Of a stretch of 64,000 nt of DNA, positions 1 to 64,000 are shown piece after piece. Location of the stretch: assembly GCA_023213395.1 (NCBI GenBank), contig CM041465.1, positions 233,561,741 to 233,625,740 of the forward strand, read 5' to 3'. The first letter of the stretch is position 1. Each line of letters opens with the position of its first letter. This DNA comes from Cycas panzhihuaensis. Lineage: Eukaryota; Plantae; Cycadophyta. The notes beneath the pieces were generated by a model, which saw nothing but the letters and a program-made list of their open reading frames with translations, searched no databases and was not told the DNA's origin. The position numbers and the translations under genes are program-made.

Positions 1-2
1 GA

Positions 3-253
3 TGTTTGACAAGTATCAAACATCAAAACTATGCCCTTTGCATGTGGGACAAGTCCCCTTGGGCTCTCTTTATAAGCAAAAGTACATGAAGGTACATTGA
101 CCCATAAGTTATAACATTATGTCACTAGAAAGAATGTGAGTGTGTACTTTATCACATTAGGTGAGAAGTCACCCTTACATAAAGTTATATAAAGTACATC
201 AATTTTACAATATAAAGTACAATACTTAATGTGTAAACATAAACGTCTTAACA
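3..253. mobile_element. Short LTR-like segment (TG...CA, ~251 bp), copy 1
   Basis: Starts TGTTTGAC and ends CTTAACA; near-identical copy at 878-1129; directly followed by copia gag coding sequence with no PBS. Confidence 0.5.
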
Positions 254-538
254 AAAGTTGCATTGAATTTTATTCATTTGTCTATAAATAATAATATAGA
301 TCAAAATATTGATTCAACTGCTACTTCTAAAGAAGTTTGGGATATCATTTTATCACTATATGAAAGACAAGATGATGTTCATATTGTAATGTTAAGAGCC
401 AAATTGTTTAGCTTACAATTTGTAGAGCCCATGGCGACATATTTATCCTTTGTAAAAGCAATCAATAATGAATTGACCACACTTGGAAAACTAGCATCAA
501 ATGAAGACCTTATTACAATTACTCTTCATGCTCTTCCA
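254..538 (+). pseudogene. Ty1/copia gag fragment (UBN2-type), copy 1
   Basis: ORF 263-571: ATSKEVWDIILSLYE...LRAKLFSLQF...ITLHALP, typical copia Gag. Confidence 0.75.
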
Positions 539-877
539 CATCAGATGATTATGATATCCTTTTATCAGTAACAGGTGACAACAGACCAATCATTATTTCA
601 ATCATGTTTCGAGGACAAAACATTTCAAGGAGGGGTTCTTGTTACAAACCACCTTAAATGAAGTAATCAACCAATCATTATCAAAAGGTCTTGTTGAATG
701 GTTGCAACTATTCATGAAAGAGCCCTATTGTGTGCATATAAATATGTCTCAATTGTAACATTCATCACTTATTTTATCAAACAAATTATTTGGTCTAGTG
801 CAATCATTTAAATCAGTCATCCTCTCAAGTTACAAAAAGGTCCATAACAAAGTGAAGGAGGACCTTGGAGGTTTGAA

Positions 878-1129
878 TGTTGGACAAGTATCAAACATCC
901 AAGCTATGCCCTTTGCATGTGGGACAAGTGCCCCTTGGGCTCTCTTTGTGAGCAAAAGTACATGAAGGTACATCAACCCTTAAGTTATAACATTATGTCA
1001 CTAGAAAGAATGTGGGTGTGTACTTTATCACATTAGGTGATAAGACACCCTTACATAAAGTTATATAAAGTACATCAATTTTACAATATAAAGTACAGTA
1101 CTTAATGTGTAAACATAAAGGTCTTAACA
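878..1129. mobile_element. Short LTR-like segment (TG...CA, ~252 bp), copy 2
   Basis: TGTTGGAC...CTTAACA, direct repeat of 3-253. Confidence 0.5.
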
Positions 1130-1872
1130 AAAGTTGCATTGAATTTTATTCATTTGTCTATAAATAATTATGTAGATCAAAATATTGATTCAATTGCTAC
1201 TTCTAAAAAAGCTCGGGATATCATTTTATCATTATATGAAAGACGAGATGATGTTCATATTGTAATGTTAAAAGCCAAATTGTTTAGCTTACAATTTGTA
1301 GAGCCCATGGCAGCATATGTATCCTTTGTAAAAGCAATCAACAATCAATTGACCACACCTGGCAAGCCAACATCAAATTAAGACCTTGTTACAACTACTC
1401 TTCATGCTCTTCCAAAGGACTACAACGGCTTCATCTTCGACATTTCCTGGAATGGCACATTGCCAAGCTTGACTTTTAATGAGGTGGAGAGATTTTTGTT
1501 GCAAAAAGAGGAGATTTGCTAAAATGAAGTAGGATCATCAAGCACTTTCACTATAAAGCACAACGGTAAATAGCCCATGGCTTCCAAGTAAAATTTTCAA
1601 AAGAAATTTAGCAACTTGAATGTTAATGGTGGAAAAGCAAAATTAGTCACTTGTTATTATTGTGGCAAAGTCAGCCACATTCAATTGGAATGTAGGAAGA
1701 AACAAAATGGCATGCATTAGCAACAATAACAACAACTACCCCCACCTAGACCAAATTGACGGGGCTATCGAGGAGGCCATCATAACAACCAACATTGGGC
1801 ATATCATGGTGGTAATCAAGGCCACACTGCACAACATAATCAAATGATAAACTATTTTGTGCATATGGTGGT
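1130..1872 (+). pseudogene. Ty1/copia gag fragment with CCHC zinc knuckle, copy 2
   Basis: Same Gag segment as 254-538, continuing through stops to CYYCGKVSHIQLEC (~1652-1693); cut by the gypsy LTR at 1873. Confidence 0.75.
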
Positions 1873-2336
1873 TGAAGCGACCAACTTCCTTTATCATTTG
1901 TTGACTTCCAAAATTGTCCATGAAAAGTTTGCTGAAAAGTTACTTTTGGTAACAAGAGTACAAAAAATAGTAATTACATCAGTCAAAATGGACAATGGAT
2001 GCAATCTGTAGGGCTAGCCAATACTGCTCAGAATATGCTTGTTTCACCTAATATCATGCTTCAGATGGCCAACCCTCTTCGAGGTGAGGTTACCTCTAGA
2101 AATTGCAACCCAATGGGTGAGTTAATTGCAGCCCTAAAAGTCAAGTTTATGCTAAGAGAACAAAACCACATGATGAGTTGGAATGGGGACTCTAACCCCT
2201 ATATATAGAGACATTTAATCTTCTAAAGGAAGTCGGCCATAAATGAGACAGTTCATTGAGATTGAAACTAGTATGAGGTTGGCTAGAAGACAGGCTATGA
2301 CTGGTCAAAGTAGGAGAGAAATTTGGGAATGTAATA
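1873..2336 (-). repeat. 3' LTR of the chromoviral gypsy
   Basis: TGAAGCGACC...TGTAATA next to the PPT; the first ~200 bp match 6960-7158. Confidence 0.75.
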
Positions 2337-5300
2337 AGTCCCTCCCCTCTAAAATATGGTTTGACCTCAAAGCATGGGTAGTTTTGGATGTTTTTGCATC
2401 CAATTCTTCTAATTCCCACATAGCATCGTCTAAATCTAAAGTCTTCCACTTAATGAGGTATACATTGACCTTCCTCGATCGTAATTCTTTTGTTCTTATT
2501 TGTAAAATCCCCTGTGGTTCAAAAGTAATCTTCCCTTCATCTAACTCAAGGACTATTGTTTGAGGGGTTACCTTTTACCCTACCTTCTTCTTGAGGCAAG
2601 ATACGTGAAAAACATTGTGGATCTTGCTTCCTGGTGGTAATGCTAGTTGGTAAGCTACTTTCCCAATTTTCCCAGTAATTTGATAAGGTCCGAAGAATCG
2701 TGGTGCTACTTTTTTGTCTATTTGTTTGTTTCATTGATGATTGCTTGTAAGGTTGGAGTCTTAGAAAGACCCAGTCTCCAACTATGAAACTCCTTTCAGA
2801 TCTTTTGGTATCAACTTGTTGTTTCATTCTGTTCCGTGTTGTATTTAAATTGTCTTTCAAAATCCTCATTGTTTGCTCCATCTGTTCTTGTTGTTCACAC
2901 ACTACTTGTACCTGTGATACTTTCGTCCATGAGAGTATAGATGGTGGCTCATACCCATATAACGTCTGGAAAGGTGTCATTTTCGTTGTTGTGTGGTAAG
3001 TGGTATTGCACCACCATTCAGCTAAATGGAGCCATCAATGCCATTGAGTTTGCTTATCAGAAGAAAAGTTCCTTAAATATCCTTCTAGGCACTTGTTGAT
3101 TGCTTCTGTCTGTCCATTTGATTGCGGGTGATAGGCTGTACTTATATTTAATTTTGTTCCCACTAATTTGAACAGATCTTGCCAAAAATGGCTTGTGAAC
3201 TTTGGATCTTGATCACTAACAATAATTTTGGGAAGCACATGCAAACGATGTATCTCCTTCATGTATATCTTTGCTATTTAACTTGCTTTTTCCATTGCTT
3301 GTGTGCCTCTGAAATGCGCATATTTGGTTATTCTATCTACAACTACAAAGATGGCATCTTTCTTTTCAGATCGTGGGACTCCTATGATAAAGTCCATTGG
3401 GATTTCTTTCCACTTTTGATGTGGAATAGGTAATGGTTGTAGTAATCCTGGACTCTTTACGTATTCATTCTTGTTTCGTTGGCACGAATTGCATTCAGAT
3501 ACATAGTTAAGGATGTTCGCTTTTATTCCCTTCCAATAAAAAGAATTTTGTATCTTTCAGTATGTTTTATCTATTCATGTATGTCCTGCTGTCGGCACTG
3601 AGTGAGTTTCTTCTAATATGGCCTTCTTTACTTTAGAAATCGTCGAGATAAATATCTTCCCCTTTCTCAGAATTAATTCTCCTTCTAATTCAAACTTGGA
3701 AGGTTTTTGGCCCTTAATTCCTTCTAATATCTTTTGTGAAAGTGGATCGCTCTTATATTCCTTGATCAACTCTTGAGTCCAGATGGGTGTGGCTATGGAT
3801 ATTGCTTTCAACGAAACTTCTTCATTGTTGTCCCCAGGTAGTTTTGAGAGAGCATCTGCAATGGCATTTTCTTTACCCTTCTTATATACTATACTGAAAT
3901 CAAATGTTTGAAGCTTGTTGACCCATTTATGTTGTTCATTTGATAGTGTCTTCTGGTTTAAGAAATATTTGAGATTGCCGTGATCTGTTCAAACTATAAA
4001 CTTATTCCTTAATAAGTATTGTCGCCATTGGTGTATGGCATGCATGATTGCCAACATTTCTTTGTTGTAAATAGGTTTGAGCTTCTCCCTGTTATTTAAT
4101 TTCCTACTTTTATAAGCAATAGGTCATTCATTTTGAATTAGTATTGCCCCTATTCAAAATCCTGAAGCGTTGCATTCTAAAATGAACAGTTGTGAAAAAT
4201 TTGGTGTTGCTAAAATTGGAGCTGTGACCATTACTTTCTTGAGTTCTTCGAAAGCATTTTTCGCTCATGGATTTTATACAAAAGCGTCTTTTTTTGTAAG
4301 GTCTATTAATGGGGATGCAATGTGAGCATATCCCTTTATAAATTTTTGAAGAAATCCTGTTTTTTCCAGGAAACTCCTTACTCCTATCATATTTTTTAGT
4401 ATTGGCCAATTAATGATGACCTGAATCTTTTTCGGATCTATTTTTATCCTTTTCTTAGTGATAACATGGCCTAAATATTCCAGCTCTTCTTTTCTGAATG
4501 TGCATTTCCTTTGATTTGCATAGAATTGATTGGACTGCAGGATTTGTAGTACTGCTTTGATATGGTCTAGATGTTTTTCCATGTTTTATTATAGATCAAA
4601 ATGCCATTGAAGAAGACTAGCACAAATTTTTGCAAAAGTGGTTTGAGAATTGAATTCATAGTGCTCTGAAAAGTTGTTGGGGCATTCGTCAACCTAAACA
4701 GCATGACTTTAAACTCAAATAGTCCCTCATGCGTATGAAAAGATGTTTTGTATATATCTTTCTCTCTGATATGAATCTGATAATACCCTAATCGTAACTT
4801 GATTTTTGAGAAATACTGTGCTCCATATATTTTGTCTAATAAATCATCTATCTGTGGGATAGGATAACAATTCTTTACCATTAATTTGTTCAACTCTCGA
4901 TAGTCTACACACATCCTATATGATCCATCTTTTTTTGGATTGACCACAATTGGTGATGCAAATGGGCTTGAACTAGTTGCGATGTATCCTTGACTTAATA
5001 ATTATCTTGTGATATTTTCAATTTCTCTTTTTAGATGATAGGGGTGCCTATATGGTCAGATATTTACTGGAGCTACTCTGGGTATTAGCTCAATGGAATG
5101 CTAATAATCTCGTTGTGGGGGAAGCCCCTGGGGTTCTTCAAATACTGCTCTATGCTCATTTATGATCTTTTGTACCTCCGTTGGTACATCTTCTATCGCT
5201 ATCTTATAATAAGTCAAAATGTATGCCGATGGATTCTTCTTCAATATTTTTTCCATGCGATGCGAAGATACCAGTTGTACTGGAGGTGTGGGCGGTGCCT

Positions 5301-6959
5301 GTAATCTATATTTGCGTCCTTTCTGACAGAAACACATGAATTAGGTCATATAGTTGGTAACTATATTACCCAAGGTCTGTAACCATTGAATTCCCAAGAT
5401 TGCGTCTACTCCTCCTATAGGCATTGCAAACATACATGTACTTACTGAATAGTTTCCAATTTGGAGATTCACCTTCTGACAATAGCCTCCACAGGGAGTG
5501 GTTTTCCTGTTTGCTATGGATACTTGAAAAGTATTCAAAGATTGTATTTTTAATCCTAACTTCTTTGCTAAGACCCTGTTGATAAAGTTGTACGTGTTGC
5601 CACTATCTACAAGTATGGCAACTGGAGCTCCTTTGATCATCCCTTGGAACCTAAGGGTTTGGGGTGTAACACTTTGTCCCATTATGGCTTGTAATGATAT
5701 TTGAACATTCTCAATATCGACTTCTAAAAGTTCATCTACGTCTGCTTCCTCTTCTTGGGCCTGATTTACTTCCTCCTGCTCTTCGTTTGGTATTTCTGCT
5801 TCGTCATTATTGATCATGAACACCTTCTTTGCGAGACATTGGTGTTCTTTATTCCACTTTTCTCCACATTTAAAACAGGTCCCCTTTTTGAGATGTTCAA
5901 CTTTGCTTGTTTCGTTTCTGTCTTTTATTACTACTAGTGGGTTTACTTTTGTGCCTGATCTAGTCTAATTTGGATTGGATTCCTATTGCTAGTATGATTC
6001 GGTTTTGCGCAAGTAGATAGACCTATGCTCTTTGAATTTTGCTCCTATGTTCTTCATATACTGGATTGCCTCATGAATATTTGAGGGGTTCATATTCTTA
6101 ATGCGAAATCTGATTGTTCCCTTTAATCCACTGATTGATGTCTTCAGAATGTATTCTGTTGGTATTCGTTCTAGTATTAGACATTGGAGCATCTGGAATT
6201 GCTCGGTGTATTCTTAAACTATTATGTTTTGTTGTAATCTTGTTAACTGAGCGAAATAGTCAGTGTTCCATGAATCTTCATATTGTTTTATTAATCCTGC
6301 TTTCAGATAGTCCCCTGATTCTGGATGGCCTAAATTGTTCTTTTGCCACCAATAAAACCACTCTAATACCCTTCCATACAAATGTAGAGATGTTATTGAT
6401 ATCTTTTCCTTATCTGATAGTTCATATACTTGGAAGTATGTTTCCTTTTGCAGTAACCAACTTCGGATGTTCCTCGATCTTTCTGGATCAAATTTTTCTA
6501 GTGTAAATTTGGTTCCCCTAAGACTCTAATCTGATTCAAAACTCCTCTAATTCTGCTGTTCATAGGTAAAACCCCTAAATCTTCTTAAGTTCTTTTATTG
6601 TTCGTTCCCCTGGCTATCTTGATCTAGGGATTCTTTGTTGAATTCTTCCATGTCTTGATGTTTCTCTGCTGATGACTCTCCTTCTTGTAGATCTAGCGTC
6701 TTATTTAAAGTTTCGAACGAAACCTGGATGCTTTTCATTGAAGTGATAAGTTCCGATGGTAAGTGAGATCATACTTCTTCTATCATGCTTCCTTCTACTT
6801 TTGTTATTGTTGTTTGCCAGTTCACCATCTTGTTTGAGACGAGGCTTTTCCCTAACCTTAGTTCCGTCCCTAGCAGAAGGGGGGGGGGCAGGAATTTGGT
6901 CAAATTTTTTTTCAATTTATCTTCGGATTCCTGCTTCAAAACGAAGCTTTGATAGCACT

Positions 6960-7158
6960 TGAAGTGACTAACTTCCTCTATCACTCGCTGACTTCCAAAA
7001 TCGTCTATGAAAAATCCGCTGAAAAGTTAATAATGGTAACAAAAGTACAAAAAATAGTAATTACACTAGTCAAAATGGATAAGGGATGTAATTCACAAGG
7101 CTAGCTAATATTGCTTGGAATACACTTGTTTCACCCAATACCGTGCTTGAGATGGCCA
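6960..7158 (-). repeat. Truncated 5' LTR of the chromoviral gypsy
   Basis: TGAAGTGACT...GATGGCCA homologous to 1873-2071, 2 nt from the PBS. Confidence 0.75.
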
Positions 7159-7829
7159 TGTGGCTGTAATATCGTGTTTGGTGGTAGCCTTTAGTTAGGT
7201 ATTTGGTGTTGCAATGTGGTTGCATGACATGCTTTTGTCTATCGTGCCTTGCTTATTGCCTTTCTAGAGTTAATGGTTCAAATCATCAGACGTCTTTGCA
7301 TATGTCATCCCGAAGGTTGCTTATGTAAGGCATCTTTGGCCTTAACATTGCCCCTAATTTGTAGCCTTTCAAATTCCTCCATATATTGGCTTGGAAACAA
7401 TGAGCTAATTGTACGTGGTATCAATCATGCCACTTGTCTTCTATTTGTTCCTTTAAGGCATCGAAGGGGTCATTGAAGTATGTAGCTATCTAATGTTCTT
7501 GTTTCCCAAAAGGTATAATGGTCTTTTAATGTATTCTATGGCAAGGCCTAATCAAGCCTTGATATCTATGATATTGAGGATTTTGAACGTATTATTAAGT
7601 TTTGCTATCCATTCATCAACGTCTATCTCAACATGTAGGGACCACTTGTGACGAACCCAAAACTAAAATGGAAAGAAAATATTTGAATTACAATAGAAAA
7701 TTATAAAAAGAATATTCTTGGCCCTAAGGTTGCGTAAAAGAATAAATTTTAAATCGAAATAAACTCATGATGATAAAGCCTAATGGAAAAGTCTTTATAT
7801 ATTGGCTTGCTTATATTATTTTAATCTTA

Positions 7830-8260
7830 TTTAATACCATTTGAAGTCAGTGTTTTCTTAGATTGCAAAAATGCAATAAATGCCTTGCAAATCCAAAAAG
7901 AAATTTTGAACTTTGTTAATAGGGTCAATCTAATATTTGGAGATGTGTATACATTGGTGGATAGGAACAAAATAGATTCTGTCTCGTGGTGGATGATTAA
8001 TTGTGCAAGGGTTGAGATGATGCAATTGCTCATTTGCATTGGTGGCAAGATTCTCTTTAGTAGGGAGGAATTGATGCATACATGACTTTGTTGCCTCTAT
8101 AAAGAGAAGCATGTTTAGATCAAGTAAGACTAAGGATTGGTGTTTATACATTCCAACCTTCATCTTCTCTCTTGCGGGAAAGGGGATTGCACAAAGGAGG
8201 GGACTTCATAGTTTTGGGATGTTGATCTCAAAAGCACAAACTTGAAATCTAGTCATTTTT
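7830..8260 (+). pseudogene. hAT transposase C-terminal dimerisation-domain remnant
   Basis: DSVSWW..., GRN*CIHDFVASIKRS, VFIHSNLHLLS across frameshifts. Confidence 0.65.
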
Positions 8261-8999
8261 GTGTTTTTGATTCTTTTCACTTGCCATACATCACGCTTTC
8301 TGGGAGAAGGATCTTTAATAGATATTGCATTATTCCATCAAAATCATTATCTTGAAGATCTTAATGATTTTTTTGATAAATAATTATATATTTTAAGTAC
8401 ATTATAACTTTGTAATCGAATTTTGATGTCATTGTGTAATAGCAATGTCCCAATTATGTAAATGCATGTCTAATTTTTGTTTCAATTTTGTATTTTTTAT
8501 TTTTAAATGCATAGGTTAATATCTTAATATGTTTTCTTTTTTATGTGCACGCTCGTGCGCCCACCCACCCACCCACATTTGATGTTTCCACTTCTTTGGG
8601 AATTTTTGGAAATTGGCTTTTTAGCATTTCCTTGTTTCCATTTCCACATTTTTATTTTTCTTGATCCTTCCCCAATCTTTTAGTTTCCAGGCTCTTATGC
8701 ATCCCCTTTAACGTTTTTCTCATCTCATCCATGTTTCTCCTTTGCTCTTCTAGGGTTTTGGTTGTTTTCTCTTGCCAAGTCTTAGTAGCCTATAAATATT
8801 ATTGACTTTGAAACACTACAACATACTTGACATTTGTAACCTACAAAATCAAGGCCACTAAACAACAATATGTTAGTGTTAGCTCATTTGCATACAAGTG
8901 TATGCAATTTTATTTTGAGAAACATGATGGTTTGTTTAATTAAGTGATTCTTGACATTGCAAGACAACTTACCGTTATTACTTGACCCATGGTTTACAC

Positions 9000-10000
9000 A
9001 CATATTGCCCTTTGTTTTGCAAGTTGGAATGCTTGGTCCTCTTCCACATTAGATTCCATCCTATGCAATATCCTTGTACTACAAGGTAGCACCCTATGAG
9101 GCTAATGTGGAAGAGATGCCAATGACACTTTTATACATTTAGGCTAGTTTACCAACTAAGATGCCACACGTTGTCCCTTTGTAAAATCACCCTTGGTGGA
9201 TTGTATGCTAGCAAACAACCCTTGCTCATACAAGCATACATAAACATTGTTATAGCACATGCCTTGCCTAGCCTACTATCAAGACAATCAATGACGTAGA
9301 TATAAACATCTAAGATACAAATTGAAGTTCTCTACATTATGACATAAACAATAAATTAACAAGGCAAGAGGTGTAAGCTACTTGACCATGAAGATGGAGA
9401 TATTAGTTATATGGTATGGACACCACCATAGGGAATTTTCATATACATAGCTCCGAGCTTTGATACCAAATGAAGGATTTATGGGAGTCAGAGGGAGCGG
9501 CAAATGCAACAAAGGGCAAAACAAATATCCAACATGATGGCGGTGTTGATAAACACCAGGGTCTTCAGACACCTTGAATTTATAGATGGGAGTTGAGTGG
9601 TAGCCCAATGTCTACTGTCGACTGGTGTTTAGAAACACTATTATAATATCCACTCGAATATTGATGAGGTCAGCTAAGTCAGCTGCACCAAACCTTATGT
9701 TGTTATAGCTAACTTGTGTTGATATGAGCCATAATGGGCATTATCCAACAATTGCTAGGATTAATTACCACCCTTTTGTGTTAGTATTCTACCCCATGCA
9801 ATGTCCCAGTCCACTAGGTAGCATCCCCATTCTTGCTTATGTGAAAGTGTTGTGAAGACCTCCTTTCTGGACACTCCATTTTATCCATTGGTCTTCCCTA
9901 GGTTTGATCCTTTTATCATGCCAACTCAAACCATTTATGGTGCCAATGCCTTTCTCTGATGGACCCCATTAGGCAAGGTGCAAAGCTCATGGATGCTAGG
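9000..10000 (-). mobile_element. Highly decayed retrotransposon pol fragments (possible)
   Basis: Only weak protease-like and G-patch-like fragments; no continuous ORF. Confidence 0.25.
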
Positions 10001-10719
10001 AGTGAGGATTAAGTCAAATGCTTAACCTTGTGAATAATCAATTACCTCTTAGTAGGGTATGGTACATAGTCCCATCCCTATATCACCTTTTATTGAATCT
10101 AGTGCATAAGATCTCCATTATAGTTGAGGGCTTTATAATCTTAAAGTGAAATGTCCTCACTCTTTGGTCACTAATCCATATGAGAGTATGATGCTCAATG
10201 GCACAAATGTGATCTTGTCTATGATTCACTCCACATAATTTTACTCTTCATATCCATGCCTAATATCAAATGGCACATACATGGTGCAAATAAATAAATA
10301 AATAACATGGCACAAGTAGGTCCATTTCATATATTTCATCTCTATATCTTATGCAACAATATTCAGATTTCATTCACATATAAAAATAAACCTTCCAATA
10401 ACATTTGCATGCATTATAACCATGGAAATGAATGGGCATGTGTTCTACTATTAAATTTGATACTTGATATGCATAAATTAAAAAGGAGGACAGCAATACA
10501 ATTAGGCTATAAATATGAAAAATTTTCCATTAAATTTAGAATTTAGTGTGAATAAATTAAAGGAGAGGACATCAATATAGGTCTGCAATAAATCTAACAG
10601 TTAAGTAGAAAAAATCATAGATGAATAGCGCATAAACAATCTCAGGTTTTAGTTTTCTAGTAGGAGAGAAACCACAGTTTTATGCAATTAATTATGATAG
10701 AAATATTCAATTACAAAAC

Positions 10720-11135
10720 TCAGCCATAGGCATGGTGAATTCCAACCATATGCGTAATGATTTCTTAGCCATCAATGCATATTTATATCAGCCATAAGGC
10801 ACCATAAGATCTAGCCATTCATTCTATCATACACAGTAATTTCCAGCCATTAATTTACTGTTATATGCTCACTTGTATGATAGATATTTTCAGCCTTAAG
10901 ATTAGTTAAGATTCAGTCATAAACCTTTTATCACTACCATCATAATTTCTAGCCAGATGCATATTCATTTCCATCCATATGCACGATCATATTTAAGCCA
11001 TAAATTCATGCTTATTGTGGCCATCATGCATACAGACATTTTAGCCGTTAATGTCATCATTTTTCAATGATAGAGGCTTGTCATCATGCATAGTAATTTC
11101 CAATTGTAGGTATAATAATTTTCAGCCATCAATCA
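10720..11135. repeat. Degenerate short-motif array (YAGCCAT)
   Basis: About a dozen (C/T)AGCCAT-like motifs at irregular spacing. Confidence 0.5.
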
Positions 11136-11602
11136 CTATCAAAAGGCATCCAAACTCCTCTTTTTATGCACGATACTTATGCATGTAATAGACTCAAATA
11201 TACAACCTAAGCACATAGCCTATATGGCTTGCATACACCTAAGTTGTATGACTTCCATGATGATAGTGCTTATGGCCTGCATGGGCAGCTATATGGTCTT
11301 ACTAACTGGCCATACAACTTGCCCACAGGTAGCCATATGTCCTACACATAATGGTGATTGTATATCTCTAAAACTAAGCTATATAGTTGAGGATAAATTC
11401 AAAAAAATAAAAGAGGAAGAAAGGAGACGAAGAGAGAGATATGGGTTTGCCATTGATACTCAATCAAAGTGGCACTTGTTGTGCTTGAGAATGTTGTCCT
11501 TCTTCCTATACACTTACCTTTGCATGGAGTGTTTGCTTCGTTTCCATGGATGACTGATGCCCTCTCTAGGGTTTGTCCTTGCTTTTAAGTGCCCCCTTAC
11601 TC

Positions 11603-11935
11603 TTGCCTTTTCAAGCTTCTCACAAGTAGTTGTGAAAGAAGTATGCTAAGCCTCTTCTCAACTCAATGTATGCTTATATACAAAATAATCTCTCAACAGC
11701 CCACCTCTTAAAAAGAGTGTGTAAGAAGATTCTCACTTGATATCCATGCTATACCCACTTGAAGGCTTTGTCTTTTCAAGCTTCCCACAAGTAGTTGTGA
11801 AAGAAGTGTGCTAAGCCTCTTCTTAACTCAATGTATGCTTATATACAAAATAATCTCTCAACAGCCCGCATCTTAGAAAGAGTGTGTTAGAAGATTCTCA
11901 CTTGATGTCCATGCTGTGCCCACTTGAGGGTTTTG
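11603..11935. repeat. Tandem duplication, ~165-bp unit x2
   Basis: CTTTTCAAGCTT...CCCACTTGA starting at 11607 and 11772. Confidence 0.9.
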
Positions 11936-11999
11936 GGGCTTTAGAATCCTTATTTCTAAGCATTTTGCAAGCCAATTTCTATCCTGTAACAAAGATGTT

Positions 12000-12280
12000 C
12001 CTATCACATAATTAGGGATTTCATATGCTAGACATCCCTTGATCACATAGTCAGGTTGTGTTCCTTGACAACACAGTTGGGGTTTTCATACATACCAACC
12101 TTGAATCTTGATCACATATTTGTGGACTTTATATGTTAAATGTTATCATCGATCATGTAGTTGGGTGATGCCCCTTGATTGCATAGCCAGGGATTTCATA
12201 CATATTAGCCACAACCCTTGTTCACACTGTTAGGTTCTACCCCTTAATCACATAGTCAACATCTCATACGTGCTAGGTTA
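12000..12280. repeat. Degenerate tandem repeats (CCTTGATCACATAGT / GGGATTTCATA motifs)
   Basis: Several diverged copies of both motifs. Confidence 0.5.
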
Positions 12281-13335
12281 GATGCATATAACATAATATA
12301 AACATAGTTATAGTTTAACATAACATAATAAATATATGTACATAGTAATGGACCCTTTCATTCTTTTTCCATAATAGCCTACTCCATCACTATGTCTTTT
12401 ATTACCCTAAAATTTTTGGGTTTGACTTAGAGTTTCTAGGGAAGATTTCTAACATGGTTTACAAGTAGTGGTTTCAACTAAGACATACAACATGACAATA
12501 ATCTATTCACAAAATTTCATTGCCAAAAAATGTATAAATGACCATGTCAAACATAACAACATATGCACACACACTCTAGGGTTCAAAATGAATAAAATCT
12601 ACTATAAATACTACAAAAACCTTGCAAAAAATAGCAAGGTCATACCAAAAAATCAAGAAGATCTACGCACAACCATCCTTGTTAGAAGACGAAAATTAGC
12701 CTTAAAAACAATGAGGAAAAGGACATTTTAGAGCCTTAGAGGTTGTTGGACATTCTAGCTTATGTAGTACATTAATCACACAATTAATAATCAACAACAT
12801 CCAACCAAGCATTGTCACAAACATCATATTCCACTACCAATCATTTATTTATTCAATCTAACCACTATTGTCAAGTGAAACTACTTTCACCAGCTGCACT
12901 ATAAACGATCCATGGTTACAAAATATTGGCTCTAGGCTAGAGGATTACTATGCCTTGATGTCATGCAAAATATGATATCTAGTTATCTAACCCTTTTACA
13001 ATGTTTCAATAAGTATTTATACTCCAATACATTAGTTATTATAGTCGATTATGAAAATTGCTTCCCAATTTGTCAGATCCATGTCGCTTCTAGTTGTGTT
13101 GGTTGCTCAGTATCGTTGCTATAGAACTCAGCCTTGCAATTGACTTGACAAGAACTAACACAAGTGGCTATCATCTCTCATAAAATTTGTGTGCTCTATT
13201 GTAGAGTATTGCGAAAAATATCAAAATTACATTAATAATATCTCTTGGACTTTATAAAAAGATAACTAATATTAATTACAAATAAATGAAATTTACAATG
13301 AAAGAAGAGAAAAGGAAGAAGCCAAAGAATATGGA

Positions 13336-13672
13336 GCTATCCACTCCCCTTTGAGCTCTTTTGGACTTCACCTATAACAAGAGAGACTAAGTTCACGGAA
13401 TTTGGACTGGTGAATGTCACAAGATAGAATTTAGTCTCTAATATTGTTCAAAAGAGGATCAAGGAGACGATAAAACCTCATGTTCCTAGTGCAAAGGGGG
13501 TGTATAACTTTTAATAGTAGACCCTCACCCCACTAACTCTCCCTTTAAGGCTCCACAAAGAATTCTTTTGAAAAGTTACCTTCTTTATCAAAATCAGATG
13601 AGGGAGCATGAGTTAAATTAGTCTCTCTTGTTATGGGTGAAGTCCACAAGAGCTCAAAGGGGAGTGGATAGC
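13336..13672. repeat. 55-bp inverted repeat pair around a 227-bp spacer (MITE-like foldback)
   Basis: 13336-13390 vs reverse complement of 13618-13672: 53/55 identical; no TSD seen. Confidence 0.85.
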
Positions 13673-14217
13673 AAAGTTAGTACATTAATGAGCCATTGAA
13701 ACTTGGTGAAGATTAGAGGGATTATGATAGGATGTAAAGATCCATCATTTTAGCTATGCAACTCAACCAAAAACGGATCCATAGGTATATCAACAAAGGG
13801 GAAGGAAGATATGTGGCCAGACCCCACTTAGTTAAATGCTATATACAAGTTTTTGAATTTTCCATGGATGAAATTCAATTATTTTTCTAAAATCTATTCC
13901 TACTTGATGAAAATCAGATTTCCATGTATTAGAAATGCTACAGGCCAAATTCAAAGCTCTAAAATTTTCTCACATAAGAGTTGATTTTTATGTATACATC
14001 ATGACAACCATAAATATTGATTTTTAACCATTAAATGAGGATGTAAGGGCTCAAAGAAGACTATAGTTGTGTGGAGGCCACATGGACTTGGTATAGGCCA
14101 TATAAAGTGGCCTCAAGGCTATATGATTGTGTATACAATTTGTACATATTGTGGGGCCCACTTACAAATTAAATAACCAAAAGGATGAAACTTGACCAAA
14201 ACTTTATAGGTAGATTT

Positions 14218-14990
14218 TTTTTAGGACAATTTGCAAGGAAAATGACAATGCACAAACACTAAACAAGCAATGAAACCAAAAGAGAGTACAAGAGAACAAC
14301 ACAGATTTTTTACGTGTAAAATCCTGGCAAAGTGCCAAGATAAAAAACCACTAGGCAAAGGTCTTTCCTTTATTAGCAGTAAGATTAGAAGTATATTTTT
14401 TTTTTTCATCCCATCAATACAACAACTTGATTAAAAAAAAAACACCAACTCCAAAACCACACCAAAAAATAGAGCCAAAAAAGCAAAAAGCAAAATTTTC
14501 TTTGTCTGTGACCTATTAGCCGTGTTCGAAACGGCCTACGGCCATACCGTAGCCTAATGACAACAAACAACTTTTAGCTGCCTAGGGGGGCAGCAGTCTG
14601 CCCCCTTGGGACTCCCCAACAATTTTTGCACCTAGCACAATGCTCAGTGCGAGGAAAATTTTACACATCAAATGTACAATCATCATATTGGAAACTAGAA
14701 TTGACTTCACATCCAACAAATCAACCATTAAGAACTCAGGAAATTGTGGAAATGAACTCAAAAATTGAAACCCTAATATATGAAAGAAATCAAGGGCAAA
14801 ATGATGATAAAAGAATGCATAAAAACCCGAACTTTAATGGGAGAAAAATTATGAAAATTTAGAGCTATGATTCAAATTTACAAATAGACCTTTTGGGTGG
14901 ACTAAAACTTAGAAACCATTTATTTAAATGGTTGAAAATTATATTTTAATGGATAAGTCCTCATTTTATGGCACCAAACCCTTGTTGAGT
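14218..14990 (-). mobile_element. Probable LTR remnant (copia-type)
   Basis: ACACAGATTTTTTACGTG...AAAAACCAC motif typical of plant copia LTRs in reverse orientation; boundaries uncertain. Confidence 0.35.
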
Positions 14991-16358
14991 ACATTGGCCA
15001 TTATCGCCATTTGTTATAAACAGAATTTTATTCATCAAACTATGTGAAACTAGGGTATTTGATGGCTGAAATGATCTATTATGATGTATTGCTCTCTTAG
15101 GGTTGTGTATGCATGCATGGTGAAACCCTACCATACTAAGGTTTATATGTTTCTATGGTTGAATGTTGCTTATTGTGTTTAGAAGGGTGCATGCAAATTA
15201 TTAAGAAGCTATAGGTGATGTTTCATGGTTAATTGATGCTCTACATGCATTGAGTATGTGCTTAATAATAAATTTATGATTAATACACCCATGGTTTTAT
15301 GTGGTGAAACACAAAGTTATGATGTTGCAGTAGGATGACCCATAGACTAGGAGTATAGGATGCTTACATTGGATCCATGCCTCTTAGGTAGATTTGGCGG
15401 GCCCATAAGAGGCTTAATACATTTTTCTATTTGGCGCATGCATACCCTGAGTTGGCTTTGTAAGTCCCTTGTTAGTGGCCTAAGACATGCTTGTGTGGCT
15501 CTAAGTCTTGTAAAGTTTTATGCTATTTGGGTTGTAATGCTTGTTGGTACTCTTGGGTTGGTAAGAGATCAAGTTCGAAGAAAGTGGTAACTGATTACCT
15601 GTTGAGGATTGAGAGAGCTCAGTTCTCCTCCCTTATGCTACCATCTAGACTTGCACATGGTCAGTGCTTCCAAGATGAGCTAAAAACTCAAGGTGCATCC
15701 TTCCTAATAATGGAGAGATCATTCCATAAATGATGATGGTTTCCAGTGCACCTAAGGAGGTTGGACTACTGTGTGTGGTCATCTCATGTCTAAAAATGAG
15801 GCCTTGACACCATTTCCATGCTAGCACAGCAGGTTGTGTTGTCTGCAGATTTAGGCCGTTGCAAATGGAGGTTTATGGTGGATTTTCATTCTCTTTAGGA
15901 GGTGGCCACTTGATTCTATCCATGTGGTGGGGGCAATGCATATGAAGATGCCTTGTGGTGGGCTCACAACCAATAAGCTACAAGTCCTTCACCTATAACC
16001 CTCGCTAATGGTCTGACTCCAACTTGAATATCAATTTATAATTGATTGTTTAACAAATTATTTGAGAAAACAAACTCATCCAGCTTCTTATGCAAATCCA
16101 TGATTTGCGACATAGTGGTGGCCATGAGTTTGGAAAACTCATCTACTTCATATTGCACTTGTTTGTTTTATGATTCCATGTTTTTCAATGCACAAGTATC
16201 TCTTCTTCTCTTGGCCATTTGAAATCCCTGTAGGTATCTACAGATATCTCAATCAATTTGGACTTCTTCTACATTACTTTAATTGGTCAATCTTGAAACC
16301 CATTCGCATGCAATTGAAGTCTATCCAACAATTGAACTGAATTATTCCTAGGTGTAAA

Positions 16359-16560
16359 TGTTAGAATATAATGTTTTATCTAGGAACATTAGAGAAAGGG
16401 GGCAATGTGTTTGAGACCCTCATTATATTTAATTCTTATGTTTAATGTTACAATCATGTAACGGTTATGAAGTTTGTTGTATATAAAGGAGGTTTCTCTC
16501 CATCAATAATCAATAGAGTGATTCCATTCTTCCTTAGTGTTGGGGGTCTGATTTTCCACA
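16359..16560 (+). repeat. 5' LTR of copia 16359-21641
   Basis: TG...CA followed by tRNA-Met(i)-type PBS. Confidence 0.95.
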
Positions 16561-17290
16561 TGGTTTCAGAGCAGGGAAATTTGCTTGCCCGAAGAGAAAT
16601 AGTCAAAGAATTGTTGAAGGAGAATAATAATACTCGAAGACAAAGATTGATTTAAAGCGTTGAGACAAAGATCAAAATTCAGAAGACCAAAAGACTGCAG
16701 AAGCTCCACTGTATAGAATCGTACAGACTTGTACAAACAAAATTTTGAAGGTTGTTAGAATTCAACGAAACTTGGCCAGATTGAAGATCTCATCAAGGGC
16801 GTCATTTTCTTCAACTACGTCGAATTGATCTGAAATCATCTTGATGTCGTTTTCCCCCTCTGAACAATCCACGCAGATTTAGGGCTTCTCCATCAAATTT
16901 CTCTTAGATTTCTTCGAGTTTCCAGGTAATACTTGTTCTAAACTCAATGCTTGTACCTTTCAAAGACATCAAGACCAATTTTGAAGAGAATTTTTCCAAA
17001 TTTGAAGTTTTTTTAGCATTTTTTCAAAAAACCCTAGTTACTAATTTTGACTTTTTGGGCCAGTTTTCTCCTAAACTAGAAACTGCCTTCAAAATTTGAC
17101 TGCAGATATGAACTTGTCTTGAAATTCTCTTTGGTTTGACATACTCATTTCTTAAATCCGTACACTTTGATTTTTGTACAGAAATCCGTATGACTGTACG
17201 GTTTGGCATTGATTGTAGGCATTAAAATCTTTGATATTCATCTTTTTGACTCTATTAGTCCTTTTGAATTTTTCCTCAACCAAGTTCATC

Positions 17291-20200
17291 ATGGCATCCT
17301 TGATTCCAGGCCTAAGTGTCACTAATAAATTGACTGGAAATAACTATAATGGATGGAGGATTAAAATGGAAGCCCTCTTATGTGCTAAAAATGCATGGAA
17401 ACTGACCATAGGAGAAGAAAAAATGCTCGATGCTGAAGAAGATGCTCAAAAGAATTGGAAAGAAAGAAATAATGTAGGAGTAATAACGTTAAAACTATTT
17501 GTTTCTAATTATTTATTGATATATACAGACAAACTAAATACTTGCTCTCAAATATGGAAAACCCTAGAAAATCTATATGCTCAAAAGAATAGAGCAAGGA
17601 TTGTTACTCTAAAAGAAGAACTATTTAAACTGGTTATGAAAGAAATAGACACTGTAGCTGACTTCATTCACAAGGTCACCACTATCCGGAATGAACTTTT
17701 GAGTACTGGGGAAGTAATTTCAGAAAAGGAAATTGTTGAAATGGTAGCAAGAAAACTTCCCAAGGCCTTTGATGTGACCATTAATACCATTACCAATACC
17801 GGCATAATTGAAGAAATATCACTTGATGATTTGACTGGCATGTTGATGAGACAGGAACAAAGGAATAGAAGATACGAAGATGAAATAGAAGATGCCTTTG
17901 CAACAAGACTCAACATAGGAGGCTCAAGAGGAAGAGGGCACTTCAGAGGAAGAGGATGCACATCAGAGTTCAAGACTCCTTCATGTGGAAGATGGCCAAA
18001 AAACTGAGGTTGGGGTTGCATGTACACTCCAAGAGATGCTCAGGTTTGCTTCCATTGCGGCAAACATGGTCACTTTTCAAGTCAATATCAGATGTTTAAT
18101 ATCTATTATCACTGTAGACAGTCGGGGCACTATCTGTATCAATGTCGTCAAAGAAGAGATGAGATTCAGAGAGGGAAAAGACCTGTCGGCAACTACATCA
18201 AGGATCAATTAGAGGAGGAAGAAGAAGAAGAAATAGCTTTCGTTGCTGCCCTATCAACTAGTCTTCATGACTCTGATGTATGGTTCATCGACTTAGGGGT
18301 GTCCAGGCACATGACAAACACAAGGATTAGTTTGAGTCAATCAAAAGCTATTCATCAAAGGCAGTCGAGCTTGGAGATAAGCACCCTTTGAGTATTGAAG
18401 GAGTAAGAACTATTGCCATAAATTTGCAAGGTTCTGTGAAAAAGGTTGGTAATGTAATCTTTGTACCTGAACTCGAGATGAATCTCTTGTTAGTATCTCA
18501 ACTAAGCAACAAGGCTTGAGAACCATTTTTGATGAAAAGGGAATGTGCTATGTGTTGGATATAAAAAATGGAGGTGCTGTCATTGCTAAGGGAGTGAATT
18601 ACAATGATCTGTACAAATTGTTGTCAATTCCTGTTGATCCCAACATAGATATAAAAGCATTCTCTATTGTAAATCCCAATAATAATAAAGTATGGCATTT
18701 GAAGTATGGACACCTTCCCTTGGATAAATTAAAAATGATAAAGAAAAATAATGTAGTAAATGGTCTTCCTTCCATCTCATCAGAGGATTTTGTTTGCAAA
18801 GGCTCTCAATGTGGAAAACAACATCATTTTCCCTTTAGAACTAATAAATGTTGTGCTCAAGAGAAACTAGAGTTAATACACATAGACTTGTGTGGTCCTC
18901 TAACACCTCTATCTATAAATGGTTCTAGATATTTCTTAATCTTCATTGATAATTCCACTAGAATAGTGTGGGTGTATTTCATTCATAATAAGCCAGATGT
19001 GTTTGATACATTTAAGGAATTTAAAACTGAGATAGAGTTAGAATCAGGATGTAAAATCAAATGTATCAAGTTAGACAATGGAGGAGAATATATCTCAAAG
19101 GAATTCCTTGACTTCTGCAAAGCTAGGGGCATTCAGAGATAGTTCATAACTCCTTATACACCTTAGTCAAATGGTGTAGTTGAATGAAAGAATAGAATTA
19201 TAATGGAAATGGCTTGAAGTATGATCCATGAAAAACAAGTTTTGAGGGCCTACTGGGCAGAGGTAGTAAATACAACTCATTACCTAATCAATCAAAGTCC
19301 AACAATAGCACTGCAGTAGATAACTCTAGAAGAAGCCTGGACTGGAAGGAAACCTGATTTAAGTAATCTAAGAATCTTTGGTAGTCAGGCCTTTGTATAT
19401 ATTCTAGATAAATCTAGGACAAAACTAGATTCAAAATGCATAGAATGTGTTATGGTAGGGTACAATAAAACCTCACGAGGGTACAAATGCATAGATCCCA
19501 AGACAAATAAAATCTATGTAAGTAGAGATGTAGTCTTCAATGAAGATTTTCCATTCGAGGTCAAGTCTCCAATACAAACAATTGAAGGAATGGCCAGAAT
19601 CAAATCTCAAGAAGAACTATTTGTTGAAAAATCAGGAGTGACGACAGAACTAGAACTAGAAGAATAAAAATCTATTTCTCATAGTGAAGAAGAACCTTTA
19701 TCAGAAGAATCAGCTTCAAAAGCACCACAGAAAAAGGTACCAAAATGGTACATCAAAACCATAGAAGAAGGAAAAGGAGATATGTTCACACATAGGACCA
19801 GAAGTCAACAACAACAGCATCAAGCCCTCTTCAGCAGACTACAACCATAATCATTTGAAGAAGCGAAAGAGCATGCTGAGTGGAGAACAGCCATGGATGC
19901 AGAGATGGATGCCATAGCCAAGAATCAAACATGGGACCTGGTAGAACTACCTCCCAATAAGCCAGTAGTTAATTGCAAATGGGTGTACAAAATAAAAGAG
20001 AGTGCAGATGGAAAAATAGAAAAATTCAAAGCAAGATTTGTGGCAAAAGGATACACCCAGACTGTTAGAATTGACTTTGATGAGACTTTTTCACTTGTGG
20101 CAAAAATGAATACAGTTCAAACAGTGATAGCACTAACAGCTCAAAAGAACTAGAAAATCTACTAGTTAGATGTTAAAAGTGCCTTTCTGCACGAAGAACT

Positions 20201-21430
20201 GGAAGAAGAAGTTTACATGCACCAACCCGAAGGCTATGTCCAGTCTGGACAAGAATACCGAGTATGTAAACTCAAAAAGGCACCGTATGGTTTGAAATAG
20301 GCCCCCAGGGCGTGGTACACTAGACTAGACCAATATCTATCCCATAATGGCTTCCAAAGGAGCAATTTTAGTTCAAGTCTCTACATAAAAAGAAATAATG
20401 GAATAATTTCAATTATAGTAGTCTATGTTGATGATATGATACTCACTAGAGATGACACCAAGTCTATCTCAGACATAAAAAGTCAGTCAGAAAAGGATTT
20501 TGAGATGATTGACTTCGGGTCCTTTGAACTACTATCTAGGAATAGAAATTGAGCAAAATGAAAAGCATATTGCACTCTCACAAGGCAAGTATATCAGAGA
20601 TATGTTGAATAAGTTCCAAATGGAAAACTACAACAAATGTGCAACCCCTATGGAAGTAAACTACAATCCAGTCCAAGAAGAAGGAGAGCCTTTAGTTGAT
20701 TGCACACTTTACAGACAACTGATTGGAAGTCTTATTTATCTCACTGCCACAAGACCTGACATCTCACATTCAGTAGGTCTAGTTTCCAGATACATGCAGG
20801 AGCCCAAGTTAAAACTTTGGAAGGCTGCAAAAAGAATATTTAGATACCTGAGAGGGACAATAGATCTAAGATTGGTATACAACAAAGAAGAGTCAACACA
20901 ATTGATTGGGTATTGCGATTACGGTAGGCGGTGATAAGGATACTAGAAGATCCACCAGTGGATATTGTTTCTTCCTTGGGTCAGTTGTCATTTCATGGTG
21001 TAGTAAGAAGCAACTCACTGTTGCACTTTCTTCTTTGGGTCAGTTGTCATTTTATGGTGCAGTAAGAAGCAACTCACTGTTGCACTTTCTTCAACCAAAG
21101 CAGAATACAAATCAGCAGTCAGTGCAACTTGTGAAGCTCTTTGGCTCCGACAACTACTAAGAGACATGAACCAACTACAACAAGAACCAACGATGTTGCT
21201 CTATGATAATCAAAGTGCAATTAAGCTGGCCAAAAACCCTTCTAGCATGCATGAACAAAGCACATAGAAGTGCATCGTCACTTCATTTGAGAAATGGTGC
21301 AAAATAAAGACATCGATCTAACATATTGCCCAACAACAGATCAAGTTGCAGATATATTAACAAAAACACTTGGGAGAGAGAAGTTTGAAACTCTTAGAGA
21401 AAGATTAGGTTTAAAAAGGATAAAACATTA
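17291..21430 (+). pseudogene. Copia gag-pol (GAG-PR-INT-RT-RH), disrupted
   Basis: ORFs 17231-18007, 18020-18391, 18516-19142, 19452-19667, 19893-20153, 20509-20934, 20906-21160 in copia domain order. Confidence 0.95.
20968..21092 (+). repeat. 59-bp tandem duplication in copia RNase H
   Basis: TTTCTTC(C/T)TTGGGTCAG...GTTGCAC twice; TTTCTTC at 20968, 21027 and 21086. Confidence 0.95.
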
Positions 21431-21438
21431 AGAGAGGG

Positions 21439-21641
21439 TGTTAGAATATAATGTTTTATCCTAGGAACATTAGAGAAATGGGGCAATGTGTTTAAGACCC
21501 TCATTATATTTAATTCTTATGTTTAATGTTACAATCATGTAACGGTTACAAAGTTTGTTGTATATAAAGGAGATTTCTCTCCATCAATAATCAGTAGAGT
21601 GATTCCATTCTTCCTCAATGTTGAGGGCCTAATTTTCTACA
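21439..21641 (+). repeat. 3' LTR of copia 16359-21641
   Basis: Follows PPT AGAGAGGG; matches 5' LTR. Confidence 0.95.
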
Positions 21642-22786
21642 CTAAATGTGCTCTTCCAAATAATTAATAACAATTTTGGTTTTGCCATTATCGTTTTTTA
21701 TTGGTATATCTTGAAATGTTGCTATAAGTTCGAGGATCCATTTGTCTATGTCGATTGTGTCCTTTATGGTGAATGTGGGATGATGAGTTATTCATTGTAC
21801 TGAACATCTGTGTTGGTAGCATTTTTAGGACCATTATTGCTATCAAGTGAGGATTCAGACTTAGTTTCTATAAGAATGGATAGTTTGTTGTCAATTTGTT
21901 TCATCCATTCCTTAATGAAATTGAGGGCGAGAACTGATGTTTTTGGTGGAGTCATCCTTGGTAGCCATTTTGGATTTTTTTCTTGTATTTGATTGTGGTG
22001 GGTTTTTGGCTCTTGAGGGAAGTTGTAGTATCACATAGATTTTTTTGTTGCTTTTGTAGACTTTGCAAAGAAATTCCAGAAGGTCAAAAAATTAAGTAAA
22101 GCACCTTTTCATTAATTTAGCACCAAAAACATATGATCATTGGATAAAATCAAGAAGGGTAGACTTCAAATGATTATCCAATGTAGTTTGATTAAAATTA
22201 AACTTTAGAAATAAAGCATTTTGAAATAACAAACCATTGTTTTGAGTATGCAGTTCATTGCCACCACATTTGAGATTGTCTACTTACAACAAAGGGTAGA
22301 AAAGGCCGAGAGATCCTTATGGAAGGATTTGGATAATGTCAGAGGGCTCACGGAATGATTCTAGGAGCCAAGAAAATTGCATAATGCTTCAAAACAAAAA
22401 ATTAACAACTGTTGTTCCAATGTTTTTTAGCTACTGTGGAGAAACTAAGTTGAGCATGTTCTTGAGACAACTACAATGAGACCTGGAGGCTAATGGGCAA
22501 ACCCACAAGAAAAGAAAGGCCAAACATTGACTTGTAATTAAGCCCATGATCTTGTAGAGTTGCTACCAACAATTTAGATGCTATGTTCAGATTTCGAATG
22601 CAGTTATTGCAAATTTCATGTGTTGAGGGATCTGAACACTATGGCTTGGTGAAGGAGCATTCAATGAATGCTACAATTGGATTGTGCCAAATCCGATACC
22701 ACTTATAATGGACCAATGTTCCACTACTTGATAATCGATTATTCATAACGATTTTCATAAATAAATTGCCAAATGCAAGAAATTGA

Positions 22787-23093
22787 TGTGGAAACAATGA
22801 TCGAGAAAACTTTGAATAGGAAAATTAATTTCTTCTTGCACGAAGAGATTTGTATTGAAAAATGATTCTTCAATATATCCATACAAGGGATTCAGAGGAT
22901 ATTTATGCTAGTATGCTCGACAACTCTTCATGGTTCACTACTTTTCATGTTCATGATGGTTCAAATCCTAGTTCTATATTATCATTAAGTAGTCAAACTA
23001 ACTAATGATAGTTATTAATATGAGTTGTGGGACCCACAACAAATTCATTAACACTTCATATCTTAGTCCTTAATTCTTGTTGTATACACAACA
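22787..23093. mobile_element. Possible solo LTR (~307 bp)
   Basis: TGTGG...CAACA termini and LTR-like composition; no TSD found. Confidence 0.3.
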
Positions 23094-23094
23094 T

Positions 23095-23917
23095 TGTTGA
23101 CTTAAGGATTCCACACCCTTGTGGGATCAATACACTTGTCAAGGTTACACAGCGCTATAGTCTAGTTCAGGATATTGTCAACATGGTTATTCACATACAT
23201 TCCACATCTATTTCACATATATTTCACAGAATGATACACAGCAGTACAGAAATCAATACATACTCAGCAAATCATCATCACAACACCAAGAATACACCAT
23301 TTTCCACGTAACTCTTCCTTTTATTAAGTAATCAAGTCAATTTACGGAGGTGGAATGCATACATGCATTCCAAAGACATATCCTTCTGTTACATATGCGT
23401 ACCTAGATGGTACTTATCATACGATGATGCTCCAAATGGTCATCATACATCGCCTCCTGCACCTTTGCGTACCCGTGATAATCGGCTCTCACCCTAACTT
23501 GGTGAATCATGCGTACCTCCTTAAGTACTCATGTTGGTACCTTTTGGCTGAAGGGTTATAACTGCCTGTCATAACCGTACCCCTTCAGTCATGCACCCTT
23601 TCACTAATCACTTGTTTAGGCACTTGATTAATCATCCTTTGTGTTCGTATGTCCGTACGTACGTCTGGCACCTCAACAGGTCTTCACTGGTCCCTTTGAG
23701 TCATGCGTACCGCTTCTGCTCGGTTCCGTTTCGCCGTTGGTACGTATCTGTCATATGTACCCGTTCTAGGTACGTACCTGTCATACGTACCCAGAATGCT
23801 GATTTTTCTGCTATTCTGCCTCGTGCATACCTCCGTACGGTCTGTACCTGCACAACTCAGGTTATCTGACCTACCTCTGGTCCTCACACAGCCATTGGAT
23901 CACTTTTGACTCCAACA
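23095..23917 (-). repeat. 3' LTR of gypsy (823 bp, CGTAC-rich)
   Basis: TGTTGAC...TCCAACA, homologous to 37414-38225. Confidence 0.95.
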
Positions 23918-24002
23918 TCTATCCCGGGTCAACAGTTATGGGTTTGAGCATCCTTGCTCAGCAAAACTCAAAAATTTCGGGGTATCCCTCCCCCACTCTG
24001 TC

Positions 24003-25087
24003 TCAAGGTGGCTCCTGCTGCCTCTGTCCTCCCAAAATTTCCTCATTTATTTGTGTCAGGGTGGCAATAATGGCATTCTCCTCCTTTATTTTGTCCTGAA
24101 GGGCAGTTATCTTAGCTTTGTACCCTTCCTCCATTTCCTGAATCATTTGGATGATAGGTCCCGCTTTATCCTGTGGTGTAGGAGGTGCTGAAGGTTCCCC
24201 TGCCTCCGTTGCTGGTGGGAAGTCTTCCCATTCTTCCCAGGATGCTTCTGCTTCCTCTTCCTCCTCTTCCTCCTCTTCTTCTCCCTTCTTTCCTTTTCCT
24301 CGTCTACGGGCAACCTGTTTTGTCCGAAGGGGAAAGGATGTTCTTGGCGTCTTCTGTAGCCAGGTAAGTACCTTTTGCATTTGTTTTTGTACTTCCTCTT
24401 CGCTTCTAGACTAGTCACTGTGTCTGGGAATTCTGCTGCCCACTATTTGATAATTGGCTCCCGAGGAGAGATAGTAGTCCTGGTCAGGTGTACTTCTGGA
24501 CATTGGTAGAATAGAATCGCCAAAAGTAATGAAGGATGGCGGAATGGATGTGTCCTAATCTCCTGTAGCTGTTGCCTCATGTTTTCTGCCAAGAACTCTG
24601 ACTAATTCATTTTTTCTCCATCCCGAATCTTCAACAATACCGGCATCATGCCTCCCTGAATGTAGGTGTACTTTCTCTTGGACAGAAATCTGGAATTGAT
24701 CACTTTGGCCACCCACTGAACTCTGGCATCCATAATGTCTGCTACCCTGATTCCGCCGGACATAATCTGAGTGTTGGGTTGGCATAATTCCCTCAGCCAC
24801 ATTTCCCGGTCCACTTCTGACCTCTTTGTTCCTAGTGGAACCTCTCCCTCCTTGGGAAGTCTAGTAATGGTATGGACTATGTCTGCGTCCATTTTGGCCT
24901 TCCTGCTATCCTCCTTCAGGGCCATTAGGATTTGGTCCATCAGTTCGGGGTCATAGTACATGGGGTTACAGTAAATGTAGTCTCCCCAGCCTGCCTGCTT
25001 AACCTTGGCCTGAAATGGAGCTGGTAGGGCTTGTAGGTCTTGCTTTAGCTTCGGTATGTAGGCCTCCTGGCACCTTGTTGTCCTCAT
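24003..25087 (-). pseudogene. Extra ORF downstream of integrase, PMD / plant-transposon-protein-like (~360 aa; 2 stops, 1 frameshift)
   Basis: MRTTRCQ...KQAGWGDYI...IVHTITRLPKEG...KMN*SEFLAENM...IIK*W then a frameshift into RRRGKGKK, poly-E and a coiled-coil-like tail; both TAG stops are one transition from TGG/CAG; family call from motif resemblance only. Confidence 0.6.
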
Positions 25088-25242
25088 GATGGCTGTGGAG
25101 TCCCAGAGATAAGAAAGAAACCTAAGCGTACAATTGGAACCGCATGTACGTACCTCTGAAGAACGCTTGCCGTTACCGGCTTGCGCATCTTGTGATGCGT
25201 ACCGGAGCAATCTCTTGCGTACCGTTTTTCGGAGTCTGTTCC

Positions 25243-25412
25243 GCTCTGCGTACCGCACGAGAATGCTCGCAGGTACATAATGATTTATTGTTTTGCGGAT
25301 TTTTGTCTTATACGTGCCCTTGGTACGTATAGTGTTAATAGCTTCCATTATACGTACTCGATTGCGTACTTCCTTTGGTACGTATAATGTAACTAATCGC
25401 TTCAGTATCTTT
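25243..25412. repeat. Hairpin-repeat array, left part (split by nested insertion)
   Basis: TATACGTGCC-CTT-GGTACGTATA (25309-25331); CATTATACGTAC...GTACGTATAATG (25346-25389). Confidence 0.8.
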
Positions 25413-28400
25413 TGTTAAGAATTTAACATGGAGGATGCTTAACAAGATCAATAATATCAACAGAGATCAACACAATATAATCAGAATGTATTACCATAGC
25501 AAAAGCACCAAAGACTCAATATGAGCCTTGATGATGTGATGTGTTTACATACTACCTCAACCACCTTTATATACCAAAGAGGTGGGAGACTATACATCCC
25601 AAGTAGTGCATGTGGGACAAATACCTTTGTCCTGACTAATAGCATTATACCACAAACTTGACCAATAAACTTATATCCTTTTACATAGTATTATAATGAG
25701 CTTTTGACCCTAAGACTTAGGACCATTACTTATTATCCTAGGATGCACATACATTAAACATTATTTCCAACACCTCCCCTTAATGTTTAATGTGTGAACA
25801 AATGACAATTTGACATATATTGACACTTGACATGAATTTGAGACTATAGACATTAAAGACAACATGACAAGACTGACATGACTATCAATGGACTCTAATG
25901 TACTTTATCTTCTTTGAATCTCCACCGTCTTGATCTTGGAAAGATCTTGAACACCATGTCTTAGGCATGGTCTTGGTCTTCAACCTTGTAGTGTCCTTTG
26001 AATTGATGATCCTCGGACTTTGCCTCTTTCAACTTCACACATAATTGAGAATCCAAGTAGTGAAACATGGATAATTCAGAATGATCCTGCATGTATTCAT
26101 CAAAGATATCTTCAAGGTGTCTTTCAAGCATGTCTTCTATCACCTGTTTCCTTCTCCCTGCTTCAGTATGTGAGTGACCAAAGTAGACATTAGCAATGTC
26201 ATCATTATCCAAGTGCAGCAATGAGTTGTCAACTGTTAAGACACCGTTATCCTCCCCTGAATCAATGGGCTTATTGGGACGAGTTCCTGCAAGTTGTGTG
26301 ATACACCCTGTTTTCTTTGTGTCACTCAAGAAGTTCCATGAACTAAGTACAATGAGAATCTCCATGATACTCACATGCATATACTTCCTGATTATAGATA
26401 TGCACACATGGAACATTATTTCAATCTAATTGACTTTCATAGTCAGATAACCTATCCAAAAAGTGATATGAATCCGATAAGCAAGAACCTGATGACATGA
26501 TATCCTCCTTATGTTCCTTTGAAAACAACTTTCTAGTGCCTTGTAGGATATGTCGTTATAATTTTGATCTCCTCAAAGATGAGAGTGGAGAATGTAACTG
26601 AGTTGAGGGAGATCATGGATATTTTCCAATACATGCCAATCACTGTATGACCTGTCACCATTTGAATTCTTCCTATCAACTTTTCAACACAAACTAGGAT
26701 AACATTATCCATACCTTTTGTTAGCTCATGTCTCCACGAACTATTATCTAAGGATTGATGCACGAAATTTTCAGCCTCAGTGGTTCCTTGATGAGACTTA
26801 TGGCTTTGTCACCGCTTTTCCTTTTTTTCTTCTTCAACTTCTTCCTCGATTCTTTGACCTTTTGATTCTCTCACTTGTATTTCTTGGTCCTTTTCATTCA
26901 CTTACAAGAGTTTCCAAGCATCCTCGGTAGAGTCCATATTCGTAGAACCCGAATAATAAAGTGATAGGAGGTAGGGAGGTTATCCTTATCAATGGTCGCA
27001 AGTATTACTTCAATAACAATTGCATTTTTCTTTTGAAGATTTCCTCCCATCTTCGTGAGCCATTTCAGTCCCTATGACAGTTTTCCAAAGTTTCTTCACT
27101 ACAAATAGACTTTCCATCCTAATTTTCCAAAAACGAAAATTAGTTCCAGTGTATTTGGGCAGAGGAAAGATGAGATCGATAACCAATATTCATTTATCTC
27201 AGGCACAAAAGTGATAATGTCACTTAACTCCATGATGTGCGAAGAAGTCAATCACAGCTGTAGTTCAAGTACCTCCTCAATTAACAACAACTTGTTCATT
27301 CATTTGTTTTCTACCATCAGATTATGACACAGATGTGCCCTAAATTCTTCAAGGTAAATGGCTTCAGTTAACTGGACAAGCATACCATGCAGGATTCAGT
27401 CATTACCTTGAGAAGGATGTTGCTTCAGTTGGGTGTCGCAGTCTTCCTTCAAGAAACTTCTGACAAACAGTGCTCAGATTTGGTCCCACGTCTCTCTTCT
27501 CACATACAGTTTGGTATTACGAATCATAATCTGCCTTCAGTTCATAATTTTGGTACAAATTTCACCTACTATGTTCTCTTTTTCAGCCATTTAGCTCATA
27601 GCCTGAAACCTTCAAAAGTTCATACACTAATTTTCTGGTTCACCAAAAAAAACCAGCTGCACTGTCGTCCAATTCTTAAGGCCTCCTCCCCACCAACAAT
27701 GCTCTTCAGTTTACACTATGGTTTTAGTTGTCTGGATGAGGAATGGATCCACGTTTACCTGTCCCATAAGAGTTTGAGACCAGTCGCTGGAATCCTGGCA
27801 ACTTCTACAGCACAAATTAACTTCCTAAAGAAGCGGACAGATCATAACCACGAACAGCCAGCCTGGAAAGCCTCTAGTATTCCTTCTTCACCAACTGCTC
27901 CAACAACGACTGGATCCTGTGCGCAGGTTCTTCAACCTAGAGTTACAATTTTTACATTATCCCAATACTCGACGTCAGTTCTCATCTACGTGGTATCTCC
28001 GTCTTACGATAACTTTGAATCGGATCTTCTATTCCTTTTAATCGATTGCGATGGCTACAGTATGTATACTCAGTCTCGATTTGCAGCCATAATGCTTAAC
28101 TGTAGAATTTTCATAGAGACTGTTTGCATGAAGAGTTTTCAACAGGAAGGATTCTTTGTTTGTACTTTCACTTGAGCTATAGAATTTCGAGCATAAAAAA
28201 AATGCAAAATTCTATCCCAAAAGGAACATCTTAAATATGTGTATTGAGGAGAACAGATATTCAGCCTTTATTACAGACTCAGAACACTATGATTAGAACA
28301 TCTTCTTCTCATGAAGTGACCCGCGACATGTATGCTCACCTTCACGACCAAAGTGGCATCTGGTGCTCTGAATGATCTGCCAGCACCTTCTCCTCACAGG

Positions 28401-30036
28401 TGAAAGCAACCTTTTCTGAAGTTGCAGTTATTATTTCTCTTGTTGAATCTTAATATGTATGGCGAAGGGCCTATGAAACACAGACCGTACAGACCCTGTA
28501 CATTCTTTGTGCGGATACTCCACTCCCAACACGGAAAGCCATTCTCGATCTACACAGAAGCTTTACTCGCATTACATTCAGTTTAAAAGCATTCGGGCAA
28601 ATCACTTCACCTCATACCATGGCGAGACAGTCGGACAAATAGCACAAACAACGGATCACGATCTACCATTCTTTCCAATCAAGACACACTCCAATACATC
28701 CTCGGAAAATACAAAAACCAAAAGGTCATGCCGCACTATTTCAGAGAGCACTATTTCACGCCCCGGATCGTCCGGTAGCCGGAACACCAGATCAGGCGGG
28801 AAAACCTTCTCCCATATTCCAGATTGGAGATATATAATTTGGTGCTAATCTCAAATCAAACTGTACGTTGGCAGCCTCAATGCTATCCTTGAACATGTCA
28901 TGTTGCCAAATGGCACCCTTGGTCTGGTTGAAGGACTTGCATAAGTCGTTTATTTCAGACAAAGTGGGTTTCATCTAACGGTTAACAGTCTGCATAGCAA
29001 AATTCTTACTTGCAAGGTAAAAATCCCAAGAAATTATTGCATGCACACGGAATATAAGGCCACGACACCGACCACCACCGACCACTGTACCAGAGACATT
29101 AATCGCTTAGGAAGCTCGATTTACCACGGCTCCCTTCCAAGCCAATCCTCCTGAAAATCTATCCACTTGACACCAAGAAAAAGGGTTGAACAAAAGCAAA
29201 CATTGCAAAATAATACTTCTCCAAAGCAGATCTCAAAACCAGTGTTCCTCAACAGTACCCAGAACCTGGTTTCAAATCTGTCTGGCCCTGGCTGGACTGG
29301 CATTCGCATAATAGGGTTTATGCAGAATCATGATATGAGGAGTGACAAGTGTTTTCTAGTTAACAAATAGCGAGCAGACTGCCTTTAGAACCAACAGGAA
29401 TTTAGGCCAGCATCGTATGCATCGAGTCGTCTCTTTGAACTCACCTCCTATCTCAATATCGCACAGATGATACTCACCTTTTGTACTGAGTTCGATCTTC
29501 ATATCTACTGTGGAGCTGACTCATCATCACAACCACTCAATTCTCCTCTGCCTAGCAGTGAAGCAACAAAACTAGCTGCAACCTTCCAGACATGCGGAAA
29601 AAAAGGCCTCAGCACAAGGTAATCATAACAGCCCTTCAATTTAGGAAGTCACTGTGTATCCCCTGCTCTGATACCATGTTAAGAATTTAACATGGAGGAT
29701 ACTTAACAAGATCAATAATATCAACAGAGATCAACACAATATAATCAGAATGTATTACCATAGCAAAAGCACCAAAGACTCAATATGAGCCTTGATGATG
29801 TGATGTGTTTACATACTACCTCAACCACCTTTCTATACCAAAGAGGTGGGAGACTATACATCCCAAGTAGTGCATGTGGGACAAATACCTTTGTCCTGAC
29901 TAATAGCATTATACCACAAACTTGACCAATAAACTTATATCCTTTTACATAGTATTATAATGACCTTTTGACCCTAAGACTTAGGACCATTACTTATTAT
30001 CCTAGGATGCACATACATTAAACATTATTTCTAACA
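25413..30036 (-). mobile_element. Non-autonomous copia-derived LTR element nested in the gypsy
   Basis: 360-bp LTRs 25413-25772 and 29677-30036 differing at ~4 sites, perfect TSD TCTTT, PBS TGGTATCAGAGC (29665-29676), PPT AGGGGAGG (25773-25780); interior has a Gag N-terminal relic (KYTGTNFRFWKIRMESLF...LWKTVIG, ~27070-27160) and no RT. Confidence 0.93.
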
Positions 30037-30040
30037 TCTT

Positions 30041-30358
30041 TTACACAGTGTGTACCCGACTACGTACTTTTTTTGCTACGTATAATGTAATCTTTTAACT
30101 TACTCCCCTTTGCACTGTGTGTACCTGATTGCGTACTTTTCAGGTATGTATAATGTAATTGAGCCACTTAAAAGTTATTTACACTGTGCGTACCTACCCG
30201 CGTACTTTTCAGGTACGTATAGTGTAATCCCGAGTCACTTTTTGAACTGTGCGTACTTCAATGTCTTCCCTTGGTACATATAGTGTATTTTTAAATTTTT
30301 ATCACTTTTTCAACTTGTACATACCTGGTAACATACCTTTTTGGTACGTATACTGTAT
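30041..30358. repeat. Hairpin-repeat array with variable spacers, right part (5 units, ~62-69 bp period)
   Basis: Consensus TTACACTGTGCGTACCTGATTGCGTACTTTTCAGGTACGTATARTGTAA near 30041, 30110, 30179, 30242 and 30311. Confidence 0.9.
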
Positions 30359-30589
30359 TTTGCTTGTATGTCGTTGAATTTACCTCTGATTTTTTCAGAT
30401 TATGCTGTTGTTACTTATATCAGTAATGAGTTACGGTTATTTTTTATTTTTTCCAAATTTCTTTTCTTTTTGTATCCATACTGAACTGGATCATGGCTCG
30501 GTATCAAGGCAGTTGATTGTGCCTCAACATCATGCAATACAATATGGTACAACCAGCTGATCCTGCTGGTAGGCTGGGCTACTCGATAT

Positions 30590-33420
30590 AAGGCTTGAGT
30601 CTGCTACCATTTACCCGAGTTGGTAGCAGAGGTCCGTCGATCTCTCGTCGCCGATCCATTCTCAAAAATTAGATTACTGCGATGTATGGTCCCAACCATT
30701 GCATCTTGAGTTTTCGAGTGCGTTTTGAATTTCTTTGTCATTACAACAACACTTGATCACCTTCGTTGAATTGAGGTTTCCGTAGATGGCGGTCGTGCTA
30801 TGCTTTTTGTCACCGCTTTTCCACATGTTGCAACCAGTTTGCTAAGTGTCGTTTTTCTTCCAGCCACACTAAGTCTTCCAGTCGTCGTTCCAAAGACTGG
30901 AGGTCATCTAATCGACATTGTATCGCCACTCGTAGGCTGGGTATCTCGAACTCTGTCGAAAGAATGGCTTCCGTGCCATAAACAAGCTGGAATGGAGTCT
31001 GTCTGATTGACCTTTTGTATGTCGGACGAAATGCCCATAGCACGGATGGTAACTTCTCGGCCCAATCAAATCTGCCGATGTCGCAAATCTTTCGCAAGCA
31101 ATTCTCGATTATCTTATTTGAGCTCTCTGCTTGACCATTGGCTCTCGGGTAGTATGGAGTTGATTTTTGATGGCTAATCATAAAGGCGGATGTCAACATT
31201 TCAATAGTTTGATTAAGGAAGTGGGCGCCTTGGTCACTTACGATCTCCAATGGGCATCCAAATCCCGTAATCACTACCTCATATAGAAATCTTGCTATAT
31301 TTTCTGCATCGGCTTTTCGTAATGCGCGCGCTTCCACCCATTTTGTCGTATAGTCGGTTGCTACCAGGATGTATCGAGCTTTTGATCTACGTGCCGCTAG
31401 TTTGATTGGCCCCACAAAGTCGAGCCCCCATCTCTCGAACGGTGCCAAAGGTAATATGGGATGTAACGGTTGGAAATCCTGTCGATTAGGTTTCCCCACC
31501 CGTTGGCAATAATCACATGCTTGAATCCACTTTTTGACATCTTCGAACATAGATGGCCACTAGAATCCTGACGTCAAGATCTTTCGCCATGTGGCCAATT
31601 TCCCCATGTGGCCACCTGCTACTCCATGTGCCTGCGACATGATCTGGTTTATCTCATGCTGTCGAACACAACGTCATAATACGTCGTCTGGCCCCAATTT
31701 GTACAACTCTCCACTGATAAGTTGATACGGCTCTGCTTTTCTGATGAAATTTCTCTTCCCCGTACGATCTAACTCTGCTGGTACTTCCGGTCGCTAGATA
31801 TTCTGGTATTCCCTCATACCAGTCTATTGGAACTGCTTCCACACTGAACAAAGTTGCATCTGGAAAGTCATCTGGTACCCCCGTGGCTTTTTCTCCATTT
31901 CTGATTCTCGACAACTGATCTGGAATGATATGGGCTTTGCCAGGTTTCACAATGACTTTGAAAGAAAATTCTTGAAACAACATCAACCATCTGCTGATTC
32001 TCCCTCGCATAATCGGTTTATTCACCAAATACATCAGTGCTTGGTGGTCAACGAAAAACAAGAATGGATTTGATAACAAATAGTGTCGAAACTTTTGTAA
32101 TGCATAGACCATGCCGAGTGCTTCCCTCTCTGTCATTGTATAATTTTGCTTAGCTCTCGTAAGTTTCCGACTGGCGAAGCAGATTGGATGATCCATTTTA
32201 TCGTCACTGGGTTGTGCCAATACGCTTCCAATAGCGTATTGCGACGCATCCACATGCACGTGAAAAGTTTTTTTCCAATCTGGGAACCGCAGTATAGGCG
32301 CTGCTACAATGACTTGTTTCAATGTTTTGAATGCTCGTTGCTGATCTTCTGTCCATGTCCACTCAATATTCTTTTTCAACAACTCTTCCAAGGCTCCAGA
32401 TATGTATGCATACCCTCTGATAAACTTTCTATAATATCCCGTCAAACCCAGAAAACCTTTCAGTTGTTTTCTCGTAATTGGTGTCGGAAAGTGCAAAATG
32501 GCAGACACTTTTCTTTGGATCTCGACAATCCTTCTTTGCTGACTATATGCCCTAGTAGGTTCCCAAAGGGTACCAGAAATGTATACTTTTATGGATTGAG
32601 ACACAATTTGTTTTCTCGGCACGTTTGCAACATCTCCCTCAAATTTTTCATATGATTCTTCATTAATCCATACAACGTCCAATCGTCTAGGAATACAGCA
32701 ACCTTTTCTCCAATAAACTTTCGAAAGATATTAATCACAATCCGCTGGAATGTAGCTGGTGCATTCGTAAGACCGAATGGCATCACTTTGTAGGCATACG
32801 TTCCCCGTTCTGTTACGAATGTAGTTTTTGCCTGATCTTCTAGGGCAATCTGCACTTGATTGTACCCACTTAATCCATCTGTGAAGGAATAGATCTCATT
32901 TCCCCCAACCGCTTCCAAAATATCCTCTGTAAAAGGTAACGGGAATGGATCCTTCTTTGTCACCTTATTCAACTGTCTGTAATCCATACAGACGCAAATT
33001 TTCCCATTTTTCTTGGGAACCACTACTACAGGGCTCACCCGATCAGTAGTCAATCTAAATAGATATAACCCGCTTCCAACATTTTGTCAAGTTCCGCTTT
33101 CACTTTCTCTTTGTATTTCAGATTCATCCGGTATGCCCGTTGTTTCACCGGTTTTGCGTCTTCCACTAGATCGATATGATGCATTCCTATCTCCGGAGGA
33201 ATGCCTTTCAGGTCTTTATACGACCATGCGAATACGTCACGGAATTCTTCGAATAACTGCTGGGCTTCTGCCACCGTTTGAGGATCCCAATAGTTTCCAA
33301 TTCGAATGAACTTAGGATTTTCTGAACTACCAACATTAATCTCTATAGTTTTCAACTTTGTTATACCCACATCTTCTACATTTCCGGTTTTGTGTCCCGG
33401 AGTGTCTTCTAGCTTTCTTT
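30590..33420 (-). pseudogene. Gypsy pol: RT - RNase H - integrase
   Basis: FRDVFAWSYKDL, VCMDYRQLN, MPFGLTNAPATFQ, FLDD, FHVHVDASQYAIG, ERWGLDFVGP, IVSDQGAHF, YYPRANGQAE, C-terminal WLGPY...NGSRLKPY; several frameshifts. Confidence 0.95.
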
Positions 33421-33459
33421 CTCCAACATTGAATTCTGTAAACTCTGCAGGATAATTCA

Positions 33460-34440
33460 TAACCTCTTCTTCTTCACTATGTGTAGACTCTACCTCTTCT
33501 TGATCTGCTAGGTGTTGTTCTAATTTTATACTCATTACCCTAATATGTTTAAGGATTTTGTCTATTTCTTTGTTATCCGAAGTATGCCTAAAGGTTTTTA
33601 TGAAGGATTTCTTTAGGTTTCCCCAAGTTATATCTAAGTTTTGTTCCTTCCCTAGGAACCAGTCCTTCGCTACTCTCCCCAAGGTGTGGTAGAAATAGTT
33701 AGGCCAATTCAGTTTAGGTATACTTAAGGATCTCCATTTTTGTTTACAATTCTGTATATGTTTCCTAGGATTGTGACCTACATAGAATACTGGGATGGTT
33801 AGTTGGGTTGGATGATCGAATCGTATTCAAAACATCGTTTGTAATTCTTGCCAACTCTTAAGAGTGGCTTGGTGGGATAGGTACCAATACCAAGCTCTTC
33901 CCCGTAAGGTTAGGACTAAGTCCTGCTGCCATTGGGTTTTATCCCAATTCCCATGATCCATCCAATACTCAACACAATGCGTTAAATGGGTAGTCCCATA
34001 TAACTGCTCCCCATAGGAAGGTTTCACATAGTTCCCAATATAGATGTGATGGTTTATTTCCTCTGGGATAATGACTTTACTATCTAGACCATAATCGCTA
34101 GAAGTACTTACCAGCAATCCTCCTTCCATTTCCCCAGTTTTGGCGCCAATGGTTGGAAGAGATCTGTGGCTGGGTGGGTGTACCTCTAAGGAAGAGGAAG
34201 AAGGAATATTACTTCCTTCCTCAGGTTGTAATAAGGGGTAGGGAATCTACCTCAGGACCCACGCCTGAAGTAGATGGGATGTCAGGATTACTATTAACTA
34301 CAAAAAAACTACGAAAATTATTAGGTAAACTATGGGTTGGTTGGTCTAGGTTGTTATCAATTTTTAAATTATCGTTAGTTAGCATATACTCAAAAGAATC
34401 TGAATTATTATCAATGTTTGTAGATACACTTTTAGATAGC
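33460..34440 (-). other. Extra polyprotein segment with two Gag-capsid-like modules between protease and RT
   Basis: LTLRGRAWYWYL...SWQELQTMF and HTLGRVAKDWFL...TWGNLKKSF; 33050-34129 is one frame with RT apart from a single TGA. Confidence 0.7.
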
Positions 34441-37278
34441 AAATTACATCTATAGGAAGAAGAGTTTACTTCATACGCATCCTGAAGCCAGTAATCCACG
34501 AACCTCATACCGTGTTCGTCGTCAGACGAGTTGTATATCTCTCTGAAATCTGTTGGTTCTTCTTGCTGGTGATTCTTTGATGTGGTGGGCTCTTCTGCCG
34601 TATGGTAGATATGTTCTTCCCCAATGGAAGAGAATGTTGTGTCGCTTGCTACCGTTGTGTTGGATCCTTCATCTGGAATCATTTCAATCGTGCATCTTCC
34701 CAGCATTGGCAATACCACTTTGTTGCCGCTGTCAGATAGAGTGAAGGTTACGTTTTTCCAATTCTGAAGGCATTGCGTTTTATACAACCATGGCCTTCCC
34801 AACAGTGCTGGATAGGGTGTTGCTCCTTTCTCTGTTTCCACAATCGTGAAGTCGATTCGCACCACTATCCTTGCTACATCCACTTTGATGTTGGCTAGTC
34901 TGCCCATAGGTCGTACCAATAGTTCATTCGCCAATTTCAGTGAATAGGTCGCCGCCTCCAGCTTCGGGCTTCCCAATCTACGCCATGTTGTAGTTGGTAA
35001 CACGTTCACTGCTGTGCCTCCATCAACAATTACCCGTGGGAATGTTTCCCCCAAGACTGACATGGTTACCATCGGATCCATATCGAATGATGGTATGATT
35101 TGCTTCAAACTCTTAGTAATTCCCCTCTGTAACACTCCTCCTTTGATCCAATCAATAACTTGGGACAGAGGAATAGTTAACTGAAGCTGTTTTACCAAAT
35201 TTTCCATCAATAGCAACATTCTGGGGATATCCTCTACTGGTAATCCTTTAAAAAGCTCTTCCATTTGCACCATTTGGGGTTTCGCCTTAGGTTCTTCCGG
35301 TAAATTTTCTTGTTCCTTTTGTTTATTTTTTCGTACATAGACGTATTTCGTTTCCGGTTTACCCATTGGTAATACATTCTCCTCCCAGACTAGGCCATCT
35401 AACACTTGTTTCGCTTTTCTATATCGATCCATTTGTGTCGGTGGATCTGGATATCCTTCATTCAATTTCTCTTTTTGTTTATTTTGTAACTTGACATTTT
35501 TCGTCTCCGGTATGATCGTCATCAAGTTGGTTGCTTTAGCTTTCCCTTTGCAATCCTTTGTTTTGTGGTCACTCGGGCCACGATTCTGCTCTGACGGCTT
35601 CTGTTCGTATTCTTGTTTTGTTGGGCATTCTGACTTCCAGTGCCCAAACTGTAGACAGATGAGGCATCTTCCCATTGGCGGTTTCTTCCTCGAGGGTTCT
35701 GGTGCGACCCTTGTTGTATACACATTCCGAGGTGGGTTGCCTCCCCTTCCCCGACCTCGTCCTCTGAATGCTTTTCCCCTGGGATTGTAGAAACAATCCT
35801 TAGTAGTATGTGTGTCAACATCACATATATGACACCATCTTTCTTGTTGGTGCAACGCACTGTTTTTTAAATTTAAATCACATTCCCTGGTGGTATGTGA
35901 ATCCTCTTCGCAAATGTGGCACCACTTGGTTACTCTTCCGGTGTGCTCTTTCTTTTTTTGTGTTTCCTCTTCTTCACGGTTATTCCTAATTTTCAATCTG
36001 ACCACCTCTTTTCTTAATGCCTCCAACTCCGATTCCTCTTCTGCTACCCCCACAGCGGAAGGTCGGTTATCTTGGTTTTGCTTCAGTTCTCTAATCTCGT
36101 CCTGTAACCTCAGCAGCAAGGAGTCTTGTCCTCCCGCTTGTGCGTCCATTTCCATTTCAAAATCTAAGGCTAGATTTTGAGCATTCTTGAATGATTTCAG
36201 TGGATGAGCATGCATCATGGCTCGTAACTTCTCATTCAACCCTCTTACAAAGTAATTTTTCATATTATGATCTGTTATTGTCTCATTGATCATACTAGCC
36301 GCAATAATTTTCATTCTGCTAATGTAAGTTAAGACAGATTCTCCCGGCCTTTGTTTGATTTCTCTTAACGCAATCTCCACTGCTTCATTACTGCGAAATT
36401 TCTGAAATCTCTCTTCGAATGCTTTCTTAAGTTTCACCCATGGCGCATTCTTATTTGTTTCCTTATACCACGCCAAGGGTACTCCTCTCAATGTCTGAGA
36501 ATCGTGCTTTAATTTCGTCTTAAATACGTAATTCTTTTACATCAATAAGATTTTGAAATAGATACACATGCTCGCATTGCGTCAAGTATCATTAAAAATC
36601 GGTTCCCAAAGTCTCTATAGTCATCCATTTTGGGAGATTGTAATCGCCCCCACCTGATGGTGATTTTTCCTTTCTTCCCTCCTTCGGGGATGCACTGGAA
36701 GTGACTACCGCTGTAGTATCCTTCCCAAACAGCGGATTCTTGAATGGAGTTTTGATATGTATTGGTTCCACTACGCCTGGAACTTGTATTGTCAATGGTG
36801 TTACCGTAATATAAGATTGATCAGATCCCCTTTCTGTCGAATCTTCGAAAAGCTGTCTCGTTATCTTATTCTCCCAATATGCCGAGGGACCTTCGTTCGC
36901 CTTCTTGTCGCTGTCACCTGGGTCCTTCGGGCTGTCCTCCACTGGTATACTTCCCTCTGTTAAGATCTCTTGATGTTTTTCATCCACTTTTGGTTTGCCT
37001 TCAATCTCCGGGCTAAACAAATCATCTCTGATTGGGGCTGGTGTCAATACCATGCGTTCGCCATGAGTTTCCTCCTCCTGAGGTGTCTGGGCTCCACTTG
37101 CCTCAGATCCTTCAACGGACTGTCCCTTAGTCTCGTTGTTTTGCCAACTTAACCTCCTCCCCCTTCTGAGTTTTGATTCTTTTGACCATCTTAGTGCCCT
37201 TTGTCTACTGGTCTCCTTTTCCTTGGGTGAAGTATCCTTCTGGGGCTCCTCCGACCTTAAAGGCCTCTTAGGTGGCAT
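34221..37278 (-). pseudogene. Gypsy gag - protease
   Basis: ORFs 36592-37278 and 34221-36491: LRGVPLAWY...WVKLKKAFEERF, QRPGESV, three CX2CX4HX4C knuckles, protease IVDGGTAVNVL...LLGRPWL. Confidence 0.93.
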
Positions 37279-37399
37279 TGGAAGGTCCCCTGGCTGCCGG
37301 TGGCTTAGTTACAGCCCGCCATCACGGCCTGTGGTCCTCTACCCTTTACACATACTTTTCTTTAAAACCCCTAAGCCCTGTCCCTCCTCAACGGACGTA

Positions 37400-37412
37400 G
37401 GCAACGGAACCA
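37400..37412 (-). promoter_or_regulatory. Primer-binding site complementary to tRNA-Glu
   Basis: - strand TGGTTCCGTTGCC, 1 nt from the LTR; complements the plant cytosolic tRNA-Glu 3' end GGCAACGGAACCA (recalled sequence). Confidence 0.8.
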
Positions 37413-37413
37413 A

Positions 37414-38225
37414 TGTTGACTTAAGGATTCCACACCCTTGTGGGATCAATACACTTGTCAAGGTTACACAGCGCTATAGTCTAGTTCAGGATACTGTCAA
37501 CATGGTTATTCACATACATTCCACATCTATTTCACAGAATGATACACAACAGTACAGAAATCAATACATACTCAGCAAATCATCATCACAACACCAAGAA
37601 TACACCATTTTCCACGTAACTCTTCTTTTTATTAAGTAATCAAGTCAATTTACATAGAGGCTGGAATGCATTCCTGTGCATTCCAAAGAGCATACTGATC
37701 CTTCATTACATATGCGTACCGGATGGTACTTATCATACGGTGATGCTCCAAATGGGTCATCATCGTCATCTCCTGCACCTTTGCGTACTCGTGATAATTG
37801 GCTCTCACCCTAACTTGGTGAATCATGCGTACCTCCTTAAGTACTCATGTTGGTACCTTTTGGCTAAAGGGTTATGACTGCCTGTCATTACCGTACCCCT
37901 TCAGTCATGCGTACCCTTTCACTAATCACTTGTTTAGGCACTTAATTAATCATCTTCTGTGTCCGTACATCCGTACGTACGTCCGGCACCTCAACAGGTC
38001 TTCACTGGTCCCTTTGAGTCATGCGTGCACGCCGCTTTGGTTCCGTTACGCGTTGGTACGTATCATCATACGTGCCGTTCCGGTGCACGCACTGCCATCG
38101 TGCCTGCATGCTGATTTTTACGCGTTACGCCTCGTGCGTACCTCCGTGCGATGCACTGCACAACTCAGGTTATCTGACCTACCTCTGGTCCTCACACAGC
38201 CATTGGATCACTTTTGACTCCAACA
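37414..38225 (-). repeat. 5' LTR of gypsy (812 bp)
   Basis: TGTTGAC...CCAACA followed by TSD AACAT. Confidence 0.95.
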
Positions 38226-38928
38226 AACATATGGATATTTTGTGGCCATGCTCAAAGTTTAATACATAAATAAAAGTCTTTTATAGAATGAATGATTTGG
38301 ATAGATTTGAAAGGTACTCACCTCTTGATAACATATTTATTTGATCATAAAGTTCACTTGGGCTCAATGAATATTAGTGGCTAACTTTGTGGCTTCAACT
38401 TGTCCCTCATGGCACTTCTAGCCTTGTGGCTTCACTGCTTCCTATTTCTTTTGCCTCCATACAACCTTCTCTTCCTCCATTTGTCAAGAATCAAAAGAAT
38501 CCCCCTCTTCTAATTCATGTGTGCTTTTATAGTAAAAGGATCCACCTCCATCCAGACTATGTGAGAAAATTCCACATCAATGCTTGTGTACCATATCCTT
38601 ATCCCACCTATAGTTAGATAATTGAACTCTCAAGTAGTCTTTGAGAAGATTCTTTCTTAATAATTGTGCAACCTTAACACCATAACTCTGAGCCTTCATA
38701 TAGAGATTTTAACCTTGAAATTTGACTTTGAATCCTAAGCTTGAGGCATTTACCTTAGCAAATTAACTTCTAGGTTAATTTATTGATTAATTATACAGCT
38801 AAATTTTGTCCTGTAACATAAGCTATAATTGCTAAAGCCAACCTTGCCTCTCTAGTAACTACTTAAAAAGCCTTCCTAAATAGTAGGAGCCCATCTTTCT
38901 AGGGCAAAAATCTCTTAAAAATAATTTA

Positions 38929-39165
38929 TTAGCCCCCTCCATGGGACCACTAGATTAACCCCCCTAGATTCTCATCCATTGAGGGTATATTTCATTGCCA
39001 TTGGGTTGTCACCTAGTCATCTACATAGAAATATTCACTACACTTAATGATGCAACTTGTTATACATGTGTTCCTTTATTAGTTACAGTAACTCCATTTG
39101 ATACCAATGGAGTTTTCTTTAACATGGTTGGTGGATGGTCATCAAATTCTCTTAGGTTTCACTTC
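38929..39165. repeat. Direct repeat, copy A (homologous to 42282-42518)
   Basis: TTAGCCCCCTCCATGGGA...GGTGGATGGTCATCA alignable over ~240 bp. Confidence 0.85.
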
Positions 39166-39206
39166 TTGGTGTTGATTAGTGTTACTGGCTTTGCACACTT
39201 GGTTAG

Positions 39207-42154
39207 CAGGGTGCACGAACCTAGTTCATACCTGAACTGGGTGTAGCAATTCAGGTTCAAGCTTACTTGAGCCTTGCATTGGGTTTAGTCAAGTTGAACC
39301 TTGTCAGATAGGGTTTGCTTGGGCGAAACCCTCATGGTTGAGCCTAGTTCAACTAGTTGCACCCCTTCAAATCACTCAAAAAAAGAAAATTAACATTTCA
39401 AAAAATTTGGAGGACTCCAAAGTGTAATCAACAACTTTGAAACTAAATTGGGGTACATAAACCCACTTTTAGGGTTTGGGAGGTCATTTCAACATTTTTT
39501 TTTGCCTCCTCCTTAACAATTGATAGGTGGAGTTTGAGGAGAAACTAATTGGAATTCTTTCCAAATCAAAATCTAACACAAAGGAAAAAGTTCCATAGGA
39601 TCATGGAGGGTGTATGGATTGGATCTATCTTTGCAAAATGTCCTTGATGGAAGTATGTTACCATTATGTAGTAGAAGACAATGGTAAGGGATGGCACCTA
39701 AAAAATCCAATTCAATTTTTACAAGTCTCCTCCAATGACAGACTCATGCTACAGAGTAAAAGCCCATTTGTGTAGCTTGAAGGGATGCGGGTTTCAAATT
39801 TGCAGTGAAATAGTTCATGCCCAACGCTAGGTTTTTATTGAGGAGCAAATGAGAGTCAATGGTATACCCACAAGGAACCCCTCATCTGCTTTTGTTCAAG
39901 GAGGGCATTTTTTAATACCTCCTTTAGCCACTGTTTCAACTTCATCTTTTGTGCAACCACCTCTAGAATCATCCAGGTGAAAGAGGCTTATGCTACTTGG
40001 AACTAATCCTATACAACAAATGTTTGGCATAGAGGCCAGGGAGGAGGTAGGCTACACTATTGTAGAGTACTTCTATGGATGTGGAATTTCGTTTACCATG
40101 GCCTATTTTCCATATTTCGAAAAAATGTTTCGTGCCATTAATAATGGCCTTGCAAGATATGTATCTCCTACATATAAGAGAATTTGCACCAATTTGTTGG
40201 ATGATGTCAAGGATTGAGTGCACAAGATGGTGGAACCTATTTGTAACACATGGTCCATTAATGGTTGTAGTATGATTATGGATGGTTGGATTGATGCACA
40301 CAACCATCCTTTGCTTAACATCATTATTTCCTCTCTTGTTGGCCCTTATTTTTTGAGAGCCATGGATTGTTCAGGGCAAGAGAAGAATGTAGAATTCTAG
40401 GTCAAAGCATTATCTTTCACTATCAATGAGATTGGGTAGGCCAATGTTGTGTATGCCATCATGGATACTACTCTAGTTTGCAAAGCTATAAGTGTGTTGA
40501 TACATGCTAGGTGCACTATAATTTCTGAACTCCTTGTTATGTGCATGCATTGAATAAAATTCTAAAGGATACTTGTAGAATTGATTAGGTGGTCAAATTG
40601 ATTTTAGATGGGAGAGCCATCCAAATGTTTGTGTAACCACCACTAGGCATATGCAATCTATATCATAAACATGCACATGTAGAGTTATCCAAACTGATAG
40701 GCACTCGGTTTGCTTCTTACTTTATTCTCTTGTAGCAGTTGGTGGAGGTGAAGGAGTCATTGGGCCATATTTCTTTCAACAAATACTGAAATGTGTGGAA
40801 GTAGTTGACCTTTGAATAGGGCTTGTACATTAGACATCTCATTGTAAACACTACATTTTGGGTAGATGTCAAGTTCTTGTTGCAATTTTTGGAGTTGATT
40901 GCAAATATGCTCTAGTCTGTTTATACAGATACATCGTGCTTGGGAGAGATATACAAGGGCATGGATTACATAAGTGAGAAGATCAAAGATATTACTAACC
41001 TTTGAGATGTCAACTTGTACCCTTGTTTGTAGAGGATCATTCATCAAATGTGGAATGCTCTTAATACACCATTTCACATGGTAGAATATGTTATTAACCC
41101 AAAGTGGTATGATGTAGAAAAGGCGAAGAAAAGGGCACCAGATGAGCATTTGTAGGTGATTGTGGGGTTTGTACATGCAGTCAAGGAGATATATGGCACA
41201 AGACAAGAGGTAGTGACTATTAGAGAGCAATTTGTAGCATTTGTTTATGCATGGGTTGCATTTCAATTGCTTGCAACATTATATGAAAGGAGTTTGAAGG
41301 ATCCCACATATTGGTGGACATTGCGTGGGCATGAGATGCCACAATTACAGTGTTTAGCATGTTGGTTACTGTCTCAGGTGGTGAGTTCCTTAGCTTGCGA
41401 GAGGAATTGGAGGACTTAAAAATTCATCCATTTAGCCAGGAGAGGTCGATTGGATGTGGCGATGGTAAAGAACTTGGTGTATATTTGCAACACTTTTTGA
41501 CTCTTATCTCTCAAGGAAAAGGATTACATTGAGAAGCCTTTTGCGTGTTGGGATGTGTCTTCCAAAGACACTGCAGAGGAGGGCAAACATGGCGGCATTA
41601 CATATTGACCACCACTAAATCCAAAGGAGGGGGGCCTTAGATCTACTAGTGATGAGGATTGGGGGCATATGATCCTCTATTTGTACATGTACACTTTTCA
41701 CTTTTAGTTTGCTATTATTAGTTTATGTCTTTATAGCTTTGGCGCTTATCATTTTGTTACATAAATATCATAATGTAATAATGATAATTTGGTTTATTTT
41801 CATTATAATTGTAAATTGTTTAATGCATCATTGTGTATATATGCATTTATTAACTTTATTACATAATGATTAATCTTAGATTCTTAATGGCTATTATTGT
41901 ATTAATTTATTCTATTTTTATTTTTACTTACAAAATTATTCGAACTACCATTTTGCATGTGTTTAATGATTATTCTCTCTCTCTCTCTCTCTCTCCATAT
42001 ATATATATATATATATATATATATTCTTTTTATTTTTATTTTTTTTTTTAATTAAAAAATTAGCTACACCCTCACCCACAAACCCTATTTTTAGAGAGAA
42101 GAGTTGGATTCTTTGAACCCTCAAATGCACGAACCCACAAACCTAACAACCTTG
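39207..42154 (+). mobile_element. Decayed hAT DNA transposon (DUF659 plus dimerisation-domain transposase)
   Basis: RVKAHLC BED-like relic, WSINGCSMIMDGWIDAHNHPLLNII...GPYFLRAMDCSG, YWW...PQLQCLACWLLSQVVSSLACERNW; GAACC subterminal motifs; ends CAGGGTG / CAACCTTG are approximate. Confidence 0.85.
41974..42023. repeat. Compound (TC)n(AT)n microsatellite
   Basis: Directly visible. Confidence 0.95.
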
Positions 42155-42281
42155 AGTTCAAGGTCTAATGCAATTGGTTGTGATTGTCTTCAAATCAAGT
42201 CCAACACAAGGGTGAATTGCACTCACTAACATACAACTCAATAGGTGGAGATGGTGCCAAAATCTCGTTGAAAATAGTTGC

Positions 42282-42518
42282 TTAGCCCCCTCCATGGGAT
42301 CACTAGGTTGCTCCCCTAAATTCTCGTCCATTTAGGGCATGCTTTATTTGCCATTGGGTTGTAACCTAATCATCTATACAAAAATATTCACTAAACTTTA
42401 ATGATGCAACATGTTATAGATGTGTTCCTTTACCAGTTATAGTAACTCTGTTTGACGTTGATGGAGCTCTCTTTAACGTGATTGGTGGATGGTCATCATA
42501 TTCTCTCAGGATGCACTT
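42282..42518. repeat. Direct repeat, copy B (homologous to 38929-39165)
   Basis: Alignable to copy A. Confidence 0.85.
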
Positions 42519-42591
42519 GCATATGTCAATTGAGGTTAGGGTTGAAGGCAATTTCTTGTGATTCATTGGTCAGTCAAGTGCAACTTAAGGG

Positions 42592-45500
42592 TGTTAAAGT
42601 ATAATGTTTTATCTAGAATTAGTTGAGGGTAATGTAATAACCCCTCTTTATGTAACTTAGACAAGTGTCTAGCACGTGTCAATAGGACACAATTCGGTTA
42701 CAATTTCTCAATGTATATTTAAGGAGAACATCTCTCATAATAAAGAATCACTCATTCGTCAATCTATATTTAAATTCTAACATGTTATTAGAGCAAGTCA
42801 ATCTGCTTGTTTGAGAGAGGGTTTCCTATTGAAAGAAGATAGAGTTGTTTGTGTGGACAAGAGACATTAATTGTCAACTATCAGTGAAGGAGTCATTTGA
42901 CAGACAAGACATTTAATTTTCAAGCTAGACAAAAGACGAACAAAGCAATTGTATAGACAGTATGAAACTATATGGTCGTACGGACATCCAAAATCAAAAG
43001 TGCCTAAAAGTTTACGAAAATTAACCAACAAGTAGATCTCGTTGTCTTGAACGTTTCCTTCTGCATTGAAGTGATTTGAAGCCGTTTTCGAGGCCTTTTT
43101 GCCCAATTTACCGTCATGCGGGTTTAGAGAGGAAATTGTAGATTTCTCTCAAATCAGACCCAGAAAATGGGTAAAATCTATCACAAAACATTCCTTTATT
43201 TAATACGAAGATTTCAAATCCAAGTTTAAGAAGATTGATTGAAGATTTTTTAAGTTTGGATCATTTTTTCAAAAAACCCTAGCTGCCCCTTCAAGGTTTT
43301 CGAGGCAGTTTTCTCCCAAACAGAAAATAATTTCTCAAAGAAAATTACATATTCAGACTCCTTGAGAAGAGTACTTTATTTTGAGGTACCTTTTGCTCCC
43401 GTTCGTACACTTTCATTTTGTATGGAATTTCGTACAACTGTATGACCAGCTCCTGCCTTTGTCTAATATCTAGTTCAAAAATGGCCTTCTTTATCCTAGC
43501 TCTTGGTGAACAAGACAAGATGACTGAAAATAATTACCATGTGTGAAAAATCAAGATTGAAACTCTCTTAAGGGCAAAAAATGCTTGGAATATAACAATT
43601 GGGGATGAAACTAGACCTCAAGTTGTTGGCAATGCCCAAAATAGTTGGGAAGAGAGAGATAATACATGGGTAATAACATTAAAATTATCTATCTCTGATG
43701 CCCTTCTCATTTATGTTGAAAGATTGAATGCTTCCTTTGCAATTTGAAAAATGTTTGAAAATATGTATAGTCAAAAATGTCAGGCTAGAATCATAGCTCT
43801 TAAAGAAGAACTATTCAAATTATACATGAAAGAAACAAAAACTATTTCAGAATTCGTTCACAGAGTTATTTTAGTCAAGAATGATCTATTGAGTGTAAGA
43901 GAAAATATATTAGAATAGGAAATTGTAGAGATGGTTGCCAACAAACTCACAAAATCATTTGATGTTACAGTTAACACTATAATTAATAATAATCAAATTG
44001 AAACAATGTCTTTGAATACCTTAACGAGGTTGCTTCTGAGACAGGAACAAAGGAACAAACAATATAAGGATGGAATAGAAATAGAAGATGCTTTCGTGAC
44101 TAAACTCAATATAAGACCTATAGGAAGAGAACAAGCTCATGGACGTGCACGTACACTAGATACCAGAAGCTAATCTCGTGGAAGATGGTAGGAAAATAGA
44201 GGGCGAGGTCACTCAATTCCCCCTAGAGATGCAAGGGTTTGTTTCAATTGCGGGAAACCTAGTCATTTTTCAAGCAATTGCAGAGCATTTGATGTCCGCT
44301 ATCATTGCAGATAGCTTGGACACTATCTTTACCAGTGCTTGTAGAGGAAAGTTGAGATCTAGAGAGGGAAACGACTAGTGGGAAATTATAGCAAAGAACA
44401 AGCAGATGAAGATGAGGAAGAGATAGCCTTCATTGTTGCACTCACTGCTAGTCTTGAAGACGAAGAAGTATGGTACATTGATTCTAGAGCCTCAAGGCAC
44501 ATGATAGGGTGCGAAGATTGATTTGAATCACTCAAACCTTATTCCTCTAACAAGTCTGTAGAATTCGGAGATAAGCATCCCCTCAACATCAAAGGGGTTG
44601 GGACAATAGCTATTAAATTAAAATGTGTTGTTTAGAAAATTGGCAATGTACTTTTTGTGCCAAGTTTAAAAAAGAACCTTCTCTTTGTCTTCCAGATAAG
44701 AAAGAAAAAGTTGAGGACCATATTTGATGAAGAAGGATATTGTTACATTTTAGACATGAAGAACAATGGTGTTGTAATTGCAAAAGGAATAGAAAGCAAT
44801 GATATGCACAAACTACTTTTTAATCCTATCATTGCCATTAAGGATGTGAAAGCATACATTGCTTCAAATATTGATAATAACAAACTATGGCATTTGAAGT
44901 ATGAGCACATCTCTTCAGATAGACTAGAACAGTTGCATAATTCAGAAATGGTTGATGGACTTCCAAATATTGTTTTTCATCATTTTGTTTGCAAAAGTTG
45001 TTTGTTTGGGAAACAACATCACCTTCCCTTAAAAAAAAAAATGAATGACAAGCCAAAGATAAACTATAATTAATACACACTAATTTGTGTGGGCCCCTTA
45101 CTTCCTGCTCAATCAACGGTGTTCGATATTTTTTAACATTAATTGATGACTTTCTAGAAAAGTTTGGATTTATTTTCGCTATACTAAATCTAAAGTTTTT
45201 GAAAAGTTCAAAAAATTCAAGGCAGAAGTCAAACTGGAATGCGAATCAAAGATAAAATGCATCAGGTCAAATGGAGGAGGAGAATATATCTCAAAGGAGT
45301 TTCTGAATTTCTGTAAAGCACACGGAATAAGAAGGTAGTTCAAAACCCTTTATACACCATAGTCCAATGGAGTTGTTGAACGAAAAAACAGAACAATCAT
45401 GGAGATGGCTCATAACATGATCCGAGACAGGCAAATTTCAAAGACTCACTGGGTAAAAGTAGTAAGTATAGTCGGTTATCTCATAAATCGAAGTCCAACA

Positions 45501-47782
45501 AAGGCGTTAGAACAAATTACTCCAGAAGAAGCTTGGATTGGGTGTAAACTAGATGTAAGTAATTTAAAAATTTTCAGTTGTCAAGCATTTGTTCACATAC
45601 CAGACAAAAAGAGGCCCAAACTTGATTTTAAAAGTATAGAATGTATAATGATAGGCTATAGTAGGAATTCAAAAGTCTATAAGTGTATAGATCCAAAAAC
45701 AAATAAGATCTATATTAGTAGAGATGTTATTTTCAATGAAAAGGATATCATAGAAAATACATCAATCCATCAAGAAATTGAAGAACAACCAAAGAGGATA
45801 TTTCAAGAAGATAGAAGAAATCTTAGGAGCGACCTCCGAAGATACAGAAATCGATGATGCTGAAGAATTAGAAGGGCACCATTGTCTCATGAAAGCTCAA
45901 ACGCTGAAGAGAAAGAATCATCCTCAGAAAACTCAATCATTGAAGAGGGAAGAAAAAAGGATATCAAAATAGTATCTTAAAACAATTGAAGAAGGGAAAG
46001 AAGATCTGTTTACACATAGAATGAGAAGCCAAAGGCATTAAGCATTGTCAAGCAATATAAAACCACAGTCCTTTGAAGAAGCAAAGGGACATGAAGAATG
46101 GCAAACTGCTATGGATGTGAAGATGGAGTCAATCTCTAAAAATCAGACGTGGTAATTGGTCAATCTACCTGTCAGTAAGCCTGTTGTCAATTGCAAATGG
46201 GTATACAAAATAAAGGAAAGTGTTGATGGTAAAATAGAAAAGTATAAGGCTAGACTAGTAGCCAAGGGTTATACCCAGACAACTGGAATAGACTACGAAG
46301 AAACGCTCTCACCAGTAGCTAAATTGGATACTGTGAGAATAATAATTGCTTTAGCAGCTCAACACAAATGGAAAATCTACCAGTTGGACGTAAAGAGTGC
46401 CTTTCTAAATGGAGAGCTCGAAGAAGAAGTCTACATGAGACAACCAGAAGGGTATGTTCAAAATGACTAAGAAAACCTTGTGTGCAAACTAAAAAGGCAC
46501 TATATGGGCTAAAGCAAGCTCCAAGAGCTTGGTATGTCAAATTGAACAAATACTTCACTCAGAATGATTTTCTCAGATGCAACTCAGACTCTAGTTTATA
46601 TGCAAAGAAAAGGCAAAGGCTCATCACAATAATTGTGGTTTATGTGGATGATATGATTCTCACAGGAAGCGACATAGAGTCAATAGCAAATATAAAAGTT
46701 CAATTGGAAAAAGACTTTAAGATGATAGACTTAGGACTTCTATGTTATTATCTGGAAATAGAAGTCAATTAGAAGGAAGACTCAATCACCTTATATCAAA
46801 GCAAATACATCAAAAATCTTCTGACTAAATTCAGAATGGAAGACATCAACAACTATGCAACCCCCATGGAAACAATTACGATCTAACTCCATCTGAAAGG
46901 GAAATTGTAATTGATGCAAACTATACATGCAACTAATTGGAAGCTTGATATATCTCATTGCAACTAGACCTGATATCTCATATTCTGTGGGTCTAGTCTC
47001 TAAATATGTGTAAGATCCGAAGGTGAGACATTGAAAAGCTGCAAAGAGAATACTTAGATGTCTAAAGGGAATAACTAATCTAAAGCTCACTTATCCAAAA
47101 ATGAAATCAAACAAGTTAATTGGACTTTGTGATTCAGGTTGGACAGGAGATAAAGAAAAGAGGAGATCAAAAAGTGGATATTGCTTCTTTCTTGGACCAA
47201 CAACTATCTCTTGGAGCAATAAATAACAACCAACAATCACTCTTTCATCCACTGTAGTAGAATACAAGTAGCAGTTAGTGCCTCGTGAAGCAATCTGGTT
47301 GAGACTACCTCTGTCAGGTCTAGATCAACAACAATAAGGATCAACAACTCTATTTTGCGATAATCAGAATGCCATCAAATTAACAAAAAACCCAGTACTT
47401 CATATACGAACAAAACACATTGAAGTATATCATCATTTCATATGGAAAAAGGTGCAGAACAAGGAAATTGACCTGGCATACTGTCCAACAAATGAACAGG
47501 TTGCAGATATTTTAACAAAACTACTCAGCAAAGGCGAATTTCAAGTCCTTAGAGATAAAATAGGATTGAATAGATAAAACATTAATAACGGGTGTTAAGG
47601 TATAATGTTTTATCTAGGATTAGTTGAGGTTAATGTAATAACCCCTCTTTATGTAGCTTAGACAAGTGTCCAACACATGTCAGTAAGACACATTGCGGTT
47701 ACAATTTCTCAATGTATATTTAAGGAGAACATCTTTCATAATAAAGATCAGTCATTCTTCAATCTGTGTCTAAATTCTAACA
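42592..47782 (+). mobile_element. Full-length decayed Ty1/copia LTR retrotransposon (same lineage as 16359-21641)
   Basis: LTRs 42592-42782 and 47593-47782, degenerate PBS TGTTATTAGAGC, degenerate TSD AAGGG/GACGG; gag from 43481, integrase, RT ([26 protein letters not shown]), RNase H; many stops. Confidence 0.95.
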
Positions 47783-47826
47783 GACGGTGAATTGCTCACT
47801 AACAAATGATTCAACATGAGTATAAC

Positions 47827-48447
47827 TCTAAGTTACTAGAAACACCCCCTAAGGGGTTGTTTCTCATTTCAGAATGTCAAAATGGCTTGGAAATGCGAAA
47901 TTTGCCTGAAAACATTTCTAGGCCGTTTCTAGCATGTAGAGGTTTTTTCGGCAGCTCCTCAATGTTACACCAGCATTTCATAGGGCCCACATCCAACTTA
48001 AGTTATTTTTATTTTATTATGTTTTGATATTTTTTTAAATTGTTTTATGCGATTTTGTGTTTTTAATGTTTTGAAAATTGAAAACATAAATCAGAAAACA
48101 AAAACAAAAACGAAAAAAAAAAAAGACCACTCACTTAAACAAAAATAAGAAAGGGCAAATCCAAACTAACTTCATTAAATTTGAAGTTAACCACTTAGCT
48201 TCAAATTTAGTGAATGTAACTACATTAAATTTTAAGTTAACCCCTTAACTTCAAGTTTAGTGAAGGGAATTGTTTCACTTCAAATCTAGTGAAGGGAAGT
48301 TTCCCTTCAAATTCAAACAGTTGTGGGTAGGGGAAACCTTAACAATCACTCATGAATGGAAAGTGTATGGATGTTTCTGCGTTTCCAGGATTTTTTGAAA
48401 CTGGCTTTTCTGTGTTTTCCCGTTTTCATGTTTCAAGCTACTCAAGT
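47827..48447. mobile_element. Possible non-autonomous DNA transposon with internal palindromes
   Basis: GAAAC/GTTTC motifs clustered at opposite ends, weak terminal inverted similarity, tandem hairpins at 48172-48264. Confidence 0.35.
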
Positions 48448-49018
48448 ATAGCTTGAATGAAATGATCACAATGGTGTTTTCATTAGTCTGTGAAGGAATA
48501 GTGGAATTTATTGGATGGACTGATGGAAGAAACAAATGATTAGGTGCTGCACCTCAGACAAGCACTTGCATCAGGCTTGATTGGTCAAAGACTTATTCAG
48601 CAGATCCTTATATAACTTGTTGATATTTTCCTTAAGCTTAATTGAGGGCCATTGTACATCTTTGTTTTTTCACATCTTAGTGATTTTGGTGATGCACTAT
48701 CCATATTTCTGATGTATAGCCATGCACCACATGTAGAGGGCCAAATTTTGCTGATCTGATGTAATTGTGTATTATGTATACTATATTCTTTGTCTTCAAA
48801 TATGAAAATGCTGAAATATTTTCAAAGAACCTTTGAAGCATCTTGACTGTTTTGGCAATGATGAACGTTGCATTACTTTCACCTAAGTTCTCTACAAAAT
48901 TTTATGAATAAGGACGTTGTTATTGTTTATTATGGTGCTCCATACAGGCAGAACATTTGGGCTTTCTCAAGTGAGAGAGAATCCTAGTGCCTATAAAACA
49001 TTGTGTTTGCTGGTTCAG

Positions 49019-49147
49019 GTGGCAGCATCCTTGGATTCTACCTGTTGCTTTTTGATGCAAACTGGAACATCACATTTCATGTGGCATGGGAACTCTACAA
49101 CAATTGAGCAACAAGTGGTAGCAGCCAGAATTGCAGAGTTTTTGAAA
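49019..49147 (+). CDS. VLN: Villin exon (gelsolin repeat)
   Basis: cag|VAASLDSTCCFLMQTGTSHFMWHGNSTTIEQQVVAARIAEFLK|gtgagt; resembles plant VLN2/3. Confidence 0.93.
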
Positions 49148-49418
49148 GTGAGTTTCTGAAGCAGCCATAGCTTCATGACTTCTGTGTTTCTTTAATCACC
49201 AACTTCTTGTCAACTGCATGTTTGTCCATCTTTATCTAACTACTGCTGATGTACAAATTGGGTTGTACCAAAGATGCTATGTCTGGGCTAATTATTTTGT
49301 TGAATACTGATGGGAGCAAGCTTTAGTGCTTCATAAGTGCTGGCACTTGGTAAATTGCTTGTGAGCTGATTTTGAGCTTTATGATGGGAGTTGCAACTTA
49401 TTTTCATTCCCTTTCCAG

Positions 49419-49566
49419 CCTGGTATTAGTTTAAAAGCTGTGAAGGAAGGGACAGAACCGGCAGCTTTTTGGAATGCATTGGGTGGGAGGCAGAGTTATG
49501 TAAGCCAGAGAGGAGGACAAGAGCCTGGCAGAGATGTTCATTTGTATGCTTGCTTATTTGAGAAAG
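49419..49566 (+). CDS. VLN: Villin exon
   Basis: cag|PGISLKAVKEGTEPAAFWNALGGRQSY...DVHLYACLFEK-G|gtcagt; ends in phase 1. Confidence 0.93.
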
Positions 49567-49839
49567 GTCAGTTTTTGAGTTGTCTCTACTGAAGGCTACT
49601 TTTGGACATTACTCTCGTCCATGTGTGTATCATTTTGTTTCATAAATCACTTCTTCTTGTCTGCTGCAAAATGTAATGCAAGAATTGTTGACTTTCTCCT
49701 GCCATTTCTGATTAAGATTCAGTAGTTACCTTTCTATGAATCTTAGTGCTTTGAACAGCTTGGTGCAATTGAAATTTATAAGCATCAAAGAAACTGACAT
49801 TTGCTTCTCTTTCATTGTGTGGTGCTCAAAACATTCCAG

Positions 49840-49850
49840 GCACATTGAAG
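49840..49850 (+). CDS. VLN: Villin 11-nt microexon (G-T-L-K)
   Basis: ccag|GCACATTGAAG|gtatgg; needed to join a phase-1 donor to a phase-0 acceptor; gives GTLK where homologues have GKFQ-like residues. Confidence 0.88.
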
Positions 49851-50006
49851 GTATGGTTTGGATCCAGCCTGACCTAAGAACTTGGAGTCTCTGTTCTTGC
49901 AGTTTGAAAAGCCCACGCTTGTTTCCTCTAGATATCAGAAAAGCCCACACTTGTTTCACCATTTTGTCCATAGTTTACTTGATCAATATTGTTTGATTAT
50001 TGGCAG

Positions 50007-50147
50007 CTTACAGAAGTCTTCAATTTCACTCAAGATGACTTATTAACAGAGGATATCATGATACTGGATACCAACAATGAAGTTTTTGTATGGGTTGGTC
50101 AACATGTAGATGCAAAAGTGAAGCAGCAAGCTTTTGAGATTGGCCAG
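50007..50147 (+). CDS. VLN: Villin exon (gelsolin repeat 6)
   Basis: cag|[32 protein letters not shown]...AFEIGQ|gtagag. Confidence 0.95.
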
Positions 50148-50416
50148 GTAGAGATGCTTTGCCAATAACAATGGGTAACCTGAAAGATTTGAGTTTCCAT
50201 GTTTAAGTGTGCCTCCCTAATTAAAGTCAGGTTGTTCTAGAGATTCAAGTCTTCCAGCCTCAGTAACAGGATTAATTCCTGTGGAGTCAGACCACTTCCA
50301 AACACAACACTACAGATACCCCACTGCTATAGGCAGATGTACTTGAGGGAACTCTCTACCTCCTTGTGATGTTTGTCTAAACATGGTTGGCTAAATGTTT
50401 GTATTATATATTGCAG

Positions 50417-50542
50417 AAATACATGGAGCGTGCAGCCCTGTTGGAAGGATTATCTCTAGATACTCCACTTTACAGAGTCAATGAAGGAAATGAACCAACA
50501 TTCTTTACAAGGTTTTTCAGATGGGATCCTGCCAAGGCTGTG
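50417..50542 (+). CDS. VLN: Villin exon
   Basis: cag|KYMERAALLEGLSLDTPLYRVNEGNEPTFFTRFFRWDPAKAV|gtaagt. Confidence 0.95.
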
Positions 50543-50923
50543 GTAAGTATTCTTAACAAACCTTTTCCCTATTGTTCAGGTGATGTTCATTTACTTGATC
50601 CAACTCAGATGCCCCTTGCATAGCCACAAATTTGTTATGCTATCAAAGCTAGTAGATTTTCGTAGAGACTGATTTTATGCTTTTCTGCCGTGCTTAGAAG
50701 TAGCATCTCTCTTCCCATTACAGAGTTCTGGAGCCTTCATAGAATGCCAGCTACTTTGTAAATCGTGTACGAGTCAATAAGAAGTCCTTTCTATTTGTCA
50801 TTCTAGAATTGCTACCATGCACATGCTATTTGATGTTGAGAATTGTACTAGAATGGGATACAATTTTCTATCTTCTGAAAGAAAGATGTGATTTTTTTGA
50901 TCTGTTTTTTGAGCACACTGCAG

Positions 50924-50989
50924 GTTCAAGGGAATTCGTTTGAAAAGAAACTTGCCATTCTCCAAGGAATGCCTGTTCAACCTGTTGAG
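50924..50989 (+). CDS. VLN: Villin exon
   Basis: cag|VQGNSFEKKLAILQGMPVQPVE|gtcaga. Confidence 0.9.
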
Positions 50990-51075
50990 GTCAGAAGTAT
51001 AATAATGTACATGATTTTCTTTTGCTCTGGTTAATGGTATTTATTGAAGGAAACCCACCTTGTGTGTCCCTACAG

Positions 51076-51415
51076 AAATTGAGAAACCGGGTTTATAAGG
51101 GTGATGTTGGATCCACTGAAAGTCCAAAGCAGGTTTCTGAGAATTCTAATGGTCTAAAAAGAGGTGTCTCTACGCAGAGAGCAGCTGCACTGGCTTCTCT
51201 GTCTTCTGCTTTTAATTCAAGCAATGGAGGCAAAGGTGTGACTAGAGCATCCAGAGCAGCATCTACACCTACCCTGAAGCAGTCCTCTCAAAGAGCAACT
51301 GCAGTTGCAGCACTATCTACGGCTTTGAGTGTTGAACCAAAAGGCTCTTTACCTTTAAATCCACTTGCACCAGCTGCGCTGGTTGATGATAAAGAGACTT
51401 CTGTAACAGTGTTAG
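51076..51415 (+). CDS. VLN: Villin linker exon
   Basis: cag|KLRNR...TQRAAALASLSSAFN...SQRATAVAALSTAL...|gtaggt; QRAAALAALSSAF-type motifs of VLN2/3. Confidence 0.85.
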
Positions 51416-51568
51416 GTAGGTGGACTGAATTGGATGTTTTATTTTATTTTCATTTTCTTGGTTTCATAAAGTCTGAACAGCGAGGAGGATAAATATATGA
51501 TATGGGTGCATGAGCCCACAGTATTCTAGAAAATAACCAGATTATCTTTTGCATCTGTACAAAAGCAG

Positions 51569-51834
51569 CAGAGGTTGAAACAAGCATTGCAGCAAGTGCT
51601 GAATCTGAGTTGTCGCTTAAGCAAGAGGAGTCAGCTACAGTGGATGGCACTGAAGTAAAAGCAGCAGCAGCTACAGAAGATGACACAAAAGTAAAAGAAG
51701 AATCAGTTCCAGATGGTAATGGGGAGAATGAAGCCAAGGCAGAGGAAAATGGAGTTTCTGGCACTTACAGCTATGAGCGTGTGAAATCTAAATCCACAAA
51801 TCCAGCCCCAGGAATTGATCCCAAAAGAAGAGAG
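51569..51834 (+). CDS. VLN: Villin linker / headpiece N-terminal exon
   Basis: Acceptor within AAGCAGCAG (start 51566, 51569 or 51572); ...TYSYERVKSKSTNPAPGIDPKRRE|gcaaat (GC donor). Confidence 0.85.
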
Positions 51835-51959
51835 GCAAATTCCTTCAGAATCATTTCAAATCCATTTTTCTTTTAACTGTTCAGTTCATGCTTTAAATTG
51901 TTCATTGTTGAAATAATTAAATTGCATTTATTGACTAATTCAGGGCTCTTTTCTTGCAG

Positions 51960-52073
51960 TCCTACTTAAGCCCTGAGGAGTTCCAGAAGATTTTAAGGAT
52001 GGACAAGAATAAATTCTATGAGCAACCAAAGTGGAAGCAGGATAGGCAAAAGAAGGCTGTTGATCTATTTTAA
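51960..52073 (+). CDS. VLN: Villin last exon (headpiece)
   Basis: cag|SYLSPEEFQKILRMDKNKFYEQPKWKQDRQKKAVDLF*. Confidence 0.96.
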   Translation, partial: SYLSPEEFQKILRMDKNKFYEQPKWKQDRQKKAVDLF

Positions 52074-54479
52074 GTGCCACGATTGTCACTTTTATTCATT
52101 TGTCCTTATTGGAATTTTTGAATGAATTTTGATTCTTTGGAAGGGTGTAAGTTTTGTAGTAGTATGAAGGGTGGCATTCGAGTCAGGGTTCCTATAGCCT
52201 AAAATGGCTGATTGCATCACCAGCCAGTTTTTGAATTGTATACTAGTTGTCTTTCTAGGGTTCTCTTGAAGCACATAAGGGGCCAATATTTTCCCTTGCC
52301 CTCACATTTTTATTTTCATTCCATATTTTGTGTGCATGTGTACCTAAAATTTGAGGCTTCACAATCAGTTTGTCAGAAGGAACTGTTTATAGCTCTCTAA
52401 TCATTTTGGGTAAGACTTCTCCCTCATTTATTAATGCTGGCAAGTAAAACACGTTTTACAACCCTTTTTCCAGGAATTAAACCTGTGAGACGCCTGCAAT
52501 GTTTGATTTAATTTGTATCCAAGTATGTGGGGTTGCCAAAATGTTAATCTTGTTTGAAGAGGCTCGGATACGTAATATGGATTATGAGCATGGGAGGTGA
52601 TAATGGAACTGCATCTCTGTTGTGAAGAACTATTGTTTTAGTTCTTGGTTTTGCAATATGAAAAGCTGTCATGTTTACAGGTTGTGTTTTAACATTTCAT
52701 TCATTCTTTTTGGAGAGAAATATTAATGTTGTACAATGCTGAGGCTCAAAATTATTGTTCAATTGAATGATGTTGGGGATGAGCAGGTAAGGTTGATTCT
52801 CCATGATTGCTACATGTATCTATGTAATCACCCTGTGTCCTTCCAGTTATTGCTACACAGCATTAGATTAATAGACAGGCGATCTTGAGCCCTCGGTTAT
52901 AAGAGTTTTATATTAAAGTAGACCCCAGCTTATAGTTGGCCTAGGTGGGTAGAGTTTCCAGTCCTACCCATGCCATATTGATAGTTGCATTCAAACCAGT
53001 GGATTATGCATTGGCATTTTGAAATAATTCAGGGGAGCCGATGAACGGTGACCAAACGCATTGAACAGAACATAGCCACTAACCAGGGATGTGGAAGCCA
53101 ATATACCCATTCTCAATCGCCACTAACCTCCTTTTAACATATCAATAGTTGAATGCGCTCTTGTTTACTAATGTTACAGCTTGTTTATTACTCACCTCCT
53201 CATTTAGCTTCCTGAGTTTACTGGGTTTTTATGTAGATTTATTCTATCATTATCTTGTTACTCTGTCTACATTAGTTATTTTGTTTGATTCCATTAAATA
53301 TTGATTTCATTATTCTAGTTAGCCCTCATTATTAATAGTAATTTATTTATTAAAGTTGTGATTACCTAGGGAACAATCATTCCATTGGTTCCGCTCAATT
53401 GCTTAGAAGCAAATCTCTTGTAAGTTAACTTGTTATCTAGTCATTCTTCTCAATAGTGGCTAATAGATATTTAATTCATATTTTAAAGTCAACCACTTTC
53501 GAATTGAAAGAACACAATTCTTTTTCAAGCCCATTAAGTGGTAGATTATTAATTAGATATGTCGTCTTTTCTTAATAATCGATTTATTACCACTTGTTAA
53601 TTGTCGCTATCATTAGTTGTTAGTTAGTCAACACCTCATTATTAATAATACTTATCATTGCCGTAGGAAATCTATTTCTTAATTCATCATGTCAAATCTT
53701 GAAAGTAGAGGTTGTTTCGTTTATTCTTATTCAACTAAAACCTAGGCATAAGGTCAATCCCAACTTCCATGATTTTCTTCTATCCCAATGTAGTTACTCA
53801 TTCCTATCTTCAACAAATCCATATAAAAACCCTCCACACATAAAATTTAAATTTGATAGTAATTAGAAAACCATTAGAAAAACATACTTGTGCAAATTAG
53901 AGAAACACATACAAACCTAATTGTAATTGTCCTAGATTCATTGGTTGTTGTAATTTAAGCCCTAGCCTTCATTTTGGGCAAGGTGGCAAGAGACACAGAA
54001 CAAGTATATAAAATCATAGAAGTTGATAGCCACTTTAGGAAAACGATATTTGAAGCAATAGTATACATCGAAAATCTAAGATTGAGTGAATCCCTATAAG
54101 ATATATCGACACAACTACGATTGATGATAGATCTCTCATCTTGATCCTAAAATATAGGTAGTATACAACAAAAGGATAGCATAGACCTTTCAAAAAATTA
54201 CAAAATCCAAGAAGTAGCATAGACATAAAGAGAAACTCTCAAGAAGGGCCTTATTGTAAAATAAGAGAAAGTACTAAAGAGAGAGAAAAAACCAATATAG
54301 TTATGTATCCCTCGACCAAAGACATGAACAAACTAATTATAAGATATCTGAATTGCTACAAAAAACTTTCAATAAAGAACCAATGGCCAATTCCATTTAA
54401 TTGTTACTTTTAATGGTAAGCCATCTAAACACACAAGAAAAAAAATTAAAATTAAAATAAGTTACGTAATGTTTCAATA

Positions 54480-56076
54480 AGAAACAAGGTTCTCATAAAC
54501 TCAAATTTTGGATTCAATAAATGGAATAATACTTTAAATTAATGAAAATCTAAAGAACGAGAAAGTTCCTTTAGCTACTTTGCACTTGGATGGTATTGCT
54601 TATGAATGGTGTCAATATTTGGAATGAACTAGTTTTACGAATCAAACTTCTTTTAGAATAATTTTGTTAAGTTGTTTATAGAATAGTTTCAAATCATAAC
54701 AAATATAGATTGCTATTGAGAGTTAAGAAAATTAAAGCAAATCAGTCCAATAGAAAAATGTAATGAGATTTTCTCTAGATTAGCATATTTTGTGAGTGAT
54801 ATTTTTATGAATAGACAAATTTAGTTATATATTGATGGCCTTTCCATAAACATCTAAGTAGATGTTCAAATTGTTGCTTCATAAAGCTTAAACAAAGTTA
54901 TGAGTTTAACCTACAACTTTGAAAAGAATGTCAATACTCTATGCAAGTTAAAGCAAAGCATCTACACTCTCTTGTTGCACGAGAAAACAAAGGTAAAATC
55001 TTAGGTATCGAGGGATATGGTAAACAAATAACAAGGGATATTGATTTTAGGAGACCAACATTATAATGATCTAAAATAGAAGAAGGAAAACTTATTGGAA
55101 CTAGTAGAAGAAACTAAGAGTGATGAGATCAATTTAGAGTCTTTACAAGAAACTCCAAAAACACATAAACATGCCATTTTAATGTCCATTGACCACATGA
55201 CTATTAAAATGTCTTCCTTGGTAATGTTGGGGTTGATAAAGCCCAACACACTTGAGTTGGGAGGATATATTAAGAAGGATTTGGTAACAATCGTAATTGA
55301 TCTAGAGAGCACCCATAATTTCATAGACCAATTTGTAGTCCAATCCTTAAAGTTGTTTCCAACTAGGATACCCAGGTTCCAAGTAAGTGTTGGTGGTAGG
55401 CTAAAAATGTCAGGCAAAGGCAAACTTAAATTAGAAATTAAAGATACAACCTTGAATAAAAACTTCTATGTCATAGATGTAAGCAAAGCAGACATAGTCC
55501 TAGGCTGCTAGTGGTTGTGACTGCTTAGAACCATTAGAATGGATTTCAATATATTTTTCATGCAATATAATCGAGGAGGAAAACAAATTGCATTGCAAGG
55601 AGAACAACTTGTGGAAACAAAGATAGTGTTATCATATCAAATAGAAAAATTCATGTGTAAAAGATATAATGGTATGGTAGCCAAATTGTTTCTTCCTATA
55701 AGTGGAAGTAGAGGAGGAAACGAAGACAGAAGCACAAATGCAAGAGATAATAGAAAAATATGAGGAAGTTTTCCAAGTTCAATTCTTAGGGTTATTTCTT
55801 GATCATTAAATGGAATACATAATTGAATTAGAACATGGCAAAAACCTTATACTGGTTAAACCTTACAAATATTTACATCACTATAGAAATGAGATAGAAA
55901 AAATAGTACTGGACTTATTAAACCATGGGGCAATAGTACCTAGTAAAAGGCCATTTGTAGTGCCATTTATCTTAGTAAGGAAAAAAGACAACACATTTCA
56001 TATGTGCATTGATTATCATGCCTTTAACAAAGCCACAATAAAACATTATCTTGAAATTCTAGACTTCAACACTTAA
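54480..56076 (+). mobile_element. Decayed Ty3/gypsy gag-protease-RT fragment, 3'-truncated
   Basis: LATLHLDGIAYEW (Gag), IVIDLESTHNFI (protease), KPYKY...LVRKKDNTFHMCIDYHAFNKATIK (RT start). Confidence 0.85.
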
Positions 56077-56460
56077 TTACCTCTCCATAGGTAATTTAGG
56101 TATGTATTCATGTTCTTCATTTAATTTGGTTTTATCTAAATTTATATGAGTACTAACATTTTGCTTCTTATTATGGTGATGGGTGTATGTGTTATTTTGG
56201 CCTATGATGAGTCATTATGTGATTATAATTAATTCAAGCACTCTAGCCCAAACAACTAAACAAACTCCTCCAATGATCCTTGAATCCTTTTGGAATATTT
56301 TTGTCATTTTTTTTTCCCACTTAGACTCACTTATTAACTTTTTTGACTTCATTATGGCCTTCAAAATCTCACTTAGGGCCCCACTTATTTCTTCTTTTTC
56401 TTATTTCTTTCATAATCGTATTTTAAACAAAAATGCAAGAGTTCTCTAATATATGGCGTC

Positions 56461-56797
56461 CATGCAGGGACAACAAGTCAATGTTTTAGTTATAACTCTC
56501 TCTATTGATGTCCAAAGTGCACGAAATTTTGAAGAGAAGAAGGATAATTATTATTAGGTGTATTTATCCCCAAAATTTTGAATTAATTGGAGGTTTTTAG
56601 GTAGGCTAAATATAGGCCAGTTCAACCATTAACTACTTAGCATGCATATAGGGACAACAACTCTATTGATATTTAAATTGCGTGAAATTTCGAGAGAAAA
56701 TTAATTATTATTAAGTACATTTATTACCAAAGTTTTGGATTAATTGGAAGTCTTTAGGTGACGTAAATAGAAATTTGTTCACCTGTTAGCTACATGT
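56461..56797. repeat. Diverged tandem duplication (two copies, ~160-180 bp)
   Basis: CATGCA..GGGACAACAA...CTCTATTGAT...TAATTATTATTA...ATTAATTGGA...TTTAGGT twice. Confidence 0.7.
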
Positions 56798-57687
56798 AGT
56801 GACTATTAGGCAAATTTGACATCATTCCCTTTGAAAAGAATTTTTAGTAAATCCATACAGAATTTGCAATAGGTTTTTTTAGGAAAGTCATAACTAACAA
56901 AAACTGCTACAACCTTGTTTTAAATTTTGACTTATTCTAAGTTACAAGTCAAAAGTTATAGTGCAATTGGGGAAGTGACATGGGTTAATTTTGTCTATTT
57001 AAAAATTATTTTACGTAAGCATTGATGAGGCATGTTTTTTAAGTAATATTATGTTGCCAAAATTTTCATTGAGAGTATACATTGAATAACTTCCTTGTGT
57101 TCTCTGAGGATTATTTTAGAGCACTAGACTTGAATCGAGAAAAGAATTAGAGAGTGATACATACCCAGATCTCAAAACTTTGAACTAAGAGGCAAGAGCC
57201 ACTATCATAGATCTTGCATGCTAAAATTCCTCTAGACTCTCAATTATTCTTGTGATTTCATTGACTTTTTGTTTCCCTTTGTTCTTGGAAATTAGTTGTT
57301 TCGTCTTTCACACATTATTATCTCCTTTACACTTGCTTTCTTCCCACATTTTTTGATTTGCTCTACTGGAGGATCCATTAAGGGGATAATGGTAGGAGTG
57401 GACTATCATTTAGACTCATTTGTGGTGTTTGAGACCACATCTGAGGCCATTTTTACAATAGAATTACATTTGTTACTTTAGGCATAATAGTTTTATTTGA
57501 TTAAATGCAATTTTCATGCATCTTCTCTTTGCATGAAGGTTAACCTGGAGGTGGAGGAGAGCATTGACTCTTATATTTATCTTGTAGGTGGAGGAGAATA
57601 CTTGAAGAAGACTCTTGTTCTCTTTCACTCATCTTACCTGCCTATTGGACAAGTTTCATATTGTTTGATTTGTTCTAGGTTGCTCTT

Positions 57688-59612
57688 TGTTAAAACCAGA
57701 CCTTTATGTGGAGGGAAAAATTGATTGATTTCATTACAAGTGGAATTCCTCTTTAAATATATATCAAAGCTTTGTAACTATTACAAGGCTAATTGTAATC
57801 AATCATGAGTACTAAATTTATATTAGGTGTTTCATAATGAGGGGTTGATAGCATTACCCCTTTAATAGTCTTAGGACAAAACATTATATTCTATCACCCT
57901 ATCTTAATATTTTATCCTTTTCAATCCTATTCTATCTTTGAGAACTTGAAAATTTTCTCTGCCAAGTGGTTTTTTTAAAATATCTACAACCTGATTTGTT
58001 GTGGGACAATATGTTAAGTCAACCTCCTTGTTTTGCACTTTTTCTCAAATGAAATGATGATGTACTTCTATATACTTTGTTCGTGCATAAAGAATGGGGT
58101 TTTTGGTCAACTTCATTGTGCTATGATTATCACATAGTAAAGTTGTTAGTCCTTGTTGTAGTTGATTTATATCCATTAATAATTTCTTGAGCTAAAATGC
58201 TTCACATGTTGTATTGACTGCCGACTTATATTCTGCTTTAGTTGATGAAAGAGAAACTATTAGTTGCTTTTTGTTACACTAGAAAACAACAGTTGTGCCC
58301 AAGAAGAAACAATATCCATTGGTAGATCTCATATTTTCTTTGTCTCCTATTCAGTTAAAATCATAGAACCCCAACAATTGAGTTAACTTCTTTTTGGTAT
58401 ATATCGGTTTTCGATCCACAGTTCCTCTCAGATATTTGAGTGTCCTTTTGGCAGCTTTCCAATGTCTTATTCTTGGCTCCTGTATATATCTAGAAACCAA
58501 ACTCACTGAGTGTGAGATGTCAAGTCTTGTGGCAGTGAGATAGATCAAGCTTCCAATCAACTGTTTGTATAGGGTGATATTAATATTAGGGTTTCCTTCA
58601 TCTAAGATTAAATTGCAATTCATCTCATAGAAGTTGCACATTCATTGCAATTCTCTATTTGAAACTTAACCAACAGATCTCTAATGTATTTGCCTTGTGA
58701 TAGTGTGATTGACTCTTTGTTTTGTTCAATTTTTATTCCCAAATAGTAGTTCAGGGAACCTAAATCTGTCATTTTAAATTCCTTTTCCAGCTAACTTTTT
58801 ATATTTGAGATAGATTCTTTATTATCTCCTGTAAGGATTATGTCATCAACATAGACAACAATTATTAAGATTTTTCCTTTATCTTTTTTACATATAGGTT
58901 GGAATTTGAATTGCATCTATGAAAACCATTTTGTGACAAACGTTTATCTAACTTAGCATACCAAGCTCTAGGAGCTTGTTTTAACCCATACAGAGCCTTC
59001 TTTAGCTTACATACTAGATGTTCTTGTCCTTGCTTGATATAGCCTTTTGGTTGCTGCATGTAGACCTCTTCCTCCAGATCTCCATTTAAGAAGGTATTTT
59101 TGACATTTAATTGGTAAATTTCCTAATCGTTTTGAACTATTAGTGCAATCACTATTCTAATAGTATTCAATTTAGCCACAGGAGATAATGTTTCATCAAA
59201 ATGAATCTTAATAGTTTGAGTGTATCTTTTTACCATAAGTCTAGCTTTGAACTTTTCTATTTTGCCATCAACTCCTTCTTTTACCTTGTATACCCATTTA
59301 TAATTGACAACAAGTTTATTGGAAGGTAGCTTAACTAGATCCCAGGTTTGATTTTTGGTAATGCCATCCATTTTTGCATTCATTATTGATCTCTATTCTA
59401 CATGTTCCTTTGCTTCTTCCAAGGATTTGGGCTCTAATCTACTAAAGAGAGATTAATATTGTTGATTTCTAGTCTTGTGTGTGAAAATATCTTCGTTCCT
59501 TTCTTCTATGATTTTGATGTATCATTTTGGTACTTTCTTCTCTTTTTTTGTTCGTTTAGTGATCAACTCTTTAGAGGATTGTTCTCCTTCTATAAGAGGA
59601 GTGGATTCTGAC
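57688..59612 (-). mobile_element. 3' portion of Ty1/copia (RT, RNase H, 3' LTR 57688-57896), interrupted by the LINE
   Basis: ORFs 59123-59383, 58865-59059 and 58351-58641 homologous to the other copias; LTR starts TGATAGAATATAATG on the - strand. Confidence 0.9.
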
Positions 59613-62600
59613 TTTTTTTGATAAGGTAAAATTAAATTGAAGGGGTTTTAACTAGGTCCCCAAACCTTGTACATCAAGGCCATACGGCTGAAAAAAGATA
59701 ACCATGACAGGCCCATGGTCTAGCCCAGATATAATCCTCTCATCCTCCCCTCTCTACCTCCCCGATATGAGCATCAAACCTGACTAGTCTCAGTAACTCT
59801 TCCGGATAACCTTCCTTCTAGATTTTTGTTCTTTTGTTTATCACGGCCCAGTTTGCCAACCAGTCTGCAGCCGAATTCCCTTCCCTATAGGTGTGCTGGA
59901 TCTGGACACCATTTTTAGAGCTCAGAACATCTTGGACATCCATGATAATATCTATGTTGTCCCACCCAAGATCTGCTTCCCCTCTTAGACAATTTATGAC
60001 ATACATAGAATCACCTTCTATGATCACCTTCTACGCTCCCTCCTCTTCCATCAGATCTGTCGCCCTCAACATGGCCCGCACCTTGGCCTTCTGGTTCGAA
60101 TGGATACCTAAGTACTTCGTAAAAGCCCATTTCAAGTTTCCCACATGATCCCTACATAGACCTCCCCCTCCCGCCTCTCCGGGATTACCTTTGGTTGCCC
60201 CATCAAAATTAATTTTTTCCTAGGTTATGTCTGGAGGGCTCCATCTAGTTGTACTCCTCCTCTCTCTACCTCCTTTCGGGGGAACTACACCCCAGTCCTA
60301 CAGAATCCCAACTTCCACTTTAGGGATCCTGTCTTCCTTTGGGGGGACCAGCATCTCTGAGATACCCTTCTTGATCTCAGCGAGCAGGATCACACTATCC
60401 TTCTCTTTACCTTCAAAAATCCTCCTGTTTCGTTCTTTCCAGATATACCAGGAGCCTACCGAGAAGATCATCTTCCAGAGGCTAACAAGGGTTTTGCTTT
60501 TGAAAGGAGAGATCCAGGCTAACCACTGATCTTTTAGGGACTGTGATGACACCCAAACTAGGTCCAGCCTGGACCAAATTTCGCTCCAAATACCACTAGT
60601 ATAAGGGCAGTGGATACACATATGATCCAGGGATTCAGCTTCCATCTTGCATAGAACACATCTATTCGCCAACTGGAAGCCCCTTTTCGAAAGGTTATCC
60701 ATCATGAGTATTTTGTTTTGAAGGCATAGCCACCAAAAAGCTGCGATCTTCGGGAGCATCCCCATCTTCCAGACCCCAGCTAGTAAATCATTCCTATCCC
60801 AGCCCTCCCTGATCATCATCAAATTATAACCGCCATCAGATATGATCCTCACATGAAAGGGACCAAACCAGAATATCTGGCAAGGACCGCTTTGGAATGT
60901 ACTAGTTTTCTAAAACCACCCTCACTCTGTGGATCTCCCCCTCTAGGTCATGCAACTCCTCAAACGATCTCCAACACCTGTCCTTTCCCTGCCCCACCCA
61001 ATAATTCTTTACACTAGACCCATAGCTATTCACGACATCGCTCTTCATGGTGCCGATATTAGGCAAGTCCTCTAGTTTTGAGTTACCACACCATTTGTCT
61101 TCCCAGAACCTTATGCTCTCTCCATCCCCCAGTTTCCAACGCACGCCATCTCGCAAAAGAGACCGCGAGGACCGAATGGCCTTCCAAATAGGGGATCCTC
61201 AGCATGTGTCCTCCTCCATTAGAAAATGATTGTCCCCAAGGTACTTCCTTGCCATAATTCTCCCCCATACTGATCTGGCTTCTTTGATGAGTCTCCACCC
61301 CGTCTTTACCTATAGAGCTTCATTGAATAGGCCCAACCTTCTAACGGTGAGACCTCCCGCCTACTTAGGCTTACAGACCTTCTCCCAAGACACTAGGTGG
61401 ACTCTCGTTTTGTCTTCAGCTCCTTACCAAAGAAATCTCTTCATAATTCCTTCCAATGTAGAAATAACCACATTCGGCAACTTAAATACGGTCATTTGAT
61501 AGACGGGGATACTCTGCAGGGAGGCCACCACTAACTGAATTTTTCCAGCCCAACTGAGAAGAGCCCCTTTCCAACCCGCCAGTTTCCTGTTGAATCTGCT
61601 CACAATTGGGTCCCACAAATTCTTCCCCATCTTACCCACAAATAGGGGCATACCTAGGTATGAACTAGGGAGTGGGCTCTTGGAGATCTCCAAAACCCTG
61701 TAGATGCTTCTCTGCAGCCTCTTCATTGTATTAATGAAGAAGGCTGAGCTTTTACCCAAATTGATTTTTTGATTTGTAGCTTTTTCGTAAGTCTGTAGAC
61801 CCATTTTTAGGGCCCTGGCCTCCCCTAGGGAGGCCCTGCACAAAAAAATATTATCATCAACAAACTGGTGGTGCACAATATTATCCAAATTTGAGGATGC
61901 TCTCAAACCTGTTATCCTCCCTGACCGTTGGGCCTCCATGGTAGCCCTACCTAACAACTCTGCCATGATGATAAAAAGGAAAGGAAAGAGGGGATCACCT
62001 TGCCTTAACCCCCTGGATCCAGTAACGAAAGGGGTTGACCTCCCATTTATGATCACTGAAAAAGACACCCTAGATATACAACATCTCATCCAATCCCTCC
62101 ATACTTCCCCAAAGCCAAATGCCTCAAGGCAGTCCAGAAGACAGTCCCAAGCCACCCGATCGTAGGGTTTGGACATATCAGTTTTAATTATCATGCCCGC
62201 TTCCTTGCGGTGAATAGTTGAATGCAGGGTTTCGTGGACAGTTATAATACCATCCGTGATCTGTCTTCCTTTAACAAAACCATCTTGGTTAGGAGAAATA
62301 ATAGCCAGGAGGGTCTCCCTGAGACAGTTTGCTAACACTTTGGCCAGAATCTTGTATTTAACATTGCAAAGGCTAATCGGTCTAAAATCCTCCATGACAT
62401 CCGCACCCTCCTTCTTCGGGATCAGAACTAGAAAGGTAGCCTGCCACTCTTTTAGAATTGTCCATCTTAAAAAGAATTCATTAAGCGCCGATATTAGGTC
62501 ATCCTTGATGATCTCCCAATATTCTTGAAAAAATCCAGGAGGAAACCCATCAGGCCCTGGGGCTTTATCCCTACCCATCTTAAATAGGGCCCTCTCGACT

Positions 62601-64000
62601 TCTTCCTGGGAGAAGGGTTCTGTCAATTTGCTGTTAAGAGCCTTAGAGACCACTTTCGAGATGTATTGCAAAAGAGCCGCTCTTAGATCATGGTCCTGAC
62701 AACCTAGTTCTGTATATAACTCCTTGAAGTAATTCATCACGATTCCACCGATCTGGTCCTCCGCCTCATGCGTTGCCCCGTCCCTGCTTCGAAGTTTACT
62801 GATCCTGTTATGAGCTCTGTGCTTCAAGGTGGAGAGGTAGAAGAACTTAGTATTTCTATCCCCCTCCCGTATCCACAGCTCTCTGGATTTCTGCTTCCAG
62901 AAAATTTCCTCCCTTGCCAGCACCTCCTCTAATTTCCTGGAGTTGGAATGTTCGAATTGGTCCAAATCCTGGGTTCTTCCTTCGAGCTGGATCCTATCCT
63001 CTATCTCTTTTAACTTTGACAACAGGGCCCCCTTGTTTTTAAAAATGTTTCCAAAGATCTCCCTATTCCAGATCTTGATTTGTTGCTTAATCCAATTCAA
63101 CTTCTTCGAGAACCTGAACATGGTGCAACCCTGAACCAGAACTCCCCACCAATCGTCGATCCTCCCCCTAAGGTCCGGGTGCTTCAGCCACATGAATTCG
63201 AAACGGAAGGGCGCCCCCTTATGGAGACCGGGAACGAACCCCTCAAGAACAAGAGGAGAGTGATCTGATCCAGATTTCGGGAGAGCCTCCAATTTGATGC
63301 CTTCAAAGTGACAAGCCCATTCATAGTTTGTTAACATCCTATCCAATCTACACTGTATGTGATTATGGCCTAGCTGCCTGTTGGACCATGTATACCTAGC
63401 TCCCCTGAGGGGAACGTCCATCAGGCCTCCCATCTGCAAGAATTCACCAAGATCAGACATACTCCTCGTCCAACTAACTTGCCCCCTTTTCTTCTCTTCC
63501 GGGCTAAGGGGAGAATTAAAGTCCCCCGCCACCAGCCATGGGCCTTCCCAGTCTTTATGGACCTGCACCGGTCTTTCCCATAATCTCTTCCTGCCCTCCA
63601 TAGAGGTGGGGGCGTAAATATTTATGATCCAATACTCTTTGTTAGTCCTAACACAGACCAGTCCTACGGTTAAAAAGTGATCATTCTTTCTCACCTCGTA
63701 ACCCCTCCATCTATTCATGTTCCAAAGGGAGGCCAGCCCCCAGAGCCTACTGACCCTACACTAGTCCTCCCTTCTCCCCTTCTCCAGATCTTGTTAATCA
63801 CCTCTCTTTCTTTAGTCTGTTCCAACTTTGTCTCCTGCAAAAGGATAAGACCCGCTCCTGTCCTAATCCTTAAATCTTTCACCAATCTCTGCTTGGATGG
63901 GGCATTTAGCCCCCTAATGTTCCAGGATAATACCTTCATGGATATCCTGGAACTACAACCCTCAACCCTTCCTACTCTTGAGGTTAGGGCCTTCTAGCGC
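59613..64000 (-). mobile_element. L1-clade LINE: ORF2 (APE endonuclease - RT - zf-RVT - RNase H), 3' UTR and poly(A); runs off the window
   Basis: MKVLSWNIRGLN (63939), GDFN, SDHSP, KAPGPDGF, FRPISLCN, GLRQGDP, QFVDD, RCVLC...ESLDH, NFDGATKGNPG, IEGDS, REGNSAADWLA; 3' end TTTACCTTATC-A7 at 59613-59630; frameshifts present. Confidence 0.97.

Follow-up and report, generated by a model that had tools for sequence, protein, structure and literature searches.

There is an array of imperfect palindromes between the integrase region and the extra open reading frame (ORF) of a Ty3/gypsy LTR retrotransposon in the window, that is, the whole 64-kb stretch of DNA that was analysed. This array is likely a landing pad for the element's own predicted anti-silencing protein and not a folded RNA, because its motif also fills the LTRs and a VANC21-like protein is predicted for the extra ORF. 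The reading that this Ty3/gypsy element carries a VANC-like module for anti-silencing or self-activation is given a probability of roughly 55%, its protein side being a structural prediction. The array would be a cluster of TRCGTAC(C) sites, common to both LTRs, that has grown by tandem amplification. The extra-ORF protein would bind these sites and, once bound, could shield from silencing both the LTR promoter and a putative internal promoter that serves the extra ORF. Methylation would be lost and the extra ORF would come under positive feedback. The hairpins would arise as a side effect of head-to-head sites, and the spacers would merely hold distance.

The outer element lies on the minus strand. 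Its 5' LTR (37414..38225) has TG..CA ends and 14 GTAC cores (all but one within 37716-38141), and its 3' LTR (23095..23917) has 18 such cores, 17 of them at 23399-23847. The target-site duplication AACAT is found at 38226-38230 and 23090-23094. There is a TGG-initiated primer-binding site at 37400..37412, which we take to be of the tRNA-Glu type. The gag-pol region (30580..37308, 3' end approximate) has decayed, with several stops and frameshifts, and encodes in order capsid, zinc knuckle, protease, an extra capsid-like stretch, reverse transcriptase, RNase H, and integrase. The LTR ends, target-site duplication, primer-binding site, and gag-PR-RT-RH-INT order identify a Ty3/gypsy LTR retrotransposon. 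Its sense extra ORF 3' of pol, with a sub-threshold Transposase_32 match, may point to the Athila clade (non-chromovirus OTA). Among the larger pieces of the broken ORFs, which were those scanned, no Pfam match to archaeal RNase H or a chromodomain was found, and the integrase search of viral contigs gave no confirmed match.

The array is split by a nested insert, as the initial annotation had proposed; this insert is a non-autonomous copia-type element (25413..30036, minus strand, 4.6 kb). The 363-bp LTRs of this insert are identical at 358 of 363 positions, and TCTTT is present on both sides. Contigs of other copies, which lack the insert, join across it from 25406 to 30036 (runs X17 and X7), from 25392 to 30036 (X7), and from 25387 to 30037 (X16). 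Once the insert is removed there is one array of about eight imperfect palindromes, in agreement with the 7-8 units of about 45-50 bp first reported. The boundaries of the eight units were set by eye before alignment. The left half (25239..25392) contains UL1 at about 25239-25287 (degenerate), UL2 at about 25305-25337 (short), and UL3 at 25343-25392. The right half (30040..30358) contains U1 (30040-30090), U2 (30110-30158), U3 (30179-30227), U4 (30242-30288), and U5 (30310-30358). Neither half is assigned to a strand. The 17-bp stem described for U3 is present and is made up of 15 Watson-Crick pairs and 2 G.U pairs, and the loop (G)CGTACTT, said to be kept in several units, was found in U1, U2, U3, and UL3. 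The number of units varies, as contig joints skip or repeat them. Tandem Repeats Finder at a score of 30 did not report the array, and the hairpin patterns had 0 matches in viral contigs and 0 in metagenome contigs.

The conserved element of the units is a DNA motif, TRCGTAC(C). In each unit of the right half, two TRCGTAC sites are set in inverted orientation, with 21-24 bp from core to core, and a third site is often found midway, in 11-12 bp steps. The left cores recur every 63-69 bp, so spacer length is held. The spacers are T-rich, 12-24 nt long, and have no 12-mer in common with the rest of the 64-kb window, which was the DNA compared for spacers acquired from elsewhere, as in a CRISPR-like array. 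They had been called dissimilar, and the similarity among the seven indeed does not exceed that of shuffled sequences (p 0.6), so this comparison gives no support to homology among them.

The motif extends beyond the array into the ORF gap and both LTRs. Five further GTAC cores, unpaired and assigned to neither strand, lie at 25128..25222, in the stretch from the array to the start of the extra ORF. GTAC is densest in the array halves (34-35 per kb), followed by the gap to the extra ORF (32 per kb) and the LTRs (17-22 per kb); gag-pol has 1.8 per kb and the flanks and nested insert have 1.6-2.4. The motif is placed in non-coding parts of the element only. Its LTR copies are mostly unpaired and in direct orientation. 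A triplet in the 3' LTR at 23513/23525/23537 (12+12 bp) has the site order of an array unit, without the long stem. Motif spacing of 10-13 bp (helical phase) was not significant in the LTRs (p 0.07-0.09). In one tract of the U3 part of the LTR, seven of the eight GTAC cores of the 3' LTR are GTGC/GCAC in the 5' LTR, which is a concerted motif change.

The motif is also specific to the family. The top 8-mer of the integrase-to-ORF region alone is TACGTACC, with 19 matches there when 1 mismatch is allowed. The post-ORF/LTR region of the same element has 13 matches to it, against a mean of 0.85 in shuffles, and 0 of 200 shuffles reach that count; in the corresponding region, 13 related elements have 0-1 matches apiece. 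At five positions where this copy is off-motif, the motif base makes up 66-99% of contig depth (4 of 4 runs), and the motif is present family-wide in several organisms. The observed/expected ratio of CpG is 1.06-1.76 in the array and gap, 0.76-0.88 in the LTRs, 0.72 in gag-pol, 0.29 in the extra ORF, and 0.28 in the flanks. CpG retention is therefore an ambiguous signal, since gag-pol also retains CpG and the extra ORF does not.

The extra ORF (24003..25087, minus strand) is in the same sense as gag-pol and has about 360 codons, with two stops and a frame change in this copy. The N-terminal ~245 residues are modelled with a VANC21-like fold, and the tail is acidic and coiled-coil-like. The AlphaFold model has a pLDDT of 87.9 and a pTM of 0.86. 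Against 48,161 PDB representatives, the sole chain with Z of at least 5 was DNA-bound VANC21 (9lnk; Z 9.4, rmsd 4.2, 224 residues aligned; runner-up Z 3.4), a score to be read with the caution that Z below about 13 may reflect an arrangement common in helical proteins. Foldseek gave a TM-score of 0.52 for 9lnj, the sole value above 0.2 among the matches listed; the structural match has 10% identity and a Foldseek E of 3.8. A sequence-profile search of the PDB with the extra ORF did not find VANC21. In Pfam, Transposase_32 alone was matched, below threshold (E 0.013). There was no DUF1985 match at E<=1 for the extra ORF or 11 homologues, and no PMD match for the extra ORF. A word-indexed search for the first 161 residues of the extra ORF within longer proteins found none. 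The VANC21 fold is a predicted one, and sharing a fold by itself demonstrates no function. A candidate TATA-like word, TATAAG, lies at 25307..25312 (minus strand), some 225 bp ahead of the ATG of the extra ORF.

Several relatives repeat this layout with different motifs. The extra ORF of L051, whose frame is open, is homologous to the one here by profile (probability 97), and VANC21 is also the top match of its model (Z 7.8, rmsd 4.8, 197 aligned; next 2.5). The alignments of both models begin at VANC21 residue 295. L051 possesses a palindromic 44-bp array after integrase, and its LTR has six direct copies of its array motif, GCTGAAAC. The motifs of relatives at matching places, GCTGAAAC, TTTCCGCAGCC, GGAACAGC, and AGGGACCTGT, are without GTAC. 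The motif matrix consisted of 8-mers with 1 mismatch at 13 loci, with region limits set by hand, and a few of its off-diagonal cells are also at 2%. It superseded an exact 6/7-mer matrix of 17 loci, which was too strict. Excluded from it were L008, L013, and L017, which have very short upstream regions, and L077, a duplicate of L078. The array motif is also found in the element's own LTR region clearly in 2 of the 13 relatives (L051 and L033), is borderline in 3 (L044, L050, and L043), and is absent in 5 (L026, L031, L048, L071, and L078); 3 more had short flanks. Nine of the 13 fall in one clade of an integrase tree that holds the element loci and three fern/conifer proteins. Some relatives have direct, non-folding arrays at the position matching the hairpin array. 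TATA-like words lie within a few hundred bases 3' of the arrays in five of eight relatives, with none in L043 and L033; such words are too frequent to serve as evidence.

Host SPL factors are the main rival. The cluster could be an enhancer for host SBP-box (SPL) factors that serves the LTR and an internal extra-ORF promoter, while the extra-ORF protein does something else. SPL factors are described as having a GTAC core, with GTACGG favored by Arabidopsis class B and GTACGTRC by maize ZmSBP8/30 (10.1101/2024.09.13.612952). The core of the array is this same GTAC, and GTACGTAC is present at 23655, 23770, 37973-37977, and 25146. All of the DNA-level evidence for binding by the element's own protein fits a host factor equally well. 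However, most sites here read GGTACG(C/T)A rather than GTACGG, the relatives' motifs at matching places are without GTAC, and one LTR tract has gone from GTAC to GTGC. A separate host factor would therefore be required for every family. This reading would also leave the neighbouring VANC-like fold without an explanation, and an SPL enhancer is considered unlikely.

A neutral origin appears somewhat less probable again. The array would then be 3' untranslated sequence that has expanded in tandem, as happens in Tat/Ogre/Retand elements, and its palindromy and likeness to the LTR would come from an old LTR copy and template switching. Family-specific tandem arrays between pol and the 3' LTR are described as common and of unknown function (PMC11963269, PMC6317226). 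The variable unit number fits this, as do L008, L013, and L017, which have nearly no spacer ahead of the extra ORF. Neutral expansion does not readily account for motif cores that are kept while spacers are at chance similarity yet of fixed length, for motif CpG that is retained though genome CpG observed/expected is 0.28, or for unrelated motifs that recur at both places in other families.

The initial annotation had favored a structured-RNA module, by which the array would act as small-RNA-feeding hairpins or as a packaging or translation element. Its expectation that the array folds held on both strands, with z of -5.2 (+) and -3.0 (-) in the right half and -3.6 (+) and -2.7 (-) in the left half against 100 dinucleotide shuffles. 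However, the better-folding plus strand is antisense to the genomic RNA, and relatives' arrays fold equally on both strands (L051, L067, and L010) or not at all (L043, L048, and L078; z -1.4 to +0.4). The reported G.U bias on the plus strand is present as an excess over A.C (14 versus 6 in the six well-registered units, U1 being left out), but most of it comes from two columns, which correspond to a motif position where unpaired LTR sites also carry either G or A, and it is of a kind that tandem duplication would copy. The TGTGCG/CGTATA arm asymmetry is found in some units and fails as a general rule, since the left arms of UL2 and UL3 are TATACGT. CpG losses in the stems of this copy number four, 2:2 between strands. 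Contigs from three runs span the array region, but the RNA label of these runs is a guess, the contigs are unstranded, and the whole element is covered. Stem covariation among the 8 paralogous units was not found (score 0.122, reached by 379 of 500 shuffles), in a comparison of low power, and Rfam gave 0 matches at E<=1 across 22000-39000. An RNA role is thus unsupported and quite improbable. The same annotation had offered a multivalent protein-binding platform as its other option, and this is supported at the DNA level by the arm motif in the LTRs and by the predicted DNA-binding fold.

The proposed landing pad has parallels in known systems. In VANC/VANDAL of Arabidopsis MuDR (PMC5735166; PDB 9lnj/9lnk), as described there, the element also encodes an extra protein with the same predicted fold, a short motif is tandemly piled in non-coding regions with none in coding parts, and related families differ in motif. 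The carrier here is a Ty3/gypsy LTR retrotransposon of a probably non-flowering plant and not a VANDAL (MuDR) DNA transposon, the sites are inverted pairs, DUF1985 is not matched by sequence, and protein-motif binding and demethylation are putative. Sirevirus motifs (Ty1/copia) are likewise palindromic, CpG-rich, family-specific, and found in the LTR and 5' of the extra ORF. According to that account, Sireviruses lacking the env-like ORF lack internal motif copies, an internal promoter is suggested, and no binding protein is named (PMC2829016). Those elements are copia with a CGG-CCG core, whereas this one is gypsy with a CGTAC core.

Athila, Retand, and Ogre (Transposase_32, Transposase_28, PMD; PMC6317226, PMC11963269, PMC11728184) also have an extra ORF 3' of pol and a tandem array in the pol-LTR interval; here the Transposase_32 match is weak and archaeal RNase H was not seen in the larger ORF pieces. 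In Retand the extra ORF is antisense, and here it is sense. As presented in these papers, the array motif is not connected to the LTR and the function of ORF and array is left open. The fold of the PMD-C proteins MAIN/MAIL1/MAIL2 is reported to be similar to the VANC DUF1985 domain, and they oppose silencing via short motifs, one of them palindromic (10.1101/2024.09.27.615353). These are host genes that oppose Polycomb, their direct DNA binding is described as not yet demonstrated, and the extra ORF here has no Pfam PMD match. In the openly available main texts surveyed, no paper was found that ties such arrays to a VANC-fold protein, or a VANC-fold extra ORF of a retrotransposon to binding of its own arrays.

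Papers from 2025-2026 (PMC11963269, PMC12844716) still describe as unknown what the extra ORFs and 3' tandem arrays of plant LTR retrotransposons do. The present finding puts forward both a protein and a motif as candidates, together with sister families whose motifs differ; therefore, cognate versus non-cognate binding and demethylation are directly testable. If the VANC-like module is right, retrotransposons possess VANC-type anti-silencing, which the literature surveyed, as far as it goes, shows only for DNA transposons. Each family would then be a natural protein-motif pair, useful for targeted epigenome editing. Tentatively, at somewhat less than even odds, non-chromovirus Ty3/gypsy elements across land plants may carry their own sequence-specific anti-silencing switch, in which the Transposase_32-type 'env-like' ORFs encode DNA-binding proteins of the VANC fold, with the 3' arrays and LTR clusters as their co-evolving targets. 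If so, VANC would represent a single branch of a far older system carried by retrotransposons, and this could explain the very high copy numbers of such families in giant methylated genomes.

The nested copia-type insert is younger than its host element and stands outside the array/extra-ORF module. Its primer-binding site is presumably of the tRNA-Met type.

The window is rich in transposable elements, with a GC content of about 36% and a CpG observed/expected ratio of 0.28 in the flanks. The hairpin array is carried by an outer Ty3/gypsy element on the minus strand (5' LTR, 38225-37414; 3' LTR, 23917-23095), which is bounded by the target-site duplication AACAT. Its LTRs are identical in 751 of 842 alignment columns. 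Its decayed coding region runs in gypsy order (gag, protease, RT, RNase H, integrase) and is followed, on the minus strand, by the array and a sense extra ORF (25087 to about 24003). The closest named integrases are from a fern (55-56%) and a conifer (50%), which makes a non-flowering land plant the likely host. The family is abundant. Parts of the stretch are present in at least 20 sequencing runs from 12 studies, and 2,369-3,683 contigs per run were aligned to 491 bp of the array in all four runs examined.

The array is a real feature of the outer element. It is split by a nested insert (25413-30036) that has 363-bp LTRs with five differences between them, TCTTT at either side, and, by Pfam, a DUF4219 gag remnant only. 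Contigs from other copies connect the two halves, skipping the insert, and eight units can be aligned (25239-25392 and 30040-30358), so the initial annotation was correct that removing the insert restores one array. Its hairpins were likewise recovered: dinucleotide shuffles fold less well than either half (z -2.7 to -5.2), and the 17-bp stem in the third unit of the right half is as described. The spacers are indeed dissimilar, their mutual similarity being at the level of shuffles (p 0.6), and despite this the period is kept at 63-69 bp. Contig joints such as 25335 to 30322 and 30361 to 30322 represent copies with fewer or more units. Within each unit, two sites form an inverted pair, their cores separated by 21-24 bp, and a third site often lies midway. 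An LTR triplet (23513/25/37) has the same site order, spaced 12+12 bp, without the long stem.

GTAC occurs 32-35 times per kb in the array and in the gap before the extra ORF (25128-25222), 17-22 times in the LTRs, and about twice elsewhere. Once oriented, the sites read TRCGTAC(C/T); the rule used to orient them leans towards this motif, and the site matrix is therefore not independent. At five departures from the motif in the window copy, the motif base predominates among family contigs, at 66-99% of depth in a sample biased by leaving out contigs below 80% identity and by cross-mapping of units. CpG observed/expected exceeds 1 in the array and gap. The conserved entity in the array is a DNA word, one family-specific motif present in both non-coding control regions and kept across copies. 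As a putative protein-binding platform 5' of the extra ORF, the array is supported at the DNA level; it is quite likely that it is a cluster of DNA sites. Differences between the LTRs are concentrated in a tract of U3, with 42 substitutions in 23695-23894 vs 0-3 per 100 bp across several stretches outside it. About one position in four differs between the pair here, and seven of the eight GTAC cores of the 3' LTR (23700-23850) are GTGC/GCAC in the 5' LTR (38018-38160). We infer that this may be a conversion tract whose donor was a sister subfamily with an altered motif, although the differences may be C-to-T decay in the other direction.

An integrase alignment search of metagenome contigs gave 80 related loci, 40-59% identical, 36 of them with at least 1.2 kb downstream. 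Many are ordered integrase, motif array, sense extra ORF, LTR. For the window and 13 loci, the top enriched 8-mer was taken from the integrase-to-ORF region alone and then counted after the ORF. The window's 8-mer matches there 13 times (0.85 for shuffles), and 0-1 times in any one of the other elements. L051 (6 vs 0.88) and L033 (2 vs 0.22) repeat their own 8-mers after the ORF, and sharing is borderline in L044, L050, and L043 (3-6% of shuffles). The locus's own 8-mer was not enriched over shuffles after the ORF in L026, L031, L048, L071, and L078, and L004, L053, and L067 had too little LTR for the count. Nine of the 13 loci fall in one clade, therefore the independent cases are few. On visual inspection, the L051 array comprises seven palindromic 44-bp units and its LTR holds GCTGAAAC six times as direct copies, and L043 and L048 carry TTTCCGCAGCC repeats in the array and LTR places alike. 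Near-perfect palindromic tandem arrays were also seen in L067 (7171-7886; 18 copies of a 39-bp unit) and L010 (8198-8496; 34-37-bp units), and two adjacent near-perfect 33-bp palindromes in L026 (9905-9977). Among the relatives, L053 (2570-2855) most clearly resembles an internal-promoter layout: a cluster of ACGGAAC/ACGCGT words lies immediately upstream of TATATAAA and of a pyrimidine-rich leader that precedes the extra ORF. L010 possesses an in-frame aspartyl-protease domain after integrase (5816-7375).

Translated with X at its two stops, the extra ORF was compared with 1.84 billion representatives and matched 16 relatives at E<=0.001. The first stop is absent from most family contigs. A Transposase_32 match was sub-threshold, as it was in the extra ORFs of five of 18 relatives. 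Structure prediction from a 15-row alignment gave a confident model (pLDDT 87.9). Foldseek gave nothing significant with it; 9lnj (VANC21 with target DNA) had a TM-score of 0.52 and the other matches listed were at most 0.17. In a Foldseek-independent search of 48,161 chains, 9lnk ranked first (Z 9.4, rmsd 4.2, 224 of 246 residues, 10% identity; next match 3.4), at Z values that the tool warns can be generic for helical proteins. It was top again in a repeat search. It was also first (Z 7.8, next 2.5) for a separate model of the L051 protein, whose family is homologous to the extra ORF by profile (probability 97). The gap to the next match, the full coverage, and the repetition argue for a real relation to VANC21, and the extra ORF is predicted to contain a VANC21-like domain.

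The motifs bound by VANC21 and VANC6 are 8-9 bases long and build up as tandem repeats, and the two proteins cause methylation loss in cognate elements (PMC5735166). By analogy, the extra-ORF protein would bind the array and LTR and hold both open, which would sustain its own gene and the genomic RNA. A probability of roughly 55% is given to this reading. The module probably works like VANC/VANDAL, although the window element is not a member of that group. Its layout is that of Sireviruses, in which clusters of palindromic motifs are found both within the LTR and upstream of the env-like ORF (PMC2829016), but the motifs are not theirs. Athila/Tat lineages also combine arrays and extra ORFs, with function left open (PMC6317226, PMC11963269, PMC11728184). 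A VANC-like fold here is not wholly unexpected, because VANC is structurally akin to MAIN/PMD proteins and PMD-A domains occur in retrotransposons (PMC13547354; 10.1101/2024.09.27.615353). According to PMC12844716, methylation modulation by such retrotransposon ORFs remains to be investigated; PMC12859917 mentions unpublished VANC-DNA structures, and 10.64898/2026.08.24.746577 treats transposase-derived regulators of DNA transposons. A literature search, largely of papers available without subscription, listed none that links a VANC-fold retrotransposon ORF to cognate arrays.

Binding of the motif cluster by host SPL factors, which share the GTAC core, is unlikely. Slightly less likely still is that the array is a neutral expansion. 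The structured-RNA module of the initial annotation fares worst and is not supported. Across the eight units 78% of stem cells pair, but covariation does not exceed shuffles (two two-sided pairs vs 2.6 expected, a low-power comparison of units rather than copies). Two columns account for ten G.U cells, and duplication of one ancestral unit would copy these columns. The left-half unit UL3 has A at the G.U position, with Watson-Crick pairing, and the position is likewise G or A in LTR sites that have no partner arm. Rfam gave no match. Arrays in the same place in relatives fold equally on either strand (L051, L067, L010) or do not fold (L043, L048, L078), and it is improbable that the array functions as RNA.

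Several other features were observed in the window. Two pieces of the nested insert (27593-27761 and 28449-28811) match deep contigs, in presumed RNA runs, that continue into unlike sequence; these are possibly captured host-gene exons. A purine tract adjoining the 3' LTR is absent (23918-23995), and on the minus strand a G-rich run is located some 60 bp upstream of that LTR. A second capsid-like stretch between protease and RT (33050-33826, minus strand) has weak Ty3_capsid/Retrotrans_gag matches and is well covered by family contigs; L067, L068, and L080 also have weak matches. A LINE (60298-63760, minus strand) encodes an endonuclease, an RT (778-codon open stretch), and a zinc-binding domain.
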